Part shown: in pieces, positions 1 through 64,000 of the stretch
Layout: each line of letters opens with the position of its first letter
Position numbering within the stretch: the first letter of the stretch is position 1
Assembly: GCA_944391065.1 (NCBI GenBank)
Contig: CALXSH010000003.1
Span: forward strand, 7,871 to 71,870
Source of the DNA: an uncultured Kiritimatiellota bacterium
Lineage (GTDB): Bacteria > Verrucomicrobiota > Kiritimatiellia > RFP12 > DVOR01
Direction: 5' to 3'
DNA: 64,000 nt
The notes under the pieces: model-generated
What the model was told of the DNA's origin: nothing
The model's database searches: none
What the model saw: the letters and a program-made list of their open reading frames with translations, nothing else
Position numbers and translations under genes: made by a program

Positions 1-185
1 TCCGCCCGGTGCTGAAGAAGGACGGCGGCGACGTGGAGCTGGTCGACGTGGATGGGGATACGGTCCGGATTGCTTTCCGCGGGATGTGCGCGGGGTGCCG
101 CAGCGCGGCGCTGACGCGCGACAATCTGATTGCGGCCCGGCTGCATGAATTCGTCGACCCGGCACTCCGGGTGGTCACGGAGTAA
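1..185 (+). CDS. NifU-like Fe-S cluster assembly protein, C-terminal fragment (5' end outside window)
   Basis: Frame ends VVTE* at 183-185. Translated tail ...GDTVRIAFRGMCAGCRSAALTRDNLIAARLHEFVDP matches the NifU C-terminal (Nfu) domain with CxxC. Lies immediately upstream of the NifS-like gene. Confidence 0.55.
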   Translation, partial: RPVLKKDGGDVELVDVDGDTVRIAFRGMCAGCRSAALTRDNLIAARLHEFVDPALRVVTE

Positions 186-191
186 GCGGCC

Positions 192-1361
192 ATGCGCACG
201 GTTTATCTGGACAACAACGCCACGACCTGCGTCGCCCCCGAGGTGACGGAGGCCATGATGCCGTATTTCACCGAGCTTTGGGGCAATCCGTCGAGCATGC
301 ACGCTTTCGGCGGGCAGGTTGCCGCCTCGGTGACGAAGGCGCGCGGGACGGTGGCGGATTTCATCGGAGCCGAACGGCCCGAGGAGATCGTTTTCAACGG
401 CTGCGCCACGGAGGGCGACAACCATGCGCTGATGGGGGTGGCGGCGACCTGGAACGGTCCGGGCACAATCATCACCTCGCGCGTGGAGCATCCGGCCGTT
501 CTGGGGCCCTGTCTGCGGCTGCGCGAGATGGGGCACAACGTCATTGAAATCGGCGTCGACGGCGAGGGCCGGTTTGATCTGGAGGCCTATGAGGCCGCGC
601 TGGCGGCTAATCCGGGGCCGAAGCTGGTTTCGGTGATGTGGGCCAACAACGAGACGGGTGTCATTTTCCCGATCCGCCGCATCGCGGAGCTGGGCAAGGC
701 GGCCGGGGCCACGGTTCATACCGATGCCGTGCAGGCGGCCGGCAAGCTGCCGATCGACGTGCGCGAGGTGCCGGTCGACCTGCTGACGCTGGCGGGGCAC
801 AAGATGCACGCGCCCAAGGGCATCGGCGTGCTGTACGTGCGCCGCGGCACGCGGATGCGGCCCTTCGTCATCGGGGGGCATCAGGAGCGAGGCCGGCGCG
901 GCGGCACGGAGAATGTCCCCTACATCGTGGGCATGGCCAAGGCGTGCGAGCTGGCCAAGGCCGCACTGGCGGACGGCTCCGAGGCCCGCATCGCGGCGAT
1001 GCGCGACCGCCTGGAGGCGGGGTTGCTGGCGACGTGCCCGGACAGCCGGGTCAACGGGGCGCGGGCGTGCCGCGTGCCGAATACGCTGAATATCTCCTTC
1101 GAGTACATTGAGGGCGAGAGCGTCATTTATCTGCTGAGCGATCTGGGCATCTGTGCCAGCACGGGGTCTGCCTGTGCGGCGGGAAGCCTGGAGCCCAGCC
1201 ATGTCATCCGTGCCATGGGGGTGCCGTTTACGGCCGTTCACGGTTCAATCCGCTTCTCGCTGAGCCGCTATACGACCGATGCGGAGATCGATTACGTGCT
1301 GAAGCATACGCCCGAGGTGGTGGCGAAGATGCGCGCGCTGTCGCCTTTCGTGCCGCACTGA
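192..1361 (+). CDS. Cysteine desulfurase NifS/IscS family (PLP-dependent aminotransferase class V)
   Basis: 389 aa. N-terminus MRTVYLDNNATT. PLP-lysine region TLAGHKMHAPKGIGVLYVR. Active-site Cys loop SDLGICASTGSACAAGSLEPSHV. Intact ORF in the same operon as the NifU fragment. Confidence 0.9.
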   Translation: MRTVYLDNNATTCVAPEVTEAMMPYFTELWGNPSSMHAFGGQVAASVTKARGTVADFIGAERPEEIVFNGCATEGDNHALMGVAATWNGPGTIITSRVEHPAVLGPCLRLREMGHNVIEIGVDGEGRFDLEAYEAALAANPGPKLVSVMWANNETGVIFPIRRIAELGKAAGATVHTDAVQAAGKLPIDVREVPVDLLTLAGHKMHAPKGIGVLYVRRGTRMRPFVIGGHQERGRRGGTENVPYIVGMAKACELAKAALADGSEARIAAMRDRLEAGLLATCPDSRVNGARACRVPNTLNISFEYIEGESVIYLLSDLGICASTGSACAAGSLEPSHVIRAMGVPFTAVHGSIRFSLSRYTTDAEIDYVLKHTPEVVAKMRALSPFVPH

Positions 1362-1399
1362 GGCGGCAGAGGATATCGTTTTAGGGAAAGGACCGATTC

Positions 1400-2059
1400 A
1401 TGGGAACCGGAATGTTTGCCGCAATGACCCTGACCGAGGCGTGGACCGTCGGCGGGTGGCTGATGTGGGTGCTGGCCGCGATGAGCGTCATCGGGGTGGC
1501 GCTGTGCCTCTATTTTCTGGCGACGCTGCGCCTGGGTGCGGTAGTGCCGCCGCGTTTGCGCCGTGACCTGCCGAAGTATCTGGTGGCCGACGATCTGAGC
1601 GAGGCCCGCCGCCTCTGCGAGGATGCGCCGTCGCCGCTGAGCGCGGTGATCTTGGCGACGCTGGATGCGGTGCGCAATGCGCCGCGCGCCGATGCCGGGC
1701 TGATCGCGAAGGTGGCCGAGAGCGAGGGCGGGCGTCAGGCGGGCCGTTTGCGCGGCCAGATTCAGTGGCTGCTTGATATCGCGACCATCGCGCCGCTGGT
1801 CGGGCTGCTGGGGACGGTGATCGGCATGCTGCAGGCTTTCGGTGCTGTGGCGGCGGATGTGGCGGCGGCTAAGCCGACGCTGCTGGCCGAGGGTGTCTCT
1901 AAGGCCATTGTGACGACGATCTTCGGCCTGCTGGTGGCTATCCCGGCGATGACGTTTTATGCATGGTTCCGCAGGCGTGCGGCGCGGCTGATTGCGGCGC
2001 TGGAAGGGGCCTGCGCGGAGCTGGTGGCGGTGCTGGGCAGCAAGCATATTCGGGACTGA
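1400..2059 (+). CDS. MotA/TolQ/ExbB family proton-channel protein
   Basis: 219 aa with three TM segments and the conserved C-terminal TolQ/ExbB region LLGTVIGMLQAFG...AIVTTIFGLLVAIPAMTFYAWF. Confidence 0.85.
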   Translation: MGTGMFAAMTLTEAWTVGGWLMWVLAAMSVIGVALCLYFLATLRLGAVVPPRLRRDLPKYLVADDLSEARRLCEDAPSPLSAVILATLDAVRNAPRADAGLIAKVAESEGGRQAGRLRGQIQWLLDIATIAPLVGLLGTVIGMLQAFGAVAADVAAAKPTLLAEGVSKAIVTTIFGLLVAIPAMTFYAWFRRRAARLIAALEGACAELVAVLGSKHIRD

Positions 2060-2063
2060 GGGT

Positions 2064-2540
2064 ATGAACTTCAGCAAGCATGGCGAGGAGCTGCCGCAGT
2101 TTCAGATGACGGCGATGATGGACGTCGTCTTTCTGTTGCTCTGCTTCTTCATTACCTCGACGGTCTTCTCCCAGTGGGAGTATGAGGTCGATCTGACGCT
2201 GCCGACGGCGAAGTCCGCGCAGACTCCGGTCAGGATGCCGGGGGAGATTATCCTGAATATTGCGGCCGACGGGACGGTGACGGTCAACCAGCGGGTGTTC
2301 GCGGGCGAGGATCTGGACCGTCTGCTGCGGCAGGTGGCAGGGTATCTGCCCGGTCAGCCGATCATTATCCGCGCGGACCGCGGCACGCCTTATGAGCACT
2401 TCATGAAGGTGGCCGATGCCTGCCGCTTGGCGGGCATCTCCAATCTGTCGCTGGCGACGGCCGGTGAGTCAGAGAATGCCCCTGAGGCGTCTTCCGTGCT
2501 GCCGCCGCCTCCGGCTGCGGAGCTTCGGGGAGGCTTCTGA
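2064..2540 (+). CDS. ExbD/TolR family biopolymer transport protein
   Basis: ATG at 2064, in frame with ORF 1992-2540. Single N-terminal TM (MMDVVFLLLCFFI) followed by an ExbD-like periplasmic domain (GEIILNIAADGTVTVNQRVF...IIIRADRGTPYEHFMKVADACRLAGI). Confidence 0.8.
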   Translation: MNFSKHGEELPQFQMTAMMDVVFLLLCFFITSTVFSQWEYEVDLTLPTAKSAQTPVRMPGEIILNIAADGTVTVNQRVFAGEDLDRLLRQVAGYLPGQPIIIRADRGTPYEHFMKVADACRLAGISNLSLATAGESENAPEASSVLPPPPAAELRGGF

Positions 2541-2542
2541 GC

Positions 2543-2845
2543 ATGACGGCGTGGCTTTTTGAGGCGCTGATGCTGCTGGCTTTCGGCTGCAGCTGGCCTG
2601 CCTCCATCGCCAAATCACTCCGGACGCGGTTCGTGCGGGGGAAGTCGCCGCTTTTTATGGTGATCGTCATCCTGGGGTACTGCTGCGGCATCCTTCACAA
2701 GCTCATCAATCCGGCGGCGCCCGACGCGCCGTTGCTGGCGCGCCATGTGCTGTGGCTCTATGTGGCTGATCTGCTGCTGGTGGCGACGGATCTGACGCTT
2801 TACTTCCTGTTCCGCCGGAACGCGGAGCCGCGGGGGGCGCGCTGA
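2543..2845 (+). CDS. Small hypothetical membrane protein (2-3 TM)
   Basis: 100 aa hydrophobic ORF, tightly packed between ExbD and the next gene (stop overlaps next start at 2845). High GC3. Confidence 0.4.
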   Translation: MTAWLFEALMLLAFGCSWPASIAKSLRTRFVRGKSPLFMVIVILGYCCGILHKLINPAAPDAPLLARHVLWLYVADLLLVATDLTLYFLFRRNAEPRGAR

Positions 2846-3753
2846 TGCTGCGGACGGTCCTGCTGGTGGCGGCGTTTGCGACGGGCTGGTTCTGCCCGTC
2901 GCTTGCCTTATTGAAGCCGCTGATGCCGTGGTGCCTGGGGTACATGCTGACGGTGGTCTTCATGCGGACGGAATTTTCCCGCGCCTCCTTCTCGCCCCGT
3001 CAGGCGCTGGTCATTGCGGTCAATATCGCGATGGCGGTGGCGGTGTGGGGCGGAATGCTGCTGTGCGGGGTGCCGGAACGCTTTGCCCAGGCGGCCTTTT
3101 TCACGGCAATCACGCCGACGGCGAGCGCGGCGCCGGTGATTGTCTCGCTGCTGGGCGGCAGCATCGGGTTTGCGTCTTTCGGCTTTGTGCTGAGCGCGCT
3201 GGCGGTCAGCGCGGCGCTGCCGCTGCTGGTGCCGGTGGTGCTGCATCAGTCGGCCTGGGGAATGATGCCGCTGATTCTGATGCGCGTGGGGTGGGTTGTC
3301 TTTCTGCCGATGCTTCTCGGGGGACTGCTGCGGCGCCTTCTCGGCGAACGGGCCGCGCGCATCGGCAAACGCCTGACGGGCTCGACGCTCTATACCTGGA
3401 TTGCGCTCGTGGCCATCATTGCGGCGTCGGCCTCGGATTTTCTGCGGACGCACGCGGCGGAGTATCCGGTCGGCGACGTGCTTTGGGTGCTGCTGATCGA
3501 CTTTGTGCTGTGCGTGGTCTGCTTTGCCGTCGGGGCCCTGCTCGGTTATCCCGGCTACATCCGGGAATGCTCGCAGCTGCTGGGGCAGAAAAACACGTCG
3601 TACACGACCTATCTGGCCTTTGCCAGCGGCAATCCTTTCGCCGCGCTGGGGCCGGCCTTCTATGTCTTCTTTCACAATACGTGGAACGGTCTGCAGCTGA
3701 TTTTCCATAAGGAGCAGGACGATGTGCCCAAGAAAACCGAAGCGCACCGTTGA
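2845..3753 (+). CDS. Polytopic membrane transporter-like protein (about 9-10 TM), family uncertain
   Basis: 302 aa, very hydrophobic, multiple TM helices with GxxxG-like motifs. No soluble domain. Confidence 0.5.
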   Translation: MLRTVLLVAAFATGWFCPSLALLKPLMPWCLGYMLTVVFMRTEFSRASFSPRQALVIAVNIAMAVAVWGGMLLCGVPERFAQAAFFTAITPTASAAPVIVSLLGGSIGFASFGFVLSALAVSAALPLLVPVVLHQSAWGMMPLILMRVGWVVFLPMLLGGLLRRLLGERAARIGKRLTGSTLYTWIALVAIIAASASDFLRTHAAEYPVGDVLWVLLIDFVLCVVCFAVGALLGYPGYIRECSQLLGQKNTSYTTYLAFASGNPFAALGPAFYVFFHNTWNGLQLIFHKEQDDVPKKTEAHR

Positions 3754-4414
3754 GGATTACGACGCCATCCATGACGCGCTGGCTGCGGCCTTCGCGCAGG
3801 TCCGCGCGCCGATCATGGATCTGATTGCGGCCCAGACGCACGATCCCTACCGCATTCTCGTGGGGACCATCCTCTCGGCCCGTACCAAGGACGGCACCAC
3901 TGCCGAGGCCCTCGGCCGTCTTTTCCCCGCCGCGCCGGATATGGATGCCCTGGAACGCCTCAGCGAGGAGGAGATTGCCGGGCTAATCTTCCCCGTCGGC
4001 TTTTACCGCGCCAAGGCCCGCCATCTCAGGGCGTTGCCCGGGGCGGTGCGGACGAAGTTCGGCGGTACGATTCCCCATACCGTGGAGGAGCTGGTCGAAT
4101 TGCCCGGGGTTGGGCGCAAGACGGCCAATCTGGTCGTGGCGCTGGCTTTCGGGCTGCCGGCTATCTGCGTCGACACCCATGTCCATCGGATCAACAACCG
4201 CCTCGGCATCGTCAGGACCAAGACGCCGGCGGAGACCGAGGCGGCGCTCCGCCGCTGTCTCCCCGAGCGGCTCTGGATCCCGTGGAACTCGATTTTCGTC
4301 TCTTTCGGCCAGACCCGCTGCAAGCCGATCGGCCCGCAGTGCGACGGCTGCCCCGTGCGCGCCTGGTGCCTTGCGCCCCGCAAACCGAAGACTCCCGGGG
4401 CCGGCCGCGGCTGA
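3722..4414 (+). CDS. nth: Endonuclease III (HhH-GPD DNA glycosylase with [4Fe-4S] cluster)
   Basis: HhH motif ELVELPGVGRKTANLVVALAFG, catalytic region ICVDTHVHRINNRLG, C-terminal 4-Cys cluster CKPIGPQCDGCPVRAWC. Start overlaps the upstream gene by 32 nt; start choice is tentative. Confidence 0.85.
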   Translation: MCPRKPKRTVEDYDAIHDALAAAFAQVRAPIMDLIAAQTHDPYRILVGTILSARTKDGTTAEALGRLFPAAPDMDALERLSEEEIAGLIFPVGFYRAKARHLRALPGAVRTKFGGTIPHTVEELVELPGVGRKTANLVVALAFGLPAICVDTHVHRINNRLGIVRTKTPAETEAALRRCLPERLWIPWNSIFVSFGQTRCKPIGPQCDGCPVRAWCLAPRKPKTPGAGRG

Positions 4415-4422
4415 GGGGTGGT

Positions 4423-5493
4423 TCAGAAGGCGTCCCGGACCGTCAGGGCGTCCCTGTCGGAGGCATAGGCGGTCGCGTCGCGCAGGGTGACGCGGCCGCT
4501 GCGGACGAGGGCGCGCAGGGAGGCATTCATGGTCGTCATGCCGTATTCCGCGCCGGTTTCGATGAGGGAGGGGATCTGGCGTTCCTTGCGGTCGCGGATG
4601 AGGGCCCGGACGGCATTGGTCGAAACCATGATTTCTGCGCAGAGCGAACGCCCGCCTCCGTCGGACCAGGGGATCAGCTGCTGGGTAATGACGACTTTGA
4701 GATTGGCCGCGAGGCGCTCGCGGGTCTGATCCTGCTCCATGGCCTCGAAGGCGCTGATGATGCGGGTGACCGACTCGACGGCGCCGGAGGTGTGGAGCGT
4801 GGCGAAGGTCAGGTGACCGGTCTCGGCCAGGGTGAGGGCCGCGTCCATGGTTTCGCGGTCGCGCATTTCGCCGAGGAGAACGATGTCGGGATCCTCGCGC
4901 AGGGCAGCCCGGAGGGCGACGTGAAAGCCGCGGGTGTCGTGGCCGACCTCGCGCTGGGAGACGAGGCAGGAGGCGCTCTCGTGGACATATTCGACGGGGT
5001 CTTCCACGGTGAGGATGTGTTCGTGCCGGGTCCTGTTGATCCGGTGGAGGATGCTGGCGAGGGTCGTCGTCTTGCCGGAGCCGGTGGCGCCGGTGACCAG
5101 GACGAGCCCCTGGCGCATCTCTGCGATGCTTTCGAGAAAGGGGACGGGAAGGCCCAGTTCGCCGAAGGGGATGAAGCGGTCGGGCAGCAGGCGGATGGCC
5201 CAGGCGATCCGGTCGCGCTTGCGGAAGACGTTGATGCGGATGCGCCGTCCGCCGAGTACCGTGGCGGCTCCGTCGAATTCGCATTCGGCCGCGAAGCGGT
5301 CGAAGTTGCCTCTGCCGATGAGCATGGCGGTGAGACCGGCGAAGGATTCGGCGCGGATGGAGTCGGGCGGGGGCACTTCGCGGAGGAAGCCGTTGATCCT
5401 CAGCCTGGGGGATTCGCCTTCGCACCAGTGCAGGTCCGAGGCGCCGGCGTCGGCCATCAGGCGGAAGAGGGGTTCGAGGCGTGCGTCGGCCAT
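4423..5493 (-). CDS. pilT: PilT-family type IV pilus retraction (twitching motility) ATPase
   Basis: Start MADARL at 5493 (complement of cat at 5491-5493), AAGGAG RBS upstream. Walker A GATGSGKTTTLASIL, Asp box, His box ATLHTSGAVESVTRI, and the PilT-type C-terminus (MTTMNASLRALV). About 356 aa, typical PilT size. Confidence 0.85.
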   Translation of the reverse strand: MADARLEPLFRLMADAGASDLHWCEGESPRLRINGFLREVPPPDSIRAESFAGLTAMLIGRGNFDRFAAECEFDGAATVLGGRRIRINVFRKRDRIAWAIRLLPDRFIPFGELGLPVPFLESIAEMRQGLVLVTGATGSGKTTTLASILHRINRTRHEHILTVEDPVEYVHESASCLVSQREVGHDTRGFHVALRAALREDPDIVLLGEMRDRETMDAALTLAETGHLTFATLHTSGAVESVTRIISAFEAMEQDQTRERLAANLKVVITQQLIPWSDGGGRSLCAEIMVSTNAVRALIRDRKERQIPSLIETGAEYGMTTMNASLRALVRSGRVTLRDATAYASDRDALTVRDAF

Positions 5494-5494
5494 G

Positions 5495-6127
5495 TCAGTG
5501 CTCCTTTTGCGCAATCAGTATTTCAAGATCGGCCAGCACGGCGTCGCAGGCCTCCGCACCGCGTCGGTCGCCCCGGGCAAGAAAGGCTTCCCGCGCCCCG
5601 GCGAAGGCGGCGCGTGCCTCCTCGGGGTGTCCGAGGGCCAGGGCGCATTTGCCCAGGTTGAAGGATGCCGCGGGACGCCAGGGGCCCGCGGCATCTCCGC
5701 TGTAGGCCAGGGCCTGCCGCAGGGCCTCCCGGGCGCGCAGAGGGTCGTCCAGCCGCAGCCGGAGTTCGCCGGCCAGCGCATGGCGGCGGGCCTCCCAGGC
5801 GGAACCGACGGAGGAGGGCAGGGGGGTAAGGAGGGCGAGCGCTCCGGCGGTGTTGCCTTCGGCCCGGAGGGCCTGTGCGGCCCCCAGAAGGGCGCGCGTG
5901 CGCAGCGCAGGGTCTTCGCTTTCCGCGGTCAGCGCCATAAAGGCCGCGAGTGCTTCGCGCGTGCGGCGGGCCCTGAGGAGGGCCCCGGCATTCTCCAGGG
6001 CCTGCTCCTTCGCGGCAGGGGCGAGCAGGGGAGCGGCGTCGGCGGCGGGATCCGCGGCGGGGGGCGTGCGGCAGCCGCCCAGGAGAAGCGCCGGCAGGAG
6101 GAGAAGAGCGTGCGTGAGGCGCTTCAT
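5495..6127 (-). CDS. TPR-repeat lipoprotein, candidate secretin pilotin (PilF/PilW/Tgl-like)
   Basis: Signal peptide with lipobox LLGGC. Ala-rich TPR-like helical repeats. Start overlaps the secretin stop (ATGA at 6124-6127). Sits directly downstream of the secretin, the usual pilotin position. Confidence 0.55.
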   Translation of the reverse strand: MKRLTHALLLLPALLLGGCRTPPAADPAADAAPLLAPAAKEQALENAGALLRARRTREALAAFMALTAESEDPALRTRALLGAAQALRAEGNTAGALALLTPLPSSVGSAWEARRHALAGELRLRLDDPLRAREALRQALAYSGDAAGPWRPAASFNLGKCALALGHPEEARAAFAGAREAFLARGDRRGAEACDAVLADLEILIAQKEH

Positions 6128-7941
6128 TCCGCCTCCACGGGGGTTTCCAGAGGCGCGGTCGCCGCATCGATCCGGGAGAGGGCCTGCCGCTCGGCCGGAT
6201 CCAGGGCGCCGAGGGCTTCCCCGGCCAGGTCGGAGCCTTCGGCGAGTCCGGTGAGGAAGGAGCGGCTCATGCGCTCGGCGTCGCCGGGGGAGAGAATCAC
6301 GTAGGGGCGCACCAGGACGATGAGCTCCTCGACGGTGACGGCGCGGTTCTGCCGCTCGAAAAGCAGGGGGCCGACCCAGGGGATGTCCGCCAGCCAGGGC
6401 ACCCGGGCGACGTTTTCGGTTTCGCGGCGGCTGACAAGGCCGCCGAGGGCGAGTGTCTCGCCGGAGCGGGCGACGACGGTGGAGACGATGGACTGCTTGA
6501 TGACGTCGGTGGTCTGGTATTCGATGCGCTCTGCGGAGGGCCCGTAGCTCATGCTCTTGGGGGAGCCCTCCTCGGCATTTTCCTGGAGAAGGCGGAGGGT
6601 GACGGAGCCGTCGGCATGGATTTTGGGGGTGATGACGAGGGTGGTGCCGATGTCGGTGCGCTGGATGTCGGCGGTGGTCGAGGTCGTGGGGGTGGCCGTT
6701 TCGCTGCCGGTGAAGGTGGTGGAGGTCTCCACGCTCAGGATGATGGAGGTCTCCTTGCCGACAAAGATGCGGGAGGCCTCATAGTCCGAGACCATGAGGT
6801 TGGGCGTGGCGAGGCGGCGGACCTTGCCCTTCTCATCGAGGTATTTGAGCCGGAGGCTGAGATGGTCGCTGATGTACTGGAGAGCCGCTGCGTCGGCGCT
6901 GAAGGAGCCCAGCGTGTCCAGCGCCGACGTGAGGCCGCCGACGGGGCCGCCGTCGTAGCCGCCGACAAACCCGCCGGAGACCGGGTTGCCCCGTCCGGTG
7001 GAGAAGAGGATATCGAGCTGACGGTCCTTTTCGTCCGTGATGTCCAGCGCGAGCACCTTGACCTCCAGCAGGACCTGCGGTTTGGGGCGGTCGAGCTCGG
7101 CGATGACTTCGCGGACCTGGCGGAGGGTGTCGCGGTCGGAGGAGCGCAGGAGGATGGCATTGGCGTCGCGCGCCACCGCGACGAAGACGACGCTGGGGCT
7201 GGCGGCCCTGGGGACGCCGTCGGTGTCGGCGGTGACAATGGCGGCGTTGTCGCGGTTGAGGCGGTCCATGTCGCGGTAGTAGTCGGTTACGTTGTCCAGT
7301 CCGGTAAGGTTGCTGCTGCGGCGCGAGCGGCTGCGGGATGAGGAGCCGCCGCCGGAGGCCGCGTCATCCTCCACCATCGTGGCGCGGTCGGAGAGCTGAT
7401 CCATCCGGTCCAGGGCACGGTCGATGTCGCCGGCGGGGTCGCCGTCCTCCTCTTCGGGAGGATTGTAGACGACCATGTCGTTGAAGACCTGCTCCAGGCT
7501 GGCGGCGATGTCCTCGGCCCGGGGGTAGACCACGGTGACGGTCTCGACAAACTTATGGCCGTCGCGTGCGGCGTTGCCGACGTATTCTTCCAGGGTTTCC
7601 ACGGTGATGAGGCCGCTGTCGGGGTCCTCGCGGAACCAGAGACCGTGGGCGCGGCAGAGGGCCTTGAGGGCGTCCATGCAGGCGATGCCGCGCAGATAGG
7701 CCCGGACGCTCACGCGCTTGGCGGCGTCGGTCACGACAATCTGGCGGCCCCAGGCCTCGGAGAGGATCCACATGGCGTATTCCGCGGAGGCATCGCGGAC
7801 CATGAGAGAGGTCAGGCGGGACTCCGCGGCGGGCGCCTCCGAAGCGGGCGCCTCCGAAGCGGGGGCCGCCGGGGCGGAGGAGGCGACGGCGGCGAGCAGC
7901 GGGCAGAAGAGGGAGAGAAGAAGCGGAAGGGAGCGGTTCAT
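6124..7941 (-). CDS. Secretin (PilQ/GspD family outer-membrane channel)
   Basis: 605 aa. Signal peptide, then APASEAPASEAPAAE repeat. N-domains. C-terminal secretin domain with the hallmark motif ARVPWLADIPWVGPLF and beta-rich region LLEVKVLALDITDEKDRQLDI. Confidence 0.85.
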   Translation of the reverse strand: MNRSLPLLLSLFCPLLAAVASSAPAAPASEAPASEAPAAESRLTSLMVRDASAEYAMWILSEAWGRQIVVTDAAKRVSVRAYLRGIACMDALKALCRAHGLWFREDPDSGLITVETLEEYVGNAARDGHKFVETVTVVYPRAEDIAASLEQVFNDMVVYNPPEEEDGDPAGDIDRALDRMDQLSDRATMVEDDAASGGGSSSRSRSRRSSNLTGLDNVTDYYRDMDRLNRDNAAIVTADTDGVPRAASPSVVFVAVARDANAILLRSSDRDTLRQVREVIAELDRPKPQVLLEVKVLALDITDEKDRQLDILFSTGRGNPVSGGFVGGYDGGPVGGLTSALDTLGSFSADAAALQYISDHLSLRLKYLDEKGKVRRLATPNLMVSDYEASRIFVGKETSIILSVETSTTFTGSETATPTTSTTADIQRTDIGTTLVITPKIHADGSVTLRLLQENAEEGSPKSMSYGPSAERIEYQTTDVIKQSIVSTVVARSGETLALGGLVSRRETENVARVPWLADIPWVGPLLFERQNRAVTVEELIVLVRPYVILSPGDAERMSRSFLTGLAEGSDLAGEALGALDPAERQALSRIDAATAPLETPVEAE

Positions 7942-7960
7942 CGGGCGGGTCCTCGGCAGT

Positions 7961-8458
7961 TTACCAACGCAGAATCAGGGTTTCGTCCGGGCGGTTCTTG
8001 GCGTGGTAGATTTCCAGGTAGGTGGGCGCAATGGTTTTGACGTAAAGATAGAAGGTGTAGCGGTCTTCGGAGGCGGCCGCGGTCCGTGAGGCGGCCTGTT
8101 TCCGGCCGCCGTCTCGGAGGACGCGGACCTGGTCGCCCTCGCGGACGAGGGTCGGCTCTTCCTCCTCGCTCATGCGGATCAGGGCGGAGGGGGCGGTGCC
8201 GTCGCCCTCCGGGACGGCGATGGCCAGGATGCGGAACCCCGCGGGGATGTCTCCGAGGGCGGTCCGCACCAGGCCGGTACCGGGCATCTCGGGGTCGCCG
8301 GTGTCGCCCGTGCGGGGGGTGAAGGGGTCGACCAGGCCCGTCTCGGGGTTGCCGTCGGCATCGCGGAGGGGCTGCGGCGGCCCGGAGAGGGGAAGTGCGG
8401 CGCCCAGCGGGGCCAGCGGGCCGAGCGCAAGCATCAGGGCAAGAGAGAAGCGGTTCAT
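7961..8458 (-). CDS. Hypothetical secreted protein at the PilP/GspC position of the pilus operon
   Basis: 165 aa. Signal peptide MNRFSLALMLALGPLAPLGAA, Pro/Gly-rich linker, beta-rich C-terminal domain. Encoded between the PilC-like and secretin genes. Confidence 0.4.
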   Translation of the reverse strand: MNRFSLALMLALGPLAPLGAALPLSGPPQPLRDADGNPETGLVDPFTPRTGDTGDPEMPGTGLVRTALGDIPAGFRILAIAVPEGDGTAPSALIRMSEEEEPTLVREGDQVRVLRDGGRKQAASRTAAASEDRYTFYLYVKTIAPTYLEIYHAKNRPDETLILRW

Positions 8459-8474
8459 GCGGATTCCTTTCGGG

Positions 8475-9704
8475 TTATGCGGCGGCGGCGTTCATAGCCG
8501 CCATGCCCATGAAGAAGGCGATGTAGACGTAGGCCACCATGCCGCCGACGACGATGACCAGGGCGGGCTCGACCAGTTTGCCGAGCAGGTCCAGACGGCG
8601 GGCGAGCTCCTGCGCATAGTGTTCGCCTACGTAGCGCAGGCCCTCGGCCATGCTGCCGGAGCTCTCGCCGACGCGGACAAGCGCCCGCGTGAGGGGGGCG
8701 AGGCGCCCCAGCGCGGTCGCGCCGAAGCTCTCGGAGAGAGGCTTCCCGGCGAGAACCCCTTCGCGGGCGAGCGCGACCTGGCTCCGGTAAAAGGCGTTGG
8801 TCAGCGTGCCGCGGATGAGGGCAAGGGATTCGACGACGGAGATGCCGCTGTCGAGGAGAATGGAGAGGGTGTTGCCGAAGAGCGCATTGCCGGCGAAGCG
8901 GCCGACCTTGCCGAAGAGCGGGAGCGCCAGCAGGATCCGGTCCGCGGCGACATTGATTCCCGGCAGCTTCCGGAGGACGGCGACGGCCGCCGCGGCGGCA
9001 AGGGGTCCGAGGATCAGCCAGTACCCGTAGGCCTGAACCCAGGCGCTGACATCCAGCAGCGAACGGGTGACGGGGGGCAGGCGCGAGGGATCGCCCATGA
9101 CCGAGACGATTTGGGGGATGGCCACGGTGCTGACGTAGTAGCCCACGCCCAGCCCCATGAGCACGACGATGGCCGGATAGGTCAGGGCCCGGACGGTTTC
9201 GCTGCGCAGGCGGCGGCGCTGCTCCATCAGACTCACGGCGTAGCCGAACATCCGGGGGAGTGCGCCGTTGGCCTCGCCGACGCCGATCAGCCCGAGATAG
9301 AGCCCGCCGACCCACGGCATGGCCGTACGCATGGCCTTGGTGAGCGAGGCGCCGCCGCGGACCGCCTGGGCGGTTTCGGCAAGCGCCTGGGCGAGGTAGC
9401 CCTTGGAGAGGGAGGCTACGGTCTCGAGGGACTCGACGGCCGCGACGTCGCCGCGCAGCAGGACGGCCATCTGCGTGAAGGCCTGCTCCACAGCGGCCCG
9501 GCCCACAAACCAGGGCGTGACGGCCCGCTCCAGCGCCGAACGCCGGCGCATCCGGCGTCCCGGCGCGTGCGCCGGACGCACGGCCATGGGCAGGATGCCC
9601 TGCGTGCGGAGCCAGGCGCGGAGGGCGGCTTCGTCCTCGGCTTCGTGCGTGCCGGAGACTCTGCGCCCGGCGGAGACGCCGGTGTATCGGAACCACGCAC
9701 TCAT
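8475..9704 (-). CDS. GspF/PilC family inner-membrane platform protein
   Basis: 409 aa. Duplicated GspF domains with three TM segments. Start ATG overlaps the upstream ATPase stop (tcat at 9701-9704). Confidence 0.85.
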   Translation of the reverse strand: MSAWFRYTGVSAGRRVSGTHEAEDEAALRAWLRTQGILPMAVRPAHAPGRRMRRRSALERAVTPWFVGRAAVEQAFTQMAVLLRGDVAAVESLETVASLSKGYLAQALAETAQAVRGGASLTKAMRTAMPWVGGLYLGLIGVGEANGALPRMFGYAVSLMEQRRRLRSETVRALTYPAIVVLMGLGVGYYVSTVAIPQIVSVMGDPSRLPPVTRSLLDVSAWVQAYGYWLILGPLAAAAAVAVLRKLPGINVAADRILLALPLFGKVGRFAGNALFGNTLSILLDSGISVVESLALIRGTLTNAFYRSQVALAREGVLAGKPLSESFGATALGRLAPLTRALVRVGESSGSMAEGLRYVGEHYAQELARRLDLLGKLVEPALVIVVGGMVAYVYIAFFMGMAAMNAAAA

Positions 9705-11176
9705 AGCATCAGCAGCCCGCTGTCAATCACATCGGCGATTTCCGCGAGCGTCGTCTCGCCCGCCAGGACGCGCCGGAGTCCGTCGCCGCGCAGGGTCCAT
9801 TCGGCGGGCCGGCTTCGGAGGAGGGCGTCGAGGCGGTCGCTTCCGCGGGTGTCCATCAGGGCCGCGCGCACCGCGTCGTCCACCGCGAGCATTTCGTAGA
9901 CGGCGGTCCGTCCGGCATATCCGGTCATGCCGCAGTAGGCGCAGCCTTTTGCGCGCGGCACCTGCGGCGGGGCCTTGGGGTCCCATCCGCAGGCGCGGCA
10001 CTCCTCGGGGGTGGCGGGCTCCCAGGCCATGCAGGCCGGGCAGGGACGGCGGACGAGGCGCTGGGCCATGGCCAGCCGGAGGGTGGCGGCCACGAGATAG
10101 GGCGGCACGCCCAGGTCGGTGAGGCGGGTGAGGATGGCCGGGGCGCTGTTGGTATGCAGGGTGGTCAGCACCAGATGCCCGGTAAGGGCCGAACGCAGGG
10201 CCGTGGTGGCCGTCTCGCCGTCGCGCACCTCGCCGACCATCACCACGTCGGGGTCATGGCGGAGCACGCTGCGCAGGGCCTTGGCGAAGCTGACGCGCTC
10301 CTGCCGGCTGTCCACGCGGATCTGCGTGACGCCGTCGACGGGTTTCTCCACGGGGTCTTCGATGCTGACCAGGTGCCGTGTGTCGGGGGCGGCCAGGGCG
10401 CGCAGCGCGGCATAGAGCGTGGTCGTCTTGCCGCTGCCGGTGGGGCCGGAGATGATGATGACGCCGTTGGGCGCGCGGAGGGCGCGGCGGAAGGTGCGGT
10501 CCTGCTCCGGGTTCATGCCCAGATCCTCCAGACGCTCCAGCTGCGGCGCGGAGCCGGAACGGCTCAGGATGCGCAGCGTGACGTGTTCGCCGTGAATGGT
10601 CGGGACGGTGGCGACGCGGAGCGCCACGCTGCTGCCGTCAAGCACGGTGTCGATGTTGCCGTCCTGCGGGGCGCGCTTCTCGGCAATGTCGAGCTTGGCC
10701 AGGACCTTGATGTAGGAGACAAACTCCGCGGCGGCCTCGGGCGGCTCGCGCCGGTCGGTCTCCAGGCGGCCGTCGATGCGCAGGCGGATGCGCGATCCCC
10801 CGGCGTCGGGGGAGACATGGATGTCCGAGGCGTTCCGCGCGAGGGCCCGCCGCAGCATATAGGCGAAGAGCTCCTCGGGGCGGTCCAGGGTGCCGTTGAG
10901 CGCGGCATCGGGATAGTGGGTCCGCAGGGCCGCCGGAAGGGCGGCGGGATCCTCCGGCTCCACCAGGCGCACGGCGCGCTCCCGGAGCAACCGCTCCAGA
11001 CGGTCCCGGACGGCGGGATCGGTACGGTCCGCGACGCAGACCGTCAGGGTGCCGTCGTCTCCGACGGAGAGCGGGAGCGCCCCCAGAGAGCGCGCGCTCC
11101 GCGCGGGCAGAAGGTCCAGCACCGCCTGCGGCGGGCGGATGCGGTTCAGATCGACGGTCGGAAGTGCGTCACTCAT
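9701..11176 (-). CDS. GspE/PilB family type II/IV secretion assembly ATPase
   Basis: 491 aa. N-terminal GspE_N-like region, Walker A GPTGSGKTTTLYAAL, Asp box, His box TTLHTNSAPAILTRL, C-terminal tetracysteine CPAC...CAYCGMTG zinc motif typical of GspE/PilB. Confidence 0.9.
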   Translation of the reverse strand: MSDALPTVDLNRIRPPQAVLDLLPARSARSLGALPLSVGDDGTLTVCVADRTDPAVRDRLERLLRERAVRLVEPEDPAALPAALRTHYPDAALNGTLDRPEELFAYMLRRALARNASDIHVSPDAGGSRIRLRIDGRLETDRREPPEAAAEFVSYIKVLAKLDIAEKRAPQDGNIDTVLDGSSVALRVATVPTIHGEHVTLRILSRSGSAPQLERLEDLGMNPEQDRTFRRALRAPNGVIIISGPTGSGKTTTLYAALRALAAPDTRHLVSIEDPVEKPVDGVTQIRVDSRQERVSFAKALRSVLRHDPDVVMVGEVRDGETATTALRSALTGHLVLTTLHTNSAPAILTRLTDLGVPPYLVAATLRLAMAQRLVRRPCPACMAWEPATPEECRACGWDPKAPPQVPRAKGCAYCGMTGYAGRTAVYEMLAVDDAVRAALMDTRGSDRLDALLRSRPAEWTLRGDGLRRVLAGETTLAEIADVIDSGLLML

Positions 11177-11997
11177 CGCGTGTTCACCTGCAGGGTAAAG
11201 GTCATGCGCAGGGCGCTCTCACGGACGTCCGGGTCGCGCGAGACGGAAAATCCGCAGAGGTGGTAGGCCGGTTTGCGGCAGGACTCCTCCACCAGGAAGC
11301 GGAACATGTCGCGGAAGTCTCCCTCCACCGTGAAGACGATCGATTCGGTCGCGAAAGGCGGCTTTGCCGGGGCCGCCGCACGGGGTGCGGGCGCGGCTTT
11401 GGCGGCGGCCTGGCGCTGCCGGGCGTATTCCGCCTCGGCCGCCTTCATCTGCGCGATTTTCTTCTGGGCATCGCGGAGAAACTCGGCCTGCATCGATTTG
11501 TCGAGGCCGGCCGCGACCTGCCGGATGCGGCGCTCGTACTCCGCCGCGGAGGGGGGCGCGGCGTCTGCCTTCGGTCCGGCGGAGCCGGACCTGCCGGAGC
11601 GGGCGGCGGCCGGCTGCGCGGCGGCGACGGAGACGGTGCTGGCGACGATGCGCAGGCGGTGCCGGGTCAGGGTGCGGTCCAGCGCGTGCTTGGTCTCCAG
11701 AACGGCCTCCGGTCCCGTCGGGATCGGGGCGAAGCCGGCCTCTGCGACCTCCTTCCGCAGATCCTCCAGGCGCGTCTTCAGGGCGGCCGTCCGGCGGTCG
11801 AGAGAGGCGGGAAGGTCGGGGCTGAGCATCCGGAGTTCCTCCAGATGGGCAGCCTGCCGGGCGCGCTCAGGGGCGTATTCGCGCTCCTGCCTGCGGAGTT
11901 CGCCCCGCCACAGAAAGGCCGATACCGTGCCGCAGACGGCCAGGGAGGCCGCGAGCCAGTGCCAGCTGTTAGTTTTTGCAAGAAATCCGAGATTCAT
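11173..11997 (-). CDS. GspM/PilO-like bitopic membrane protein (single N-terminal TM, coiled-coil, Ala/Pro-rich linker, C-terminal domain)
   Basis: Start MNLGFLAKTN at 11997 (ATG overlaps the upstream stop, atga at 11994-11997). TM WLAASLAVCGTVSAFLW. Position between the GspL-like gene and the ATPase gene. This is the C-terminal part of a longer 703-aa ORF in a frame that is otherwise an antisense shadow. Confidence 0.5.
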   Translation of the reverse strand: MNLGFLAKTNSWHWLAASLAVCGTVSAFLWRGELRRQEREYAPERARQAAHLEELRMLSPDLPASLDRRTAALKTRLEDLRKEVAEAGFAPIPTGPEAVLETKHALDRTLTRHRLRIVASTVSVAAAQPAAARSGRSGSAGPKADAAPPSAAEYERRIRQVAAGLDKSMQAEFLRDAQKKIAQMKAAEAEYARQRQAAAKAAPAPRAAAPAKPPFATESIVFTVEGDFRDMFRFLVEESCRKPAYHLCGFSVSRDPDVRESALRMTFTLQVNTR

Positions 11998-13340
11998 GGC
12001 TGCTCTCCCAGACGAGTGTAATCCAGCGTGTAGACAAAGCGCAGCTGGGGCATGCCTTCGGCGTCGGCGGCCTTTGTGACGGAGGTCTCGGCCACGCGCA
12101 GCCCCTCCTTGGCCGCGAAGTCCAGCAGGGCGGCCTCCAGTCGGACGCCCTCTTCGGAATCGGCAAAGGTGCCCTTGGCCGTCACCCGGCCGCCCGTATC
12201 CTCCAGCGACTCCAGCAGCATCGTGGGGCCGGCGTGGCGGCAGAAGAAATAGGCGGCGTGGACATAGGCCGCCAGCGGCCGGCGCCGGTCCGCCAGAAAG
12301 CGCTGCAGCGACTCCTCTTCGGCGAGGGCTTTCCGGGCGGCCTCCTCCCGGGCGCGTGCGCTCCGGACGGCCTTCTCCAGCGGCAGATACTGCGCCGCGT
12401 CGGCCCGGTAACGCCCGGTGTCGGCGCGCATGCGGGCATCCGCCGCCCATCCGCAGAGGAAGGGGGCCGCCAGCAGGATGACGCACGGCACCGCGATCCA
12501 GGCGTGCGAAAAGCGCTTGCGCGGCTCGTAGGGATTTTCGAGCGGCACGCGGCTTCCGGCACGGTTGGGGCGGGCCTCCGCCGTCAGACGGACGGCCTCG
12601 GCCAGGAGCGGTTCGCAGGGCGTGGTCAGGACGGATTCGTAGCCGGCGCGCAGCGTCAGCCCCTCGGCCAATACCAGCGCCCCGGCATCGTTGCCCAGGG
12701 CAATCATGCGCACGGGCGAGGCCGGCGCGATGCCCCGGACCGCGCGGGTGAAGCGCGCGAGCCATCCGGCGGCGTCGGCCGCGGCATGGCGGAGACCGCC
12801 CGAGAGCACCACGGGGAGCTCCGGCTCCGGAGGGACGGCCAGCGTCTGGCTCTGGCTGAGCAGAATCAGCGCCTTCCCGCCCGGGCGGCCGAGGCTCCAG
12901 GCGGCCAGGCAGGCCAGCTCCAGCGAGGCGACGCCGCCGAAGCGGAGCCCGGCCGCGGCGGTGCGCTCCGCCAGTGCCAGCACGGTCTCCCCGGCAAAGA
13001 CGCTTACCAGCGTGGCACTCCCGCGGCCGCCGCCGAGCGAAATGCCCATGCAGAGCAGCGAGGCCGGATCGGCGCCCGACAGGTCGGCGGCCTCCTGGGC
13101 CATCAGCGCCTGACGTTCGCTCCTGCGCAGGCCGGCGGGAAGCGCCGCATCCATGCGGCGCAGATCGCCCGAAATCAGATAACGGACGGAACGGCGCGAG
13201 ACGGCCAGATTGGCCAGCCAATCCGGCGGCGGTGTGTCGGGCGTTCCCGGCCGGGGCTCTTCGGGTGCGTCGGGGCGGATCCATCGGGTGCCGTCATAGA
13301 GCAGGACGGCGGGCTTCAATATGCGTTTCGGTCTGGCCAT
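11994..13340 (-). CDS. GspL-like / PilM-PilN fusion-like protein (cytoplasmic actin-like domain, one TM, periplasmic coiled-coil domain)
   Basis: 448 aa. N-terminal region with a PilM/GspL-like beta-strand-rich fold (LLYDGTRWIRP...ATLVSVFAGETVLALAE). TM AWIAVPCVILLAAPFLCGWAA at about residue 280. C-terminal coiled-coil/periplasmic region. Directly downstream of the pilin genes. Confidence 0.55.
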   Translation of the reverse strand: MARPKRILKPAVLLYDGTRWIRPDAPEEPRPGTPDTPPPDWLANLAVSRRSVRYLISGDLRRMDAALPAGLRRSERQALMAQEAADLSGADPASLLCMGISLGGGRGSATLVSVFAGETVLALAERTAAAGLRFGGVASLELACLAAWSLGRPGGKALILLSQSQTLAVPPEPELPVVLSGGLRHAAADAAGWLARFTRAVRGIAPASPVRMIALGNDAGALVLAEGLTLRAGYESVLTTPCEPLLAEAVRLTAEARPNRAGSRVPLENPYEPRKRFSHAWIAVPCVILLAAPFLCGWAADARMRADTGRYRADAAQYLPLEKAVRSARAREEAARKALAEEESLQRFLADRRRPLAAYVHAAYFFCRHAGPTMLLESLEDTGGRVTAKGTFADSEEGVRLEAALLDFAAKEGLRVAETSVTKAADAEGMPQLRFVYTLDYTRLGEQP

Positions 13341-13344
13341 GGCT

Positions 13345-14370
13345 TCAGGGAGTCGGATAGGCGGTGTGGGGATGCAGGGTGAGAGAAAGGACGTTGACGC
13401 CCGGGCGCAGCAGCAGATACTGCGGCGGCGCGGCCAACGCCCCGCCGGCCGCCGTGGAGGCGCAGACGTAGACGGCGCGCAGGCCGTGGGTGAGCCCCTC
13501 GGCTGCCGTCAGCGAGTCGGCGTTGGCCGCCGCGTAATACCGGCAGGCCAGCGCGACAGTCGGGTCGCCGGTCTCGGGGACGGTAAATTCCGGCTGCCAG
13601 ACGAACACATGAAGCTTGGTGACGGCCGCGCCGTCGGAGGTTTTGGCCCGGACGGCCAGCGAGACACCGGGCGCCCCGACGGGAAAGGTCAGGTCGCGGT
13701 CCTGCCAGGCCACGGCGGCGCCGGCGGCATCCTCCGTGCGGTCACGGCCGCGGCTCACAAGCGCCGTCAGCAATCCGGAGGCCGCGTCGGTCTCCGCCTC
13801 CCAGCGGCCGCCGAAGCCGTCGCGCAGGATCGGCACCGCGACGTTGGGATTGTCCGAAGCCGCCTCCGTGTCCAAGGCGCTGCCTTCGCAGTAAGGTCCC
13901 CGCCAGCCGGCCCCCAGGGAAACCTTGGGGAAGCGGTCGGCGAAGTCCTCGAAGGACGTCAGTTCGGCGGCGTCATAAGCCGGCACCGTGGCGGAGGAGG
14001 CAAGGTCCGGCGGAAGATCCGAGGTGCGCACGGCATACGCCGGCAGCGCGGCCACCGCCGCGGACGCAACGGGTCGGGGATTGCCCAGCGCGTCCTCCTC
14101 GGGCGACTTCCTGAGGAAGGCATTGCCGAAAAGCAGGCAGAGCTCCTCTGCGGAGGCCGGTGCACGGCCGAGGTCGGAGACAAAGCTCAGCCCATCGGCG
14201 CGCCGCAGGGCCTCGGCCATGGCTTCGGCGTCGCGGGCGGTGCGTTCGGCGCGGGCGCGTTCGCGGAGGGCCGAGGCTTGCGTGCCGACGGCCACGGCCA
14301 GGCCGGCCAGAATGGCCAGAACCACCAAGAGCTCCACCAGGGTCATGCCCCGACGCGACGCTTCACGCAT
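13345..14370 (-). CDS. Prepilin-type N-terminal cleavage/methylation domain protein (large pilin/pseudopilin, about 341 aa)
   Basis: Start MREASRRG at 14370 with GGAGG RBS. Class III signal motif RRG|MTLVELLVVLAILAGLAVA (Gly-1, Glu+5). Confidence 0.7.
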   Translation of the reverse strand: MREASRRGMTLVELLVVLAILAGLAVAVGTQASALRERARAERTARDAEAMAEALRRADGLSFVSDLGRAPASAEELCLLFGNAFLRKSPEEDALGNPRPVASAAVAALPAYAVRTSDLPPDLASSATVPAYDAAELTSFEDFADRFPKVSLGAGWRGPYCEGSALDTEAASDNPNVAVPILRDGFGGRWEAETDAASGLLTALVSRGRDRTEDAAGAAVAWQDRDLTFPVGAPGVSLAVRAKTSDGAAVTKLHVFVWQPEFTVPETGDPTVALACRYYAAANADSLTAAEGLTHGLRAVYVCASTAAGGALAAPPQYLLLRPGVNVLSLTLHPHTAYPTP

Positions 14371-14371
14371 C

Positions 14372-15235
14372 TTATTGCCTCCAGAGATCAAGATTGAGCA
14401 GCTCCACGACATAGAGCCCGGTTGACGGATCGTAGGTCCGCTCCAGGGCCCCCGTGGTCAGGTTCAGCGGATACCCGTACCGCGCGTCGCCGGAATTCCG
14501 CTCGCCCATGCGGCGGTTGCCGGTCAGCAGGCCCAGTCCGGTGCGCTCGTCGCCGCTGCCCTCGACCGTGAATGTCTGCCACTTCGCGGGCTCCTCGGCG
14601 CAGACCAGAAAGAGACGGCGGTAGACCGGCTCGGCGAGGTCGTCCGCATCGTTGCAGTGTTCGTAGTAGACCACGCGGTAAAGGCCTTCGTGGCGCGTAG
14701 CCGGCTGCGGCAGCACGACGCCGGACGACTCGCCGTAAAAATCGCCCGTCTGCGCCGCGACCGTGCCGGCCGAAAGGTAGGGCCCCTGCCATCCTTCGCC
14801 CGTCACCGGGTCGAAGCCCCCGAAGACGACGAAGTCGGCGTCCTCCAGGCGCGTGTCGTCCTCCGAGACGGAGGGTTGCAGGAGGGGCCAGAGACCGTAG
14901 CGCTCGTAGAACTCGACCATGCCGTAAGTGCGGTCGCCCGTGGTGGGCGTGTCGCCACTTCTGAAGGTGCCCAAGAAGTCGCCCGAGGGGAAAATCTCGG
15001 AATCTTTGGGCGCGTGGAGGCCGGCGAGCAGACGGGGCTGGCAGTCGGCGTAAAACCGCGCAAAGGCATCGCGGATGCCGCCCATCTCCCGGACGGTCAC
15101 CTGCCGCCGGGCCCGCGTCACCAGATCATGCCCGTAGGTGACGGCCACGCCCGCGCCGACCACCGCGACGATGGCGACGACGACGAGCAGTTCAATCAGG
15201 GTAAATCCGGCGCGTCCGGAGGAGGGGAAGATCAT
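14372..15235 (-). CDS. Prepilin-type N-terminal cleavage/methylation domain protein (about 287 aa; alternative start at 15265)
   Basis: Class III signal SSGRAG|FTLIELLVVVAIVAVVGAGVAVTY. Stop TAA at 14372-14374 abuts the next pilin start. The longer start MNPYQTRASAM at 15265 would abut the terminator of the preceding gene. Confidence 0.7.
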   Translation of the reverse strand: MIFPSSGRAGFTLIELLVVVAIVAVVGAGVAVTYGHDLVTRARRQVTVREMGGIRDAFARFYADCQPRLLAGLHAPKDSEIFPSGDFLGTFRSGDTPTTGDRTYGMVEFYERYGLWPLLQPSVSEDDTRLEDADFVVFGGFDPVTGEGWQGPYLSAGTVAAQTGDFYGESSGVVLPQPATRHEGLYRVVYYEHCNDADDLAEPVYRRLFLVCAEEPAKWQTFTVEGSGDERTGLGLLTGNRRMGERNSGDARYGYPLNLTTGALERTYDPSTGLYVVELLNLDLWRQ

Positions 15236-15271
15236 GGCTGAGGCCCTTGTCTGATACGGATTCAAAAAAGG

Positions 15272-15312
15272 CCCCGGCGGGAATTGGAGCGGCCCCGCCG
15301 GGGCCGGGACTC
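15272..15312 (-). terminator. Rho-independent terminator after the first (largest) pilin gene
   Basis: On the minus strand: GGCCCCGGCGGG-loop-CCCGCCGGGGCC followed by TTTTTT. Lies between the pilin gene ending at 15320 and the next pilin gene. Confidence 0.6.
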
Positions 15313-15319
15313 ATCTTAT

Positions 15320-16522
15320 TCAGTCCTTCAGTTTGGATTCGTCACTGATGTAGTTGTCGCGGAGCGCGGCGGCAGAGTAGCCCTGCGGGGAGAGGACGCA
15401 GGCCACGGAGGCGCCGTCGCCGGTGTTGGTCATGCTGTTGGTCGCCTGCATCGGGACCTTGATGACCGCCAGGTAGCGGCTGTAGACCGAGGCTTCCTGA
15501 TCCTGACGCTTGCCGTAGGCCGGATTGTCGAGGCGCACGGCACGGCCGTCATTGATCGAGGCAAAGCGCCCCAGCCCCATCACCACCAGGTAGTATTCCT
15601 TGCCGGCGGCAAGCTCTCTGTCGTAATCCTTTGTCGGGTCAGCCACCTGCTCGGGGGTGAGGCCGCAGTTGGAGATGATCTCGGCGGTCAGGTTCATCGG
15701 CATCGTGACGGATCCCATCGGCCCCATGGACATGCTGGCACCGCCGCCGGGATAGATGAAGCAGAGTCTGGCGAGAATATCGGCTTCGCTAATGGCCTCT
15801 GCCGATTCAATGGCTGCGTTGAGCTGGTCAAGCGAGGTGAATGTTGCGTTCAGGCCACTGCCGGTATCGTTTACAGTCTGGGTTCCAGCCGTTGCGGCGC
15901 TTCCGCCTTCCTTCCAGTCCTCACGCAATTTGTCGGCGTTTTCTATCAGGTAATTGGCCTGATCTTTGGTGTAAGGCGTGGCGTCGGAGTCGAGCGTGCA
16001 GAGTGTTTTGGAGGTGTCGACGCCGGCACCCATCATGTTGGTGGCGAAGGTCGAGTCGTTGGCGCTTGAGACGGGTTCCTCTTCCGTTCCGACGCGGTGT
16101 TTGTAAACGCGGGTGAGGCCGGACGAGGCCAGAACGTCAATAACCTGTTTGGGGGCAGCCTGTGCCATGGCGGTGTATCCCATGGGGCCGCTCAGACCCA
16201 TGCCGGAGCGAGACATCGGCGTCACGTTGCCCAGCGTGGTGCCGTCAACCTCGTCGGGCATCTGGTGGTACATGTCGCCATTTTCGTCGATCAGGGAGTC
16301 GAGGCCGTCGGGGAGTTTGCCGTCATTGATGAAACTCCAGTTGGCAATGGCTTTCTGGATGGTGCCGATGTCCGACATTTCCATGGCGGTCTTGGCCTTG
16401 TCGTCCATGTTGCGGTAGGTGACGGCGACGCCGGCGCCGATGACGGCGATGATGGCGACGACGACGAGGAGTTCGATGAGGGTGAAGCCCGCTTTGCGGG
16501 GGTTCTTTTTGCCAATATGCAT
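15320..16522 (-). CDS. Prepilin-type N-terminal cleavage/methylation domain protein, candidate major subunit (about 400 aa)
   Basis: Start MHIGKKNPRKAG|FTLIELLVVVAIIAVIGAGVAVTY at 16522. First gene of the cluster and followed by its own terminator, the classic major-pilin arrangement. Ser/Thr/Gly/Asp-rich C-terminal domain. Confidence 0.7.
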   Translation of the reverse strand: MHIGKKNPRKAGFTLIELLVVVAIIAVIGAGVAVTYRNMDDKAKTAMEMSDIGTIQKAIANWSFINDGKLPDGLDSLIDENGDMYHQMPDEVDGTTLGNVTPMSRSGMGLSGPMGYTAMAQAAPKQVIDVLASSGLTRVYKHRVGTEEEPVSSANDSTFATNMMGAGVDTSKTLCTLDSDATPYTKDQANYLIENADKLREDWKEGGSAATAGTQTVNDTGSGLNATFTSLDQLNAAIESAEAISEADILARLCFIYPGGGASMSMGPMGSVTMPMNLTAEIISNCGLTPEQVADPTKDYDRELAAGKEYYLVVMGLGRFASINDGRAVRLDNPAYGKRQDQEASVYSRYLAVIKVPMQATNSMTNTGDGASVACVLSPQGYSAAALRDNYISDESKLKD

Positions 16523-16596
16523 GATAACAGTCCTTGTTGGTTGGGTCAGTGTGCGCCTCACGCGCATCGGTGGGTGTCCGGGATTTCCGGGGGGAT

Positions 16597-16890
16597 TCAG
16601 GTTCGGTCCCTTTCCCTCAAAGGGCACCGTGATTCGTGGCAGGAACCGGCCGCGTCGGCGGCCGTGTTCCGAAAATCGACGACGAAGCGCCATTCGCGTC
16701 CGCAGCGGACGATGAATTCCTTCTGACGCCGGGTCAGGATGCGCATGTCGAGTTCGAGCCGGCCCCATCCGTCGTGCGTCAGGAGTTCGTCGAGGAGCGC
16801 CGAGAGGCGGTGCCGGAGGCGGCGCACGGCCGGGTCGCGGAGGATGTCGCCGCCGTCGGCAGGGGAAGGATCGGGCAGGCCTTCGGACAT
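16597..16890 (-). CDS. Small hypothetical protein (97 aa)
   Basis: High-GC3 ORF filling the gap between the flavodoxin gene (ends 16900) and the pilin gene. No recognisable motif. Confidence 0.35.
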   Translation of the reverse strand: MSEGLPDPSPADGGDILRDPAVRRLRHRLSALLDELLTHDGWGRLELDMRILTRRQKEFIVRCGREWRFVVDFRNTAADAAGSCHESRCPLRERDRT

Positions 16891-16899
16891 GGCGTATCC

Positions 16900-17412
16900 T
16901 CAGCGGGAGGCTTTGGCGAAGGCTTCCCGGGCGGCGGCCGCGGCGGCTTTCAGGTCGGCTTCGTCGGGGTGGAGGGCGGCTTTGGCCCAGCGGGCTTCGG
17001 CCTCCGGGGTGGGGGAGTGGGGGCCGCCGGCGGGCTGCTTGCGCATCCACGCGATGAGCTTGGGGTCGATGGCGCCCTGGCACCAGACGATGCCGAGCTG
17101 CTCGGTCCCTTCGCCGTAGACGGCCGCGGCGCGTTCGGCGCAGGTGCGGGCGTGCTCGGAGTCGGGGTCCGCACCGAGGGTGAAGAAGGTGAAGACCTTC
17201 TTGCCGACGATGCGCTTCATGTAGTCGGCGGCTTCGGCGTCGGGACCGCCTTTGTCGACCCAGAAGCCGAGGGCGACAAAGTCGTAGCCGGCGGGGTCCG
17301 GGGCCGTCCGGACCGAATGGCAGGCGGTGCCTTCGGGCAGAACGGCGTGGATGGCTTCGGCAACTTTGCGGGTGTTGCCGGTGAGGGTGGAGTAAACAAC
17401 GAGCGCTTTCAT
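16900..17412 (-). CDS. Flavodoxin (short-chain, FMN-binding)
   Basis: N-terminal flavodoxin signature MKALVVYSTLTGNTRKVAE. About 170 aa. Start overlaps the ECF ATPase stop (4 nt). Confidence 0.8.
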   Translation of the reverse strand: MKALVVYSTLTGNTRKVAEAIHAVLPEGTACHSVRTAPDPAGYDFVALGFWVDKGGPDAEAADYMKRIVGKKVFTFFTLGADPDSEHARTCAERAAAVYGEGTEQLGIVWCQGAIDPKLIAWMRKQPAGGPHSPTPEAEARWAKAALHPDEADLKAAAAAAREAFAKASR

Positions 17413-18887
17413 GCGGTCTCCTTATTGGGGGTGAATGTCAGGGTGGAAAGGGGGGCTGCGACGGTGAGGCGGCACTGGGCGACGCGGGCCAGGAGCTCCA
17501 GATCGTGGGTGATGAGGAGGACGGTGCCGCCGCCGCGGGCAAAGGCGGCGAGCTCGTCGGCGATGATGCGCATGTTGCGCCCGTCGAGACCGCTGGTGGG
17601 TTCGTCCAGGATCAGCAGGGTGGGGCGCTTCATGAGGGCGCAGGCGACGACGAGGCGCTGCTTTTCGCCGCCGGAGAGGGAGTGGGGGTGGCGGTCGGCA
17701 AGATGGGTCAGGCCGAAGGTGGCGAGCAGGCGGTCGGCCTGGGCGCCGCGCTCCTCCCGGGGGACGCCGCGCGGGGCGGAGTAGAGAAGTTCGTCCCGGA
17801 CGGTGCGCATATAGAGCTGGATGTCCATCTGCTGCATGACAAAGGCAGCCTGCTCGCGGATCAGACGCCGGGAGAGGCGAAGCCCGCCGTAGAGGAGCTC
17901 TCCCTCCGCGGGGCGCGAGAGGCCGCAGAGGAGCCGGGCCAGCGTGGTCTTGCCGGCACCGTTGGCGCCGACGACGGCGGTGACGGCGCCGCGCGGCAGG
18001 CTTGCCGAGAAGTCCCGGAAAATCCAGCGGTGGCGCCTGCCGTAGCGGAAGGAGAGGCCGCGCACCTCGACGGCGGGCAGGCCGAAGTCGGCGGCCTCGG
18101 GCAGTTCGGGACGGCCGACGTCGGTGCTCCGAAGCCCCCAGCGCGCGACGTCGGGATGGGCGGCGAGGCTGTCCAGAAGGTCCCTGCCGCCGGGTGTGCG
18201 TTTGGTGCTGAGGACGGGGCGCCCGTGCGCGAGGACCAGCAGCCGGTCCAGCACGCCGCGCAGCCAGTAGAGGCGGTGGTCGACGATGACGAGCGTCACG
18301 CCGAGGGACTTGAGCCGGAGGCAGAGGGCGGCCAGCTCCTCGGTGGCCTCGGGGGAGAGGTTGGCCGTCGGCTCGTCCATCACGACGAGGTCGGCGCGGG
18401 CGGCAATCACGGAGGCGAGGACGGCCTTCTGCTTCTCGCCGGAGGAGAGGCCGAAGACCGAGCGCGCGGCCAGATCGGTCAGGTCGAGCACGCGCAGGGC
18501 TTCGCCGACGCGCTCAAGGATTTCCGCGCGGGGGCGGCACTGCCATTCGAGGGTGAGGGCGACCTCTTCCTCGACGGTGGTGGCCATGAACTGCTCGTCG
18601 GGATCCTGGAGCACGGTGCCGATGCAGCGCGAGAGGCGCTCCAGCGGCGCGGGGCAGTCTATGCCGCAGACGGTCAGCCGGCCCTCGGGGGTGCCTTTGA
18701 AGTGGTTGGGGATGAGGCCGTTGAGCAGGCGCAGGAGGGTCGATTTGCCGCAGCCGCTGGCACCGGTGACGAGCATGGCCTCGCCGCGGCGCAGCCGGAA
18801 GGAAACATCCGAAAGGGCAGGTTCCCGGCAGAAGGGATAGCGGTAGGCGAGGTGCTCGGCCTCAATCACGACGGGGGGCTTATTCAT
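17409..18887 (-). CDS. ECF transporter energy-coupling ATPase, fused duplicated A1-A2 (two ABC ATPase domains)
   Basis: 492 aa. Two Walker A motifs (GASGCGKST and GANGAGKTT), two ABC signatures (LSSGEKQ and LSGGEKQ), two Walker B/D-loop regions (VVMDEPTANL, LILDEPTSGLD). Confidence 0.9.
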   Translation of the reverse strand: MNKPPVVIEAEHLAYRYPFCREPALSDVSFRLRRGEAMLVTGASGCGKSTLLRLLNGLIPNHFKGTPEGRLTVCGIDCPAPLERLSRCIGTVLQDPDEQFMATTVEEEVALTLEWQCRPRAEILERVGEALRVLDLTDLAARSVFGLSSGEKQKAVLASVIAARADLVVMDEPTANLSPEATEELAALCLRLKSLGVTLVIVDHRLYWLRGVLDRLLVLAHGRPVLSTKRTPGGRDLLDSLAAHPDVARWGLRSTDVGRPELPEAADFGLPAVEVRGLSFRYGRRHRWIFRDFSASLPRGAVTAVVGANGAGKTTLARLLCGLSRPAEGELLYGGLRLSRRLIREQAAFVMQQMDIQLYMRTVRDELLYSAPRGVPREERGAQADRLLATFGLTHLADRHPHSLSGGEKQRLVVACALMKRPTLLILDEPTSGLDGRNMRIIADELAAFARGGGTVLLITHDLELLARVAQCRLTVAAPLSTLTFTPNKETA

Positions 18888-19731
18888 GGGGTGCCTCGGA
18901 TGCGGTTTGGTTCATGGCGGCGGGCCCGTAGGGGACGGCCGGCACCAGGATCTGCCAGACGGTCAGCGCGGCCAGAAGGATGACCGTGGCGGCCGCCACG
19001 GCGGCGTCGCGGCGGCCGAAGGAGAGCGTGCGCAGCTGGGAGGGACGCCGGGCGTAGCCGACGCGCTTCATCTCGGCGGCCACGGCCAGATGGTCGGCCA
19101 TGCGCAGCGTGCGCACCGTCAGCGGCACGGCCGTCAGCCGGAGACTCTGCAGCGGATGGATCAGCGCCGCCCCGAAGCTCACGGAGAAGCCGCGCATCCG
19201 GACCGCGTCGCGCAGCCTGCGGATGACATCCACGAATTCCGGCACAAACCGGCAGAAGACCATCAGCGGCAGAAAGATGACGCGCGGCAGCCGGAGGCTC
19301 TTCATGGCGCCGACGAAGCGCTGCACCGAGAAGGTCAGGCCAAGGGCAAGCAGGACGTTGAGCGAGGGCACCATGCGCAGGAAGGGCGTGTGGAAATTGC
19401 CCAGCATGGCCGGTTTCAGCCGGGCCACCGGGGCCTCCCAGGCCGTACCTGCCACCAGTGCTTCGCCGACGGCAAAGGACCCCCAGACGATGCCCACGGT
19501 AAAGAGCATCATCACCCCCACCGCCAGGTAGGCCACCAGCGCCACGCGGTACCTGCGTGCGGAGAGCAGCAGATAGGCCAGCGAGAGCGCCCCCAGCGTC
19601 AGGAGCGGCCCTGTGCCGCTGAGGTACACCGCCACCCCGGAGACAAGCAGGGAGACGAAGAGCCGCGTCCGGATGTCCAGCGGATCGGTGCGGCGGGCGT
19701 CGGGGTCATACTTCGCGGATGATGCCTGCAT
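18880..19731 (-). CDS. ECF transporter transmembrane T component (EcfT/CbiQ family)
   Basis: 283 aa polytopic membrane protein with the conserved T-component Ala-Arg-rich coupling helices (ARRYRVALVAY..., RLRDAVRMRG). Overlaps neighbours on both sides. Confidence 0.8.
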   Translation of the reverse strand: MQASSAKYDPDARRTDPLDIRTRLFVSLLVSGVAVYLSGTGPLLTLGALSLAYLLLSARRYRVALVAYLAVGVMMLFTVGIVWGSFAVGEALVAGTAWEAPVARLKPAMLGNFHTPFLRMVPSLNVLLALGLTFSVQRFVGAMKSLRLPRVIFLPLMVFCRFVPEFVDVIRRLRDAVRMRGFSVSFGAALIHPLQSLRLTAVPLTVRTLRMADHLAVAAEMKRVGYARRPSQLRTLSFGRRDAAVAAATVILLAALTVWQILVPAVPYGPAAMNQTASEAPHE

Positions 19732-20380
19732 GGCGCAGCTCCTTTACGAATTTGGCACCGCAGGGCAGCCCGATGAGGAGGCACCCCAGATAACCGAAGG
19801 TGACAATCGCGGCTCCCACGCCGACCATGCCGACGTTTTCGCGCGCCATCAGAAACGAGAGGGCGATGCTGAGTATGCGCCCGAAGGCGTCGTAAACCGC
19901 CACGCCCAGCAGCACGGCGCCGATCCTGCGGTAGCCGCCGCAGCAGGCGATCAGCCCGTCGGCCGCCAGCGCCCCCAGCAGATAGAAGGGCAGCGTCCCC
20001 ACCATGATGCCGCCGGTCATCAGGAAGGAGATGACCTGCGCCACCAGCGTGTAGAGCGCCAGCGTCCCGAATCGGCGCACGCGCGCCAGCATCACCACCA
20101 GCAGGGCCGTCGCGATCCCGTTCTTCAGCAGCAGCGTCACCGGGTTCATCCCTCCGCCGAGCAGCGCGACCAGCAGCGAGGCGGCCTTGCCCAGCGCCGT
20201 AAAGAGCCCGACGACGATGAGCGACTCGGTGTCCCAATAGAATCCCCCGCGCAGGAGGCCTCCCGGACGGTCATTGCCAACCCCGGCGAGAGACGCGGGG
20301 GAGGCCTCCGGCGAGGGGGGAGGAGAGAAAGTGTTAGTTTTGGCTAATGCTTGCATCTGTCGTTTTTCCTGTCGGTTCAT
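19706..20380 (-). CDS. ECF transporter substrate-specific S component (substrate unknown)
   Basis: 224 aa with an about 45-aa hydrophilic N-extension and a small 5-6 TM hydrophobic core. Immediately upstream of the T and A genes. Confidence 0.6.
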   Translation of the reverse strand: MNRQEKRQMQALAKTNTFSPPPSPEASPASLAGVGNDRPGGLLRGGFYWDTESLIVVGLFTALGKAASLLVALLGGGMNPVTLLLKNGIATALLVVMLARVRRFGTLALYTLVAQVISFLMTGGIMVGTLPFYLLGALAADGLIACCGGYRRIGAVLLGVAVYDAFGRILSIALSFLMARENVGMVGVGAAIVTFGYLGCLLIGLPCGAKFVKELRHAGIIREV

Positions 20381-20393
20381 GGGCGGTGCGGAA

Positions 20394-22154
20394 TCAGGGG
20401 GTTCGCGGGCGGTTTGCGGCGGCCTCGAGGAGGGCTCTGTATTTGCCGCCGCGGGCCATGAGGGCGTCGTGGGAGCCCTGCTCGGCGATGCGCCCGTGCT
20501 CGAGATAGCAGATGTGCGAGGCGTGGCGGATGGTGGTGAGCCGGTGGGCGATGATCAGGGTGGTGCGGCCCCTGGAGAGGCGCCCGAGAGCTTCCTGAAC
20601 GGCTGCCTCGGCGAAGGTGTCAAGGGCACTGGTGGCTTCGTCCAGGATGAGGATGGGCGGATTTTTGAGAAAGAGTCTGGCGATGGCGATGCGCTGGGCC
20701 TGTCCGCCGGAGAGGCGCAGGCCGTGTTCGCCCACCGGGGCATCGAGGCCTGCGGGAAGCGAGCGGACGAAGGTCTCCAGATCGGCCTGCGCGAGCGCGG
20801 CATAGAGGGCCGCGTCATCGGCGGCGGGGTCGCCCAGCAGGAGATTTTCGCGGATGGTGCCGTCGAAGAGGAAGGGGCGCTGGGCAACGATGCCGATGGC
20901 CTCGCGCAGGGCACGCTTGGGAATGGTGGCGGTGTCGCGGCCGTCGAGCAGGATTTTCCCCGCGGTGGGCTCATAGAAGCGGGGAATGAGGGCGGCCAGG
21001 GTGCTCTTGCCCGAGCCGCTGGGCCCGACGAGCGCGCAGACGCTGCCGGCAGCGAGGTCGAGGGCCGGAATGTCGAGCACGTCGCGGTCCGTGCCGGGGT
21101 AGCGGAAGCGGAGCCCGCGGAAGGCGACGTCGCCGCGGATGTGCGCCGGCGGTTCGGCATCGGCGGCCGCGTCGCATTCGGGCTCCTGCGCGACAAACTC
21201 GGCGTAGCGCCGGTAGCCGACCAGCCCCTGCTGGAAGAGGTCGAGCAGGCCGACGATGCGGAGTATCGGCGCGGTCACGTAGCGCGAGTACATGAAGAAG
21301 GCGAAGACCTGCGGCAGCGTCGCCGCATCGCAGGCCACCATCCAGGCCCCCAGCGCAATGTACATCAGCGAGTAGCCTTCCAGCAGCAGCTGCGTGCCGG
21401 AGAAAAGCGGGGCGTAGAGCGCGGAGACTTTCTCAAAAGAACGGCGGAAGCGCCCGTTGGCCTCGCGGAAGGCCGCACGGGCGCGTTCTTCCCCCGTGTA
21501 GCTCTTGATTTCGCGGATGCCCTGGACGGCATTCTCGACATGGGCGGCAAAGGCGGCCGCCTCGGCGCGGTTTTCGCGCCAGGCCGTGTGGATCCGCCGC
21601 TGGAAGCATCCGGCAAAGAAGAGGATGAAGGGGATCGGCAGCAGCGTGAGGCCGGCCATGGCCGGATTGACCCAGAACATCACCGCAAAGGCCCCCGCCA
21701 GCGTCAGACCGATCTCCAGCATGGCCTCCGGCAGCAGGTGCGCCGTGGAGCCCACCAGCCGCAGGTCGGAGGTGATGCGGCTGAGCACCTCGCCCGTCTT
21801 GGTCCTGTCGAAATAGGCAAAGGGCAGCCCCTGCAGGCGGTCAAAGAAATGCCCGCGCAGCGCGGCCTCAATGCGGAAGCCCAGCCACTGCCCGCACAGC
21901 GTCCCGCCCCATTCCAGCGCGGCGGCCGCGAGCGCCAGCCCGGCAAAAAGGGCCGCAGCCCAGGCCGTCGCGTGCAGATCCCCCGCCGGCAGATAGACCT
22001 GAAAGACCCGCAGCGCCAGCGCCGGAATCGCCAGACGCGCCGCCGCGCGCAGCACGACCGCGGTCAGATCCAGCGTCAGCAGCCGCCGCTGCGCCAGATA
22101 ATGGCCGCAGAGCGTGCGGAGCGCACCGAAGAACCGTGGGGAATGTGCGGACAT
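20394..22154 (-). CDS. ABC exporter, fused TMD-NBD half-transporter (MsbA/type I exporter family)
   Basis: Start MSAHSPRF at 22154. Six TM N-terminal domain. NBD with Walker A GPSGSGKST, Q-loop, signature LSGGQAQRIAIAR, Walker B ILILDEATSALD, H-loop IIAHRL. The longer 819-aa ORF has an Arg/Pro-rich N-extension that is likely spurious. Confidence 0.85.
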   Translation of the reverse strand: MSAHSPRFFGALRTLCGHYLAQRRLLTLDLTAVVLRAAARLAIPALALRVFQVYLPAGDLHATAWAAALFAGLALAAAALEWGGTLCGQWLGFRIEAALRGHFFDRLQGLPFAYFDRTKTGEVLSRITSDLRLVGSTAHLLPEAMLEIGLTLAGAFAVMFWVNPAMAGLTLLPIPFILFFAGCFQRRIHTAWRENRAEAAAFAAHVENAVQGIREIKSYTGEERARAAFREANGRFRRSFEKVSALYAPLFSGTQLLLEGYSLMYIALGAWMVACDAATLPQVFAFFMYSRYVTAPILRIVGLLDLFQQGLVGYRRYAEFVAQEPECDAAADAEPPAHIRGDVAFRGLRFRYPGTDRDVLDIPALDLAAGSVCALVGPSGSGKSTLAALIPRFYEPTAGKILLDGRDTATIPKRALREAIGIVAQRPFLFDGTIRENLLLGDPAADDAALYAALAQADLETFVRSLPAGLDAPVGEHGLRLSGGQAQRIAIARLFLKNPPILILDEATSALDTFAEAAVQEALGRLSRGRTTLIIAHRLTTIRHASHICYLEHGRIAEQGSHDALMARGGKYRALLEAAANRPRTP

Positions 22155-22210
22155 GATGACTGATCTTTCCGATGGGGAGAGGGGGATGCCCGGACCTGCC
22201 GGGCAGACAT

Positions 22211-23518
22211 TCAGCGGGCAGCCTTTCCGAATCCCGAGAGGATGAAGCCGCAGAGGCGCGAGCAGAGTTTGGGCTGGAAATATTCGCCCATGCGCGTCAG
22301 CCGGAAGACGCCGTCCGTGCCGCGTGTCCAGAGGCCGGCCGCAGTCCAGTTTTCGCCCAGCGCGCCGAAATCGGTTTCGGGGAAGTCGGCGGGATTCAGG
22401 AAGCTGCGCTCGAGCTGATCGGCGAGGCGGCCCTTCAGCGCCAGGAAAGGCGGGCGCGGCATCACCTGGGCCAACGGTTTGCGTCCGGCCTCGACGGCTT
22501 CGCGGTAGGCCTCCGTGTCGGCGGTCTGCATGAAGCCCCAGGAGCCGAGGAAGCCGCCGGCACCGCCGCCGAAGGGGAGAATTTCGGCGCCGGTCTTGGT
22601 CCAGTGGTTGTAGCGGTTGCGTTCGTTCCCGTTGCGCCGCCAGTGCGTGCAGGAGAGCTGTTCCCAGCCGTGCGCGGCCAGCCAGTCGGAGGCCCCGGCG
22701 TGGCGGCGGATGCGCTCCTCCTCGCTCCAGCCGGAGCCCTCGCGTTCCATTCGGCGGGCCAGGGGCAGGCCGGGGAAGAGTTTCAGCGAGTAGAGATCCA
22801 CGCCGTCGAGGGGGGACGCCTCGGCGACGGTCCGGATGTTCTCCTCCATCCACTCCTCCTGGGTCTGCCCCGGAAGCCCATAAATCAGATCGGCCACCAG
22901 CGCCGTCTCTCCGCCCGCAATCTCACGGACGCGGAAGAGGCGCTCCAGCAGCTCTTCGCGGGACTGACGGCGGCCGAGCGAACGCCGCAGGTCGGTCTGG
23001 AAACTCTGGATGCCAAAGGAAAAGCGGTTTGCACCGGCCTCGCAGCAGGCCCGGACGCGTTCGTCGTCGAAGGCATAGAGGCGTCCTTCGACCGTGAATT
23101 CGACGTCGGGCGTAAGATTGAAGTGCGCGTAAATGAAGCGAATCAGGCGCCCAAGCGAACGGGCGGAGAGCGCCGTCGGCGTGCCGCCGCCGAAATACAC
23201 CACCTCAATCGGGGCCGTGAAGACGCCGCGGGAAACCTCGCGCTCCATCTCCCGGATCAGCAGATCGGTGTAAGACTCCAGCGCCTCTTCCGTCGCAGCC
23301 TGCCGGTAAAACCCGCAGAACGAACAGCGGCTGATGCAGAACGGCACGTGAACATACAGCATCTGGCGGACTCCCGGCGTCTGCCGGGCTTCGGCCCAGA
23401 CCGTCTGCGCGTCCGGCGTGCCGGATGATCCGCCCATATCGCCGTGCGGCGGCGTCGCTGCGGATGAGAGGGCAGCGATAACCTCTTCCCTGGTACCGGG
23501 CAACAGAAACGGATTCAT
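22211..23518 (-). CDS. HemN-family radical SAM protein (oxygen-independent coproporphyrinogen-III oxidase HemN / heme chaperone HemW / ChuW-like; subfamily unresolved)
   Basis: Start MNPFLLPG at 23518. Radical SAM cluster motif YVHVPFCISRCSFCGF. GGGTP SAM-binding motif (VVYFGGGTPTAL). HemN_C-like C-terminal domain. About 435 aa. Confidence 0.8.
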   Translation of the reverse strand: MNPFLLPGTREEVIAALSSAATPPHGDMGGSSGTPDAQTVWAEARQTPGVRQMLYVHVPFCISRCSFCGFYRQAATEEALESYTDLLIREMEREVSRGVFTAPIEVVYFGGGTPTALSARSLGRLIRFIYAHFNLTPDVEFTVEGRLYAFDDERVRACCEAGANRFSFGIQSFQTDLRRSLGRRQSREELLERLFRVREIAGGETALVADLIYGLPGQTQEEWMEENIRTVAEASPLDGVDLYSLKLFPGLPLARRMEREGSGWSEEERIRRHAGASDWLAAHGWEQLSCTHWRRNGNERNRYNHWTKTGAEILPFGGGAGGFLGSWGFMQTADTEAYREAVEAGRKPLAQVMPRPPFLALKGRLADQLERSFLNPADFPETDFGALGENWTAAGLWTRGTDGVFRLTRMGEYFQPKLCSRLCGFILSGFGKAAR

Positions 23519-23885
23519 ACGATTCTCGGTTTGCGTTGTCCGATCGCGCGGGTCCCCATGAAGCGGCACCGAGGTGCCTGTTTCATCCGTTTGACCGAAT
23601 AAAAAACGGCGCTATATTAGACGAGGCTAATGGTAAAGTCAAGAATTATTTTCACGAACTAATACTTTCTTCCTTTTCCGCTTCGACCGGCTGCCGCCCG
23701 CCCCTCCGCTCTTCCGGAATAGGGGATGCCTTCAGGCCGCATGAGCGTCAGCGGCCCCAAAGGGCAAGGAGCCCCCGGCTTCCGGCTTCGTGTTGCCTGC
23801 CCCGCGCGAAGGACGGACTGAGATTCCGCTTTACTCCGACCGCGGCTCTCCCCACCCGTGACATCGGCACAAGGCCTAGTCGACC

Positions 23886-23977
23886 TCTTGGGCTATAGCC
23901 GTAGCGCTTCTTGGGCTATAGCCGTAGCGCTTCTTGGGCTATAGCCGTAGCATCTCTTGGGCTATAGCCGTAGCGGT
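23886..23977. repeat. Tandem array of four 23-bp direct repeats, each carrying the palindrome GGCTATAGCC
   Basis: Units TCTTGGGCTATAGCCGTAGCGCT at 23886, 23909, 23932 and 23955. Palindromes at 23891, 23914, 23937 and 23960, exactly 23 bp apart. The last two units have slightly diverged spacers. Confidence 0.9.
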
Positions 23978-24091
23978 CGGACTTTGCCCAACACGATGTT
24001 GGGGTTGGCCCGGGATTTGGTTCGTTTTGGGCAGCATCCTTGTCCGTCACGGGTGCCTGCGCGCCGTTGCTTCCCCCGGCGGCGCCGTATC

Positions 24092-24100
24092 TGCTATAAT
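24092..24100 (+). promoter_or_regulatory. Extended -10 sigma70-like promoter element (TGcTATAAT) upstream of the DUF3127 gene
   Basis: TGCTATAAT at 24092-24100, about 35 nt upstream of the ATG at 24135. No good -35 is present, consistent with an extended -10 promoter. Confidence 0.4.
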
Positions 24101-24134
24101 GGCGGCGAGTGCAAACCCTTACAGGATTGATGAT

Positions 24135-24497
24135 ATGAGCAAATCGTACGAATTGGACGGCACGCTGAAGGAAATCATGGAGACCAGGACCTTCGAGAAG
24201 AGCGGATTCACGAAGCGTGAATTCGTCGTGACCGACGAGGATGACCGCTATCCGCAGCACATCAAGTTTAACGTGACGCGCAACAACTGCGCCCTTCTGG
24301 ACCGCTTTGCCGTCGGCGACCGCATCCGCGTGACCTTCTCCATCCGCGGCAATCAGTGGCAGGACCGCTATTTTGTCGACCTGAACGCCTTCAAGCTCGA
24401 AAAGCTCGATGTCGACGGGTCCACCAGCGAGCCGATTCCGCAGCCTGACGAGACCTTTGTCGCCGATACCATCAACGATGAAGACATGCCCTTCTGA
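24135..24497 (+). CDS. DUF3127 domain protein with acidic C-terminal tail ending DEDMPF
   Basis: ATG at 24135, in frame with ORF 23934-24497. 120 aa. The core (FTKREFVVTDEDDRYPQHIKFNVTRNNCALLDRFAVGDRIRVTFSIRGNQWQDRYF) matches the DUF3127 family as I recall it. The C-terminal 30 aa are acidic and end in ...INDEDMPF. Confidence 0.6.
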   Translation: MSKSYELDGTLKEIMETRTFEKSGFTKREFVVTDEDDRYPQHIKFNVTRNNCALLDRFAVGDRIRVTFSIRGNQWQDRYFVDLNAFKLEKLDVDGSTSEPIPQPDETFVADTINDEDMPF

Positions 24498-24510
24498 GGC
24501 ATCCTCGCCG

Positions 24511-25362
24511 ATGACGCTGGGGCGGCTCCTGGAGGCAGGGGCCGCCTATCTGTGCCGTCACGGCTTCGACGGCGCCGAGGCACGCTGTCAGAGCGGCATT
24601 CTGATTGCCGAGGCGACGGGGGTGCCGGCGCTGCGTCTGGCGACGGCGGGAGACCGGGCCGCCACGGCGGCCCAGGTGGAGCGGCTGCGGCAGGAATTCC
24701 GGCGCGTGGCCTTCGGCGAGCCGATTCAGTATGTCGTCGGGCATTGGCCCTTTCATGACATTGAGCTCAAAACCGACGCCCGGGCACTGATTCCGCGGCC
24801 CGAGACCGAAGAGCTTGTCGGGCTGGTGCTCCGTTCGCCGCAGTGGGCGCAGGCCCGCGACATAGCCGACATCGGCACCGGCACGGGGGCGATCGTCCTG
24901 GCGCTGGCCCATGCCGCGCGCGGCACCCCGAAATCCTTCACGGCGGTCGATCTCTCGCCGGAGGCTCTCGCGCTGGCCCGCGAAAACGCCGCCGCGCTGG
25001 ATCTGCGGGTGCGTTTTCTGCAGGGGGAGGGCTGTGCGCCTCTGGCGCCCGGGAGCACGGACATTCTGGTCTCCAATCCGCCTTACATAGCCTCCCGCAC
25101 CGTGGACACGCTCGACCCCCGGGTCCGCGACCATGAGCCGCGCCTGGCGCTTGACGGCGGGGAGGACGGCCTCGATGCGGTGCGTTCCATTCTGCTCGGG
25201 GCCACGCAGGTGCTGCGGCCGGGAGGACGGATTTTCTTCGAAATCGGCGACGAGCAGGGACTCTCCGTCCAGCGTCTGCTGGAACGGGCCGGCTATACCG
25301 ATGTCGGCCTCGGTCGCGATGCCGCCGGGCATGACCGCTTCGCCTGGGGCACGCTGCTGTGA
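24511..25362 (+). CDS. prmC: Release factor glutamine N5-methyltransferase PrmC (HemK)
   Basis: ATG at 24511. SAM-binding motif DIGTGTGAIVLALA. Catalytic NPPY motif (VSNPPYIAS). About 283 aa. Confidence 0.85.
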   Translation: MTLGRLLEAGAAYLCRHGFDGAEARCQSGILIAEATGVPALRLATAGDRAATAAQVERLRQEFRRVAFGEPIQYVVGHWPFHDIELKTDARALIPRPETEELVGLVLRSPQWAQARDIADIGTGTGAIVLALAHAARGTPKSFTAVDLSPEALALARENAAALDLRVRFLQGEGCAPLAPGSTDILVSNPPYIASRTVDTLDPRVRDHEPRLALDGGEDGLDAVRSILLGATQVLRPGGRIFFEIGDEQGLSVQRLLERAGYTDVGLGRDAAGHDRFAWGTLL

Positions 25363-26870
25363 AGCCCTGTCCGCTGCCCGTCGCGCGGGACCGCGAACGT
25401 CTGGCGCGGCAGATTGCCGGGGCGCTGCCCGGGCTGCGGGCCCAAACGTCGCCTCCGTGCCGCCACCCGGAGGTGACGCTGCTGATGTATTGGTTTCCTC
25501 CGGACGGAAGTTTCGACCCGTGCGAGCATGCCATCCGCCGCACGTGGGCCGTTTTGGGCCGTCTGCCGACGGTCTTGGTCATGGACCGGCCGGGCGAAGC
25601 TGCCAAGCGCTTCGCCCGGGAGACGGGATGCGTGATTCAGACCGAACCGTCTCTTCGGCCCGGAGACATCCGTACGATGAGCGCGGACTGCTGCCTGCGG
25701 CTGGCAGACCGCTTCGCCACGCGCCATGTGCTGATCGTACAGGATGACGGATGGCCGCTTTTGGACAAGCTGGACGATTTTCTGGGATACGATTATGTCG
25801 GCGCCCCGAATGTCCGACCCGGACTGCGGGCGGCACTTGCCGACCGCCTGGGGCTTACGGTGCTCAACGGCGGCTTCTCCCTCCGCTCGCATGCGCTCTG
25901 CCGGGCCGTGGCGGCATTGTGCCGCCGCCGTCCGCCGCGGCCCGAAATCCCGGAGGACCGTATCTACTGCAGACGGGCTTGGCGGCGGCGGTTCCGTTTT
26001 CCCCCGGCAGCGGCGGCACGCCGCTTTTCGGAGGATATCCTTGACGGGGGGCTGCTGCCGCCGCCCGACAGCCGGCCGATGGGGTTTCACCGGGCCTCGA
26101 CCCTGCTGAGCGGCGCACCGCCGAAACTGACGGTCGTGACGGCCGTACGGGACCGGGCGTGCTATGAACGCTGCGTCCGCTCCAATCCCCATCTGGCCGG
26201 GGCCCGTTTTGTGGCCTACGACAATGCGGCCGACAACCGGCCTGTTCCGGAACGTTACAATCAGTTTCTCGAGGCCCTGCCGCCCGACACGGAATGGATT
26301 CTCTTCGCCCATGAGGATTTTGAGGTGCTGGAGGATCCGCGCCCGCTGCTGCGCTGGAGGGCGCCGTGGTTTCCGTACGGCCTGATCGGTACGCGCCGTG
26401 TGGCGGGATGCTTCATCCTGCCTTTCGGGGCGCTGAGCGATTCGGACCGCGACGGCGGCCGCCGCACGCTCCACCGGCCGCTGCCCTGGCTGCCGGCGCT
26501 GACGGGGGGCAGTATGGTCGATGCATTCGACTGCTGCGGCTTCTTTGTCCATGCCGAGCTGTTCAGACAGTGGCCGCTGCGCTTTGACATACGCTTCCCT
26601 TGGGATCTGTACGCGGAGGATTTCTGCTTCGCCTATCAGCGGCAGACGGGGCACTGCGCGCGGCTGCTGCCGCTGAGGGCGCACCACTGGTCGCGCGGCG
26701 ATACGGGTACGGAGCATTTCCGCTGCGCACTGGCGGCGCTCAATGCCAAATATGCGGAGGCTTTCTTTGCCGGCGGCACCTGTACGGCCTATGTCGGCGG
26801 GCGTCCGCCCCTGCGCTTCCGTCTCTGGAGGCGTCTGGTCCGTTTGCTGATGCCGATGCGGCGCTCCTGA
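25359..26870 (+). CDS. Hypothetical protein, 503 aa, translationally coupled to prmC (possible two-domain glycosyltransferase-like protein)
   Basis: ATGA overlap with the prmC stop (25359-25362). Acidic motifs LIVQDDGWPL and FAHEDFEVLEDP, Trp/Cys-rich C-terminus. No confident family assignment. Confidence 0.5.
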   Translation: MKPCPLPVARDRERLARQIAGALPGLRAQTSPPCRHPEVTLLMYWFPPDGSFDPCEHAIRRTWAVLGRLPTVLVMDRPGEAAKRFARETGCVIQTEPSLRPGDIRTMSADCCLRLADRFATRHVLIVQDDGWPLLDKLDDFLGYDYVGAPNVRPGLRAALADRLGLTVLNGGFSLRSHALCRAVAALCRRRPPRPEIPEDRIYCRRAWRRRFRFPPAAAARRFSEDILDGGLLPPPDSRPMGFHRASTLLSGAPPKLTVVTAVRDRACYERCVRSNPHLAGARFVAYDNAADNRPVPERYNQFLEALPPDTEWILFAHEDFEVLEDPRPLLRWRAPWFPYGLIGTRRVAGCFILPFGALSDSDRDGGRRTLHRPLPWLPALTGGSMVDAFDCCGFFVHAELFRQWPLRFDIRFPWDLYAEDFCFAYQRQTGHCARLLPLRAHHWSRGDTGTEHFRCALAALNAKYAEAFFAGGTCTAYVGGRPPLRFRLWRRLVRLLMPMRRS

Positions 26871-26897
26871 CGCCCGCACCGGCGGCGTCCCGGCACG

Positions 26898-26933
26898 AAA
26901 AAAGGCCCCACGGGATTCCGTGGGGCCTTTTTC
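26898..26933. terminator. Bidirectional rho-independent terminator between convergent genes
   Basis: AAAAAAGGCCCCACGG-gattc-CCGTGGGGCCTTTTT: a perfect 10-bp GC stem flanked by an A-run and a T-run. Lies between the + gene ending at 26870 and the - gene ending at 26951. Confidence 0.8.
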
Positions 26934-26950
26934 GTGCGCCGTTCCGGGCC

Positions 26951-29900
26951 TCAGAGCGTCTGAAGCGTGTCCTCGGCGACACGGATGTCGTAGGCATCGA
27001 GCGGCTTAAGCTCGTCGGAGGCGGCTTCGAGGGGGCGGCGGAAATTTTCCAGTGCGTCGGCCGCGGCACCGCGGTCTCCCTTGGCGACGGCAATCCAGAA
27101 GTCGACCATGAAGAGGTGCGAATCGTCCCCTCCGGGGAGCCCTCTGGACTTGGAGAGCGCGTTTTTGGCGCCTTCGAGATCGCCGCAGCGGGCCTGGGCG
27201 AGGGCGAGCGTGCCCCAGGTGGCGTAGCTGCGCGGAGCCAGACGGACGGCGCGAAGCGCGACGTCCTTGGCCAGAGCGGTGTCGTCGGTGCGGGAGAGGG
27301 CGTCGGCATAATTGTTGATCAGGTCGACGGTCGGATTCTCGTTGCCCTCGACGGCGGCCTTCAGATATTTGATGGCGGCCTCGATGTGGGCATCCTCGAG
27401 ACGTTGGGAGCCGACGATGAAGTTGGCGTAGCCGTGGGTCGGTTCGTCGCGGAGAATGGCCAGGGCGTCAACTTCCGCGGCGGTCTTGTCCTCCAGACGG
27501 CGGTCGATATTGAGAATAATCTCCAGGATGCCGCGGACGTTGGGACGGATGGCGTAGGCACGGCGGTAGTGCTTGCGGGCATCGTCCCAGAGCTTGCTGC
27601 CCTCGGTGAGCTTGTTTTCGGAGAGGGACTGCTTGCCGTCGCGTTCGGCCTTGACGGCCTCTTCGTCCGTCAGCCGGGCACGCTCCTGGGTAATGCGGCC
27701 CTGAAGGACGTGGTAGAAGTAGATGTCGCGGTCACGGGCCTTGCGGCGGATGTTCTCCAGGATGAAGCCGCCCGCGTCGGCAAGGTTGCCCTGTTCGACA
27801 CGGAGCATGCCGAGCATGGCCCAGCCGACCACGGAGTCGGGATTCTTGGTGGTATAGGAGGAGATGGCCTTGTTGGCGCCCTCAAGGTCGCCGCGGGCCA
27901 TCAGATAGGCCGCCTGGTCCAGCTCCATGGACTCGGCGTCTGCGCCGGCGGCCTCGGCCTTGGATATCCACTGGCCGGCTTCGCCGACGTCACCGGACTG
28001 GATGGCCAGGCGGGCGAGGCCGCGCATGGCGTCGACGTTGGAGGGATCGGCCTGGACGGCGGCGAGATAGCTCTCGGCGGAGCGGCGGGTCTGGCCCTGG
28101 AGTTCGTAGACGGCTGCGGTCACGGCCTGAACGGCGGAGCTGCGGGGGTCGTTGGGGTCAAGACCGGTCTGGGCGTTGCGCAGGCCGGCGAGAATGGTCT
28201 CGGGGGCTGCGTTGACGGCCCATTCCCAGCCCATCTGGACGAAGAGATCGTAGTTGCGGATAAATCCGTAATATTGGCCGACGCCGTTGAGATCGTATTT
28301 GACGGGATTTTTGGTGCGCTCGGAGATGAAGTCCTCAAAGGCCTTCATAATCTCGATCTTGCGCTCGGGAATCTGGCCGCGGCGGACGCAGATGTCGTAG
28401 AGGTTGAGGAGGGCGGAGATGTTTTCCTTCTCGATCTGGGAGGCCTCGAGGTAGCATTCGGCGGCCTCTTTGAGGCGGCCGCGGTCATCGAGCCAGGCGC
28501 CGAGATTGTTGGTCATGTAGGCCAGATGGTGGCGGATGTTGCGGGCCGTCTGGGCGGAGATATCCCACCAGACCGTGACGTCTGGCGTCTCCTCGGCGAG
28601 AGAGGCCCAGGCTTCGCGGAAAGCTTTCATCGGGGCCATGATGTCGTAGTCGATCTCGCCGGATTCCGGCGCGCCGACATAGAGCGGGCCGACGGCGGCG
28701 GGCTGGAGGCGGGCCGCGTGCCAGAGCTGGGGCTGGTCAAAGACGGCGGCGATGGTGCCGACATTGGCCTGGGAGGCGAAGAAGTCCTGGACGAAGACGG
28801 GGAAGCTGTAGTCGAGGAGATGGTTCAGACGGAGGCGGTCGGCCGATTCGAGCAGCGGATCTTCGCGCAGCCGGACGTGAAGGTCGGCGATGTAGGCTTT
28901 GTCATAGGCCTTGTTCATCGAGATCAGCGTCAGCGGCGTGCCGGAACGGTAGGCTGCGAGCAGCAGCTGGTCGTCTACCCAGTAGGACCCGAGGACAAAC
29001 GGACGGTTGGCCGCGGGGCCGTCGGCGTCAGGGGCGACGCGGTCGACGATGTACTGCGCGAAGCGGTCCGGCAGGGCACGGTCGACGGAGGCGAAGAGGC
29101 GGATGTGGCGGACCTCGGCGGCAATGACGGCGAGGACGCAGAGCGGGAAGAGGAAGAATGCCGCGACGCGCAGGGCCTTGACGCGGGCCGGCATGCGGTG
29201 GCGGTCACGTTCCTCGTCAAGATTCGGATTGCGGGCGAAGAGCTGGGTGCCCCAGCCGACGGTCAGCATGGCAAAGGCAATAACCGTAACCCAAAGCGTG
29301 GCCACGGGCATCCGGCCGATGTGCAGCCAGGTGCGCATCGGGGAGAGGCGGACCATCCAGACGAGGCCAACCCCGACGGCGGTCATGGCCAGAGCCGTAA
29401 CCAAGAGGCCCCACTTGCGGTCGTTGTTGATCAGGCGGCGGGCCGTGATCCAGGCCATCAGAGCCCAGCCGATGCTGAGGCCGATGTCAAGAATCCATCG
29501 CGGGGAGAGCAGTCCGGCGAGAACGCCCAGATGATTGCGCAGGACGGCTGCCTCAGTCTCCCAGATGCCGGCGGGCGAGAAGGCCGAGCCGAAGCGGGCG
29601 GCATTGACCGAGAGCATGACCGCCGCACCGACAACCACGGAAACGAACCAGAGGGGAAGGTTGCGGACATTGTGATCCCAGAGCCGCCACTCCATGGCGA
29701 CCGCCCGCAGGAAGAAGAGCGGCAGGAAGGCCAGGGCCCAGGGCGATTCGATGATGGCGACGCCCAGCACGAGGCCAAAGAGAATCATGCCGCGGCGGTG
29801 GCCGCCGCCCTGTGCGTAGAAGTTCTGCAGGACGGCGCAGAGCGGAAGCCAGAGGAAGGCCCAGACGACGGTTGTGAAGCCGGCCGTCATGTAGAGCCCC

Positions 29901-30343
29901 GGCAGCAGACCGATCAGCAGCAGACAGGCGAGATTGGAGGCCAGGGCCGCGGTGAACGTACGCTTGGCCACCACGGAATCGTCATCGGCCGCCTCGGAGG
30001 TCCAGAAGTGGACCATCGCGTAGGTAATCATGGCCAGCACGCCCATCAGGGCGGCGCCCAAGAGGTTCAGCGCACGGATCGAGGGCGACGCGCCGAGCAG
30101 GAGACTCTTTATTCCCCACAGAATCGGGTAGGCCTCGGTTTCGCCCGGGATGGCGCCGGAGAAGACGCCGACGCTGCGGGCATTTTCGCCGGGCATGGCG
30201 TAGTCGCCGGTCAGGAAGGCGCCCAGCGCAAAGGCCACGACACCCCACAGCAGGGCATTGAGCGAGAGGATGACCCGCGTTTTGACGGAGAGACGGTCCG
30301 CAAAGGGGCGTGAACAGAAGAAGTCCAGCAGGGTTCTGAGCAT
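26951..30343 (-). CDS. DUF2723/TMEM260-like polytopic membrane protein (putative GT-C-fold glycosyltransferase) with long C-terminal TPR-repeat domain
   Basis: Start MLRTLLDFF at 30343 with AAGGA RBS (alternative start at 30406). About 11 TM in the N-terminal 430 aa, with PGEN and PGETEAYPILW loop motifs. At least 6 TPR-like repeats in the C-terminal 600 aa (for example AYLMARGDLEGANKAISSY, GWAMLGMLRVEQGNLADA). Confidence 0.65.
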   Translation of the reverse strand: MLRTLLDFFCSRPFADRLSVKTRVILSLNALLWGVVAFALGAFLTGDYAMPGENARSVGVFSGAIPGETEAYPILWGIKSLLLGASPSIRALNLLGAALMGVLAMITYAMVHFWTSEAADDDSVVAKRTFTAALASNLACLLLIGLLPGLYMTAGFTTVVWAFLWLPLCAVLQNFYAQGGGHRRGMILFGLVLGVAIIESPWALAFLPLFFLRAVAMEWRLWDHNVRNLPLWFVSVVVGAAVMLSVNAARFGSAFSPAGIWETEAAVLRNHLGVLAGLLSPRWILDIGLSIGWALMAWITARRLINNDRKWGLLVTALAMTAVGVGLVWMVRLSPMRTWLHIGRMPVATLWVTVIAFAMLTVGWGTQLFARNPNLDEERDRHRMPARVKALRVAAFFLFPLCVLAVIAAEVRHIRLFASVDRALPDRFAQYIVDRVAPDADGPAANRPFVLGSYWVDDQLLLAAYRSGTPLTLISMNKAYDKAYIADLHVRLREDPLLESADRLRLNHLLDYSFPVFVQDFFASQANVGTIAAVFDQPQLWHAARLQPAAVGPLYVGAPESGEIDYDIMAPMKAFREAWASLAEETPDVTVWWDISAQTARNIRHHLAYMTNNLGAWLDDRGRLKEAAECYLEASQIEKENISALLNLYDICVRRGQIPERKIEIMKAFEDFISERTKNPVKYDLNGVGQYYGFIRNYDLFVQMGWEWAVNAAPETILAGLRNAQTGLDPNDPRSSAVQAVTAAVYELQGQTRRSAESYLAAVQADPSNVDAMRGLARLAIQSGDVGEAGQWISKAEAAGADAESMELDQAAYLMARGDLEGANKAISSYTTKNPDSVVGWAMLGMLRVEQGNLADAGGFILENIRRKARDRDIYFYHVLQGRITQERARLTDEEAVKAERDGKQSLSENKLTEGSKLWDDARKHYRRAYAIRPNVRGILEIILNIDRRLEDKTAAEVDALAILRDEPTHGYANFIVGSQRLEDAHIEAAIKYLKAAVEGNENPTVDLINNYADALSRTDDTALAKDVALRAVRLAPRSYATWGTLALAQARCGDLEGAKNALSKSRGLPGGDDSHLFMVDFWIAVAKGDRGAAADALENFRRPLEAASDELKPLDAYDIRVAEDTLQTL

Positions 30344-30464
30344 AATCTTAATCCTTGGGGCTTGGGCGCTCGGCGCGCCGGATGCGGACAGTCTAGCAAA
30401 AAACATCCGGCGGAACCGTGCCGCCCCGCATCGGGCGGCGGTCCGCCGGCCGGCCGGAGGCCGT

Positions 30465-31523
30465 TTATTCGGCGGTCGGCCCGTCGGTGTCGGCGTCGTC
30501 GTCGTCCGAAGCGCAGGCCGTTACCGAGCAGAAAGGCTCAAGCGAGGCAAAGAGGTTTTCGCAAATATCGGGCGTTACCGTAAGGCTGAGCGAGGCGACC
30601 TCTTCCTTGGAATCCACGCGGATGGACTGCAGAAGGTCCATCAGGGCGCTTTCGGGGGGGAGGTGCTGCGAGAGACTCATCAGGGCCATCATCTTGAATC
30701 CGATGAGACGGTCGCGCAGGGCCGTGGCGGTGGCCGAGTCGGCAACTTTGACCGTCAGGTCCATAGGGCAGACCGCGTCGCGGTTGACGGTGCCGGAGAA
30801 GGTCACAACGGAGAGAGCCGGCAGCTCGGGTACGACGCCGGTGACGGCGGCCATGTCCTCCGGCTTCACAAAGCGCTTCACGAGCCCGCCGACATCGGCG
30901 AGCACGGAGCGCGTCGTGCTGACCGCATCGCCGCCCTTCGGGAGAACGAAGGCGGTCGTCAGGGGGCTGTCTTTCGCCAGGGCCGAGCCGGTCCCGGCAT
31001 AGAGCGCGTCGGCTGCGGCCGTGGCATCGGGGGTGGCGAGCATAATGAGCGTCCCCTCGGAGCGGTAGGCCAGCGTCGGTTTTTCTTCTCCGGGACTGGC
31101 AATCAGGGTCCAGCCGTCACGTTCGGTGAGGCTGATTTTCTCATCCGAGGCAGCGTTGGCCTTTTTGAGGGCAGCCGTGATTTTGTCGGCGGTCATGTCG
31201 CGGGTTTCGGCGAAAGCAATCAGGCGCGGCATGGCATCGGCCGGGAACGTGACGGAGAGGACCTGGGAGCGGTACTGGTCGGGATCGCGGAAGCCGAGCT
31301 CCTCAATCAGTACGTCGAGCGTCTCGGCGTCTTGGGCGTCCATGCCCAAAAATTTCCGTTGGATGGTCGTGTAGCGGTCCGTGACAGCCTTGACGGTCTC
31401 GGCGTCAGCGAGAGTCTGGCTGACGACGACGAGGTCGGCGTCGGCCGGAACCCATGCCGGGGTCGGGGCTGCGGTGAGGGTAAGGGCGGCGGCAAGGCCG
31501 CAGAAGAACAGAGTTTGTTTCAT
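30465..31523 (-). CDS. Hypothetical secreted protein (signal peptide; acidic DDDDADTD C-terminus)
   Basis: 352 aa. N-terminal MKQTLFFCGLAAALTLTAAPTPA signal peptide. No recognisable catalytic motif. Confidence 0.5.
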   Translation of the reverse strand: MKQTLFFCGLAAALTLTAAPTPAWVPADADLVVVSQTLADAETVKAVTDRYTTIQRKFLGMDAQDAETLDVLIEELGFRDPDQYRSQVLSVTFPADAMPRLIAFAETRDMTADKITAALKKANAASDEKISLTERDGWTLIASPGEEKPTLAYRSEGTLIMLATPDATAAADALYAGTGSALAKDSPLTTAFVLPKGGDAVSTTRSVLADVGGLVKRFVKPEDMAAVTGVVPELPALSVVTFSGTVNRDAVCPMDLTVKVADSATATALRDRLIGFKMMALMSLSQHLPPESALMDLLQSIRVDSKEEVASLSLTVTPDICENLFASLEPFCSVTACASDDDDADTDGPTAE

Positions 31524-31566
31524 GGGAGTTTCCTTTCGGTGTTTGCTAAATCGCTGTAGGAGTACT

Positions 31567-32634
31567 TCAGCGCCGGGGCGGGCGCCTGGCCACGGCTCTG
31601 AGCAGGGCCGATTCGATGATGTCCCAGGCGTCCTGCGCCGAAGCGTCGACCATGCGAAAACGCATTCCGGCGACGTAGTGACGGGCCGCGCGGAGTTCGT
31701 TGAGGGTGTAGCGCGAGGCGGCCTGGACGGCGCGCCTGAGGGCCCGGCCGTTCATGCGGGCGAGGCGCTCGGGGAGGGTCTCGGCGGGGACGTTCCAGGA
31801 GGTCCCGGAGAGGAGGCCGCGCTGGAGGGCGTCGCGGAGGGCGCAGAGGTCGTTGAAGGTGTTGAGAGCGCAGGCGGCAGCCAGGAAGGCCGCGTTCCTG
31901 TCGGTCCGCAGGCGGGCGACGAGACGCGAGACCGCGGCGCTGTCACGGTTCATCAGGGCGTCGACGAGGTCGAAGGGGTCGGCCGAGGCGTAAAACCCCG
32001 TGACGGCCAGGACGTCGGCCTCGGTGGCGGGGCGCTCCTCACCGATGTAGGTGCGGAGCTTCTCGAGTTCGGAGAGGATGGTGCGCGAATCGTTGCCGAC
32101 CCGCCCGGCGAAAAGCGTCTTGACGGGCGGAGGCATGGAGAGGCCGACGCGGGGCAACAGGGCCTCGAGCCGTTCGAGGGCGGCCTCGGCCATCTGGTAG
32201 GAGCGGACCTCTTTGCCGCAGTCTACGATCTGCCCGGCCGCGGCGAGCCACTTGGCGAAACGGGTATTGCGCGGGAGGGATTCGGCGGTGATGACGAGGG
32301 TGTGGCCGTCGGGCAGGGGCACGCGCTGGAGCATCTCGCAGAAGGCCGCGACGGCCTCCTTGGCGGCCTGCGATTCGGCGGCGCGTCCCGTGGAGCCGGG
32401 GAGGAAATTGGCGTCGCGCAGCCAGACGACCTTGTTGCCGCCGAAAAGCCCGTCGGTGAAGAGGCCCTCGCGGAGGGCATCAACCGCGGCGAGCACATCG
32501 TCGGCTTTGGAACAGACGCCGTTGACGGTTTCCAGACCGAAGTCCCGCGATTCGGGCGGGACTTCCTTGGCGATGACCTCACGGGCCCCTTCGGTCCGGA
32601 GGAATTCGTCGTGTCCGACAAAGGCGCGAATCAT
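31567..32634 (-). CDS. holA: DNA polymerase III delta subunit (HolA)-like protein
   Basis: 355 aa. N-terminus IRAFVGHDEFLRTEGA. Clamp-loader delta-like AAA+-lid and C-terminal helical domains. Assignment from overall pattern, moderate. Confidence 0.55.
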   Translation of the reverse strand: MIRAFVGHDEFLRTEGAREVIAKEVPPESRDFGLETVNGVCSKADDVLAAVDALREGLFTDGLFGGNKVVWLRDANFLPGSTGRAAESQAAKEAVAAFCEMLQRVPLPDGHTLVITAESLPRNTRFAKWLAAAGQIVDCGKEVRSYQMAEAALERLEALLPRVGLSMPPPVKTLFAGRVGNDSRTILSELEKLRTYIGEERPATEADVLAVTGFYASADPFDLVDALMNRDSAAVSRLVARLRTDRNAAFLAAACALNTFNDLCALRDALQRGLLSGTSWNVPAETLPERLARMNGRALRRAVQAASRYTLNELRAARHYVAGMRFRMVDASAQDAWDIIESALLRAVARRPPRR

Positions 32635-32641
32635 GCGGTCC

Positions 32642-33625
32642 TCAGAGAATCTTCATGCGCGGGAGGTCCTGAATGTCGACGGTGCCGACAAGGCGGCCGT
32701 CGTCATCCACGACCGGGAGGTCGTCGACCTTGTGGGTCTCGAAGACGTTGAGCACCTCGACGGCCAGAGCCCCGAGACGGATGCTGATCGGATTACGGAC
32801 CATGACGTCGGTGAGGAGACGGTCCATCGGCACGGAATCGGAGGTGGTGAGGATACGGCGGAGGTCGCCGTCAGTGAAGATGCCGAGGAGTTTGCCGTCG
32901 GGGGCGGTGACGCAGGCGCAGCCGGACTTGGCCGTCGTCATGGCGAGCACGGCGTCGCGGACGGTGGCCTGTTCGTTGAGGGCGACCAGGCGTTCGCCGG
33001 TGCGCATGATGTCCTTTACGCGGAAAAGCAACGCACGGCCGATGGCGCCGGCCGGGTGGAGGAGGGCGAAGTTTTCCTTCTTGAAGCCGCGGGCCTCAAG
33101 GAGCACCATGGCCAGGGCGTCGCCAAGGGCGAGGGTGGCGGTGGTGGAGGTCGTGGGGGCCATGTTGAAGGGGCAGGCCTCGCGGCCGCAGTCAATGAGG
33201 TAGACCCAGTCGCTGTCGCGGGCCAGGGAGGAGTCGGCCTTGCCCGTCATGCCGATGACCTTCACGCCGAGGCGGCGCAGGGAGGGAATCAGACGGATGA
33301 CCTCGTCGGACTCGCCGGAATAGCTGATGGCCAGGACGATGTCATTGGGCGTGACCATGCCGAGGTCGCCGTGCATGGCCTGGACGGGATTGAGCAGCAT
33401 CGAGGTCGACCCGGTGCTGGCCATCGTGGCGGAAATCTTCTCGCCGATGTGGATATTTTTGCCGATGCCGGTGACGACAATTTTGCCGCCCTTCTCCAGC
33501 GTGGACAGCATGGCGTCGACAATCTCGCAGAAGGTGGCGTCCAAGGCCTTGTCGGCGCGGGTGAGGCCGCTGATTTCGGTGGCAATCACTTCATGGGCGC
33601 GGTTCAGCATTTCTTCGTGGGTCAT
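32642..33625 (-). CDS. kdsD: Arabinose-5-phosphate isomerase KdsD/KpsF family (SIS domain plus tandem CBS domains)
   Basis: SIS motif GKIVVTGIGKNIHIGEKISATMASTGS. Second SIS region VLAISYSGESDEV. Two C-terminal CBS domains (VKDIMRTGERL..., LLTDVMVRNP...). Confidence 0.85.
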   Translation of the reverse strand: MTHEEMLNRAHEVIATEISGLTRADKALDATFCEIVDAMLSTLEKGGKIVVTGIGKNIHIGEKISATMASTGSTSMLLNPVQAMHGDLGMVTPNDIVLAISYSGESDEVIRLIPSLRRLGVKVIGMTGKADSSLARDSDWVYLIDCGREACPFNMAPTTSTTATLALGDALAMVLLEARGFKKENFALLHPAGAIGRALLFRVKDIMRTGERLVALNEQATVRDAVLAMTTAKSGCACVTAPDGKLLGIFTDGDLRRILTTSDSVPMDRLLTDVMVRNPISIRLGALAVEVLNVFETHKVDDLPVVDDDGRLVGTVDIQDLPRMKIL

Positions 33626-34152
33626 TTCACATCCTCGCTTTCGGATTCCGAAGGGACGGCCGGGCCGAGGAAGGCTTCGTTGAGACGCTCACGGAGCTCG
33701 GCACAGCAGGGGTCGGAAAGGATTTTCCCGGTCAGGGTTTCGAGACGGTCGAGCAGGTCCTCGTCAATCACGTGCTCAATGCGGCAGGCGATGCCGGAGG
33801 CACGCTCGGGGCCCAAGGCCAGCACGTCGCTCAGAAAGGCCGTCAGCAGACGGTGGCGGCGGATGACGCGGGCTGCCTCCCGAGCGCCGAGGGGCGTGAG
33901 CGTGACGGGACGGTTGGGTTCGTACTCGACATACCCGTTGTCGCAGAGCAGGGAGAGGGCGTTGGAGACAGAAGGCATCTTGATGCGGAGGCGGCCGGCA
34001 ATGTCACGCGTGTGGGCGTGATGGTGCGGGTCCTCATCGATGAGCGTCTGGATGGTCTCGAGATAGTCCTCCATGCTCTCGGTCAGGGCGAAGTGCTTGC
34101 GGACCACGCGGCCCGCACCTTTGCGCTTCCTCTTTTTGGGGTCGGTCGTCAT
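33622..34152 (-). CDS. DtxR/MntR-family metal-dependent transcriptional repressor
   Basis: N-terminal wHTH SMEDYLETIQTLIDEDPHHHAHTRDIAGRLRIKMPSVSNALSLLCDNGYVEYEPNRPVTLTPLG. Metal-binding/dimerisation domain with His/Glu/Cys ligands. ATGA overlap with kdsD. Confidence 0.75.
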   Translation of the reverse strand: MTTDPKKRKRKGAGRVVRKHFALTESMEDYLETIQTLIDEDPHHHAHTRDIAGRLRIKMPSVSNALSLLCDNGYVEYEPNRPVTLTPLGAREAARVIRRHRLLTAFLSDVLALGPERASGIACRIEHVIDEDLLDRLETLTGKILSDPCCAELRERLNEAFLGPAVPSESESEDVK

Positions 34153-34183
34153 AGCGTGCGATTATATCATAGTGAGACGGAAA

Positions 34184-35923
34184 TCAGGGGGCCGCGGGCA
34201 CCTGCAGGGCACGCGTGAGGGCTTCCAGACGCTCCGGGGTCAGTTCCTCGTGGGAGAAGAGACAGAAGCCCTGCGGATTGGCGCTCAGCAGGCGGGGCAG
34301 GAAGGCTTCCAGACCGTCCGCTTCGAAGTCGGGCAGGTGTAGCCCGGGGTAGATCGGGAAACGGCCGTTCACGGCCTCGCGGGCCTCGGTGACACAATCG
34401 AGAATCCAGTCCTCGTCCTCATTGTAAAAGGAGGCGTAGGTCATGGGGAAGGCGAAGTCGAGGTCAAATCGCGACCAATCCTGCCGCACCATCTCCGCGG
34501 CAAGGCGCGGGGTGGGGAAGACGGCGGCCCCGCAGGGTTTGCCCGCCGCGCGGGCCGCGCCGGCGATGCCGTTGGCGGTCTCGGCCACGGCCCGAAGACG
34601 CGCCTCGCGCCAGGCGGGGGCGTCCGGATCGGGGTTGCCGCCGAAGGCCGACACGCAGCGTTCGCAATAGCAGAAGTCGTAAGGCGGCAACGTCTCGCTC
34701 ATGTCGAGGCCGTAGGTCTCCCAGAGGGCGACGGGCAGAACGACGTCAGGCAGGCGGATGTAGTCCATCTGCACCGCGTCGGTCTCGGGCCCCGTCGGAA
34801 CGCGGCCGCAAAGATAGTCCCGTACCTCCGTGGACGAGGGACAGAGGAACTGGTAGTAGGGCACGAAGGGCCTGTCCTCGGGACGGAAACAACTCTTGCC
34901 CTCGGCGCTGACGGCGTACCAGTCGGCGTGGGTAAGGGCTTCGGCGTCGTCGGGGCGGTTGAGCGTCCACATCCAGGCGATGGCTTCCAATCCGGCCTCC
35001 TTGGCCCATCGCAGCACGCGCGCACGGTTGGCGTCGGTGCCGTCGACGACGAGGGCCGTGATGCCGGCGGCCTTCCAGCGCCGCACATCTGCGGGTTTCA
35101 GCCTGGCGTCATTGCCGTGGACCCAGAGCCCGACGAAGGGCGGAAAGGCCTCGGGCGTGCCGACGGTTTTGTCGGAGAAGCGGACGCGCCCCCACTGTTC
35201 GGGGGCATGGATGGTCACTTGGCGGGTCGGAGCCCAAACGGTATTGACTTCGCTGTAACTCGGTTCGCCATAGGCTGCGCCGGTCGGATGGTCGACGCGG
35301 GAGAAGTTGAACCGCATCTCCGTGCCGGGCGCCGGCGGGGCTCCGCGGCGGGGAAGTTCGCCGTGATGGGTGAGCGACTCCCAGGGCCAGGCGATTTCAA
35401 CCGTCCAGGAGGTGTCGGTGTCACGGTCGTCATTGAGCGTGCCCTGCAGGGTCACGGCGTGACGGAGCTTCTTGATGTCCCAGTCGTGAAAGGCGATGCA
35501 GGCTTTGCCGTCACGGTAGGGCGCCGTCAGCATCAGATCCCAGACGGTGTTGAGGGCGTTGATCTCAAGCTCCAGGTAGTTTTTGCCCGTGCAGGTCGGG
35601 TCGATGAAGATTTCGAAGTCGTCGTCGTGATAGATGATGCTGTCGCGTTCGGTCTGCCGCGCCCGCAGATGGGAGGTCGGCAGCACGGCGCCGAAATAGA
35701 GGTACGTGTCGTCGTAGGTCATCTTCAGCCGAACCGTGTAGTCCGACGGCCCGCCGCTCAGATTGCGGAAGGGGGAGAGTTCGGCGGCTTTGCCCCAGAC
35801 CGGTTCATTCAGCGCGCCGTCAACGACAATCGGCCCGTCGGCCCGTTGGCAGAGATAGGTCGGTACGGCAGAGGCGGTTCCGAGGGCCAGGAGACCCAGG
35901 CAGAGCGGCAGAAAGCGGTCCAT
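34184..35923 (-). CDS. Secreted glycoside-hydrolase-like protein (N-terminal CBM9/DOMON-like domain plus GHL10/DUF4015-like TIM-barrel region)
   Basis: Signal peptide MDRFLPLCLGLLALGTASA. N-terminal beta-sandwich motifs (YLYFGAVLPTSHL, WDIKKLRHAV). C-terminal barrel with conserved acidic residues. Family assignment tentative. Confidence 0.5.
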   Translation of the reverse strand: MDRFLPLCLGLLALGTASAVPTYLCQRADGPIVVDGALNEPVWGKAAELSPFRNLSGGPSDYTVRLKMTYDDTYLYFGAVLPTSHLRARQTERDSIIYHDDDFEIFIDPTCTGKNYLELEINALNTVWDLMLTAPYRDGKACIAFHDWDIKKLRHAVTLQGTLNDDRDTDTSWTVEIAWPWESLTHHGELPRRGAPPAPGTEMRFNFSRVDHPTGAAYGEPSYSEVNTVWAPTRQVTIHAPEQWGRVRFSDKTVGTPEAFPPFVGLWVHGNDARLKPADVRRWKAAGITALVVDGTDANRARVLRWAKEAGLEAIAWMWTLNRPDDAEALTHADWYAVSAEGKSCFRPEDRPFVPYYQFLCPSSTEVRDYLCGRVPTGPETDAVQMDYIRLPDVVLPVALWETYGLDMSETLPPYDFCYCERCVSAFGGNPDPDAPAWREARLRAVAETANGIAGAARAAGKPCGAAVFPTPRLAAEMVRQDWSRFDLDFAFPMTYASFYNEDEDWILDCVTEAREAVNGRFPIYPGLHLPDFEADGLEAFLPRLLSANPQGFCLFSHEELTPERLEALTRALQVPAAP

Positions 35924-35924
35924 G

Positions 35925-37046
35925 TCAGGCAGTCCTCAGATTACTCAGGGTCCAGCGGATGTCGCGCAGCAGCATCTCCGAGAGCGTATGCGTGCGTATG
36001 GCCTCGGGCATGACGAAGTGGGCGTAGGTCTCAATCTCCAGCGGCCATCCGCCGGCGCGGAGATAACGCCAGAAGGCCGGGGTCAGCGTGTCGCGCGTCG
36101 AACGCAGCGCGGCCGTGCCGTCCCACGACAGCGGCACGTGATAATGGACGCGCCCGCCGCGGCCGATGAGCTCCGGCAGAACGGTTTCCGTCAGGTCGGG
36201 ATGGCACTGCAGGGTGCCGTCGGGATTGCGCAGACGCGTCTGATGCATGTAGGTGGGGTCGAGGAAAGGCCGCAGATCCTCCGGTTTCGCCTCTGAGGTC
36301 ACCTCCAGCGCGGCGGAAATCTGCACGCGCGCGATGGGAATGCGGCTCCCGACCAACGTCTTGAGCGCCGTCAGCGGGTCCTCGTAGCTGACCGCGAAGT
36401 GGCAGGTGTCGAAACAGAGCGCGATATGGTCGCGGCAGAGGGGATTCCAGTGCGGACAGGTCCAGAGCCGCTCGAAGAAGTCGACCGTCGTGCGGACCGA
36501 CTCCAGCAGACAGTCCGGTTCGGGTTCCAGCGCCAGCTGCATGTGGATGCCCGTGAAGCCCTCCAGCTTCCGCAGGAAGAGGCCGATGGCGCAGATGGCC
36601 TCGAAATAGTCTTCGATGTTCTGCCCGCGGTCATAAGCCAGCGGCACGGTTGTCACGCCGGGCGCGTGTCCCTCGCCCAGATCGGTCAGCGGCAACTTCG
36701 AGAGCGCGTAGAAGAGGTCCCGCGTGTATCCCATGCGGCGGGCGTCGCCCCAGTCGGGCAGATAGGCGTCCTCCTTGACCCGGCCGGCATGAAAGTCGCC
36801 GTAGGGAAACCCGTTGATGCCCAGAACCGTCAGCCGTTCGCGCCGCAGATAGGAGGCGAAGCGCTCCAAGTGCTCGGGAATCCGCAGGTCTTCGGCCGCC
36901 TGCGCCCCCAATCGGAGGCCGACGGCATGTGAGGATTCCGGCCCCAGCGCGAGCTGAAGCGGGATCGTGACATCCGCAAGCGCCTTCCGGACAGCGTCCA
37001 GACTTTCGCCGGGATGAACGTTCATACAGTAAGTCACCACGTTCAT
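35925..37046 (-). CDS. Sugar phosphate isomerase/epimerase (xylose isomerase-like TIM barrel) family protein
   Basis: About 373 aa from MNVVTYCMNVHPG at 37046; the start is uncertain, with in-frame alternatives up to 37157. Co-oriented with, and 1 nt upstream of, the glycoside-hydrolase-like gene. Confidence 0.55.
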   Translation of the reverse strand: MNVVTYCMNVHPGESLDAVRKALADVTIPLQLALGPESSHAVGLRLGAQAAEDLRIPEHLERFASYLRRERLTVLGINGFPYGDFHAGRVKEDAYLPDWGDARRMGYTRDLFYALSKLPLTDLGEGHAPGVTTVPLAYDRGQNIEDYFEAICAIGLFLRKLEGFTGIHMQLALEPEPDCLLESVRTTVDFFERLWTCPHWNPLCRDHIALCFDTCHFAVSYEDPLTALKTLVGSRIPIARVQISAALEVTSEAKPEDLRPFLDPTYMHQTRLRNPDGTLQCHPDLTETVLPELIGRGGRVHYHVPLSWDGTAALRSTRDTLTPAFWRYLRAGGWPLEIETYAHFVMPEAIRTHTLSEMLLRDIRWTLSNLRTA

Positions 37047-37070
37047 GAGAACTATATTAGCAAAATGGAG

Positions 37071-37099
37071 TTGCATTTCACACAGCCATGTGGTATCTT
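37071..37099 (+). promoter_or_regulatory. Sigma70-like promoter for rpsT
   Basis: TTGCAT (37071-37076), 17-nt spacer, TATCTT (37094-37099), in an AT-rich gap. AAGGA RBS before the ATG at 37167. Confidence 0.5.
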
Positions 37100-37166
37100 T
37101 TGCGCCTATCCGGACGGGAGGAAGAATGTCCCCGTCCCAATCTGACCCTATTAGCAAGGAATTGCC

Positions 37167-37430
37167 ATGCCGAATATCAAGAGCGCCGCGAAACGTGTTC
37201 GCACCGCCGCCAAGGCCAACCTCCGCAACCGCTCCGTCCGGAGCGAACTCCTGACCTACCGTCGGAAGGTTGTGGAAGCCATTGCCTCCGGTGACAAGGC
37301 TGCCGCCACGGCCGCCGTCTCCGTGTATGCGTCCAAGCTCGACAAGGCCGTCAAGAAGGGCGTCATCAAGCGTAACACCGCCGACCGCAAGAAATCCCGG
37401 TCCGCCCTTGCGCTCGGCCGCCTCGCCTAA
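37167..37430 (+). CDS. rpsT: 30S ribosomal protein S20
   Basis: 87 aa, MPNIKSAAKRVRTAAKANLRNRS..., canonical S20 N-terminus. Confidence 0.9.
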   Translation: MPNIKSAAKRVRTAAKANLRNRSVRSELLTYRRKVVEAIASGDKAAATAAVSVYASKLDKAVKKGVIKRNTADRKKSRSALALGRLA

Positions 37431-37490
37431 GGCCCGTCAAGCTTTCCGACAGACAACATACGGAAACGGCGGCCCCAGGCCGCAACCTAA

Positions 37491-37526
37491 GAAGCGTACG
37501 GAAGTTATCTGTACGCTTTTCTTTTT
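37491..37526 (+). terminator. Rho-independent terminator of rpsT
   Basis: AAGCGTAC-loop-GTACGCTT stem followed by TTCTTTTT, about 60 nt after the rpsT stop. Confidence 0.6.
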
Positions 37527-37634
37527 GTCCCGACCTGCCCCGGATGGCGCGCCCTTCGGCAAAGCCTCCCTTCGCGAGCCCCACGGATGCTGTCGTCCGC
37601 GGGGTTTTTTGTATAGGCGTACCGTGCGGAGACA

Positions 37635-37675
37635 CAAAAAAGGCGGGACCGTCGGTTGACGATCCCGCCTTTTTC
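37635..37675. terminator. Bidirectional terminator (gdhA on the minus strand; also readable on the plus strand)
   Basis: AAAAAAGGCGGGA...TCCCGCCTTTTT, about 25 nt beyond the gdhA stop at 37700. Confidence 0.6.
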
Positions 37676-37699
37676 GCATACCGGACAGAGCGGCCGGGG

Positions 37700-39837
<2,138 letters not shown>

Positions 39838-39852
39838 GGCGGACGCCTCCGG

Positions 39853-40428
<576 letters not shown>

Positions 40429-40454
40429 GAGTTGTCTCCTAAGGCGTTGTTGTG

Positions 40455-42203
40455 TCAGTTCTGATCGGGATCGGAAGTTTCCGCCCGCAGCAGATCGAGG
40501 AAGGCCTCGGGCGTCATGGTCCCGAGATCGCCCTTCTCGCGGCTGCGCACGGCCACGACGCCGGCCTCGGCCTCACGGCCTCCGATGACCAGCATGTAGG
40601 GGGTTTTGGCCAACGTCGCGCGGCGGATCTTTGCACCGATCTTGTCATTGGACATATCGGCGTCGATGCGGAAGTCCGCGGCGCGCAGCTTGGCGATGAC
40701 GTCCTTGGCGTAAGGCGCTTGGGCGTCGGTGATCGGCAGCACCGTTGCCTGCGTGGGGGCCAGCCAAACCGGGAAGGCGCCCGCGTAGTGTTCGATGAGG
40801 ATGCCGAAGAAGCGTTCGAGGGAACCGAGCAGGGCGCGGTGCACCATGTAGGGGCGGTGTTCCTTGCCGTCCTCGCCGGTGTAGGTGAGGTTGAAGCGTT
40901 CGGGCAGGTTGAAGTCGAACTGAATCGTGCCCAGCTGCCATTCGCGGCCCAGGGCGTCTTTGATCTTCATGTCAATCTTCGGCCCGTAGAAGGCACCGCC
41001 GCCCTCGTCGACCGAGTAGGCCAGACCTTCGGCCTCGAGGGCCTTGCGGAGGGAATCGGTGGCCTGTTCCCACTTGGCCTCCTCACCGACCGCCTTTTCG
41101 GGACGGGTGGAGAGATAGGCTGAGATGTCATGGAAGCCGAAGCGGTGCAGGATGTGCAGGCAGAAGCGCACCGTGAAGCGGACCTCGTCCTCGATGCCCT
41201 CGGGCGTGCAGAAGATGTGGGCGTCGTCCTGCGTGAAGCCGCGCACGCGGAAGAGACCGTGGCGGACGCCGTCCTTCTCATAACGGTAGACCGTGCCGAG
41301 TTCGGCGAAGCGCAGCGGCAGATCGCGGTAGCTGTACTTCTTGAAGAGGTAGGCCTGAATGTGGAAGGGGCAGTTCATCGGCTTGACGTAGTAAGGCTCC
41401 TGCGTCGCCTTCTCGCCGTCGCTCTCGGTGACCTCCATGGGCGGGAACATGCCGTCCTTGTAGAACCCGAGGTGGCCAGAGGTCTGCCAGAGGTTGGCGC
41501 GGCCGATGTGGGGGGTGAAGAGCATTTCGTAGCCGTGGCGGTAATGCTCGCGGCGCCAGTAATCCTCAATGGCGATGCGCACGCGCGCGCCCTTGGGCAG
41601 CCAGTGCGCGAGGCCCGGGCCGACGCTCTCGGTGATTGTGAAGAGCTCGAGCTCCTTGCCGAGCTTGCGGTGGTCGCGGCGCTTGGCCTCCTCGATGCGG
41701 GCGACGATGGCGTCGAGTTCCTTCTGCGAGGACGCCGCGATGCCGTAGAGGCGCTGCAGCATCGGGTTTTTCTCGTCGCCGCGGTAATAGCTGCCGGCCA
41801 CGCTCATCAGTTTGACCGCGCCCACGCAGCCGCTGTGCTCCACGTGCGGACCGCGGCAGAGATCGACGTAGTCGCCCGTGCGGTAAATCGACACCGTCTC
41901 GCCTTCGGGAATGTCGGCCAGACGCTCCAGCTTGTAGGGCTGATCCTTGAAAATTTCCCTGGCCTCGTCGCGGGTCACTTCCTCGCGCACGAAGGGCAGT
42001 TTGGCCCCGATCAGCTTGCGGACGGCCTTTTCGATGGTCGGGAAGTCCTCGGCCGAGAGACGGTGGGGCAGGTCGAAATCGTAGTAAAACCCGTCTGCGG
42101 TGGCCGGCCCGATGTCAATCTTGACGTTGTCGAACAGGGAGCTGACGGCCGCGGCCACCAAATGGGCCGCGCTGTGACGGATTTCTTCAATCGTTGCGCT
42201 CAT
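40455..42203 (-). CDS. thrS: Threonyl-tRNA synthetase, short form lacking the N-terminal TGS (N1) domain
   Basis: Start MSATIEEIRHSAAHLVAAAV at 42203 with AAGGAG RBS. Class II aaRS motifs 1-3 and the Zn-binding region are present, then the C-terminal anticodon-binding domain. 582 aa. Confidence 0.9.
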   Translation of the reverse strand: MSATIEEIRHSAAHLVAAAVSSLFDNVKIDIGPATADGFYYDFDLPHRLSAEDFPTIEKAVRKLIGAKLPFVREEVTRDEAREIFKDQPYKLERLADIPEGETVSIYRTGDYVDLCRGPHVEHSGCVGAVKLMSVAGSYYRGDEKNPMLQRLYGIAASSQKELDAIVARIEEAKRRDHRKLGKELELFTITESVGPGLAHWLPKGARVRIAIEDYWRREHYRHGYEMLFTPHIGRANLWQTSGHLGFYKDGMFPPMEVTESDGEKATQEPYYVKPMNCPFHIQAYLFKKYSYRDLPLRFAELGTVYRYEKDGVRHGLFRVRGFTQDDAHIFCTPEGIEDEVRFTVRFCLHILHRFGFHDISAYLSTRPEKAVGEEAKWEQATDSLRKALEAEGLAYSVDEGGGAFYGPKIDMKIKDALGREWQLGTIQFDFNLPERFNLTYTGEDGKEHRPYMVHRALLGSLERFFGILIEHYAGAFPVWLAPTQATVLPITDAQAPYAKDVIAKLRAADFRIDADMSNDKIGAKIRRATLAKTPYMLVIGGREAEAGVVAVRSREKGDLGTMTPEAFLDLLRAETSDPDQN

Positions 42204-42324
42204 GCAAAAACTCCTTAAACGCGCGTTAGTATACCTGATTGCAGTCTGCGACGCAAAAGGATAACGCCCGAAAGTCCCGTAAAGACGCGCTTTTCGGGTC
42301 CTTCCCCATGTCGGTCCCCGCCGG

Positions 42325-43305
42325 TCAGAGATAGGGGGCGAAGTCCTCCGGAAAGGGCGCCTCGAAGACCATCGGATCGCCTGTGACCGGGTGGGCCAGC
42401 TCCAGACGCCGCGCGTGGAGGAGCTGGCGGCGCGGCGGCACAGGCAACGCCCGGTCGCGCGATGGTTTGCCGTAGAGCAGGTCACCCACGATCGGCGTCC
42501 CGAGCGAAGCGATGTGCACGCGGATCTGATGGGTCCGGCCCGTATCGATGACGCAGGCCACGCGGCTCACGTCGGGAGTCCCCAACGCCGCCTCGCGCGT
42601 CCAATGCGTGATGGCCCGGCGCCCGTTGCGCGGCACGATGGCCATCTTCTGACGGTTCGTGGGCGAACGGCCGATCAGGTTGTCCAGCGTCCCCTCCGGC
42701 GGCGGCACGCCGTGTACGATTGCCACATAGCGCTTCGTCAGCCGGTGTGCCGCGAAGGCCGCCGTCAAGGCGCTGTGCGCCCTCTCCGTCTTGGCCACCA
42801 CCATCACGCCCGAGGTGTCCATGTCGAGACGGTGAACGATCCCCGGCCGCTTTTCCCCGCCGATGCCCGTCAGGTCCGGGCAATGCCACAGCAGCGCGTT
42901 CACGAGCGTTCCGTGGCTGTGCCCGCAGGCCGGATGAACGACCAGGCCGGCCGGCTTGTTGAGGGCCAGCATGTCCGCGTCCTCATAGAGAATGTCCAGC
43001 GGAATGTCCTCCGGAATAATCTCCGTCGGTTCCGCCGGCGGCAGCGTCAGCGTCAGCGTCAGGCCCGGCCGCGGCGCAGCCGAGAGGCGCGTGACAGGCG
43101 TCCCCTCGCCGTCGGTCAGCAGCCCCTGCTTCGCCAACGCCTGAATCCGCGAACGCGTCAGTTCCGGCAGCTGACGCGTCAGCCACTGGTCCAACCGCCG
43201 CTCGTCCGCGCCGCCCGGCACGCGGAGGGTGAAGACCTCCCCCTCCTCACGCCCCTCGTCGCGGCTCTCTTCCGGCGTCTCCCGCGCGTCGTCCGGCTCA
43301 TGCAT
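42325..43305 (-). CDS. RluA/RluD-family 23S rRNA pseudouridine synthase
   Basis: S4-like region RLDQWLTRQLPELTRSRIQALAKQG. Catalytic motif GIVHRLDMDTSGVMVVAKT with the conserved HRLD Asp. Acidic N-extension. Confidence 0.85.
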   Translation of the reverse strand: MHEPDDARETPEESRDEGREEGEVFTLRVPGGADERRLDQWLTRQLPELTRSRIQALAKQGLLTDGEGTPVTRLSAAPRPGLTLTLTLPPAEPTEIIPEDIPLDILYEDADMLALNKPAGLVVHPACGHSHGTLVNALLWHCPDLTGIGGEKRPGIVHRLDMDTSGVMVVAKTERAHSALTAAFAAHRLTKRYVAIVHGVPPPEGTLDNLIGRSPTNRQKMAIVPRNGRRAITHWTREAALGTPDVSRVACVIDTGRTHQIRVHIASLGTPIVGDLLYGKPSRDRALPVPPRRQLLHARRLELAHPVTGDPMVFEAPFPEDFAPYL

Positions 43306-44110
43306 ACCAGACCCTCCAGAGGAAGAGCCCTGCCGCCGGTGCGGACGGCACGCGTGCCGTCCGCACCGTCCCGGGCGAGAGCAGGTCGGCCACCGATTCG
43401 GGCTTCTCCTGACCCGCGCCGACGCGCAGCAGGAAGCCCACCATCGACCGGACCATTTTATAAAGGAAACCGCTCCCCTGTACGCGGAAGCAGATCTGCG
43501 AACCCCGCTTCGTCACCGTGAAGGCATAAATCTCCCGCACCGTGCTCTCGATTGGACGGTTCGGATTCGCCGAAAAGGCCGCGAAGTCATGCTTTCCCAC
43601 GAAGTATTGCATTGCCCGGCGCATCGCCTCAACGTCGAGAGGCCGGACGATGTGGGCGTTGTAGAGCCGCTTGTCCGGCGGCAGGATGCGCGTATTCCAG
43701 ACGTAGTAGCGGTACTCTTTGCCGTGCGCGCTGAACCGCGCGTGGAAATCCTGACTTACTTCGCGGCAGGAAAGAATGCGGATGTCCGGCGGCAGACGGC
43801 CGTTGGCGTTGAGCGCCATCTTAAGGCTTCGCTCGGTCATCCGCGTCACCAGGTCCACATGGAAGACCTGACCCTTCGCGTGGACGCCGTGGTCGGTGCG
43901 GCCGCTGCTGTGGATGTCGACCTTCGGCGCCTTGACGATGCCCGCCAGGACCTGTTCGATCGTCTCCTGGATGCTCGTGTAGCCCGGCTGGGTCTGCCAG
44001 CCGAAATAGGCCGTGCCGTCATAGGCGCAGACCATGCGGAACCGCCGCGGCGCCAAAGCCGGTCGCTGCGTGTCTGGGGTGGGGGAAGTCGGAGAGGGGG
44101 TGTCTGCCAT
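43298..44110 (-). CDS. truA: tRNA pseudouridine(38-40) synthase TruA
   Basis: MVCAYDGTAYFGWQTQ...SSGRTDHGVHAKGQVFHVD, with the catalytic GRTD Asp motif. About 245-270 aa depending on start. Confidence 0.85.
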   Translation of the reverse strand: MADTPSPTSPTPDTQRPALAPRRFRMVCAYDGTAYFGWQTQPGYTSIQETIEQVLAGIVKAPKVDIHSSGRTDHGVHAKGQVFHVDLVTRMTERSLKMALNANGRLPPDIRILSCREVSQDFHARFSAHGKEYRYYVWNTRILPPDKRLYNAHIVRPLDVEAMRRAMQYFVGKHDFAAFSANPNRPIESTVREIYAFTVTKRGSQICFRVQGSGFLYKMVRSMVGFLLRVGAGQEKPESVADLLSPGTVRTARVPSAPAAGLFLWRVWYA

Positions 44111-44126
44111 AAAGCCGCAAAGATTT

Positions 44127-45359
44127 TCAGATCAGGCGGCCGTCTGAAACGGCCGTCGGGACAAAAGAGACGGGTTCGCCGCGGTGGGCCTCGCCGGGCA
44201 GGACGCAGCGGATGCGCTGGGCCGACCATCCCTCCCAGCCCGCTTCCGCGCGGCGCTCTGGGATTACGGTCAGCCGCTGCCCGAGATAACGCCGCAGCGC
44301 GGCCGCGCGCGTCGCGTCGGCCGCCGCGCGCAGAGCCTCCGCCCGGGCCCGCTGCGTGTGTCCCGGCACCCGGTCGGGAAAATCTGCCGCCGGCGTGCCC
44401 GGCCGCGGGGAATAGGGAAAGATGTGCGCTCCCGTGAAGGGATAATCCGACACCAGCCGCCGCGTCGCCTCCGCGTCGGCCTCCGTTTCGCCGGGCAGTC
44501 CGACAATCCAGTCCGAACCGAGCCCGCAGAGCGGCAGCTCCGTGAGCGCCGTCTCCAGCAGCGAACGGATTTCGGCCTCGGTGTAGGTCCGTCCCATCCG
44601 CTTCAGCAGCGTATCGGAAGCCGTCTGGATCGGCAGATGGAGGAAGTCGCAGACGCGCCCGCCCGAACCCGCGATGAGCCGGATCAGCGCGCGGTCGTCG
44701 AGCGTACAGGGTTCGACGGAGCCCAATCGGTAGCGTGCCGTGCCGGGCAACCCGCAGAGCCGCTCCAGAAGATTGACCAGGTTCGCGCCCGTGGCGGGAT
44801 CGCGGTAGAGCGCCAGATGGCAGCCCGTCAGCACGATCTCCGTGTACCCCTCGTCGGTCAGTCGGCGTGCGCGGTCGAGGGCCTCGGCCATCGGTACGGA
44901 GACCGGCGCCCCGCGCAGATGGGGCACGATGCAGTATGCGCAGAAGCGGTCGCACCCGTCCTGCACAATCAGCGAGGCCCGTGTGCGGTGACGGACCGGG
45001 GATGCGGGTAACGGGGTGGGGGCCGCGGTCCCGCCGAAGGCCCGTTCCACCTCGGTGAGCCAAGCATCCTTGCGGGCGTGGGGGACGCGCAGATCCGCCA
45101 GACCCTCCGGCATGAGGTCCGCCGCGCAGCCGCTCAGGAGGACCGACGCCTTGGGCGCGACGCGGCGCAGCCGCCGGAGCGTCCTGCGGACCTCCTGCTG
45201 GGCGGCATCGGTCACGGCGCAGGAATGCACGCAGACCAGATCGGCCGACTCGGGCGGCGACTCCTCCCATCCCCGCGCGGTCAGTTCCCGCTGCCAGGCC
45301 GCGGCCTCAGCCTGGTTCAGACGGCATCCGAAGACGAGAAAGGCGACACGCCCGCTCAC
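44127..45359 (-). CDS. Radical SAM methylthiotransferase (MtaB/MiaB/RimO family)
   Basis: Probable GTG start at 45359 overlapping the upstream stop (GTGA). MTTase N-domain Cys residues (VAFLVFGCRLNQAE...VCVHSCAV...LLSGC). Radical SAM motif QDGCDRFCAYCIVPH. C-terminal TRAM-like domain. Confidence 0.7.
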   Translation of the reverse strand: MSGRVAFLVFGCRLNQAEAAAWQRELTARGWEESPPESADLVCVHSCAVTDAAQQEVRRTLRRLRRVAPKASVLLSGCAADLMPEGLADLRVPHARKDAWLTEVERAFGGTAAPTPLPASPVRHRTRASLIVQDGCDRFCAYCIVPHLRGAPVSVPMAEALDRARRLTDEGYTEIVLTGCHLALYRDPATGANLVNLLERLCGLPGTARYRLGSVEPCTLDDRALIRLIAGSGGRVCDFLHLPIQTASDTLLKRMGRTYTEAEIRSLLETALTELPLCGLGSDWIVGLPGETEADAEATRRLVSDYPFTGAHIFPYSPRPGTPAADFPDRVPGHTQRARAEALRAAADATRAAALRRYLGQRLTVIPERRAEAGWEGWSAQRIRCVLPGEAHRGEPVSFVPTAVSDGRLI

Positions 45360-46414
45360 TTGTGTCTCCGGCGGTCGCTGGCGATGGGCACGAAGGTATT
45401 CGGAGAGGCCGCGCGCCGCAGAATGCGCGAGGCATAGGCCGCGCGGTAGGAGCGTCCGTCGCGCAGTTTGTCCTTGCGCCCGTTGTAGCGCTGCAGCGCG
45501 GCCCGCCACGAGTCGAAATAGGCCTCCGGACGGCTCGCCACGGCGCTCCCCGAGACGCCGAACCCCTTGCGCACCAGAAACATGATGCCGGCCCGCACAT
45601 TGCCCTCCAGCGTCCCCTCGTTGCGGTTCTGCGGCTTGTGCAGCCCCAGTTCGCGCTTGGCGTCGGACCAGTCGCCCGGCACGTTGACCTGCAACGGATC
45701 CTTCTTCCAGGCCGCCGTGGAGCGCGGCCCGTTGCCGCCGGTCTCCTCAATCATCAGCGACTTGATGAGGGCCGGCTCCAGTTTGGGCACATCGACGGTC
45801 GCGCCCTCAGCCGCGCCGGCCCAGGGCGCCGGATTGGCGTTGAATTCCGCGACCAGCTTCAGAATCAGCGCGTCGTGTTGCTGATACCGGTCATCCTCAA
45901 AGCCGTAAAAGACCGGCAGCGTGTCGGCCGTCTGCTCCGGCTTCTCCTCGATGGCCGCCTGCCGCTCGCGCGCGAAGGAGGAGCGCGCGAAGATGCGCGC
46001 GTAGAAGGCTTTGAACTGCGTCAGCAGCTCCTTGTCCGAGTCATCGATGAAGCGCAGATCGACATGGAGGTTGCCCCATCGGTCAAAGGGATAGACCGCG
46101 CCCTTCCAGCAGAGCTCGAAGCGGACCGCCGCATCGGAGAGCGGGCTCTCCTCCTCCTCCGTCAGGATCAGCCACTCTTGGTGAGCCCGCGTGCGGCGGT
46201 CCAGCCGCAGCATCAGTTCGTCGACGCGGAAGAGCAGCGCCTGCGTCCCGGCGATTTCCTCCGACGGGATCGGCAGCGTGACGGTCTCGGGCTTCTTCCC
46301 GTAGGCCTCCGTCCAGGAATTGCCCAGATAGGGCCGCAGAATGACCTCCGCTCCCCGGAGCATCAGGGGGCACAGCAGCATCAGCATCGGCAGAAGCAGA
46401 CGGAATCGGTTCAT
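45356..46414 (-). CDS. Hypothetical secreted protein with C-terminal lytic-transglycosylase-like (SLT-like) motifs
   Basis: Signal peptide MNRFRLLLPMLMLLCPLMLRGA. C-terminal motifs LMIEETGG, GIMFL and LQRYNGR resemble the SLT ES / GLMQ / AYNAG triad. Weak. Confidence 0.4.
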   Translation of the reverse strand: MNRFRLLLPMLMLLCPLMLRGAEVILRPYLGNSWTEAYGKKPETVTLPIPSEEIAGTQALLFRVDELMLRLDRRTRAHQEWLILTEEEESPLSDAAVRFELCWKGAVYPFDRWGNLHVDLRFIDDSDKELLTQFKAFYARIFARSSFARERQAAIEEKPEQTADTLPVFYGFEDDRYQQHDALILKLVAEFNANPAPWAGAAEGATVDVPKLEPALIKSLMIEETGGNGPRSTAAWKKDPLQVNVPGDWSDAKRELGLHKPQNRNEGTLEGNVRAGIMFLVRKGFGVSGSAVASRPEAYFDSWRAALQRYNGRKDKLRDGRSYRAAYASRILRRAASPNTFVPIASDRRRHK

Positions 46415-47163
46415 CGGCGGCGCCTCCCGACAAAGTAATAGGGTTCATACGTCAGCGTCACGCCGCCCTCCGGGGCCGGAAAGGCCGTCGCGTAACGGTC
46501 CCCGAGCTCCGCGAGGCGGGCCCGTGTCCAGGGCGTCCGGTCGGTATTGGTGGCCGTCACGCCCGTCTCCTTCAGATGCCGCAGCACCTCCGCGGCACCG
46601 TCAAACCGCAGCGTCACCGTCTCCCGGGCGCTCTCCAGCGGCTCGAACCGTGCCCCCAGCATTTTGCCGAAGGCCTCAAAATCCGGATAGGTCAGCCCTG
46701 TGCCCGTCAGCGTCCGGATCTCCCGCAGCGTCGCTGGGCCGAACGACGCCACCGCCAGATAACCCTCCGGCCGCAGCGCAGCCGCGCAGCGTTCCGCGAA
46801 GGCCTCCAGCCCTGGAAACCACTGCACCGCCGACGCCGTCGCGATGACGTCCACCTCCTTTGGGAAGTCTGCCGTCGTCGCGTCGCCCGGCACGAACCGC
46901 GTCCGCGGCACGTTGGAGAAGCAGATGCCCATGTCGGGGCAGATGTCGTTAAGCAGAATCTCCGCCGGCGCGAACCGCGCCAGGAGCTGACGCGTCAGCA
47001 GTCCCGTCCCGCAGCCGATCTCAAAGATCCGCGGCGCCAGGATATGCAGATGGCGTCCCAGCAGCTCAGTGAGACGCTCCGCGGCGCGGCGCTGGGCCGT
47101 CGCCTGCCGCTCGTAGGTCGTCACGGCCCGCGCGAACCGGTTGATCAGCCGCGGTCCGTTCAT
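46411..47163 (-). CDS. bioC: Malonyl-[ACP] O-methyltransferase BioC (class I SAM MTase)
   Basis: Start MNGPRLINRFARAVTTYERQATAQRRAAERL at 47163 (BioC-typical N-terminus). SAM motif EIGCGTGLLTRQL. About 250 aa. The longer 490-aa ORF extension is a spurious read-through. Confidence 0.65.
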   Translation of the reverse strand: MNGPRLINRFARAVTTYERQATAQRRAAERLTELLGRHLHILAPRIFEIGCGTGLLTRQLLARFAPAEILLNDICPDMGICFSNVPRTRFVPGDATTADFPKEVDVIATASAVQWFPGLEAFAERCAAALRPEGYLAVASFGPATLREIRTLTGTGLTYPDFEAFGKMLGARFEPLESARETVTLRFDGAAEVLRHLKETGVTATNTDRTPWTRARLAELGDRYATAFPAPEGGVTLTYEPYYFVGRRRR

Positions 47164-47804
47164 CCCTGCCCTCCGCCCAGCAGCTCCGCGAAGAGCGCGC
47201 GGTCCCAATGGGCCCCCGGCCGACTCTCGGCGAAGGGAAAGGCCCGCAGCTGGTTGGCCTGCGGGAAGATGCGGTCGCCCGTGCACGCGATGGCCCGCGT
47301 CCAGACGAAGCCCGGCACCGGTTTCGAACGGATCCCTTCTCCCAGCGCGCGCAGCTCGGCCTCCAGATCGGCGGTTCCGCGCTTCGGCGCGTGGGCCATG
47401 AAGTCCTTCAACGCCTCCCCGCCGCCGCACATGCGCCTGCGGAACCGCGTCAGCCCCGCCTCGCCGAATCCCGCCAGCGTCGCGTCGAAAATCTCCGGCG
47501 GGATGCCCCGCTCGGCGTCGATCGGCCAGGGCGTGCCGTTGACGGCGATGGCCTCGCGCACGGGGCGCTCCCCCAGGACCTGCATGGCCGCCCACACGCC
47601 CATCGACCAGCCGATGACGCGCAGCGCCTCCCCCCGTCTGCCGTTCAGGAAAGGCAGCTCCGCGGTGAGGTCCGTGTAGTCCCGGACAATGGCGGTGGGG
47701 CCCGGTCCGATCAGCGGCCGGAAGGGCTCGGCGTCCATCCCCCAGCCCGCGAAAAGGACTGTCAGGGGGGCGTCCGATGTGGCGTTGAACAGGTCGTACT
47801 GCAT
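47160..47804 (-). CDS. bioG: Pimeloyl-[ACP] methyl ester esterase BioG (DUF452 alpha/beta hydrolase)
   Basis: 214 aa. MQYDLFNATSDAPLTVLFAGWGMDAEPF...VIGWSMGVWAA with the nucleophile-elbow GWSMG. ATGA overlap with bioC. Confidence 0.6.
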   Translation of the reverse strand: MQYDLFNATSDAPLTVLFAGWGMDAEPFRPLIGPGPTAIVRDYTDLTAELPFLNGRRGEALRVIGWSMGVWAAMQVLGERPVREAIAVNGTPWPIDAERGIPPEIFDATLAGFGEAGLTRFRRRMCGGGEALKDFMAHAPKRGTADLEAELRALGEGIRSKPVPGFVWTRAIACTGDRIFPQANQLRAFPFAESRPGAHWDRALFAELLGGGQG

Positions 47805-47909
47805 AGGCCCATTTTATCACAGTTGAAAATGAGGTATAATCGGCCGCCTGATGGGAGCGGTGCCCGCCCGAAGCGGGAGCCACGGCCGAAAGGCTTTATT
47901 GAGGTACGT

Positions 47910-50672
47910 ATGGTTCGAGACAAACGATTCGCGCGCCGCACGCTGTGCACCTTTGCTGTCTTCGCGGCGGTCTTCCTGTTCTATTTGCTCACGGCGGCCT
48001 ATGTGCCGTACCCCGGTGAATCGGCCACCTATCTGGCCTCCTTGGTTTTCCCCTGGCAGTATGAGACGCCGCAGGGCGGCATGCTCGGCAGTCTGCTGAC
48101 GTACCTTGTGACCGCCGCCGCCTCGCCGGGTGCTCTGATGACGGCCGTCTCCGTCCTCGCCGCGCTCTGCGGCGCCATCGCCGTCACGGCCGTCTTCCGC
48201 GTCGTCTACTTCACCGTCCAGTTCTCCAGTCTCGATCTGGAGGGCGTCCGCGCCGGGGAAATTCCCCGTACCACGGGCGACATTGCCTTCTGCGCCGAGG
48301 TTACCGGCCTGGCCGCGGCGGCCGTTGCCGCCGTTACTGTCCCCCTCTGGGCCATTGCCACCCGTCCCCTTCCCGCCACCGTCCCCGTTGCCCTCGTCGG
48401 TCTCGCCTGGGCCCTTGCTGCCGAACTCCGCTACCGTCAGGCCCTTCTCGCCCGGGACTATACCGCCACGCTGCGTTTCGGCGAAATGGCTCTGATCGCG
48501 CTGACGGCCTTCTTTTCCTTTCTGGCGCTCTTTACGGACATGACTCTGCTCCTGCCGCTTCTGCCGGCGCTGATCATTCTTTTCATGCCCTTCGTGCTGC
48601 CGACCATGCTCTTCCGTCTGCGGGCACTTCCCTGTCTGCTGACCGGTATCGTCCTGGCCGCTCTTGCCGCTCTTGGGGTTGCCCGCCTCTGGCTTGATGC
48701 CTTTGCCGTCGATCCCTCGGGTTCTGCCTTCGCCTTTTGGGCCAACAGTCTCTCGGGCGGCATGGCCACGCTGAATCGGGTGCTCTTTGTGCCCACCGAG
48801 GCCATTGCATTGGCCCTGCTCGCGCTCTCCGCGGCACTGATGCTGGGCTGCTTTCCGGCCGCTTACTGCAGCTTTGGCAAACCCCTGATCGGCCAGCTGG
48901 TGGCCCTTGCCATTCCCGTTGCCGCCCTTTGCGGTTGGCCTGAGGCCTTTTGGGGGGAGATGCAGCAGCCCTCCGTCCTTGCCGTGGCCGCTTCCTCTCT
49001 GGCTGTGGCCGTCACGTGCACCGTCGTCGGTTCCTGGTGCCGCTGCTGGCTCGATGTCCACATGGCGTGGCGCCCTGCGCGTGCCTATGCCATTGCCGGC
49101 GGCATTGTCTTTGTGCCGCTGCTTACCCTCACCGCGATCGCGGTCTGGACCGGGTGGCGCAGCGGCGCCGGCTTCCCCGCCCGTCTTGCCTTCCGCGACT
49201 GCTGGGCGGCCTATGAGGAGGCCGTCGGCCGGGACAGCCGCCTCTGGCTCAGCAGCACCGCCCGCGTGAGTGATGCCTTCGTTCTGTACCGTCATATCAA
49301 CGGTCAGACCATCGCCATCGCTCCGGTCCGTCTCCTTCTCGGCCGCAACTACGATGCCTTCCGTGATCGGACTGTCGCCGGCGAACTCCGTGACGACCCC
49401 GTCGTGACCGAACTTGCCGGCATCGGCGCTTCCTCCGTCCGCATGTATCTTGAGTACGATGCGGATTATGCCGGCTACCTGGCCGATGCCGACCATACCG
49501 AGCGGGCCGCCGAAGCGCTCGTCGGCATTGCCGAACACCTCAGGACCACGGACTACGGCAGGACTCCCGCCGGAAAGATCAGCATCGCCAAGGCCCGTGC
49601 CTGGGCTGCCCGCTGTTATGCCGCCATTGCCCTCGGGATGCCCCCTGCCGACGCCCTCCGGCTCCTTCGCCTGGCGGCATCGCTCAACCCCTCCAACCGT
49701 GCCTATCCCCTCGGCATCTTCGCCGCCGCCCAACGTGCCGATGCCCCCGTCACCGCAGACGAGCGCCTCGCGGTCACCCGCATTCTGGAGGCCGATCCGG
49801 CCCTCAGGGCGCCCACTTGGTGGCAGGTCGATGCCTTCGATGCCGCCGAGGATGTCGTCCGCACCCCTGCCTTCGATGCCGCCCGCCGTATGCGTGCCGT
49901 CCGCAATGGCCCCCGCCGTCCGGCCATTGACCGACTGATTGCCATGTACCGCACCGATCCCGGCAGCCTCAGTGCCGTCGAACGTGCCGTTGCCCTCCTC
50001 GAGCTCCCCGAACAGGAGGCCGGAGCGATACTGTTGGAGCGCGGCGCCCTCCAGCCTTCCGATGTCCTCCTCTACCTTGCGGCCTATCCCTTCACAGAGA
50101 CCTCCATGGCCTTGGCCAGGCGCTATCCGGACTTCCTGAAGGAGGACGAGGCCGTCGCCCGGTGCTACGACGCCTCCAATATCCGGCATATGGCTCCCGG
50201 CCGCATGACCGACATGGCTGCCGCCTACTTTGCTCAGAAGGCTTCCAATATCAGAGCCCTCCTCCTTGTCTCGCTCTGCTTCAGAGAGGGCGACATCGAC
50301 CGTGCCCGGGAGTTCGTCTCCGGCTTTCTCCTGGAGGAGCGCCTGCCGCGCACCGCCTATACGGCCGAACATCTTCGCCTTCAGGTCCTGCGTCGTCTGG
50401 TCGAGACCCCCGACCGCGGCCGCGCCGTCGTCGAGGGCTGGCTCCGGTCCCACCCCATCCAGTCTGCGCTCTGGACTTACCTGCTCGAGGAGGTCCCCTT
50501 GGCGCCCGATGAGCGCCGCGCCGCCGTCCAGGCCTGCCTGGCCGTCCTGCCCACCCATCCCGAAGCCTCCCGACTCGAGGCCGAATATATCCGTAGCCTC
50601 CATGGAGACGGGGCCGCGGCGCGTTATCTCAATGCCGTCCGCCGCGCGGCATCCCTCCGAAAGGAATATTGA
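47910..50672 (+). CDS. DUF2723/TMEM260-like polytopic membrane protein (putative GT-C glycosyltransferase) with C-terminal helical repeat domain; paralogous in architecture to 26951-30343
   Basis: ATG at 47910, in frame with ORF 47208-50672. About 13 TM in the first 470 aa, with a YPGESATYL loop motif after TM1. The C-terminal 450 aa are Ala/Leu/Arg-rich and helical, with TPR-like repeats. Confidence 0.6.
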   Translation: MVRDKRFARRTLCTFAVFAAVFLFYLLTAAYVPYPGESATYLASLVFPWQYETPQGGMLGSLLTYLVTAAASPGALMTAVSVLAALCGAIAVTAVFRVVYFTVQFSSLDLEGVRAGEIPRTTGDIAFCAEVTGLAAAAVAAVTVPLWAIATRPLPATVPVALVGLAWALAAELRYRQALLARDYTATLRFGEMALIALTAFFSFLALFTDMTLLLPLLPALIILFMPFVLPTMLFRLRALPCLLTGIVLAALAALGVARLWLDAFAVDPSGSAFAFWANSLSGGMATLNRVLFVPTEAIALALLALSAALMLGCFPAAYCSFGKPLIGQLVALAIPVAALCGWPEAFWGEMQQPSVLAVAASSLAVAVTCTVVGSWCRCWLDVHMAWRPARAYAIAGGIVFVPLLTLTAIAVWTGWRSGAGFPARLAFRDCWAAYEEAVGRDSRLWLSSTARVSDAFVLYRHINGQTIAIAPVRLLLGRNYDAFRDRTVAGELRDDPVVTELAGIGASSVRMYLEYDADYAGYLADADHTERAAEALVGIAEHLRTTDYGRTPAGKISIAKARAWAARCYAAIALGMPPADALRLLRLAASLNPSNRAYPLGIFAAAQRADAPVTADERLAVTRILEADPALRAPTWWQVDAFDAAEDVVRTPAFDAARRMRAVRNGPRRPAIDRLIAMYRTDPGSLSAVERAVALLELPEQEAGAILLERGALQPSDVLLYLAAYPFTETSMALARRYPDFLKEDEAVARCYDASNIRHMAPGRMTDMAAAYFAQKASNIRALLLVSLCFREGDIDRAREFVSGFLLEERLPRTAYTAEHLRLQVLRRLVETPDRGRAVVEGWLRSHPIQSALWTYLLEEVPLAPDERRAAVQACLAVLPTHPEASRLEAEYIRSLHGDGAAARYLNAVRRAASLRKEY

Positions 50673-50678
50673 CCCCCT

Positions 50679-51755
50679 ATGCTGACCGCCGATTTTGACT
50701 ATAAACTCCCCGAAGAACTCATCGCCCAGACCCCCCCGGAGGTCCGCGGCACCTCGCGTATGATGGTCCTTGACCGTTCCCGCCCCGGCGTCGAGCACCG
50801 CCACATTGCTGACATCGTCTCTTGCCTCAAACCCGGCGATCTCCTCATCCTCAACAATACCAAGGTCTTCCCCGCCCGTATCCTCGGCCACTGGGAAGAC
50901 ACCCTCGGCGCCGCCGAACTCCTCCTCCTCGACAATCTCCGTGTCGAGACCTTCCGGGACGGCCGCTACACCTGCGAATGGCGCTGCATGTGCGGCAGCG
51001 GGCGCCGTTCCCGTATCGGCCACACCATCCTCTTCTGCGAGGGCCGACTCCGGGGCCTCATTCTCGACAAGGATGCCGAGGGCACATCCGCCGTCCGCTT
51101 CACCGCCGAGGCCCCCCTCCTCGAGCTCCTCGACCGCTACGGCCTCACCCCCGTCCCTCCTTACATCCACCGCACCGCCAACGACCCCGAGCTTGCCCGC
51201 CTCGACAAGGAGCGCTACCAGACCGTCTATGCCCGTGAGGTCGGCGCCGTCGCCGCCCCCACCGCCGGGCTCCACTTCACCGAGGCCATCCTTGCCGACC
51301 TCGAGGCCAAGGGTGTCCGCCGCGCCTTCGTCACCCTCCACGTCGGTCCCGGCACTTTCAAGCCCGTCAAGGTCAGCCGCGTCGAAGACCACCGCATGGA
51401 CGCTGAGTTCTACAACGTCCCCGAAGAGACCGCCCGCCTCATTGCCGAGACCAAGGCCGCCGGCGGCCGTGTCGTCGCCGTCGGCTCCACCTCCGTCCGC
51501 ACCCTCGAGACCGTTGCCGCCGAACACGACGGGCAGGTGGTCGCCACCCACGGCAAGAGCTCCATCTTCATCTATCCCCCTTACCGCTTCGCCGTTGTCG
51601 ACGCCATGCTTACCAATTTCCACCTTCCCCAGTCCACCCTCATCATGATGGTTTCCGCCCTCGCCGGCCGCGAACGCATCATGGCTGCCTACGCCGAAGC
51701 CGTCGGGAAACGCTACCGCTTCTTCTCCTACGGCGACTGCATGCTGATCCTCTGA
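50679..51755 (+). CDS. queA: S-adenosylmethionine:tRNA ribosyltransferase-isomerase QueA
   Basis: MLTADFDYKLPEELIAQTP...VPPYIHR...VGPGTFKPV...FFSYGDCMLI, canonical QueA N- and C-terminal motifs. 358 aa. Confidence 0.9.
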   Translation: MLTADFDYKLPEELIAQTPPEVRGTSRMMVLDRSRPGVEHRHIADIVSCLKPGDLLILNNTKVFPARILGHWEDTLGAAELLLLDNLRVETFRDGRYTCEWRCMCGSGRRSRIGHTILFCEGRLRGLILDKDAEGTSAVRFTAEAPLLELLDRYGLTPVPPYIHRTANDPELARLDKERYQTVYAREVGAVAAPTAGLHFTEAILADLEAKGVRRAFVTLHVGPGTFKPVKVSRVEDHRMDAEFYNVPEETARLIAETKAAGGRVVAVGSTSVRTLETVAAEHDGQVVATHGKSSIFIYPPYRFAVVDAMLTNFHLPQSTLIMMVSALAGRERIMAAYAEAVGKRYRFFSYGDCMLIL

Positions 51756-51887
51756 GCCGCACTTGCCCCACGGCTTTGTTTGAATTGTGTTATACTTTTG
51801 TCAGACGCCGGGGCCGCGCCCGCGGGGACTTCCGGCGTATCCGTCGGTATTGCAACGCCATCATCGGCATCAATCAAGGAGCAGACA

Positions 51888-52211
51888 ATGACGATCGATC
51901 ATCTCACCGCCGACACCTTTGATGCGGCCATCGCTTCCGGTGTCGTCCTTGTGGATTTCTGGGCCACCTGGTGCGGCCCCTGCAAGATGCAGGGCGCCAT
52001 CCTCGACAAGATGACCCTCCCCCCGGAACTCGACGGCAAGGTTCGTGTCTGCAAGCTCGACATCGACCAGGCCCCCATGGTCGCCGCCAAGTTCCGCGTC
52101 CAGACCATTCCCACGATCCTTATCTTCAAGGACGGCAAGGTCGTGGACACGTCGATCGGCGTCCAGCGCGCCGACGTTCTCGCCGAAAAGCTTACAGCGG
52201 CCCTCGCCTGA
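51888..52211 (+). CDS. trxA: Thioredoxin
   Basis: ATG at 51888 with AAGGAG RBS. WCGPC active site (VLVDFWATWCGPCKM). 107 aa. Confidence 0.9.
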   Translation: MTIDHLTADTFDAAIASGVVLVDFWATWCGPCKMQGAILDKMTLPPELDGKVRVCKLDIDQAPMVAAKFRVQTIPTILIFKDGKVVDTSIGVQRADVLAEKLTAALA

Positions 52212-52231
52212 CGCGGGGCCGCTTTTCTTTT

Positions 52232-52786
52232 ATGAAGCGCCGTCTCTTCTGCCTCGCCGCCTTGCTGCTGGCCGTTTTGCCGGCCTATGCCCAGCGCGGC
52301 GTCATCTCTCCCGCTCAGCAGGCCTACGCCCAGCAGGCCCAGATTCTTCGTGATCTTCAGCGCTCCGTCCAGGTCCTCACCGCCCGCGTCGAAGCCGTTG
52401 ACACCCGACTCTCCGCGATGGCCTCGCGCATCGAAGCCTTGGAGCGCGGCGGCGAATCCGCCACCAAGGACGAGGTCGCCGCCCTCCGCGCCGACCTGAA
52501 TGCCGTCCGCGCCTCCCAAGGTACCCTTCGGGCCGAAATCGTCGACGACATTGCCGGCAAAATGGCCGCACTTCAGGCCAAGCAGGCCGCCGCCCAGGCC
52601 AGAGCCGCCAGAGAGGCCGCCGCGGCTGCCAAGTCCGGCTACAGTCACACCGTCGAGGCCGGCCAGACCCTCTCGGCCATTGCCCAGCACTACAAGGTCT
52701 CCGTCAAGGCCATCATGCGGGCCAATAACCTCACCGATCCGAGCCTCATCCGCGTCGGTCAGGTGCTCTTCGTCCCCGATCCCTGA
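52232..52786 (+). CDS. Secreted coiled-coil protein with C-terminal LysM peptidoglycan-binding domain
   Basis: Signal peptide MKRRLFCLAALLLAVLPAYAQ. Gln/Ala-rich coiled coil. LysM motif YSHTVEAGQTLSAIAQHYKVSVKAIMRANNLTDPSLIRVGQVLFVP. Confidence 0.7.
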   Translation: MKRRLFCLAALLLAVLPAYAQRGVISPAQQAYAQQAQILRDLQRSVQVLTARVEAVDTRLSAMASRIEALERGGESATKDEVAALRADLNAVRASQGTLRAEIVDDIAGKMAALQAKQAAAQARAAREAAAAAKSGYSHTVEAGQTLSAIAQHYKVSVKAIMRANNLTDPSLIRVGQVLFVPDP

Positions 52787-52851
52787 CCGTCCGGACGCCC
52801 CTAACCCCATCCCCGTTCCCGTCTCTTCACCCCAAGTCCAAGGTTAAAGCC

Positions 52852-54597
52852 ATGCTCGCCTCCTTCTTCGCCCAGGCCGCCGGCGCCTCCTTCTCCGCCG
52901 GCGTCGCCATCGTTGCCGCCCTCCTTGGCGGTCTCGGCATCTTCCTGCTCGGCATGGAGCAGATCTCTACCGGCCTTCAGGCCGTCGCCGGCCCGCGCAT
53001 GCGCAAGCTCGTCGCCGCCGCCACGACCAACCGCTTTGCCGGCATCACCACCGGTACCGTCGTCACGGCCATTATCCAGAGCTCCTCCGTCACCACCGTC
53101 ATGGTTGTCGGCATGGTCACCTCCGGCATCATGACCCTTGTCCAGGCCATCAACGTCATCATCGGCGCCAATATCGGTACCACCGTCACCGCCTGGCTGG
53201 TCGCCACCTTCCCCAAGATCGGACCCACCACCATCATGGGCATCATCGGTGTCGCTGCCATCGTCTATCTCTTTGCCAAACGCGAAAGCTGGAAGTACAT
53301 TGGCCTCATCTTCCTCGGCCTTGGCCTCATCTTCTTCGGCCTTGACCTCATCAACAACGCCCTCGAGCCTATCTCCCAATCTGACGGCCTCCGCGAAGCC
53401 ATGGCTCTCTTCAGCGCCGTCGAGCCCGATGGTTCCTTCTACCTCTGGGGCATGATCAAGTGCGTCTTCGTCGGTGCCATCGCCACCGCCATCGTCCAGA
53501 GCTCCTCGGCCACCACCGGTATCGCCATCATCCTCGTCACGACCGGCAACATCGACTTCTACACTGCCGCGACCCTCGTGCTCGGCATGAACATCGGCAC
53601 CACCATCACCGCTTGGCTCGCTGCCCTCGGCGCCCCCACCAATGCCCGCCGCGCTGCCTTGGCCCACTCCCTCTTCAACGTCATCGGCGTGATTATCATG
53701 GTTCCCCTCTTCCCGATCCTCCTGCCGATCGCCAATGACGTCTTCAGCATCGTTCAGACCGACGCCAACGGCGTCGTCGACACCGCCCGCGTCGCCTTCG
53801 GCGTCGCCGGCGTTCACACGGCCTTCAACGTCGTCAATACCTGCATCTTCCTCCCCCTCGTCCATCCCTTCGCCTGGCTCATCACCCGCATCATCCCCGA
53901 CTCCAAGATTCGCGAGAATCCCCGCCTCACCGTCATCGACTCCACCCGCGTCGCCCCTGTCGTCGCCGTCGAACAGGCCCGCAAGGAGGTCGAATACATG
54001 TGCTCCCGCTGCGAGGAGATGCTTGACGACTTCCGCAAGGTCCTCACCGGCGAATCGGACGATGAATTGGAGCAGAATCTCTTCCGCTCCGAGGACGCCC
54101 TCGACGTCATCCAGCATGAGGTCTCCACCTTCCTCGGCGTCATCATGTCCAAGAACCTCCCCTCCGAGGTCGCCCTCCGCGCCCGCATGCTTCTGCGTGT
54201 CGCCGACGAATACGAGTCGGTCTCCGACGAAGTCGCCGCCCTCCTTCGTCAGATCCTGCGTATGCGCAAGAGCGGGATGAAGATCTCCGACCGCGGCGCC
54301 TCCGACATCCTCAGCCTCCATGACCTCTGCCGCGGTTTTGCCGCCACCGTCAACGAAGGCTTCCGCCAGGGCAAGGCCCATGCCCAGGACGTCCTTAGCC
54401 ATCTCCATACCGACGCCGCCACCATCTCTGCCCGCGTGAAAGAAATCCGCAAGGCCCAGATGACCCGTATGGCCGACCACGACCCGACCATCGATCCCCT
54501 CTGCGTCGTCGTCGTCCTCGACGTCCTCAATATCTACCGCCGTCTCAAGGAAGACTGCCTCAATATCGGCGAAGCCATGCTCGACGAAGGCCGCTGA
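52852..54597 (+). CDS. Na+/phosphate cotransporter family protein (NptA-like, with PhoU-like C-terminal domain)
   Basis: 581 aa. Duplicated Na/Pi-cotransporter repeats with QSSSxTT motifs (IIQSSSVTTVMVVG and IVQSSSATTGIAI). C-terminal cytoplasmic helical PhoU-like region. Confidence 0.85.
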   Translation: MLASFFAQAAGASFSAGVAIVAALLGGLGIFLLGMEQISTGLQAVAGPRMRKLVAAATTNRFAGITTGTVVTAIIQSSSVTTVMVVGMVTSGIMTLVQAINVIIGANIGTTVTAWLVATFPKIGPTTIMGIIGVAAIVYLFAKRESWKYIGLIFLGLGLIFFGLDLINNALEPISQSDGLREAMALFSAVEPDGSFYLWGMIKCVFVGAIATAIVQSSSATTGIAIILVTTGNIDFYTAATLVLGMNIGTTITAWLAALGAPTNARRAALAHSLFNVIGVIIMVPLFPILLPIANDVFSIVQTDANGVVDTARVAFGVAGVHTAFNVVNTCIFLPLVHPFAWLITRIIPDSKIRENPRLTVIDSTRVAPVVAVEQARKEVEYMCSRCEEMLDDFRKVLTGESDDELEQNLFRSEDALDVIQHEVSTFLGVIMSKNLPSEVALRARMLLRVADEYESVSDEVAALLRQILRMRKSGMKISDRGASDILSLHDLCRGFAATVNEGFRQGKAHAQDVLSHLHTDAATISARVKEIRKAQMTRMADHDPTIDPLCVVVVLDVLNIYRRLKEDCLNIGEAMLDEGR

Positions 54598-54672
54598 GAC
54601 CGCTCGGCGTCCTCATCGGGCGGCGGACTCCCGCCTCATGACGCATCCGGGATTGCCCGGGCTCCGGCACGG

Positions 54673-54710
54673 AAAAAGCCACGGCACATGCCGTGGCTGT
54701 CCGTTTTGTT
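54673..54710. terminator. Rho-independent (bidirectional) terminator between the Na/Pi transporter gene and ettA
   Basis: AAAAAGCCACGGCA-catg-CCGTGGCTGTCCGTTTT. Confidence 0.6.
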
Positions 54711-54781
54711 GATACAAAAGCAAACTCCCGCTGCCGATCCGGTCGCCGCAGGCTTCCGATGCCCGAAGGGCACGTGCAGTG

Positions 54782-56437
54782 TCAGTGACGGACGGGGCGG
54801 AACTTGATGCGGTGCGGCTTATCGGCGTCGTCGCCGAGCTCCTTGCGGCGCATCTCGTGGTAGTCGGAGTAGGAACCCTCGAACCAGCGGACCTTGGAGT
54901 CGCCCTCAAAGGCGAGGATGTGGGTCGCGATGCGGTCGAGGAACCAGCGGTCGTGGGAGACGACGACGGCGCAGCCGCCGAAGTCCTGGATGCCCTCTTC
55001 AAGCGAACGGAGGGTGCCGACGTCGAGGTCGTTGGTCGGTTCGTCGAGGAGGAGCAGGTTACCGCCGGCGCGGAGGAGCTTGGCGAGGTGGACGCGGTTG
55101 CGCTCGCCGCCGGAGAGGACGCCGACCTTCTTCTGCTGGTCGGTGCCGCGGAGGTTGAAGCGCGAACAGTAGGCGCGGCCGTTCATGAGACCCTTGCCGG
55201 CGAGATTGACGTAGTCGCCGCCGCCGGTGATTTCCTCGTAGACGGTGTGGTTGGGGTCGAGGGCCTCGCGGCTCTGGTCGACGTAGCTGAGGACGACGGT
55301 CTCGCCGACGCGGAGCTCGCCGGAGGTGGGCTTGAGTTTGCCGGTGATGAGCTTGAAGAGGGTGGTCTTGCCGGCGCCGTTGGCGCCGATGACGCCGACG
55401 ATGCCGCCGCGGGGAAGGTCGAAGTTCACGTGCTCGAAGAGGATGCGGTCGCCGAAGGCCATGGAGAGGTCGGTGGCGCGGACGACGAGGTTGCCCAGGC
55501 GCGGGCCGGGGGGGATCTGGATTTTGAGCTCTTCCTCGCGGGTGTCGACCTGTTTGGCGACGAGCTCCTCGTAGCGGGCCAGGCGGGCCTTGCCCTTGGC
55601 GCGGCGGCCGGAGGGGTTGGTGTGGATCCACTCGAGCTCTTGCTGGATCATCTTGCGGCGGCTCTCGGCCTGCTTGGCCTGGGCGGCCATCATGGCCTGC
55701 TTCTGTTCGAGCCACTGCTCGTAGTTGCCCTTGTAGGGGTAGGTGCGGCCGGCGTCCATCTCAAGGATCCACTCGGTGACGTTGTTGAGGAAGTAGCGGT
55801 CGTGGGTGACGACGATGAGGGTGCCCTTGAACTTCTTGAGGAAGGCTTCGATCCAGGCGACGGATTCGGCGTCGAGGTGGTTGGTGGGTTCGTCCAGGAG
55901 GAGGACGTCGGGATTGGAAATCAGGATCCGGCACATGGCGACGCGGCGCTTTTCGCCGCCGGAGAGGACGCCGGCTTTGGTGTCGGGGTCGGCGCAGCGG
56001 AGGGCCTCCATGGCGAGCTCGACCTGGTGGTCAAGGTTCCAGAGGTCATTGGCGTCAATCTGCTCCTGGATGCGGGCCATTTCTTCCTCGGCGCCGGGTT
56101 CGTCGAGGCGGCAGCAGAGGTCTTCGTACTTCTCGAGGAGGGCCTGGGCGCCGGCAACGCCCTCCATGACGCATTCGCGGACGGTCTTGTCGGGGTCGAG
56201 CTCGGGCTCCTGGGGGAGGTAGCCGATCTTGGCGTTTTTGGCGACGAGGCAGGTGCCCATGTAGTCTTTGTCGAGGCCGGCCAGGATTTTGAGGAGAGAG
56301 GATTTGCCGGAGCCGTTGGCGCCGATGACGCCGATGTGGGCGCCGTGGAAAAAGGCCAGATTGACGTCGTCCAGGATCACCTTCTTTTCGTGGTGCTTGG
56401 TGACGTTCATGAGGTTGAAAATGTATTCGCCTGCCAT
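54782..56437 (-). CDS. ettA: ABC-F family ATPase, energy-dependent translational throttle EttA-like
   Basis: 551 aa. Two ABC domains (Walker A GANGSGKSS and GANGAGKTT; signatures LSGGEKRR and LSGGERNR) separated by a PtIM-like linker. No TMD. EttA-like length and arm region. Confidence 0.85.
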   Translation of the reverse strand: MAGEYIFNLMNVTKHHEKKVILDDVNLAFFHGAHIGVIGANGSGKSSLLKILAGLDKDYMGTCLVAKNAKIGYLPQEPELDPDKTVRECVMEGVAGAQALLEKYEDLCCRLDEPGAEEEMARIQEQIDANDLWNLDHQVELAMEALRCADPDTKAGVLSGGEKRRVAMCRILISNPDVLLLDEPTNHLDAESVAWIEAFLKKFKGTLIVVTHDRYFLNNVTEWILEMDAGRTYPYKGNYEQWLEQKQAMMAAQAKQAESRRKMIQQELEWIHTNPSGRRAKGKARLARYEELVAKQVDTREEELKIQIPPGPRLGNLVVRATDLSMAFGDRILFEHVNFDLPRGGIVGVIGANGAGKTTLFKLITGKLKPTSGELRVGETVVLSYVDQSREALDPNHTVYEEITGGGDYVNLAGKGLMNGRAYCSRFNLRGTDQQKKVGVLSGGERNRVHLAKLLRAGGNLLLLDEPTNDLDVGTLRSLEEGIQDFGGCAVVVSHDRWFLDRIATHILAFEGDSKVRWFEGSYSDYHEMRRKELGDDADKPHRIKFRPVRH

Positions 56438-56450
56438 GGCGGGGACTCCT

Positions 56451-57146
56451 TTATGCTTTCAGGGGCTTGATGTCGTGGTAGAGAAAGGCGATCTCGGGGA
56501 TCTCAAAATCGATGTGATGGTGGCCGCAGTACCAGCGGCGGAAGAGGAGCCGGCGGCGGAGGACGTCAAGCCACTGTTCGGTGGATGTGTCGAGCGGAAT
56601 GCCGGCGGCGCGGTCATCGTGGTGGGATGGGGGAAGGTAGCTGAGCGGACAGGTGTGGCTGAGAACGGCGTCGACCCGCCAACCGCAGGCGTCCAAGGCG
56701 GCCTCGGTGCGGGCGCGGATTTCGGGCGTGGGCTGCTCGTCGTCGAACCACGGCCAGCGGTTGAGCAGCCGGTTGTACTTGTCCACCGAATAGGCGCCGC
56801 CGATGACGAGGCAGCGCTTGCCCTCCAGGTCGTAGACAGCCCCGTCGACGGGGTAGACGATATTGGGGTAGCGCAGGTCGGTGTAGACTTTGCCGCCGAA
56901 TCCGTCGCGCAGGACCATGCCGGGTACGTGCTCCGGACGCATTTCATGGTTGCCGTGGATGCAGAAGAGGGAGATGGGCAGCTGGGCAAGGTGCTGGCGG
57001 AGGGCATTGGCCCGGGCGTCGGCGTAATAATTGATGCCGGCGTCGCCGAGGATGATCAGGGTGTCGTCACGGGTGACGCTGCGGCTGCGGCAGAAGTCGT
57101 CGACCTCGCCGAATTCGCCGTGCTTGTCACCCGTGACCCAGATCAT
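56451..57146 (-). CDS. Calcineurin-like metallophosphoesterase
   Basis: MIWVTGDKHGEF...IILGDAGINY...FCIHGNHE...GHHH: the canonical D-x-H / GD / GNH(E) / GH metal-ligand motifs. Confidence 0.7.
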   Translation of the reverse strand: MIWVTGDKHGEFGEVDDFCRSRSVTRDDTLIILGDAGINYYADARANALRQHLAQLPISLFCIHGNHEMRPEHVPGMVLRDGFGGKVYTDLRYPNIVYPVDGAVYDLEGKRCLVIGGAYSVDKYNRLLNRWPWFDDEQPTPEIRARTEAALDACGWRVDAVLSHTCPLSYLPPSHHDDRAAGIPLDTSTEQWLDVLRRRLLFRRWYCGHHHIDFEIPEIAFLYHDIKPLKA

Positions 57147-57161
57147 GCCCGGTCCCCGGGA

Positions 57162-59765
57162 TTACTCGGCCCCGTCGCTCCCGGCCGCGCTCCCGTCGGC
57201 TTCGGCCACGGTTTCCGCGTCGGCCCCGGCAGCGGCCCCGGCAGCGGCCCCTTCGGCGGTCTCGGCGTCTTCCTCCGCGGGGGCGATGGAGAAGGATGCC
57301 ATGGTGACGCCCTCCTGCAGTCGGATGAAGTTGACGCCCGCTGCGGTGCGGCCGAGGACGGAGACCTCCGCGACGCGGGTGCGGACGAGAAGCCCGGCGG
57401 TGGAGAGCAGGACAAGCGTCTCGTCGCCGCGGACGGTGGCGATGCCGATGAGTTTGCCGTTGCGCTCGTTGTCGCGCGGCATGCCGATTACGCCGGAGGA
57501 GCCGCGGTGGGTGACGCGGAAGTCACCGAAGGCGGTACGCTTGCCGCGGCCGTTCTCGGAGACGAAGAGGAGCGCGCTGTCGGCGGCCTCGACGGCCATG
57601 CCGCAGACGCGGTCAGCGTCGGACTTCAGGCGCATGCCGCAGACGCCCATGGCGTTGCGTCCGACACGGCGGACCTCGTCGATGAGGAAGGCATTGACCA
57701 GACCGTCGCGGGAGGCCATGAAGACCTTGTCGCCCGGCTGGGTAAGCATGACGCGAACGATGGCATTGCCCTCGGCGATATTGATGGCGATGAGGCCGGA
57801 ACGGTTGACGTTGCGGTAATCGGAGAGCGCCGTACGTTTAATCGTGCCGTCGGTCAGGGCAAAGGTGATGTCGCGGTCCTCGTCAAAGGAGCGGATTGCG
57901 AGCAATTCGACGATGTGCTCCTCCTTGGGCAGGCCGGGCAGGATGTTGCTGACGTGGGTGCCGGCCGCGGTGCGGCGGCACTCGGCGATGGCGAAGGTGC
58001 GCGCGGAGAAAACGCGGCCGCGGTCGGTGAAGAAGAGGAGCGTATCGTGCGTCATCGGGACGTAGAGACGCTCGATGAAGTCCTCCTCCTTGAGCAGGAC
58101 GCCGCGCTTGCCGCGTCCGCCGCGGCGCTGAGCCTCGTACTCGGAGAGCGAGGTGCGCTTGAGATAACCGCGGTGGGAGAGGGTGATGACGCAGGGTTCG
58201 TCGGCGATAAGATCCTCAATGCCGACATCGGCCGCGTCGGATTCGAGCTGGGTGCGGCGGTCGCCTTCCTTGGTGTAGGCGGCCTTGAGCCCCTCGAGGT
58301 CGTCTTTGATGAGACCGAAGACGCGGGCGGGATTGGCCAGGATGTCGCGCAGGTCGGCGATAGAGGCGCGAAGGGCGGTCTGCTCGTCGAGCAGTTTGCC
58401 GCGTTCCAGACCGGTCAACTGGCGCAGGCGCATCTCGAGGATGGCGGAGACCTGGGCGTCGGAGAAGCCGAAGCGCCCGCAGAGGCGCGCCTTGGCCTCG
58501 TCGTTGTTGGCCGAGTCACGGATGATGTGGATGACCTCGTCGAGATTATCCTGGGCGATGAGGAGGCCGTCGACAATGTGGAGGCGCTCCTCGGCGCGGC
58601 GGAGGTCAAACTTCGCGCGGCGGGTGTGGACCTCAAAGCGGTGGTCGACGTAGCAGCGGAAGAAATCGCGCAGCGTCATGCGGCGCGGACGGCCGTGGTC
58701 AAGCGCGATCATGTTCGCGCCGAAGGTGGACTGCAGCTCGGTGTGCTTGTAGAGCTGATTGAGAATGATTTCGGCGGGATTCTTCGCGTTCTGCTTAATC
58801 TCGATGACGACGCGGATGCCGTCGCGCTTGGAGGATTCGTCGCGGATGTCGGCGATGCCCTCGATTACGCCCTCCTTGACCAGGTCGGCCATGTGGGTGA
58901 CCATGACGGCCTTGTTGACCATGTACGGGATGGAGGTGATGATGATGGCCTCGCGGCGCCCCGGGGCGGCGGGCTCAATCGTCGCCTCGCCGCGGACGGT
59001 CACCGAACCGCGGCCGGTTCGGTACATGGCGGCAATGCCGGCCAGACCGCAGATCTTGGCGCCGGTGGGGAAGTCGGGACCTTTGACGAAGCGCATGAGA
59101 TCGTCAATGGTGGCCTCGGGGTGGTCGACAAAATAAATGAGGCCGTCGCAGAGCTCGCGCAGATTGTGCGGGGGGATGTTGGTGGCCATGCCGACGGCAA
59201 TGCCCTGGGAGCCGTTGAGCAGCAGGTTGGGCAGCTTGCTCGGAAGCACCTTGGGCTCGCGCTCTGTGCCGTCGTAGTTCGGCACGAAGTCGACCGTGTC
59301 CTTCTCGATGTCGGCCATCATCTCGCCGGCGATTTTCGCCATGCGCGACTCGGTGTAACGCATGGCCGCGGCGCCGTCGCCGTCGATGGTGCCGAAGTTG
59401 CCGTGGCCGTCGACCAACGGGACGCGCAGGCTGAACCACTGCGCCATGCGCACCAGCGTGTCGTAGATGGAAAAGTCGCCGTGGGGATGGTATTTACCCA
59501 TGACGTCGCCGACGATGCGCGCCGACTTGCGGTAGGGCGAAGTGTAAAAATTCTTGTTCTCGTGCATCGTGTAGAGCACACGTCGGTGCACGGGCTTGAA
59601 ACCGTCGCGGGCGTCGGGAAGGGCGCGCGCCACAATGACGCTCATGGAGTAGTCGATGTAAGAGTTCTTCATCTCCTCTTCGACATCGATTGAGGCAAGG
59701 CGGGTGTCGGCGGCCGGCGCAAGGGCGGTCTCGGCGGCCTGGGGCACGGATGTTTCGTCGTCCAT
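57162..59765 (-). CDS. gyrA: DNA gyrase subunit A
   Basis: Start MDDETSVPQ at 59765. [38 protein letters not shown]. Active-site Tyr region ([10 protein letters not shown]). C-terminal beta-pinwheel repeats and acidic tail. TATACT -10-like element upstream. Confidence 0.95.
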
Positions 59766-60005
59766 CGGGGATCCTTTCAAAGGTTCATCAAGTATAGCAT
59801 AATCCGCCCCCTTACGGGCACTTCCCTCCTCGCCGCCTGGCCGCGCAGCGTCCATCGTGACGCGTCATCCATCCCGACGCACAGCCTGCCGGCAGGGGTA
59901 GGACCTCGCAGACCGGCAACCCCTCCCCGCGCTCCTGGCCCTCGGCGCGTTTCCTCCCGGACATCAGTGCCATCCGACCGCGACACCGCCCAGAATCGAC
60001 ATCTG

Positions 60006-60086
60006 ACCCTATAGGGTAACCTCACACCACCCTATAGGGTGATACTGTATCACCCTATAGGGTCATCAGTCATCACCCTATAGGGT
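60006..60086. repeat. Array of four ACCCTATAGGGT palindromes at exact 23-bp phasing (spacers not conserved)
   Basis: Palindromes at 60006, 60029, 60052 and 60075 (copies 2-4 extend to the 14-bp CACCCTATAGGGTG/A). Lies between the gyrA upstream region and the DUF1796 gene, at the high-GC / low-GC boundary. Confidence 0.9.
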
Positions 60087-60408
60087 AAGCTATCCGGTAT
60101 TGCCCTCACCCGTGTCCGGACATCCCCGCTTTTGGGCCAGGACCCGCCCCAGTCCCGCTCCTGTCCCACCGTATTCTTTCCCGCCGCCCCATCACCGTCG
60201 GCCTCGGCGAAGCCACCAAGGCCCGCAAACTCCCCCTGCCGGCCCTCCTACGACGCACCCAAAGACGCGGTACCCCCTCTCGGCAGTGCGTCATCTCATG
60301 TACACGCTTCACGTATGCCTCATGTTTGCATATGGCTTTCCGCATATGGTACAGTGTGCCCAAAGTTACGGCGATGAAATGCGTGATATTGAATGGAGCG
60401 GAAGCACA

Positions 60409-61184
60409 TGAGTGAGACCCGGATATATGATTGTATTGTGCCACTGGGATGCAATTGCTCTTCGGCGCTGCAGTTGCGGTTTCGAAAACTCCGTCAGTGC
60501 TCTCTGCCGTTCGATTGGCTGTACTATCAGGGCGATTGTCTTCCTGAGACTTATGTCGGAATGATTGAATCTCACTTTGCGGCTTGGCTCGAGAGAAAGA
60601 ATCTTGAGGTCAAGGATACGCGCAAAGAGCCGGGAAGCGGTCGCCATTCCACTGTGACGGATCTGCAGTGCGGTATTACATTTCTTCATGATTTTCTGAC
60701 TTATCCGTTGACGGATACGGAGTTGGAGACTGTCCGCGCAAAATATCAGCGGCGGATCGACCGTCTTTACGCACTGTGCGGGCATGCCGACAGGATTCTC
60801 TTTGTGATTACCGGTACAGCCGGGCAACTGAATCGTGAGAGACTCCTTGAGACTCGGCGGCGCCTGTCTGCCCTCTTCCCGCAGGCGGCCATTGATATCT
60901 TTGCGGTTATCACAGAGGCTTCGACCTTTGAAATGGTGGAGAGCCCCGAGAATGGCCTTTACCTTTCGCTGACGACGAGGAAACGGTCAACGTATGATTT
61001 GCACCATAGGCCCTGGGAGTGGTCGTGGCTGGATTCGGTCTGTTTGTCCGATGCAATGCGGGACATTCTCGGGCATGCGCCGCAGAAGCCTGCGGGCTTG
61101 TTGGACAGGTGGATTTACAAGCTTTATAAACACCTGAAAAAGACTCTGATCCGACGCGGCAGACTCCCACCGGAGTGGGACTGA
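60409..61184 (+). CDS. DUF1796-family putative papain-like cysteine peptidase
   Basis: ATG at 60409 with GGAG RBS. N-terminal motif IVPLGCNCSSALQLRF...SLPFDWLYY typical of DUF1796. GC about 52%, far below flanking DNA. Confidence 0.55.
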
Positions 61185-61599
61185 TATTTCGGGGCCCCCG
61201 TAAAAGTCCGTGGCAGTCAACCGAGCAAGACAGACGCTAGAAAGCAATCATGAAGGGGTAAATGTGTGTCTGGAAAAGGACGCTGGGTGACAGAAGGGGC
61301 GCGCAGCCCCTCAGGTCTGGTTGCAGTGTAGCTTCAGTCCAAGTGTCTAGTTTTGATATATACAAGAAGTCTAGTTTGAAATATACACGACAGACATTTA
61401 GGTCGATGGCCCCAGCCCCTCCCGTCTTTTGCTATACTCCGTCCGCACGCAGCGCACCACCCAGGAGTGAAATGAAAGTCCGTAATAGGGCCATTGAAGG
61501 CTTCAAGATCCCCGATTCTCGATTTTCTCGCGAAGGGCGCGGATACTCTACCTATAATGAGGTCTGCAACCGCACTGCAGGCACCTGCGCAACCATTGA

Positions 61600-61900
61600 C
61601 CGGGCGGCGGGAGCCTCTTCGCCAAGGGTGGCATCCGAGGATTTTGTTGGCAGGCCGCCCCGCACACGCAGGGCAAGCCCGTCCACATCATCCGCGGAGC
61701 CGTCTGGGACGTCGCCGTCGATATCCGTAGAGGTCCTTCACCTCTCAGCCACTCTGTCGCGGCCAAACTCTCCGCCGACAATGGTCTTTGTCTCGACGCC
61801 CTTGTGCCAGATCCCTGTTGGTGAGTCCTCGGTGTTCCGCGGAACCTTACCGAGAAGGCCCCCGTCATCCTTTCCTCGCCGACATTGAACCTTGGGGAGG
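61600..61900 (+). pseudogene. rmlC: Remnant of dTDP-4-dehydrorhamnose 3,5-epimerase gene (rmlC): internally deleted and frameshifted
   Basis: In-frame translation gives ...FAKGGIRGFCWQAAPHTQGKPVHIIRGAVWDVAVDIRRGPSP...KLSADNG. This matches RmlC blocks (ERGFF...; PPFAQxKLVRxVRGAxFDVAVDxRRGSPT; ELSAENK) but lacks about 35 aa between them, has an in-frame stop at 61597, and loses frame after about 61800. Confidence 0.5.
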
Positions 61901-61930
61901 ACCTTCAACCACGCTCTTTGAGGACCAATA

Positions 61931-62947
61931 ATGATTGCTTTCACGAATAGTCCGCCGCTGGCCACCTACATTCTCTTGGCCTATCGTCAAGCAGACTTGG
62001 TCGGTAAGGCCATTGAATCTGCCTTGGCTCAGACCTATCCCAATCTCGAGATTATCATCTCCGACGACTGCTCTCCTGATGATACTTGGGAGGTTATTCA
62101 GAAGACCGTCGAGGGTTACAAGGGACCTCATAAGATCATCCTTAACCGTACTGAGCACAACGGCGGTCTCGTCGGTCACATAAACGCCCTCTTTGCCATG
62201 GCTCACGGCGAGGTCTTCATCACTGCCGGCGGCGATGACATCGCCTATCCCGATCGCGTCGCCCGAGTCATGGAAGTCTTCCGAGAACATCCCGAGGCCT
62301 CCATGGTCGGGTCGGAATATGACACCATCGACGCTCAGGGAAACCGCGGCCTTCCCAAGAACCATCGTAATACCGGCTGCGTCGTCCGTTACCCCTATGA
62401 CTCGCTCGAGGCCCTCTACGACACCTTTCCCTGCTTCTGCGGCGCCGTGCTCGCCTACCGCCGCGACGTCTTCGATCGGTTCGGGCCCTTGGATCCCGCC
62501 AGTTGGGCCGAAGACATCACGCTTGGTTTTCGCGCTTCCCTCCTCGGGGAGATTTGGTGGATTGAATCACCTCTCGTCCACTATCGCATACAGGGCGGTG
62601 TCTCCACGTCTACCGTTCGGTGCATCGCTCCGGTCGTCCGCTGTGCCGTCGGGACGCTGGCGATTTATCGCCAGCTGGAGGCCGACGTCCGTCTGCTTGG
62701 ACGGGATGAACGTTATGCCGCATTGCTAGCCCGGATTTCCGATGATATCGTCAGATACACGAACAACGTCCGTGCCCTGACGGCCCCGTGGCCCTGGCCC
62801 TCGATTCCTGCCGGGATCGCTTATTACCGCCATGGCAACGAGTCCCGTGGCATGCGGCGGCGAGCGCTTCTGATGTCGCTGGTGCCCCGGTTTCTCCGTC
62901 CCGGCTTCTTCCGGCTGCTTCGCTTCCGTATGGCTCGGCGGGCGTGA
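61931..62947 (+). CDS. Glycosyltransferase family 2 protein
   Basis: N-terminal GT-A fold with acidic motifs IIISDDCSPDDT and ITAGGDDIAYPDR. 338 aa. Arg-rich C-terminal tail. Confidence 0.75.
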   Translation: MIAFTNSPPLATYILLAYRQADLVGKAIESALAQTYPNLEIIISDDCSPDDTWEVIQKTVEGYKGPHKIILNRTEHNGGLVGHINALFAMAHGEVFITAGGDDIAYPDRVARVMEVFREHPEASMVGSEYDTIDAQGNRGLPKNHRNTGCVVRYPYDSLEALYDTFPCFCGAVLAYRRDVFDRFGPLDPASWAEDITLGFRASLLGEIWWIESPLVHYRIQGGVSTSTVRCIAPVVRCAVGTLAIYRQLEADVRLLGRDERYAALLARISDDIVRYTNNVRALTAPWPWPSIPAGIAYYRHGNESRGMRRRALLMSLVPRFLRPGFFRLLRFRMARRA

Positions 62948-63057
62948 TTCTCGCCGGGCGGGTTCCCTATAGAGAAATCATAAGATACGCCACAGAAGGG
63001 GCCTGTGGCGTGTGCCGACGGACCGATGCTTCAGACGTCTTCTCAGAGGCACTCCGC

Positions 63058-63639
63058 TCAGAGCGCGGGCCCTTTGCGGGGAAGCCGACAGATAACCCAA
63101 AGCCCGAAGAGCTTCAGCGTCGCGCAACCGTTGCCAAAGCGCCATACGAAGCGCCGACGTCTGTCAAACGGCGACAAATCCTTCAGTGTAACTACCTGTC
63201 CAGCTCCATCGTCGAAGCGTCTATTCCGTCCGGCAGCGACCGCATCCCGGAATCCCTTGATGGACGCATCAAGATGGTTCCAGCCCAGTGAATCCTTCAG
63301 CGACCCCAAATCGTACTCCCACCACTGAGTTGCTTCAATCTCGCGGATCTGATCCGCTGAACGCATTCGAATCAGTCTGGCCGGAATTCCTCCGGCGATG
63401 GCACAGGGCGGGACATCTTTGGTGACGACGGCACCGGCCCCGATTATGGCCCCGCGCCCGACCGTTATACCGCCCATGATAATCACGCGACTTCCAATCC
63501 AGACATCGTGACCGAGAATGACAGGTCCATCACAGGTCGTGTGGGGGCGCAATGCAGCTTTGGTCTTCCAGTATGGCAGATGGGTTATAGGGGACGTCGT
63601 CAGACAAGTCAGGGGATATATCAGCGGCGAGAATGTCAT
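63058..63639 (-). pseudogene. Hexapeptide-repeat xenobiotic acetyltransferase (Vat/CatB-like), apparently N-terminally degraded
   Basis: The ORF carries the LbH core and XAT C-terminal motif (GHDVWIGSRVIIMGGITVGRGAIIGAGAVVTKDVPPCAIAGGIPARLIR...WWEYDL). The expected about 110-aa N-terminal half is absent. An upstream alternate frame (about 63640-63710) encodes a short CIAPP fragment resembling the XAT FCSIGPG block, implying a deletion plus frameshift. Confidence 0.45.
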
Positions 63640-63924
63640 CCTCGCGTTCGGAAAATGTCAATGCGCCTACGCTCAGAGGCGTAGACGCATTTCGGATGGC
63701 GAGTGACGGATGTGAGAATTGCTAAAGAACGCTGAGGAGGGGGCGTTGCTGTGGAGAGAGGAATGTGCTATCGTTGCGCTGTCATGCGAAGATGCGGGCT
63801 GTGCGTTCGGTAATGCTCAGTCTTTGCTGGGTAATGGATAGCGCACCGATTGAATCGAAGGTGCATGAGAAATGCGATGCGCCCTTGTGGGCAGAGCAAT
63901 TTTCACGGAAAGGAGCCTGAGACA

Positions 63925-64000
63925 ATGGCGGTGGAGAGAACACGAGGCGTTGCGATCGAACCCATCGGAAAGCCCTATGGCAAGACGGTCGGTGTGGCGA
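63925..64000 (+). CDS. Hypothetical protein, 5' fragment (continues beyond window)
   Basis: AAGGAG RBS followed by ATG at 63925 (MAVERTRGVAIEPIGKPYGKTVGVA...). Confidence 0.25.
   Translation, partial: MAVERTRGVAIEPIGKPYGKTVGVA

Follow-up and report, generated by a model that had tools for sequence, protein, structure and literature searches.

Eleven genes, all in one orientation (16522..4423, minus strand), within the window (the whole 64-kb stretch of DNA that was analyzed) form a compact, self-contained filament subtype, which is a real, conserved and uncharacterized variant of the well-known type IV filament machine and not a new class of system. The class III subunits, PilB/GspE-family ATPase, PilC/GspF-family platform and diderm secretin that define type IV filament (T4F/TFF) systems were all found. 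We consider it probable that this is a complete diderm T4F/TFF machine, one of a subtype confined to Lentisphaerota/Kiritimatiellota-like PVC bacteria, and that it most likely makes a surface-exposed retractile pilus out of unusually large pilins that evolve quickly. In the gut, such a pilus would probably serve for adhesion, motility or uptake.

Lentisphaerota and Kiritimatiellota are common gut and rumen bacteria, whereas work on type IV filaments has dealt almost wholly with Proteobacteria, Firmicutes and a handful of other groups; to our knowledge, nothing is known experimentally about the filaments of these two groups. A literature search found no experimental work on this operon family and nothing relevant on the pili or type II secretion systems (T2SSs) of Lentisphaerae, Kiritimatiellae or Victivallis.

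Organization and conservation of the operon

In the order of transcription, the block encodes three prepilins (pil1, pil2 and pil3), the assembly proteins L and M, the extension ATPase E, the inner-membrane platform F, a small exported protein X, the secretin (D), a TPR lipoprotein and a PilT-family retraction ATPase. A preliminary description, made from the open reading frames and translations of the window, had given the same co-oriented block, and all of the genes were found on the minus strand with the sizes it reported. The translational coupling that it proposed is also present, as ATGA start/stop overlaps were found at four junctions (L/M, M/E, E/F and secretin/TPR), and the remaining junctions are spaced by 1 to 50 nt, with the exception of an 84-nt gap after pil1. 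All of the genes were judged to be coding because their GC3 values are between 0.80 and 0.89. Two entries in the mechanical list of open reading frames were discarded: an Arg-rich frame at 5523..6167 is spurious, the real TPR gene being at 5495..6127 in another frame, and a "703-aa" frame at 11173..13284 is M extended out of frame.

The gene order is strictly conserved in the genomes of 12 other species (Lentisphaeraceae/"Kiritimatiellaeota" MAGs), and the same order was found in more distant metagenomic loci with GC contents of 42 to 66%. Because of this recurrence, a chance grouping of the genes can be excluded. L, M, X and all of the pilin heads fall outside every curated family, and for this reason standard annotation gives "hypothetical" or the generic "type II secretion system protein"; HMMs made from our alignments A1, A3, A5, A6 and A8 would at once improve the annotation of such genomes.

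Neither Rfam families nor tRNAs were found in the window, and there is no sigma-54 promoter upstream of pil1. The sole sigma-70-like match there was discounted, as it overlaps with the start codon of pil1. In agreement with the preliminary description, no prepilin peptidase (Peptidase_A24) was found among the scanned ORFs of the window, which counts against the pilus reading, but this enzyme is often encoded away from the filament locus (PMC6668835).

The assembly machinery compared with known systems

The ATPase E (11176..9701, minus strand; 491 aa) belongs to the GspE/PilB family (Pfam T2SSE, 3e-111; MshEN, 6e-11) and has an N-terminal MshEN/N1E-type domain, a Walker A motif and three CxxC motifs. 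It scored 415 bits with the curated GspE model (cut-off 630) and 384 bits with that of PilB, below the cut-off in both cases, and among PDB sequences GspE and PilF were about equal (315 and 309 bits). By eye, the MshEN-family domain lacks what we take to be the c-di-GMP motif, RLGxxLL...Q. The GspF/PilC-family platform F (9704..8475, minus strand; 409 aa) matched Pfam T2SSF in two stretches (1.7e-42) and scored 224 bits with the GspF model (cut-off 424) and 164 bits with the PilC model, again below the cut-off. The outer-membrane secretin (7941..6124, minus strand; 605 aa) matched Pfam Secretin (PF00263, 1.4e-33) and Secretin_N, and no AMIN domains were reported by the profile search. Its score with the GspD model (164 bits, cut-off 351) was greater than with the models of PilQ (TIGR02515; 104 bits, cut-off 284) and MshL (101 bits, cut-off 250), all of these values being below the cut-offs, and the PDB ranking was the same (GspD, 76 bits; PilQ, 50 bits). 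Thus, the ATPase, platform and secretin are nearest to the T2SS models yet under all of the curated cut-offs.

Protein L (13340..11994, minus strand; 448 aa), a GspL-type assembly protein, gave no match to any Pfam or NCBIfam family and no sequence match to GspL. In a confident AF2 model, the cytoplasmic domain of L has a PilM-like actin fold and is followed by a TM helix, then a coiled coil and finally a ferredoxin-like periplasmic domain of the PilN/GspL type; L also contains an invariant motif, NPxxPRKRF. The suggestion in the preliminary description that L is GspL-like, with PilM-like and PilN-like parts fused, therefore holds by predicted fold, in the absence of a sequence match. An exhaustive HMM search with an L profile reached 98 representatives, none of them a canonical GspL or PilM, and a few distant members of the family had weak PilN matches at the C terminus. 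The preliminary description had also noted that no separate PilM, PilN or PilP is encoded locally, and this is so: the PilM-like and PilN-like parts would be those of L, and searches for PilO and PilP gave no matches in the operon.

Protein M (11997..11173, minus strand; 274 aa) is bitopic, with an N-terminal TM helix, a coiled coil, a low-complexity linker and a small C-terminal alpha/beta domain (alignment A3). Searches of Pfam, NCBIfam and the PDB, deep profiles included, gave no family link, and an hhalign test of M and L for paralogy of the PilN/PilO type was not significant (probability 1.2%). M had been called a PilO/GspM-like protein; the position and topology are those expected, the sequence link is missing, and on its position and architecture M may be the PilO/GspM-like partner of L. 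Protein X (8458..7961, minus strand; 165 aa) is exported and is encoded at the PilP/GspC position, between the platform and the secretin. It has a conserved beta-rich C-terminal domain (alignments A4 and A8), and its 144 homologue clusters are all without a Pfam family and are named "hypothetical protein" in Kiritimatiellae MAGs. A 23-sequence profile likewise gave no link to Pfam or the PDB; position and topology suggest a PilP/GspC-like role for X. The lack of any match of M to PilO/GspM and of X to PilP/GspC counts against the pilus reading. None of the middle genes was assigned to an unrelated family.

The last gene of the operon (5493..4423, minus strand; 356 aa) encodes a PilT-family ATPase, which scored 393 bits with TIGR01420, above the cut-off of 319, and contains a Walker A motif and the AIRNLIRE-like motif AVRALIRD. 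Of the 14 readable related loci, 13 have PilT after the secretin or TPR gene, and one related locus (L018) stops at the secretin. A chance adjacency of PilT was rejected, as the gene is kept across loci with GC contents of 42 to 72%. The adjoining TPR protein (6127..5495, minus strand; 210 aa) matched TPR families and has a lipobox (LLGGC), as expected of a candidate PilF/PilW/Tgl-style pilotin, which is how the preliminary description had viewed it. Outside the window, this lipoprotein was found only in L001 and L013 (27% identity, E 8e-13, in L013), and it is absent from L002 to L005, L007 to L012, L018 and L019. The TPR lipoprotein is encoded next to the secretin, but because 11 of the 12 closest species lack it this protein is accessory, and we reject it as a core pilotin.

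The preliminary description had seen a mixture of T2SS-like and T4aP-like features in the operon, and this mixture is real: E, F and D fit the GspE, GspF and GspD models best, and PilT and the TPR lipoprotein are T4aP traits. It could be argued that the operon is a divergent T2SS (Gsp/Pul/Eps, as in Proteobacteria), in which a short periplasmic pseudopilus made of the three pilins drives folded exoproteins, for example the glycoside hydrolases of these saccharolytic gut bacteria, through the secretin, and PilT either has an accessory part in disassembly or belongs to another pilus. The higher scores of E, F and D with T2SS than with T4aP models, the PDB ranking of the secretin, the PilT-less locus L018 and the fusion in L, across a single TM helix, of a PilM-like cytoplasmic domain and a ferredoxin-like periplasmic one, which is the GspL solution and not that of T4aP, are all in favor of this and count against the pilus reading. 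In addition, the bitopic M is at the GspM position, some pil1 homologues are named "type II secretion system protein" by NCBI, and the whole system is in a single locus, which is typical of T2SSs (PMC6668835). However, E, F and D all miss the curated T2SS equivalog cut-offs (415/630, 224/424 and 164/351 bits), so that none of them scores as a canonical T2SS component; L, M and X are undetected by any T2SS sequence model; GspC, GspN and GspS were not recognizable in the operon; and there are three large pilins in place of GspG and GspH-K, none of which reaches a Gsp pseudopilin cut-off. Furthermore, the TPR lipoprotein would be a pilotin of the T4aP type, and the conserved in-operon PilT is at odds with a definition of the T2SS that includes PilT loss (PMC10191384; PMC6668835). 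We regard a T2SS as an unlikely explanation.

The retractile pilus that we favor is nevertheless not a typical T4aP (Pseudomonas, Neisseria, Myxococcus). The operon resembles T4aP systems in a PilT above the cut-off, a TPR lipoprotein that may be a PilF/PilW/Tgl-like pilotin and short-leader prepilins with F or M at +1 and E at +5, but it differs in the fused PilM/PilN, the absence of recognizable PilO and PilP, a secretin without AMIN, the absence of a FimU-PilVWXE/PilY1 set, pilins that are two to three times larger, and one compact operon where T4aP genes are scattered. In the MSHA system of Vibrio (Msh), MshI is a fused PilM/PilN-like protein. The MSHA system is also similar in the MshEN-family domain on the ATPase, the secretin without AMIN and the TPR protein downstream of the secretin, in an MshN-like position, whereas the MshL model gave only 101 bits relative to 250, MshM is lacking here and the pilin set is unrelated. 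MSH has been described as PilT-less (PMC10191384), whereas PilT is in the operon here. The chlamydial TFF system is without GspL/M equivalents or minor pilins (PMC6668835; Denise et al. 2019), whereas this operon has minor-type pilins and, in L and M, putative GspL/M equivalents.

The prepilins and the variability of pil1

The three prepilins are encoded by pil1 (16522..15320; 400 aa), pil2 (15235..14372; 287 aa) and pil3 (14370..13345; 341 aa), all on the minus strand. Each has a short basic leader that ends in Gly (G-1), with F or M at +1 and Glu at +5, as in the pil1 leader MHIGKKNPRKAG followed by FTLIE..., and each scored above the cut-offs of N_methyl (Pfam PF07963) and TIGR02532. The 64-kb window contains three class III prepilin motifs, all of them in these pilins. 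The preliminary description had called these proteins giant prepilins and had left room for the class III cleavage site to be absent on closer analysis; the signal is clean in all three. The mature pil1 product, at 389 aa, is about twice the size of any characterized major pilin that we know of.

Beyond the N-terminal helix, no matches were found for pil1, pil2 or pil3 in Pfam, NCBIfam or PDB sequences with single sequences or profiles. Matches to the GspG/H/I/J models were likewise confined to this helix and were far under the cut-offs, and no FimU/PilV/W/X/E or PilY1 matches were obtained, the operon having only pil2 and pil3 besides pil1. The pil2 protein contains the motifs YGLWPL and GWxGPY, and pil3 contains GWRGPYC and SRGRDRxxD; we take the GWxGPY-type motifs to be reminiscent of GspG, the profile comparison having covered only the N-terminal helix. 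In the distant loci L013 to L016, homologues of pil3 are present with homologues of pil2 directly upstream, and pil2 and pil3 are conserved minor-type pilins of lineage-specific families. The pil1 head has no recognizable domain and no solved structural relative.

The most variable gene of the operon is pil1 (pil1 >> pil3 ~ pil2 > L > M > E, D, PilT). Members of a single species-level population were 77 to 92% identical in pil1, compared to 93 to 99.6% in L and 97 to 99.7% in PilT, and congeners with E and D 99% identical shared only 48% identity in pil1. Across species, the identity of pil1 is decoupled from that of the rest of the operon, and its GC content is deviant. The variation is restricted to residues 120 to 250, and the N-terminal helix and C-terminal core are conserved; classical major pilins have the same constant ends and variable middle. 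This hypervariability implies surface exposure of the first pilin, and we consider it probable that strong diversifying selection and allele exchange act on an exposed pilin. Such replacement of a pilin beside nearly identical machinery is unexpected for a periplasmic pseudopilus and so argues against a T2SS. The pattern of allele replacement points to a surface structure on which phages or hosts exert strong selection in these uncultured gut bacteria.

A GC-rich stem-loop followed by a U6 tract (15264..15308, minus strand) lies immediately 3' of the pil1 stop codon, with a fold energy of -40 kcal/mol (z -2.46), and GC-rich hairpins are at the same position in seven related loci (L001, L003, L004, L005, L006, L007 and L012). 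It is an intrinsic terminator, an attenuator or a stabilizer of the mRNA 3' end. A first pilin gene with a terminator behind it, evolving by allelic replacement, is also found in T4aP pilA groups. The hairpin and the allelic hypervariability of pil1 had both been missed in the first reading.

We therefore view pil1, with its hypervariable head, as a candidate for the major subunit. Because 389 aa exceeds the size of known major pilins, the true major pilin could instead be encoded elsewhere, pil1 being a minor or tip subunit. [quoted passage not shown] It may be, then, that pil1 is a tip-displayed modular adhesin, that the fiber body is a small pilin encoded elsewhere, as T4aP major pilin genes often are (PMC6668835), and that a giant pilin fiber is illusory. 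The absence of pil1 from distant loci, where another first pilin of 256 to 290 aa takes its place, would fit. However, all three pilins of the operon are large, which is unlike the known modular systems, and a large first pilin was found at every locus examined, with no small pilin within 10 kb. The first position of pil1 with a terminator-like hairpin behind it is the classic major-pilin arrangement, and the conserved alpha1 with a hypervariable middle also resembles major pilins. The first pilin thus behaves like a major subunit, and we consider a tip adhesin possible but doubtful.

The operon could be a surviving T4aP-T2SS intermediate, with a T2SS-type core (GspL-like fusion, GspD/E/F-like parts and a single locus) and a retained PilT, polymerizing a ~42-kDa major subunit with an unseen head fold. 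We think this rather unlikely, but if it were true, pil1 would be the largest major pilin known, and the fiber would be unusually thick and antigenically variable, with a secretin able to pass it. The retention of PilT alongside T2SS-like parts bears on the proposed transition from T4aP to T2SS through PilT loss, and the operon suggests that pilins of 290 to 400 aa can be routine building blocks of fibers.

A retractile fiber might also have DNA capture or cargo delivery as its main task, in the manner of T4aP-dependent transformation or T4P-dependent secretion. Diderm competence pili are normally PilT-powered systems with a secretin (PMC6668835), and the large pilin heads, like those of ComZ-type modular pilins, could offer surfaces for the binding of ligands or DNA (PMC8179133). 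On the other hand, profile searches detected no DNA-binding domain in any of the three pilins, no comEA, comEC or dprA-type gene was found in or beside the operon in the window and related loci, and nothing besides PilT is specific for such a dual-purpose or DNA-uptake pilus, which we consider very unlikely.

A model of the filament and an orphan gene upstream

In the retractile pilus that we propose, a prepilin peptidase encoded elsewhere would cut the three prepilins after Gly-1. By analogy with GspE and GspL, E would use its N1E-type domain to bind the PilM-like cytoplasmic domain of L and would drive the F platform. L and the bitopic M would pair in the periplasm, and X would bridge the inner-membrane complex to the secretin. 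The pil2 and pil3 proteins may prime or cap the fiber, the body or exposed surface of which would be formed by pil1; the pil1 transcript level is proposed to be higher because the hairpin attenuates read-through. Translationally linked to the operon at its 3' end, PilT would depolymerize the fiber, and the TPR lipoprotein, where present, may aid secretin assembly.

A small gene of 97 aa (16597..16890, minus strand) lies directly upstream of pil1 and had been missed in the first reading. It has no Pfam family, but its GC3 of 0.80 is of the coding type, and this conserved orphan may be a 12th member of the operon or a regulator. Homologues of it occupy this site in L001 (57% identity), in L009 and L010, and in the more distant L013 (35% identity, E 4e-14).

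Gene content and recognised components

Eleven co-oriented genes occupy the minus strand of the window from position 16522 to 4423, and the gene sizes agreed exactly with those in the preliminary description, in which a type IV pilus-like operon with giant prepilins had been proposed from the sequence alone. The L/M, M/E, E/F and secretin/TPR junctions are ATGA overlaps, and the remaining junctions have 1 to 50 nt spacing, with the exception of an 84-nt gap behind the first prepilin gene, pil1. The GC3 of the eleven genes is 0.80 to 0.89, and coding status was supported for all of them; the GC content of the window is about 0.64 to 0.72 for most of its length and 0.55 to 0.59 in the last 4 kb. 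Two ORFs in a mechanical list (5523..6167 and a 703-aa ORF at 11173..13284) were rejected, since both lie in the wrong frame and arise from the high GC content.

In profile searches, the prepilins encoded by pil1 (16522..15320, 400 aa), pil2 (15235..14372, 287 aa) and pil3 (14370..13345, 341 aa) all exceeded N_methyl/TIGR02532, and these three products were the only ones in the 64-kb window with class III signal motifs. No prepilin peptidase domain was found among the window ORFs in a domain scan of the same 64 kb. The extension ATPase E (11176..9701, 491 aa) was identified as a T2SSE ATPase (3e-111) with an N-terminal domain of the MshEN family, the platform protein F (9704..8475, 409 aa) matched T2SSF, and the 605-aa product of 7941..6124 was identified as a secretin. 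A 210-aa product rich in TPR (6127..5495) carries the lipobox LLGGC, and the last gene (5493..4423, 356 aa) encodes a PilT with an AIRNLIRE-like motif that scored 393 bits against a curated TIGR01420 cut-off of 319.

[quoted passage not shown] Among PDB sequences, E was about equally close to GspE (315 bits) and to Thermus PilF (309), and the secretin was closer to GspD (76 bits) than to PilQ (50).

The proteins L, M and X

The product of L (13340..11994, 448 aa) had no match in Pfam, NCBIfam or PDB sequences. A word-indexed search yielded 15 clusters of homologues and an exhaustive HMM scan of 1.84 billion proteins yielded 98 representatives, nearly all of 440 to 480 aa, and a few distant homologues showed weak PilN matches at the C terminus. 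An AF2 model, for which a 16-sequence alignment was the input, was confident (pLDDT 87.8), and its fold agrees with the earlier reading of L as GspL-like or a PilM-PilN fusion. On this model, L appears to be of the GspL type, with counterparts of PilM and PilN fused in one chain, and is recognisable by fold only. The stretch between the two domains of L contains an invariant NPxxPRKRFSH motif, a single TM helix and a helix of about 90 residues; the position of the motif before the TM helix suggests a possible counterpart of the PilM-binding N terminus of PilN.

M (11997..11173, 274 aa) has a TM helix at its N terminus, followed by a coiled coil, a linker of low complexity and a small alpha/beta C terminus that is conserved. 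X (8458..7961, 165 aa) carries a signal sequence, and its C-terminal domain is conserved and rich in beta structure. In position and topology, M is as GspM/PilO and X is as PilP or the GspC HR domain. Neither protein had a match in Pfam, NCBIfam or PDB sequences, and no homology was shown when their homologues were scanned member by member against Pfam, when M was compared with L profile to profile, or when a 23-sequence X profile was compared with the PDB. A profile search with X gave 144 clusters; none has a Pfam domain, and all are named 'hypothetical protein'. Therefore, the preliminary reading of M as PilO/GspM-like is consistent with position and topology, no sequence homology of M to PilO/GspM or of X to PilP/GspC was found, and these roles are putative.

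Conservation of the operon and variability of the first pilin

In a scan of close relatives that took one genome per species, 12 loci were found, all of them in MAGs from the gut or the rumen that carry the labels Lentisphaeraceae, 'Kiritimatiellaeota' or Candidatus Spyradenecus (Lentisphaerota, PVC group). The order pil1-pil2-pil3-L-M-E-F-X-secretin-PilT was kept in 12 of 12, within the reach of each contig (L002 begins within pil2 and L006 stops within E). Flavodoxin and ECF-transporter genes lie upstream in most of these loci, and L001, the closest relative, is the only one of them with the TPR lipoprotein. In the window, a conserved 97-aa orphan ORF (16597-16890, minus strand) separates pil1 from the flavodoxin gene; it has the core motif HDGWGxLExDMRILxRxQKE..GxExRFVVDF and homologues in the equivalent position in L001, L009, L010 and the distant locus L013; it belongs to no Pfam family and could encode a regulator or a twelfth component of the pilus operon.

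Distant metagenomic loci (42 to 66% GC; E identity 41 to 52%), reached through distant L homologues, shared a core of a first pilin, pil2-like and pil3-like genes, L, M, E, F, X and the secretin. L013 has PilT and a homologous TPR protein, and L019 has PilT and lacks the TPR protein. In L018 (7222-17337), the pilins-L-M-E-F-X-secretin module is complete, without PilT or a TPR gene, and a LOG-family gene comes after the secretin. PilT was attached in 13 of the 14 readable loci and, in view of L018, its linkage is common in this operon family without being universal. The conserved module runs from pil2 through pil3, L, M, E, F and X to the secretin. The TPR protein is an accessory part, and the first pilin can be replaced: that of L013, L014 and L016 is of another family (256 to 290 aa) with a CPxCGSxNP end. 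In L019 (3744-5528), two tandem first pilins of about 268 aa stand in place of one, which suggests that the variable pilin was duplicated or is arranged like a cassette.

Pil2 and Pil3 are conserved family-wide and share GWxGPY motifs, which recall the GspG core; Pil3 also has an SRGRDRxxD motif, and matches of both profiles were limited to the N-terminal helix. Pil1 homologues fell into 144 clusters, all of 343 to 416 aa except two (564 and 572 aa) that are mis-called fusions with the upstream flavodoxin gene. The structure model of Pil1 was confident (pLDDT 84.1, pTM 0.75), and the predicted fold is one not seen in the PDB.

Compared with the window's own copies, those from the same species-level population had identities of 77 to 92% for pil1, 88 to 93% for pil3, 93 to 99.6% for L, 93.5 to 99.8% for E and 96.6 to 99.7% for PilT. 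The pil1 of L004 is 48% identical to that of L005/L007, three congeners with E and secretin 99% identical (pil2 85 to 86%, pil3 77 to 82%, L 92 to 94%). Between species, the identity of pil1 does not follow that of the other operon genes: 73% for pil1 but 44% for L in L004, and 47% for pil1 but 60% for L in L001. The GC content of pil1 is 60.6% (GC1 0.57) compared to 66.9 to 74.1% for every other operon gene, consistent with a separately exchanged allele. Variation is concentrated at residues 120 to 250, with the N-terminal helix and residues 270 to 400 conserved. Such a pattern agrees with a subunit that is exposed at the surface, is subject to diversifying selection and exchanges alleles, and it argues against a purely periplasmic pseudopilus.

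Behind the pil1 stop codon is a 13-bp GC stem followed by U6, and GC-rich hairpins were found in the equivalent position in seven related loci, the arrangement expected where a first gene is expressed abundantly and read-through behind it is attenuated. Pil1 may be either the major subunit or a tip adhesin: the large pilins that have been characterised are minor, tip-located modular pilins (PMC8179133), but no small pilin was found within or near any examined locus. In three loci (L004:7981-8175, L006:1884-2161 and L007:7899-8163), the spacer between pil1, the candidate major pilin gene, and pil2 is widened by tandem palindromic repeat units, such as GACCACTATAGTGGTTGACCTCGGACCACTATAGGGTC, that look like REP/MITE-type elements inserted behind pil1.

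Class of system and other regions of the window

The operon differs from a canonical T2SS in its sub-cut-off scores, the wrong pseudopilin set and the presence of PilT. It differs from T4aP in the fusion of PilM-like and PilN-like parts, a secretin that is not of the PilQ type and the lack of a FimU-PilVWXE/PilY1 set, with no matches to T4aP PilO or PilP among the operon products, and the membership criteria tested for the MSHA pilus place it outside that class. The best-supported reading, to which we give a modest preference, is that a retractile surface pilus is encoded, because PilT is conserved, the first pilin gene is flanked by a terminator and its alleles are hypervariable. A divergent T2SS is an unlikely reading, and a pilus for competence or dual use seems improbable.

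[quoted passage not shown] In current views, T2SS arose from T4aP and lost PilT on the way (PMC6668835, PMC10191384); a system that has kept PilT beside a protein of the GspL type and an E, F and D that resemble Gsp proteins, all in one locus, could therefore plausibly represent a transitional form. This kind of system is already well known, and unclassified TFF variants are numerous, with 884 'generic' systems (PMC6668835); the operon is set apart by its conserved mix of traits, three assembly-protein families that are orphans, pilins that are all large and a predicted first-pilin fold absent from the PDB. In the literature searched, no paper on the pili or T2SS of Lentisphaerota or Kiritimatiellota was found.

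Elsewhere in the window, the 1154-aa ORF at 47208-50672 (plus strand) and a nearby 352-aa exported protein (45356-46414, minus strand) are large, uncharacterised, without a Pfam match and unconnected to the pilus operon. At 60000-64000, the GC content falls from about 0.65 to 0.55-0.58 and GC3 is lower (0.61 to 0.69); the genes there encode a DUF1796 papain-like peptidase, a family-2 glycosyltransferase and a hexapeptide-repeat acyltransferase, and the region is a probable surface-polysaccharide locus gained by horizontal transfer. Just past the convergent HhH-GPD gene that bounds the pilus operon region, a gene of the ExbB/MotA family and one for ExbD (1400-2540, plus strand), followed by genes for two membrane proteins of small or medium size that are assigned to no family (2543-3753), form a possible TonB-type energy transduction cluster.

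Follow-up and report, generated by a model that had tools for sequence, protein, structure and literature searches.

The known system closest to the locus described here is that of Fusobacterium nucleatum, whose hmuTRUVWF operon encodes the pair HmuW and HmuF. This pairing and its biochemistry have already been published: a flavodoxin of the HmuF type binds heme and passes it on to HmuW, and the same flavodoxin reduces anaerobilin (PMC10404700). F. nucleatum, like the other clusters that have been published, takes up heme by way of a TonB-dependent receptor, a periplasmic binding protein and the type II ABC importer HmuTUV. The corresponding enzyme of Escherichia coli is ChuW of the Chu system. 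Several metal-free porphyrins can serve as substrates of ChuW and HutW in vitro, and toxicity has been reported when the ChuW product builds up (PMC10114669). Transporters of the ECF type are also found in heme acquisition. LhaSTA of Staphylococcus lugdunensis is a heme-specific ECF transporter (PMC7299338), and it is the only experimentally shown heme ECF system in the literature we searched. In the shr-shp-sia locus of Streptococcus pyogenes, siaD and siaE, encoding ABC transporters, adjoin siaF, siaG and siaH, encoding ECF S, T and A components, and the function of siaDEFGH is given only as annotation in the literature searched (PMC6593403). Our search of the literature found no description of a ChuW-type enzyme paired with an ECF importer, nor any substrate assigned to the putative ECF S family MptD/Trep_Strep (PF09605, TIGR02185).

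How does the present locus compare with these systems? The window, by which we mean the whole stretch of 64,000 nucleotides from an uncultured Kiritimatiellota bacterium of the gut, carries between positions 16597 and 23518 seven open reading frames, all of them co-oriented on the minus strand. Like F. nucleatum, it encodes a ChuW-type synthase together with a flavodoxin of the Flavodoxin_3 type; however, its inner-membrane step is an ECF importer, an ABCB exporter is present, and the operon includes neither a receptor nor a binding protein. Compared with the Chu system, ChuX, ChuY, ChuS, ChuT, ChuU and ChuV are all missing, and a flavodoxin of the heme-binding type would stand in place of the ChuX/ChuY functions and the ECF importer in place of ChuTUV. 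The locus can be likened to LhaSTA by role and gene content, as both combine dedicated S, T and A components of an ECF transporter in what is, or here probably is, a heme/iron acquisition locus. LhaSTA, however, belongs to a Gram-positive host and lies within the isd locus; its ATPase is encoded by one separate gene, and neither ChuW nor a flavodoxin is linked to it. By gene arrangement it can be likened to siaDEFGH, in which ABC and ECF genes are paired in a metal-regulated heme acquisition operon, but this operon is also Gram-positive, has two ABC genes instead of one, and comes without ChuW or a flavodoxin.

The original prediction described a tightly packed, co-oriented block, and the coordinates agree with it. 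The S and T genes overlap by 26 nt, the T and ATPase genes by 8 nt, and the ATPase and flavodoxin genes by 4 nt, while the other neighboring genes are separated by 56 nt, 13-37 nt and 9 nt. In the called frames, third-position GC is 0.77-0.90, and independent gene calls recover all seven genes on six contigs belonging to this species. A consensus scan predicted a sigma-70-like promoter (23614-23642, minus strand; TTGACT, 17-nt spacer, TAATAT) some 95 nt ahead of the point where the radical SAM gene starts, and its -35 and -10 hexamers align 5′ of the orthologous gene in the related species L010-L017. A scan of the region found no terminator-like sites in the gaps between the genes. Because of the overlaps and short gaps, the promoter kept in relatives and the lack of terminator-like sites between genes, the six genes from radical SAM to flavodoxin most likely form one operon, the heme module, with the small ORF (16597-16890, minus strand, 97 aa) outside. 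This ORF had been counted as part of the block. It is indeed a real gene, of an unannotated small-protein family with 296 representative clusters and no match in Pfam or NCBIfam, but its membership in the module did not hold: distant family members lie directly upstream of pseudopilin clusters without nearby heme genes, and among the closest relatives it is found only in L016. From these neighborhoods it is assigned to the pseudopilin/T2SS-like cluster downstream.

The radical SAM protein (22211-23518, minus strand, 435 aa) matches the ChuW/HutW model TIGR04107 over nearly its full length with 392.8 bits, 7 bits under the curated equivalog cut-off of 400. It shares 41% identity over 320 aa with ChuW of E. 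coli O157 (246 bits), while HemN and HemW score 110 and 98 bits in the same comparison, and a neighbor-joining tree puts it in one clade with ChuW, outside which HemW and HemN fall. TIGR04107 is also the best match for all 34 radical SAM proteins of related modules, with a best E-value of 2.5e-155. Judged from these scores and the tree, the protein belongs to the ChuW/HutW branch of class C methyltransferases, or anaerobilin-synthase-like enzymes, and not to HemN or HemW; the clustering with housekeeping HemW/HemN that would have counted against the original prediction is not seen. The flavodoxin (16900-17412, minus strand, 170 aa) matches PF12641 (Flavodoxin_3) with 164.8 bits, and its best sequence match among solved structures is FldH (8G64; E 8.6e-14, residues 1-154), which binds FMN and heme. 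The heme ligand His134 of FldH has its aligned counterpart in His132, and residues Asn13, Lys54 and His87 align with its FMN contacts Asn13, Lys56 and His89. At the heme-ligand column, 52 of 58 flavodoxin sequences have His and the other 6 have Tyr. Thus, what had been taken for a generic reductant of the radical SAM enzyme is, by its FldH match and conserved His, a flavodoxin of the HmuF/FldH type, predicted to bind heme.

The S component is encoded at 19706-20380 (minus strand, 224 aa from M1) or, with an alternative start, at 19706-20356 (minus strand, 216 aa from M9). It matches PF09605 (Trep_Strep) with 36.5 bits, above the gathering score of 28.7, but scores only 24 with the NCBIfam MptD model, far under its cut-off of 76.45, and therefore seems to represent a divergent subfamily, which can be defined by the conserved motifs GGGMNP and ELRHAGI(I/V)RE and by linkage to ChuW. 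Its AlphaFold model (pLDDT 86.7) has six helices, and the top fold matches in PDB are the ECF S components 5EDL, 5KBW and 3RLB. The N-terminal extension, which had been noted as unusual, is real, as no ATG, GTG or TTG occurs from codon 9 to about codon 47, where the conserved core starts. It is not a feature of the family, however, since it is lineage-specific and predicted to be disordered; most relatives are 180-186 aa long, and the extension is not conserved among them. The T component (18880-19731, minus strand, 283 aa) matches PF02361 (CbiQ) with 47 bits (gathering score 25), and its gene follows that of S in every related locus. The ATPase (17409-18887, minus strand, 492 aa) has a pair of ABC_tran domains and is matched in two stretches by TIGR04520 as well as by TIGR04521, and this EcfA1-EcfA2 fusion is kept in all related loci. 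These proteins are predicted to constitute a dedicated ECF importer, which would be of group I in the pathway proposed below. All the families originally named, that is, HemN superfamily, ABC exporter, S, T, two-domain ATPase and flavodoxin, hold by domain or family matches.

Relatives of this S component are encoded in 201 species, and 57 of their loci, 40 non-Kiritimatiellota and 17 Kiritimatiellota-like, have enough flanking sequence to be compared. In 53 of the 57, the S relative has a ChuW-like gene no more than 7 kb away, and in 49 a flavodoxin gene accompanies it. The radical SAM and S genes stay linked in at least five phyla, and the module of radical SAM, S, T, fused ATPase and flavodoxin is conserved across phyla. 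In the 40 non-Kiritimatiellota loci it is accompanied by a TonB-dependent receptor (35/40), ChuX/HutX (31/40) and ExbBD (25/40). This resembles the Chu system: both ChuX-like proteins sampled pass the HutX equivalog cut-off, and of the four receptors sampled, three have the TonB-hemin family as their best match. Because of the ChuW-like linkage and these companions outside Kiritimatiellota, the substrate of the S component is most likely heme, as far as gene context can tell. In the window itself, neither a TonB-dependent receptor nor ChuX/HutX or ChuY was found, and the sole ExbB/ExbD-like genes are about 15 kb from the module. One Kiritimatiellota subgroup has the exporter and lacks the flavodoxin.

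We consider it quite probable that the operon serves to acquire heme and degrade it anaerobically; the family assignments and the comparison of genomes both agree with the dedicated tetrapyrrole uptake and processing module of the original prediction, which had offered anaerobic heme degradation as an example. In the proposed pathway, heme in the periplasm would be bound by the dedicated Trep_Strep/MptD-family S component and imported by the group-I ECF transporter made of S, the CbiQ-type T component and the fused A1A2 ATPase. For the outer membrane we infer a route, since the 64-kb window has no TonB-dependent receptor. In the cytoplasm, the flavodoxin, with its FMN and His-ligated heme site, would take the heme and hand it to the ChuW/HutW/HmuW-type enzyme. 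The radical SAM methyltransferase would open the porphyrin ring without oxygen to give Fe2+ and anaerobilin, and this toxic product would then be reduced by the flavodoxin. Finally, the co-transcribed ABCB-type half-transporter would most likely expel the linear tetrapyrrole in its reduced form, or else surplus heme.

The last of these steps needs separate consideration. The exporter (20394-22154, minus strand, 586 aa) is an ABCB-type half-transporter with the exporter fold and has ABC_membrane and ABC_tran domains. Its best matches among solved structures are ABCB1/ABCB19, Sav1866, TM287/288 and MsbA. As an MsbA equivalog it was rejected, with 405.9 bits to TIGR02203 against a cut-off of 602, and no diagnostic match places it in a subfamily of the generic ABCB type. 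It might therefore be unrelated to the module, such as an exporter of lipids or drugs that lies in the operon by chance, and the modules of L009, L010, L025 and L026 lack it, as do nearly all non-Kiritimatiellota loci. Or, it might be an importer in spite of its fold; exporter-fold importers of iron chelates do exist, as in YbtPQ and IrtAB. We regard such readings of this gene as rather unlikely. Orthologs sharing 64-85% identity accompany the module in 12 of the 17 Kiritimatiellota-like loci, in at least four arrangements differing in position and orientation among gut Kiritimatiellota, and a linkage kept through such rearrangement argues for functional coupling and not chance adjacency. Moreover, a single ABCB half-transporter lies within 9 kb in 7 of the 40 loci of other phyla, and siaDE are paired with siaFGH in the S. 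pyogenes heme operon. A functional link of the exporter with the module is thus supported by gene neighborhood, as had been suspected, while from this link we infer only that it may export the linear tetrapyrrole product or heme.

As for the pathway as a whole, the bacterium, possibly a heme auxotroph, might salvage heme as a cofactor, so that the ChuW-like protein and the flavodoxin would serve mainly as heme chaperones or in heme trafficking, or would do no more than detoxify surplus heme, and would not mine iron. An ECF importer would bring intact heme into the cytoplasm, and both binding and trafficking of heme are known for HmuF and FldH (PMC10404700). The second-best family of the radical SAM protein is HemW, whose relatives act as heme chaperones, and a search upstream of the operon gave no E. 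coli-type Fur box. This is nevertheless improbable, as the enzyme is placed firmly in the ChuW/HutW clade, whose characterized members degrade heme (PMC10404700, PMC10114669), and as in other phyla the module accompanies the iron-acquisition genes for a TonB-dependent receptor, ExbBD-TonB and HutX. Salvage and degradation of heme are not mutually exclusive.

Another thought is that the ECF importer and radical SAM enzyme handle a tetrapyrrole other than heme, such as metal-free porphyrins, the chlorophyll-derived porphyrins abundant in herbivore guts, or corrinoids. The acceptance of metal-free porphyrins by ChuW/HutW in vitro (PMC10114669) leaves room for it, the gut/rumen Kiritimatiellota clade has the module without the heme-type receptor and HutX carried by other phyla, and the flavodoxin resembles BilS, the partner of bilirubin reductase, with 89.8 bits, a score under the cut-off. 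We hold it to be more improbable still: the heme-ligand His of FldH is conserved, the S, T, ATPase and radical SAM proteins are orthologous to those of modules that include HutX equivalogs along with receptors whose best scores are of the heme type, and an Rfam search of the region gave zero matches, corrinoid riboswitch included. That a housekeeping HemN or HemW merely sits beside an unrelated micronutrient ECF transporter, for which one could cite membership in the HemN superfamily and the score just short of the ChuW/HutW cut-off, is hardly credible, as the protein scores 114.3 bits with the HemN model (cut-off 324.95) and 150.8 with that of HemW (cut-off 205.4), its motif C61-x3-C65-x2-C68-G-F70 shows that the fourth Cys of HemN is absent, it groups in the tree with ChuW, and its linkage to S extends over five phyla or more.

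The preferred reading thus remains anaerobic heme acquisition and degradation. The enzymes of such a pathway are known already, while their pairing with an ECF importer appears, from comparison of gene neighborhoods, to recur in many anaerobes. If the operon does degrade heme, it would free iron in the absence of oxygen.

The seven co-oriented ORFs on the minus strand, which the original prediction had read as one block, are true coding frames. Since the GC content of the window is about 67%, long spurious ORFs are common in it. In the seven ORFs third-position GC is 0.77-0.90, with about 0.5 at the second position, and six contigs of the same species, from ENA metagenomes and the NCBI MAG GCA_949291805.1, yield the same seven genes when called independently: those for a radical SAM protein (22211-23518, 435 aa), an ABC exporter (20394-22154, 586 aa), the S component of an ECF transporter (19706-20380, or to 20356 for 216 aa), its CbiQ-type T component (18880-19731, 283 aa), a fused ATPase (17409-18887, 492 aa), a flavodoxin (16900-17412, 170 aa), and a small protein (16597-16890, 97 aa). 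The tight packing is recovered from the gene coordinates, with overlaps of 26 nt between S and T, 8 nt between T and the ATPase, and 4 nt. Upstream, the block is bordered by a divergent intergenic region of 616 nt, followed by plus-strand genes for DUF3127, PrmC, and DUF5672 proteins, and downstream by a co-oriented pseudopilin/T2SS-like cluster on the minus strand (pseudopilins from 16522 downwards; T2SS E, F, and secretin at 6124-11218). A promoter-like site, TTGACT-17-TAATAT, lies upstream of the radical SAM gene at 23642-23614 of the minus strand, and its hexamers align with their counterparts in front of the orthologous gene in L010-L017, handles that denote loci from other genomes. Its position fits an operon beginning with the radical SAM gene, and in the gaps separating the block genes the signal scan revealed no terminator-like site. 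When the window and the upstream regions of its relatives were scanned with the E. coli consensus, no Fur box was found near the operon, and the best match (13 of 19 bases) lies away from it. No riboswitch or other Rfam element was detected in 15500-25000 at E ≤ 1 except for a chance match to a snoRNA. A 23-bp tandem repeat of 3.9 copies (23886-23975; unit TCTTGGGCTATAGCCGTAGCGCT) also lies between the divergent radical SAM and DUF3127 genes, in their intergenic region, and every copy contains the palindrome GGCTATAGCC. This repeat is restricted to contigs of the same species, with its 20-nt core in 3 or 4 exact copies, and it may serve as an array of sites for protein binding or be merely a variable repeat. 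At the end of the window, the last 4 kb (60001-64000) have a GC content of 0.55-0.58, down from about 0.65, and may be a foreign or non-coding segment.

The radical SAM protein appears to be a ChuW/HutW-type, anaerobilin synthase-like enzyme. In the NCBIfam search, it scored 392.8 bits with TIGR04107 (ChuW/HutW) over profile positions 20-417 of 419, which is 2.6 times the score of the next family (HemW 150.8, HemN 114.3, HemZ 113.9 bits). Since this is 7 bits under the curated equivalog cut-off of 400 bits, the protein is regarded as a divergent member, and because its gene falls so narrowly below the naming cut-off, automatic pipelines would probably mislabel it as coproporphyrinogen oxidase. 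By BLASTP, ChuW of E. coli O157:H7 (ECs_4383) matches it with 41% identity over 320 residues and 246 bits, while E. coli HemN and HemW reach 110 and 98 bits. TIGR04107 is also the top family for all 34 module-linked radical SAM proteins sampled (best E 2.5e-155). In a simple neighbour-joining distance tree, drawn without bootstrap support, E. coli ChuW shares a clade with the window protein and 33 module-linked proteins, HemW and HemN lie outside it, and within it the window protein groups with its Kiritimatiellota orthologs. C61, C65, and C68 of the CxxxCxxC motif and G110-P114 of the SAM-binding GGGTP motif do not vary across the 34 aligned module-linked proteins, and Pfam HemN_C is undetected in the window protein at E ≤ 0.01. 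A HemW identity can be set aside, with only 150.8 bits against the 392.8 for ChuW/HutW and a position outside the ChuW clade. HemN is rejected as well, for TIGR00538 gives 114.3 against a cut-off of 324.95 and the fourth Cys of CxxxCxxCxC is absent, its place being taken by Phe in C61-x3-C65-x2-C68-G-F70 (C-ISR-C-SF-C-G-F). Nor does the protein cluster firmly with the housekeeping enzymes HemN or HemW, the outcome that was to count against the original prediction.

The flavodoxin had been proposed as the physiological reductant of this enzyme. Its role as a partner stands, but its match to FldH and a conserved His speak against its being merely a reductant. The gene lies in the same operon as the ChuW-type gene in the window, and a flavodoxin is found in 49 of 57 related loci. 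The protein scores 164.8 bits with Flavodoxin_3 (PF12641), and its top sequence match among solved structures is 8G64 (E 8.6e-14, residues 1-154 of 170), the heme-bound form of FldH, an HmuF paralog of Fusobacterium nucleatum (PMC10404700). HmuF and FldH bind both FMN and heme, the latter through His134 in a helical cap, pass heme to HmuW, and reduce anaerobilin (PMC10404700). The match covers the region of this cap, whose presence in the window flavodoxin is read from the alignment. There, His132 aligns with the proximal heme ligand His134, and Asn13, Lys54, and His87 align with the FMN contacts Asn13, Lys56, and His89 of FldH. Among 57 module-linked flavodoxins plus FldH, the heme-ligand column holds His in 52 of 58 and Tyr in the other 6, and Asn13 is invariant. 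The protein is thus best described as a putative heme-trafficking and anaerobilin-reducing partner of the radical SAM enzyme, of the HmuF/FldH kind.

The S, T, and ATPase genes are predicted to encode a dedicated (group I) ECF transporter. The T component matches PF02361 (CbiQ) with 47 bits, and two ABC_tran domains are contained within the single 492-aa ATPase encoded beside S and T. The S component scores 36.5 bits with Pfam Trep_Strep (PF09605; gathering score 28.7) and 24 bits with NCBIfam MptD (TIGR02185), under the cut-off of 76.45. Because a PDB sequence search with it gave zero matches at E ≤ 10, its predicted fold was used: the model, built with 39 homologs (pLDDT 86.7), has six helices in the ECF S fold, and Foldseek matches it in the PDB to 5EDL first (probability 1.00) and then to TmRibU and ThiT, with weak E-values of 7e-3 and worse. 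Such weak E-values are usual in fold searches with the divergent ECF S fold. The unusual N-terminal extension noted before on this component is real, since no alternative start codon precedes the conserved core; it is not a family feature, being disordered in the model and absent or different in most relatives, and it carries no weight in the functional interpretation.

What does this S component carry? Its homologs occur in Kiritimatiellia, Desulfobacterota, Sutterellaceae, and other groups, and the first three contexts inspected share a core of radical SAM, S, T, ATPase, and Flavodoxin_3 genes. The core is accompanied by a TonB-dependent receptor, ChuX_HutX, and ExbB-ExbD-TonB on a Sutterella contig, by a receptor and ExbBD-TonB on a Desulfobacter chromosome, and by a receptor and ExbBD on a 1.2-Mb contig whose S is 65% identical to that of the window. 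Scanning one genome per species with the S alignment gave relatives from 201 species, among them Desulfovibrio, Bilophila, Sutterella, Desulfobacterales, Geobacter, spirochaetes, and Kiritimatiellota. For the best 80 loci of these relatives, module genes were placed by tblastn with fixed thresholds, by which divergent genes can be missed, and 57 loci were well flanked, having at least 4 kb upstream and at least 5 kb downstream of S. A ChuW-like gene lies within 7 kb of S in 53 of the 57, and 9-10 kb away in three of the other four. Outside Kiritimatiellota, a TonB-dependent receptor is present in 35 of 40 loci, ChuX/HutX in 31, and ExbB/ExbD in 25. Two sampled ChuX-like proteins passed the HutX equivalog cut-off, and the TonB-hemin family gave the best score, though under its cut-off, for three of four sampled receptors. 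The related loci thus look like the standard heme utilisation toolkit of Gram-negative bacteria, in which an ECF transporter would replace the binding-protein-dependent HmuTUV/ChuTUV. From the linkage of S to ChuW, flavodoxin, receptor, HutX, and ExbBD, the context argues strongly for heme as its substrate. An ECF heme importer has been shown experimentally once, as LhaSTA of S. lugdunensis (PMC7299338). In Desulfoluna butyratoxydans (L074:3508-5952), genes for delta-aminolevulinate dehydratase (HemB) and radical SAM/SPASM proteins lie directly upstream of the heme-uptake module, so that genes for heme biosynthesis and heme degradation adjoin.

The window holds a lineage-specific version of this locus, with an ABCB exporter present and with receptor, ExbBD, and HutX genes absent from the module. 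No TonB-dependent receptor gene is found in the 64-kb window. At 186-4414 of the plus strand, the gene order is class-V aminotransferase (cysteine desulfurase-like), ExbB/TolQ-like, ExbD/TolR-like, two ORFs without a family match, and HhH-GPD glycosylase; the ExbB/TolQ-like and ExbD/TolR-like pair, about 15 kb from the heme module, are the sole TonB/Tol-type energising genes in the window.

What does an exporter do beside an importer? Its linkage to the module, as proposed, is borne out by the comparative loci, while the handling of a product by it is a matter of interpretation. The protein is a generic ABCB-type half-transporter, whose top structural relatives are ABCB1/ABCB19, Sav1866, TM287/288, and MsbA. 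It is not the lipid A flippase MsbA itself, both equivalog scores being far under their cut-offs (TIGR02203, 405.9 against 602; NF008381, 283.7 against 867). An ortholog with 64-85% identity stands beside the module in 12 of 17 well-flanked Kiritimatiellota-like loci, in at least four different arrangements: between the radical SAM gene and S in the window; upstream and co-oriented in L016 and, with a gap, in L014; upstream and divergent in L012, L013, L015, L017, and L030; and after the ATPase, in the place of flavodoxin, in L020-L023, L028, L029, and L065. In the last group, the order is radical SAM, S, T, ATPase, and exporter with no flavodoxin gene within 10 kb; there, either another protein would fill the role of HmuF or the exporter would make anaerobilin reduction dispensable. 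Exporter and receptor/ExbBD genes never occur together at any of the 17 loci, and the five without the exporter include all three that have TonB-dependent receptor and/or ExbBD genes. In other phyla, a single ABCB half-transporter gene lies within 9 kb in seven of 40 loci, for example in Desulfoluna butyratoxydans. A comparable neighbourhood is known from the heme operon of S. pyogenes, where siaDE (ABC) adjoin siaFGH (ECF S/T/A) (PMC6593403). The exporter may also be an importer with an exporter fold. Since the ChuW product is reported to be toxic when it accumulates (PMC10114669), the most economical reading is that the exporter would pump out the linear tetrapyrrole, or else surplus heme.

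The small ORF has to be taken out of the module in which it had been placed. The gene is genuine and falls in a small-protein family that lacks annotation, comprises 296 representative clusters, and has the core motif HDGFG...VEMRIL.R.QKEVI..CGKQYRFVVD. Pfam and NCBIfam scans of 34 members gave nothing significant, and the predicted fold (pLDDT 79), one helix and a three-stranded sheet, has no meaningful match in the PDB. Family members were located at L016:13382-13660, L093:7001-7219, L097:4248-4556, and L098:5882-6127; L095 (a 2-kb contig) and L096 (less than 1 kb) are uninformative as to context. Among close relatives of the window, only L016 has the gene, and in most others examined (L010, L013-L015, L026) the pseudopilin cluster comes directly after the flavodoxin gene. 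In three unrelated genomes, a member directly precedes a pseudopilin/T2SS-like cluster that has no heme module in its neighbourhood, and in the window a promoter-like site separates the ORF from the first pseudopilin gene. The gene thus belongs with the pseudopilin cluster, with which it is kept in genomes that have no heme module, and its product may be a leader or regulator of such clusters. The cluster (6124-16522 in the window, minus strand) directly follows iron-related genes in several unrelated genomes: its neighbours are a Fe-dependent repressor and FeoA-FeoB at L097:763-10556, and an imelysin-like Peptidase_M75 and a P-type ATPase at L093 and L094. Its adjacency to the heme module is conserved in gut Kiritimatiellota (L010, L013-L016, L026). 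It is possible that this secretion-like system is linked to iron or heme acquisition.

Each enzyme of the module is of a known kind, be it ChuW/HutW/HmuW, HmuF/FldH, or the ECF importers. Published ChuW/HmuW loci have HmuTUV-type importers (PMC10404700), whereas the module in the window has an ECF transporter instead. In the literature searched, mostly without subscription journals, we found no description of an ECF transporter tied to anaerobilin, ChuX, or TonB-dependent heme uptake, and no substrate assigned to MptD/Trep_Strep (PF09605, TIGR02185); searches on HtsT, and on heme and ECF with Desulfovibrio and ChuW, also returned no description of the module. The 'ECF' in PMC10114669 stands for EcFldA/EcFpr. 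Judged from sequences, modelled folds, and the gene content of its relatives, the module appears to be a heme utilisation locus with an ECF inner-membrane step, widespread in anaerobic diderm bacteria. The fullest reading, to which we give a little less than an even chance, is that S, T, and ATPase represent a hitherto undescribed, widespread family of ECF importers specific for heme (at least 201 species), which in anaerobic diderms would replace HmuTUV/ChuTUV, acting behind a TonB-dependent heme receptor and firmly coupled to ChuW and HmuF. In gut Kiritimatiellota, the ABCB exporter would then close the loop from import through degradation to export. The module offers a testable case of an ECF importer behind a TonB-dependent receptor and, for the toxic compound formed when heme is broken down anaerobically, a candidate exporter. 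If the reading is true, anaerobic Gram-negative bacteria would have a second inner-membrane route for heme beside HmuTUV, and medically interesting gut taxa such as Bilophila, Desulfovibrio, and Sutterella would be among them.

What the first reader, a model, noticed from the sequence alone, without database searches (positions are those of the whole stretch)
24135..24497. DUF3127 protein ending in an SSB-like acidic tip (DEDMPF)
The 120-aa protein has a DUF3127 core and an additional 30-residue acidic tail ending ...INDEDMPF. That tail closely mimics the C-terminal interaction tip of bacterial SSB (DDDIPF), which docks into partner proteins such as primase, RecQ, ExoI and the chi subunit. A small protein carrying such a tip could be an ssDNA-binding SSB-like factor or an SSB-tail mimic that competes for the SSB interactome. 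It is the first gene of an operon with prmC and sits under the palindromic operator array.
Basis: partly seen in the sequence, partly recalled or inferred. Interest (0 to 1): 0.55.

Follow-up and report, generated by a model that had tools for sequence, protein, structure and literature searches.

The report
Compact SSB-like protein, DUF3127 family
This small gene very probably encodes a compact single-stranded-DNA-binding protein with the same acidic "...D-D-x-P-F" docking tip as classical bacterial SSB, and that tip is conserved across the whole DUF3127 family, so this is an under-annotated member of a known kind of protein.

Summary
Window 24135-24497(+) encodes a 120-aa DUF3127 protein (Pfam E 1.7e-23) ending INDEDMPF.

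- **Tail.** It is not a lineage accident. 125 of 150 diverse family representatives, 76 of 78 genomic homologues from the PVC group (Planctomycetota-Verrucomicrobiota-Chlamydiota and allies) and 58 of 60 viral homologues end in PF. The family consensus is [DE][DE][DE]-D-D-[LIM]-P-F, the same as the canonical SSB tip.
- **Phage relatives.** They belong to PHROG 4932, "single strand DNA binding protein". They lie in replication and recombination modules, and at least one phage has no other annotated SSB.

The best reading is therefore a real, compact SSB-type protein: an OB core, a short disordered acidic linker and a partner-docking tip. A pure tail decoy is less likely.

In this Kiritimatiellia chromosome the gene is resident (GC3 equals that of its neighbours). 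It is followed 13 nt later by prmC, an adjacency kept in about 50 species.

The protein is not a sequence member of Pfam SSB (PF00436). I could not test whether the genome also has a canonical SSB.

Novelty is modest. Phage and IMG annotations already call relatives SSB, but no experiments are known.

The parts
24135..24497 (+). Gene for the 120-aa DUF3127 / SSB-like protein, stop codon included
   Evidence: ORF and translation. Pfam PF11325 E 1.7e-23. PHROG 4932 'single strand DNA binding protein' E 4.2e-24 over residues 5-120. Called as a 120-aa gene on public contigs.
24144..24407 (+). OB-fold core, residues 4-91: b1 4-14, short strand 18-20, b2 25-34, b3 41-48, helix 49-55, b4 63-75, b5 78-90
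24408..24476 (+). Short disordered acidic linker, residues 92-114 (DVDGSTSEPIPQPDETFVADTIN)
   Evidence: No regular secondary structure and pLDDT 60-67. Length and sequence vary across the family, with Gly/Arg-rich inserts in some members such as P0033.
24477..24494 (+). C-terminal tip DEDMPF, residues 115-120, equivalent to the SSB-Ct motif DDDIPF
   Evidence: Sequence. P119 and F120 at least 90% conserved. Family logo [DE][DE][DE]-D-D-[LIM]-P-F. E. coli tail verified against PDB.
24092..24100 (+). Extended -10-like element TGCTATAAT, 35-43 nt upstream of the ATG (inferred promoter)
   Evidence: Read from the sequence. Similar TGnTAnAAT-type elements lie 40-55 nt upstream in several orthologous loci. 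The consensus scan found no full -35/-10 promoter here, so this is an inference.
24123..24126 (+). Shine-Dalgarno-like AGGA, 8 nt before the ATG
   Evidence: Read from the sequence. AAGGA/GAGG motifs occupy the same place in many orthologues.
24511..25362 (+). prmC (release-factor N5-glutamine methyltransferase), second gene, 13 nt downstream
   Evidence: NCBIfam TIGR03534 at 236.3 bits against a cutoff of 199.1. Pfam PrmC_N plus MTS. Directly downstream of the DUF3127 gene in about 50 species loci.
25359..26870 (+). DUF5672 protein (503 aa), third gene; its start overlaps the prmC stop by 4 nt
   Evidence: Pfam PF18922 on the called gene. Conserved as the third gene in the closest roughly 25 species.
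23886..23975 (.). 23-bp x 3.9 tandem array (unit TCTTGGGCTATAGCCGTAGCGCT, core palindrome GGCTATAGCC) in the 565-bp divergent intergenic region; its relation to the gene is unproven
   Evidence: TRF score 159. Four exact 18-mers against 0.03 expected, and none elsewhere in the window. Present in same-species contigs only.

Best explanation
The gene encodes a compact SSB-type protein of the DUF3127 family. A roughly 88-residue OB-fold core binds single-stranded DNA. This is inferred from the fold, from conserved basic and aromatic residues (F25, K27, R28, Y39-P40-Q41, K44, F68, R71, W75) and from family context.

A short disordered acidic linker of about 23 residues ends in a conserved D-E-D-M-P-F tip. 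As in canonical SSB, the terminal Phe and its carboxylate, with the preceding acidic residues, are expected to dock into the pockets of SSB-interacting genome-maintenance proteins. The protein would thereby recruit those partners to ssDNA it coats, and compete with the housekeeping SSB for them.

In this Kiritimatiellia chromosome it is a resident, vertically inherited gene. It is transcribed from its own promoter-like element together with prmC and a DUF5672 gene. Most likely it acts as a second, specialised SSB beside a canonical one.

**Shown:** the sequence, family membership, conservation of the tip, the predicted fold, the synteny and the phage context.
**Inferred:** ssDNA binding, partner docking, oligomeric state and auxiliary status.
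For: **Family and annotation**
- Pfam DUF3127, E 1.7e-23.
- PHROG 4932 'single strand DNA binding protein', E 4.2e-24, covering residues 5-120 including the tail. Weak hits to the SSB PHROGs 44 and 378.
- Two homologues are named single-strand DNA-binding protein by IMG.

**Fold**
- Two independent AF2 runs give the same b1-b3/helix/b4-b5 OB topology with core pLDDT up to 90-96.
- Foldseek PDB: all 50 top hits are SSB or PriB.
- BFVD: phage DUF3127 proteins first, then phage SSBs.

**Tip**
- PF terminus in 125/150 representatives out of 7,775 family clusters.
- PF terminus in 76/78 PVC genome ORFs, including 25/27 whose tails did not align.
- PF terminus in 58/60 viral ORFs.
- The logo equals the SSB-Ct consensus.

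**Phage context**
- 88 phage genomes carry relatives, and RefSeq names them SSB.
- They lie beside exonuclease, NinG and primase/helicase genes.
- The relative is the only annotated SSB in Cellulophaga phage phi10:1. That phage protein also hits the canonical-type SSB PHROG 44 at E 1.8e-6.

**Remote sequence signal**
- hhalign places R71/W75/D77-R78-Y79 on E. coli R84/W88/DRY, with an L45 loop 5 residues shorter.
- 4/150 members hit PF00436, best E 4.5e-6.
- An HMM built from PDB-verified SSB OB domains gives colinear weak hits.

**Resident gene**
- GC3 is 0.81, against 0.78-0.86 for neighbours.
- The neighbourhood is housekeeping, not prophage.
- DUF3127-prmC adjacency holds in about 50 species, down to 46% identity.
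Against: - There is no significant profile similarity to canonical SSB: no PF00436 hit for this protein even at E<=1, no PDB sequence hit, and hhalign probability of 12% against E. coli SSB and 0.2% against a 6-sequence SSB profile.
- The fold and the disorder are predictions. ssDNA binding, oligomeric state and partner binding were not and cannot be tested here.
- No functional link to prmC is apparent.
- Whether a canonical SSB coexists in this genome is unknown. None was found in the window or in 1.0 Mb of related loci, which is uninformative.
Confidence: 0.72

Rival explanations
1. SSB-tail decoy or regulator. The OB core does not bind ssDNA usefully. The protein acts mainly by presenting an SSB-Ct-like tip that competes with the housekeeping SSB for its partners, titrating or re-routing them.
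For: The tip matches the SSB-Ct consensus. The core is shorter than canonical SSB, with no PF00436 match and no significant hhalign match. The linker is very short, about 23 residues.
Against: The core is conserved as strongly as the tip, with invariant or near-invariant basic and aromatic residues. Its nearest folds are ssDNA-binding SSB and PriB. Phage relatives occupy the SSB slot of recombination/replication modules, and the relative is the only annotated SSB in phi10:1. A decoy would not need a conserved OB domain.
Confidence: 0.1
2. It is the primary replicative SSB of this lineage. Kiritimatiellia would have replaced, or lack, the canonical PF00436 SSB and would use the compact DUF3127 protein at the replication fork.
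For: The gene is resident, apparently single-copy and conserved with fixed synteny in about 50 Kiritimatiellia species, with at least 556 hits in PVC genomes. It has its own strong -10-like element. No canonical SSB was seen in the window or in 1.0 Mb of related loci.
Against: The sequence searched is a tiny fraction of these genomes, so absence there carries no weight. No rpsF/rpsR/rplI linkage was found in any locus. From general knowledge, PF00436 SSB is near-universal in bacteria, and Bacteroidota, which also carry DUF3127 genes, have canonical SSBs. Outside Kiritimatiellia the neighbours of the gene are variable, which is unlike a core replication gene.
Confidence: 0.12
3. An OB-fold protein for a different ligand (RNA, metal as in CusF, or oligosaccharide), whose PF terminus is unrelated to SSB biology.
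For: Weak sub-threshold Pfam hits of some family members to CusF_Ec (19/150) and RecJ_OB (10/150). The OB fold is generic.
Against: The exact SSB-Ct consensus is kept across thousands of clusters and in phages. Foldseek's top 50 hits are exclusively SSB or PriB. The phage genomic context is DNA replication and recombination. The protein has no signal peptide or metal-binding motif.
Confidence: 0.04
4. A prophage or mobile-element remnant that is not part of host physiology.
For: The family is common in phages of Bacteroidota and in IMG/VR contigs.
Against: Viral relatives are at most 46% identical. There are only 2 plasmid hits. No phage genes lie within +/-10 kb. GC3 equals that of neighbours. 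Synteny with prmC is conserved across a class.
Confidence: 0.02

Closest known systems
Phage DUF3127-type SSBs (PHROG 4932), e.g. Cellulophaga phage phi10:1 gp021 and Flavobacterium phage vB_FspS_hemulen6-1 gp38
   Same: Same sequence family: PHROG 4932 E 4.2e-24 and about 32% identity over 95% of the length. Same size, same OB core, same acidic ...[DE][DE][IL]PF tip. Annotated 'single strand DNA binding protein' in RefSeq, citing PF11325.
   Different: The phage genes lie in exonuclease / NinG / primase-helicase modules. This gene is chromosomal, in an operon-like unit with prmC and DUF5672. I found no biochemical characterisation of any member; only one paper in the library mentions DUF3127.
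Canonical bacterial SSB (Pfam PF00436; E. coli SSB, PDB 1EQQ/1EYG)
   Same: OB fold with helix between b3 and b4. It is the best structural match class. Near-neutral core plus acidic disordered tail. Identical tip consensus D-D-D-[IL]-P-F. There is a local b4-L45-b5 resemblance, with R71/W75/DRY aligned on R84/W88/DRY.
   Different: There is no PF00436 profile match and no significant hhalign match. The core is about 25 residues shorter, with a shorter L45 loop. The linker is about 23 residues and acidic/Pro-rich, against about 50 Gly/Gln/Pro-rich residues in E. coli. The tetramer interface is not assessable.
PriB (primosomal replication protein N)
   Different: PriB has no acidic C-terminal tail (PMC8509808 abstract) and, from general knowledge, is restricted to beta/gamma-proteobacteria. 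This protein has a conserved tail and occurs in PVC, Bacteroidota and phages.
Secondary SSB paralogues (B. subtilis SsbB, mycobacterial SSBb, Streptomyces SsbB)
   Different: Those are PF00436 members and several lack the PF tip. This protein belongs to a different sequence family and keeps the tip.
T7 gp2.5
   Same: A phage SSB with an OB fold and an acidic C-terminal tail ending in an essential Phe that mediates partner binding (general knowledge, not tested here).
   Different: Unrelated in sequence, about 232 aa, dimeric. It was not among the top structural hits.

Membership tests
Pfam DUF3127 (PF11325) | Profile HMM match above the gathering score | tested here: met
   83.1 bits against a cutoff of 27, E 1.7e-23, residues 6-89 covering profile positions 1-85 of 85.
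PHROG 4932 (annotated single strand DNA binding protein) | Full-length profile match including the C-terminal tail | tested here: met
   E 4.2e-24, residues 5-120 on profile positions 1-117 of 117.
Canonical bacterial SSB family (Pfam PF00436) | Sequence-profile membership | tested here: not met
   No PF00436 hit at E<=1. No NCBIfam hit. No PDB sequence hit with the single sequence or the profile. hhalign probability 12% against E. coli SSB and 0.2% against a 6-sequence SSB profile. Only 4/150 family members reach PF00436 weakly.
SSB-type architecture (functional class) | OB-fold ssDNA-binding core of the SSB/PriB structural type | tested here: met
SSB-type architecture (functional class) | Intrinsically disordered linker after the OB domain | tested here: met
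   Residues 92-114 have no regular secondary structure and pLDDT 60-67. Length and sequence vary among homologues.
SSB-type architecture (functional class) | Conserved acidic C-terminal tip ending in Pro-Phe (SSB-Ct) | tested here: met
   DEDMPF here. PF terminus in 125/150, 76/78 and 58/60 homologue sets. The logo equals DDD[IL]PF. The E. coli tip was verified.
SSB-type architecture (functional class) | Binds ssDNA with high affinity | not testable with these tools
   Needs EMSA or fluorescence titration. Here it is only inferred from the fold, the conserved basic/aromatic residues and the phage context.
SSB-type architecture (functional class) | Homo-oligomer (tetramer, or dimer of two-OB chains) | not testable with these tools
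   Only single-chain prediction was available. Some family members have two tandem DUF3127 domains (P0045, P0097, P0111, P0181), reminiscent of two-OB SSBs.
SSB-type architecture (functional class) | Tip-dependent binding to genome-maintenance partners | not testable with these tools
   Needs pull-downs or ITC with tip peptides.
PriB | SSB-like OB protein lacking the acidic C-terminal tail | tested here: not met
   A 29-residue acidic tail with a conserved PF tip is present.
PrmC (neighbouring gene 24511-25362) | NCBIfam equivalog TIGR03534 above cutoff; NPPY motif | tested here: met
   236.3 bits against a cutoff of 199.1. The motif SNPPYI is in the translation.

The most novel reading that the evidence does not exclude
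In Kiritimatiellia, and perhaps more widely in the PVC group, the compact 120-aa DUF3127 protein is a class-wide core component of genome maintenance rather than an accessory paralogue. It would be either the replicative SSB itself, replacing a PF00436 SSB, or a dedicated second SSB with its own interactome. Its fixed co-transcription with prmC would reflect growth-rate-coupled expression. This would make DUF3127 a second, independent sequence family of cellular SSBs that has converged on, or retained, the same DDxPF docking code.
Probability: 0.12. Interest if true: 0.6.

Novelty: new member of a known kind. Interest (0 to 1): 0.3.

Why it matters
**What changes.** DUF3127 is still a "domain of unknown function" in Pfam and in NCBI genome annotation, yet it is a large family: 7,775 clusters at 50% identity. 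The analysis here shows that essentially the whole family has the SSB architecture of OB core, disordered linker and DDD[IL]PF tip. That gives the family a concrete, cheaply testable function. It also flags a second sequence family of cellular and phage SSBs that uses the same partner-docking code.

**Practical consequences.**
- Genome annotation of PVC and Bacteroidota.
- Recognition of phage SSBs, which are triggers or targets of several anti-phage systems.
- Understanding how small an SSB can be.

**Limits.** It does not overturn anything. Phage databases and IMG already label relatives as SSB, and the mechanism proposed is the textbook one.

Tried and rejected
- **Sequence search of the PDB.** The single protein and the family profile gave only chance hits.
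- **Profile-profile comparison with canonical SSB.** Not significant: 12% against E. coli SSB and 0.2% against six PDB-verified OB domains. I therefore do not claim PF00436 membership.
- **NCBIfam.** No family.
- **Rfam and tRNA scans of the window.** Nothing found.
- **Canonical SSB in the window plus 89 loci (1.0 Mb).** tblastn with E. coli, B. subtilis and M. tuberculosis SSB found none. This says nothing about the whole genome.
- **rpsF/rpsR/rplI linkage.** None in any locus.
- **Conserved neighbours in the 31 PVC loci without prmC.** No family recurs in more than 4 loci, so no functional clue came from there.
- **Plasmid origin.** Only 2 plasmid hits.
- **Prophage origin.** Rejected on context, GC3 and synteny.
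- **PHROG search of phi10:1 gp019.** This was the expected annealase between the exonuclease and the SSB. It gave no hit, so the "exo-annealase-SSB trio" argument is not used.
- **AFDB50 fold search.** Not available.
- **Literature.** One paper mentions DUF3127, where it co-hits with a canonical SSB domain in a Pantoea phage SSB. None mentions PF11325.
- **The array as an operator overlapping the promoter.** Rejected on its position. Its role remains unexplained.

Full report
**1. The observation**

Window 24135-24497(+) is an ATG-initiated ORF of 120 codons plus TGA. It encodes MSKSYELDGTLKEIMETRTFEKSGFTKREFVVTDEDDRYPQHIKFNVTRNNCALLDRFAVGDRIRVTFSIRGNQWQDRYFVDLNAFKLEKLDVDGSTSEPIPQPDETFVADTINDEDMPF. 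Exactly this 120-aa product is called on at least 23 public metagenome contigs, and orthologues begin at the same Met. The longer in-frame TTG ORF (23934..24497) can therefore be dismissed.

Pfam places residues 6-89 in DUF3127 (PF11325) at 83.1 bits against a cutoff of 27. Residues 92-120 have net charge -9 and no Lys or Arg. The core has charge +1 and pI 7.9, almost the same as the OB domain of E. coli SSB at +1 and pI 8.0.

**2. Is the tail an accident?**

No. Four independent sets of homologues agree.

- **Close homologues.** Among 24-27 homologues from the 5.8-billion-protein search, P119 and F120 are at least 90% conserved. The Kiritimatiellia consensus is S-D-[DE]-D-M-P-F.
- **Family representatives.** A profile search of 1.84 billion representatives found 7,775 clusters at E<=1e-3. 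Of the best 150, 125 end in PF and 135 end in F. The logo of the last eight residues is [DE][DE][DE]-D-D-[LIM]-P-F, which is the canonical SSB-Ct motif.
- **A set chosen independently of the tail.** The profile above contained the tail, so I checked a second set. Loci in GTDB species genomes were found through two core peptide patterns. Of 78 complete ORFs, 76 end in PF. That includes 25 of the 27 whose tails were too divergent for tblastn to align.
- **Viral contigs.** In IMG/VR contigs, 58 of 60 complete homologues end in PF.

Linker length and composition vary freely, from about 15 to more than 100 residues, with Gly/Arg-rich inserts in some members. The tip stays fixed throughout. That is the pattern known for SSB proteins.

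**3. The core**

AlphaFold2 with 24 homologues gave mean pLDDT 80.5. With 150 diverse homologues it gave 86.6, with core blocks at 90-96 and all five models at 85-87. Both runs give the same topology: b1 (4-14), a short strand (18-20), b2 (25-34), b3 (41-48), a helix (49-55), b4 (63-75) and b5 (78-90). This is the OB fold with the helix between b3 and b4. Residues 92-120 have no regular structure (pLDDT 60-67).

| Search | Result |
|---|---|
| Foldseek, PDB | All 50 best matches are SSB or PriB, best E 5e-6 |
| Foldseek, BFVD | Phage DUF3127 proteins first, then phage SSBs |

**4. Sequence relation to canonical SSB**

This is weak, and I do not claim membership.

- This protein has no PF00436 hit even at E<=1, no NCBIfam hit and no PDB sequence hit.
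- hhalign of the 150-sequence family profile gave 12% probability against E. coli SSB. Against a profile of six PDB-verified SSB OB domains it gave 0.2%.

What signal exists is consistent in register.

- hhalign aligns FAVGDRIRVTFSIRGNQWQD-----RYFVDL with [31 protein letters not shown]. That puts R71 on R84, W75 on W88 and DRY on DRY, with an L45 loop five residues shorter.
- 4 of 150 family members reach PF00436, best E 4.5e-6.
- An HMM I built from the six SSB domains gives colinear weak hits to the b3-helix-b4-L45-b5 half of several members. The best is P0158, E 8e-4 in a 205-sequence set.
- The phage member phi10:1 gp021 hits the large SSB family PHROG 44 at E 1.8e-6. The window protein hits it at E 0.017.

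I read this as probable very remote homology. It remains unproven.

**5. What relatives do**

PHROGs files the family (PHROG 4932) as "single strand DNA binding protein". The window protein matches it over its full length, tail included, at E 4.2e-24.

88 phage genomes carry a relative at about 32% identity, and all infect Bacteroidota. RefSeq names these proteins SSB, citing PF11325. They lie among an HNH endonuclease, a primase/helicase and NinG in Flavobacterium phage hemulen. In Cellulophaga phage phi10:1 the relative lies between a YqaJ/RecE-type exonuclease and NinG plus a primase/helicase. It is the only SSB annotated in the 50 kb of that genome I listed (100 of the record's 108 annotated features).

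IMG names two close homologues single-strand DNA-binding protein. The only paper in the library that mentions DUF3127 reports it co-hitting with a canonical SSB domain in a Pantoea phage SSB. I found no biochemical study.

**6. Setting in this genome**

Homologue names and genome titles place the window in Kiritimatiellia, within the PVC group.

- **Neighbourhood.** It is ordinary chromosome. Upstream and divergent are a HutW/ChuW-like radical-SAM gene, ABC/ECF transporters and a flavodoxin. Further out are NifU/NifS, ExbBD, endonuclease III, type II secretion genes and GyrA. No phage genes lie within +/-10 kb.
- **Composition.** GC3 of the gene is 0.81, against 0.78-0.86 for its neighbours.
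- **Downstream genes.** prmC starts 13 nt after the stop (TIGR03534, 236 bits against a cutoff of 199). A DUF5672 gene overlaps the prmC stop.
- **Synteny.** tblastn across the fetched loci shows prmC immediately downstream in about 50 of 80 species loci, all of the Kiritimatiellia type and down to 46% identity. DUF5672 is third in the closest roughly 25. The 31 loci that lack prmC carry mostly Verrucomicrobiales, Akkermansiaceae or Opitutaceae titles, with a few titled Kiritimatiellia, Lentisphaerae or Victivallales. They share no conserved neighbour.
- **Promoter and ribosome site.** A TGCTATAAT element lies 35-43 nt before the ATG (24092-24100) and an AGGA lies 8 nt before it. Similar extended -10 elements occur in several orthologous loci. 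In other species the gene directly follows a 254-aa ORF.

The "first gene of an operon with prmC" claim therefore holds for this species as an inference. I see no functional logic linking an SSB to a release-factor methyltransferase, and I treat the linkage as a lineage-specific operon.

**7. The upstream array**

The 23-bp x 3.9 array at 23886-23975 (core palindrome GGCTATAGCC) is real and unique in the window. It is conserved in same-species contigs. It lies about 120-210 bp upstream of the -10-like element, so it is not an operator overlapping that promoter.

Two other species carry unrelated 22-23-bp tandem arrays at a similar distance upstream of their DUF3127 gene: L030, with an 18-bp perfect palindrome, and L020. 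I have no explanation for this and did not pursue it.

**8. Mechanism proposed**

*Shown:* family membership, the predicted OB fold, the disordered acidic tail, the conserved SSB-Ct-type tip, the conserved chromosomal synteny and the phage replication context.

*Inferred:*
- The OB core binds ssDNA through the conserved basic and aromatic face (F25, K27, R28, Y39-P40-Q41, K44, F68, R71, W75).
- The protein oligomerises.
- The tip docks Phe120 and its carboxylate, with the acidic residues, into the pockets of SSB-interacting proteins. E. coli RecO, for example, binds the last nine residues of SSB (PMC7913777 abstract).

A protein of this kind both recruits partners to the ssDNA it covers and competes with any canonical SSB for them. 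A DNA-binding SSB is the better-supported primary function. My confidence by reading:

| Reading | Confidence |
|---|---|
| Bona fide compact SSB (best explanation) | 0.72 |
| It is the sole replicative SSB (sub-case of the above) | about 0.12 |
| Pure tail decoy | 0.10 |
| OB fold for a different ligand | 0.04 |
| Prophage or mobile-element remnant | 0.02 |

**9. What remains open**

I could not determine whether the genome also encodes a canonical PF00436 SSB. The window, its contig extensions and 1.0 Mb of related loci contain none, but that is a negligible sample of these genomes. This is the one result that would raise the interest of the finding.

**10. Verdict**

The item is a new, chromosomal PVC member of a known kind of protein. 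It belongs to a family that Pfam and NCBI still label DUF but that phage resources already call SSB. Its novelty is modest and it is easily testable.

Interest: 0.3.

Noticed in passing
window 23886-23975: A 23-bp x 3.9 tandem array (TCTTGGGCTATAGCCGTAGCGCT, 10-bp palindrome GGCTATAGCC) lies in the 565-bp divergent intergenic region. It has four exact 18-mers against 0.03 expected and occurs nowhere else in the 64 kb. It is conserved only in same-species contigs, and its function is unknown.
   Followed up: partly
L030 about 5730-5808; L020 about 5681-5786: Two other Kiritimatiellia-type species carry unrelated-sequence tandem arrays about 190-320 bp upstream of their DUF3127 gene, despite different upstream genes. 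One is 23 bp x 3.5 with the perfect palindrome GAGAGTCAGCTGACTCTC. The other is 22 bp x 3.4.
   Followed up: partly
window 24135-26870; loci L005-L064: The gene order DUF3127 - prmC - DUF5672 is conserved across about 50 (prmC) and about 25 (DUF5672) Kiritimatiellia-type species. It is absent from the 31 loci without prmC, which carry mostly Verrucomicrobiales, Akkermansiaceae or Opitutaceae titles. In L006, L017 and L023 about 330-560 extra bases separate the DUF3127 gene from prmC.
   Followed up: yes
proteins P0045, P0097, P0111, P0181 (family representatives): Some DUF3127 family members are 185-261 aa long with two tandem DUF3127/OB domains in one chain. This recalls the two-OB SSBs of Deinococcus-Thermus.
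   Followed up: partly
window 22211-23569 (-): The divergent upstream gene is a radical-SAM protein. It scores 392.6 bits on the HutW/ChuW (anaerobic haem degradation) equivalog, just under the cutoff of 400. It sits next to ABC/ECF-type transporter genes (CbiQ, Trep_Strep) and a flavodoxin.
   Followed up: no
window 60001-64000 and beyond (L151 8478-20345): GC drops from about 0.65-0.70 to 0.55-0.585 over a cluster of glycosyltransferase, polysaccharide deacetylase, pyruvyl transferase, FdtA, hexapeptide acyltransferase and DegT aminotransferase genes. This is probably a horizontally acquired surface-polysaccharide locus, just past gyrA (57162-59855, - strand).
   Followed up: no
L046 and L047 (both contigs of MAG CAZYRQ01); L015 (titled Agathobacter rectalis); L081 (titled Enterobacteriaceae): One MAG holds two contigs that each carry a DUF3127-prmC pair, which suggests strain mixture in the bin. 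Two genome records with non-PVC titles carry Kiritimatiellia/PVC-type copies, which suggests mis-binned or contaminant contigs.
   Followed up: no
L005 13916-16090: In the 66%-identical orthologous locus, a RecD2-type helicase (OB_YrrC, HHH_RecD2, AAA_30, UvrD_C_2) lies four genes downstream of the DUF3127 gene on the same strand. No counterpart exists in the window.
   Followed up: no
window 23934-24497 (+): A longer in-frame TTG ORF (187 aa) runs through the tandem array into the gene. Orthologue alignments and public gene calls support only the 120-aa ATG product.
   Followed up: yes
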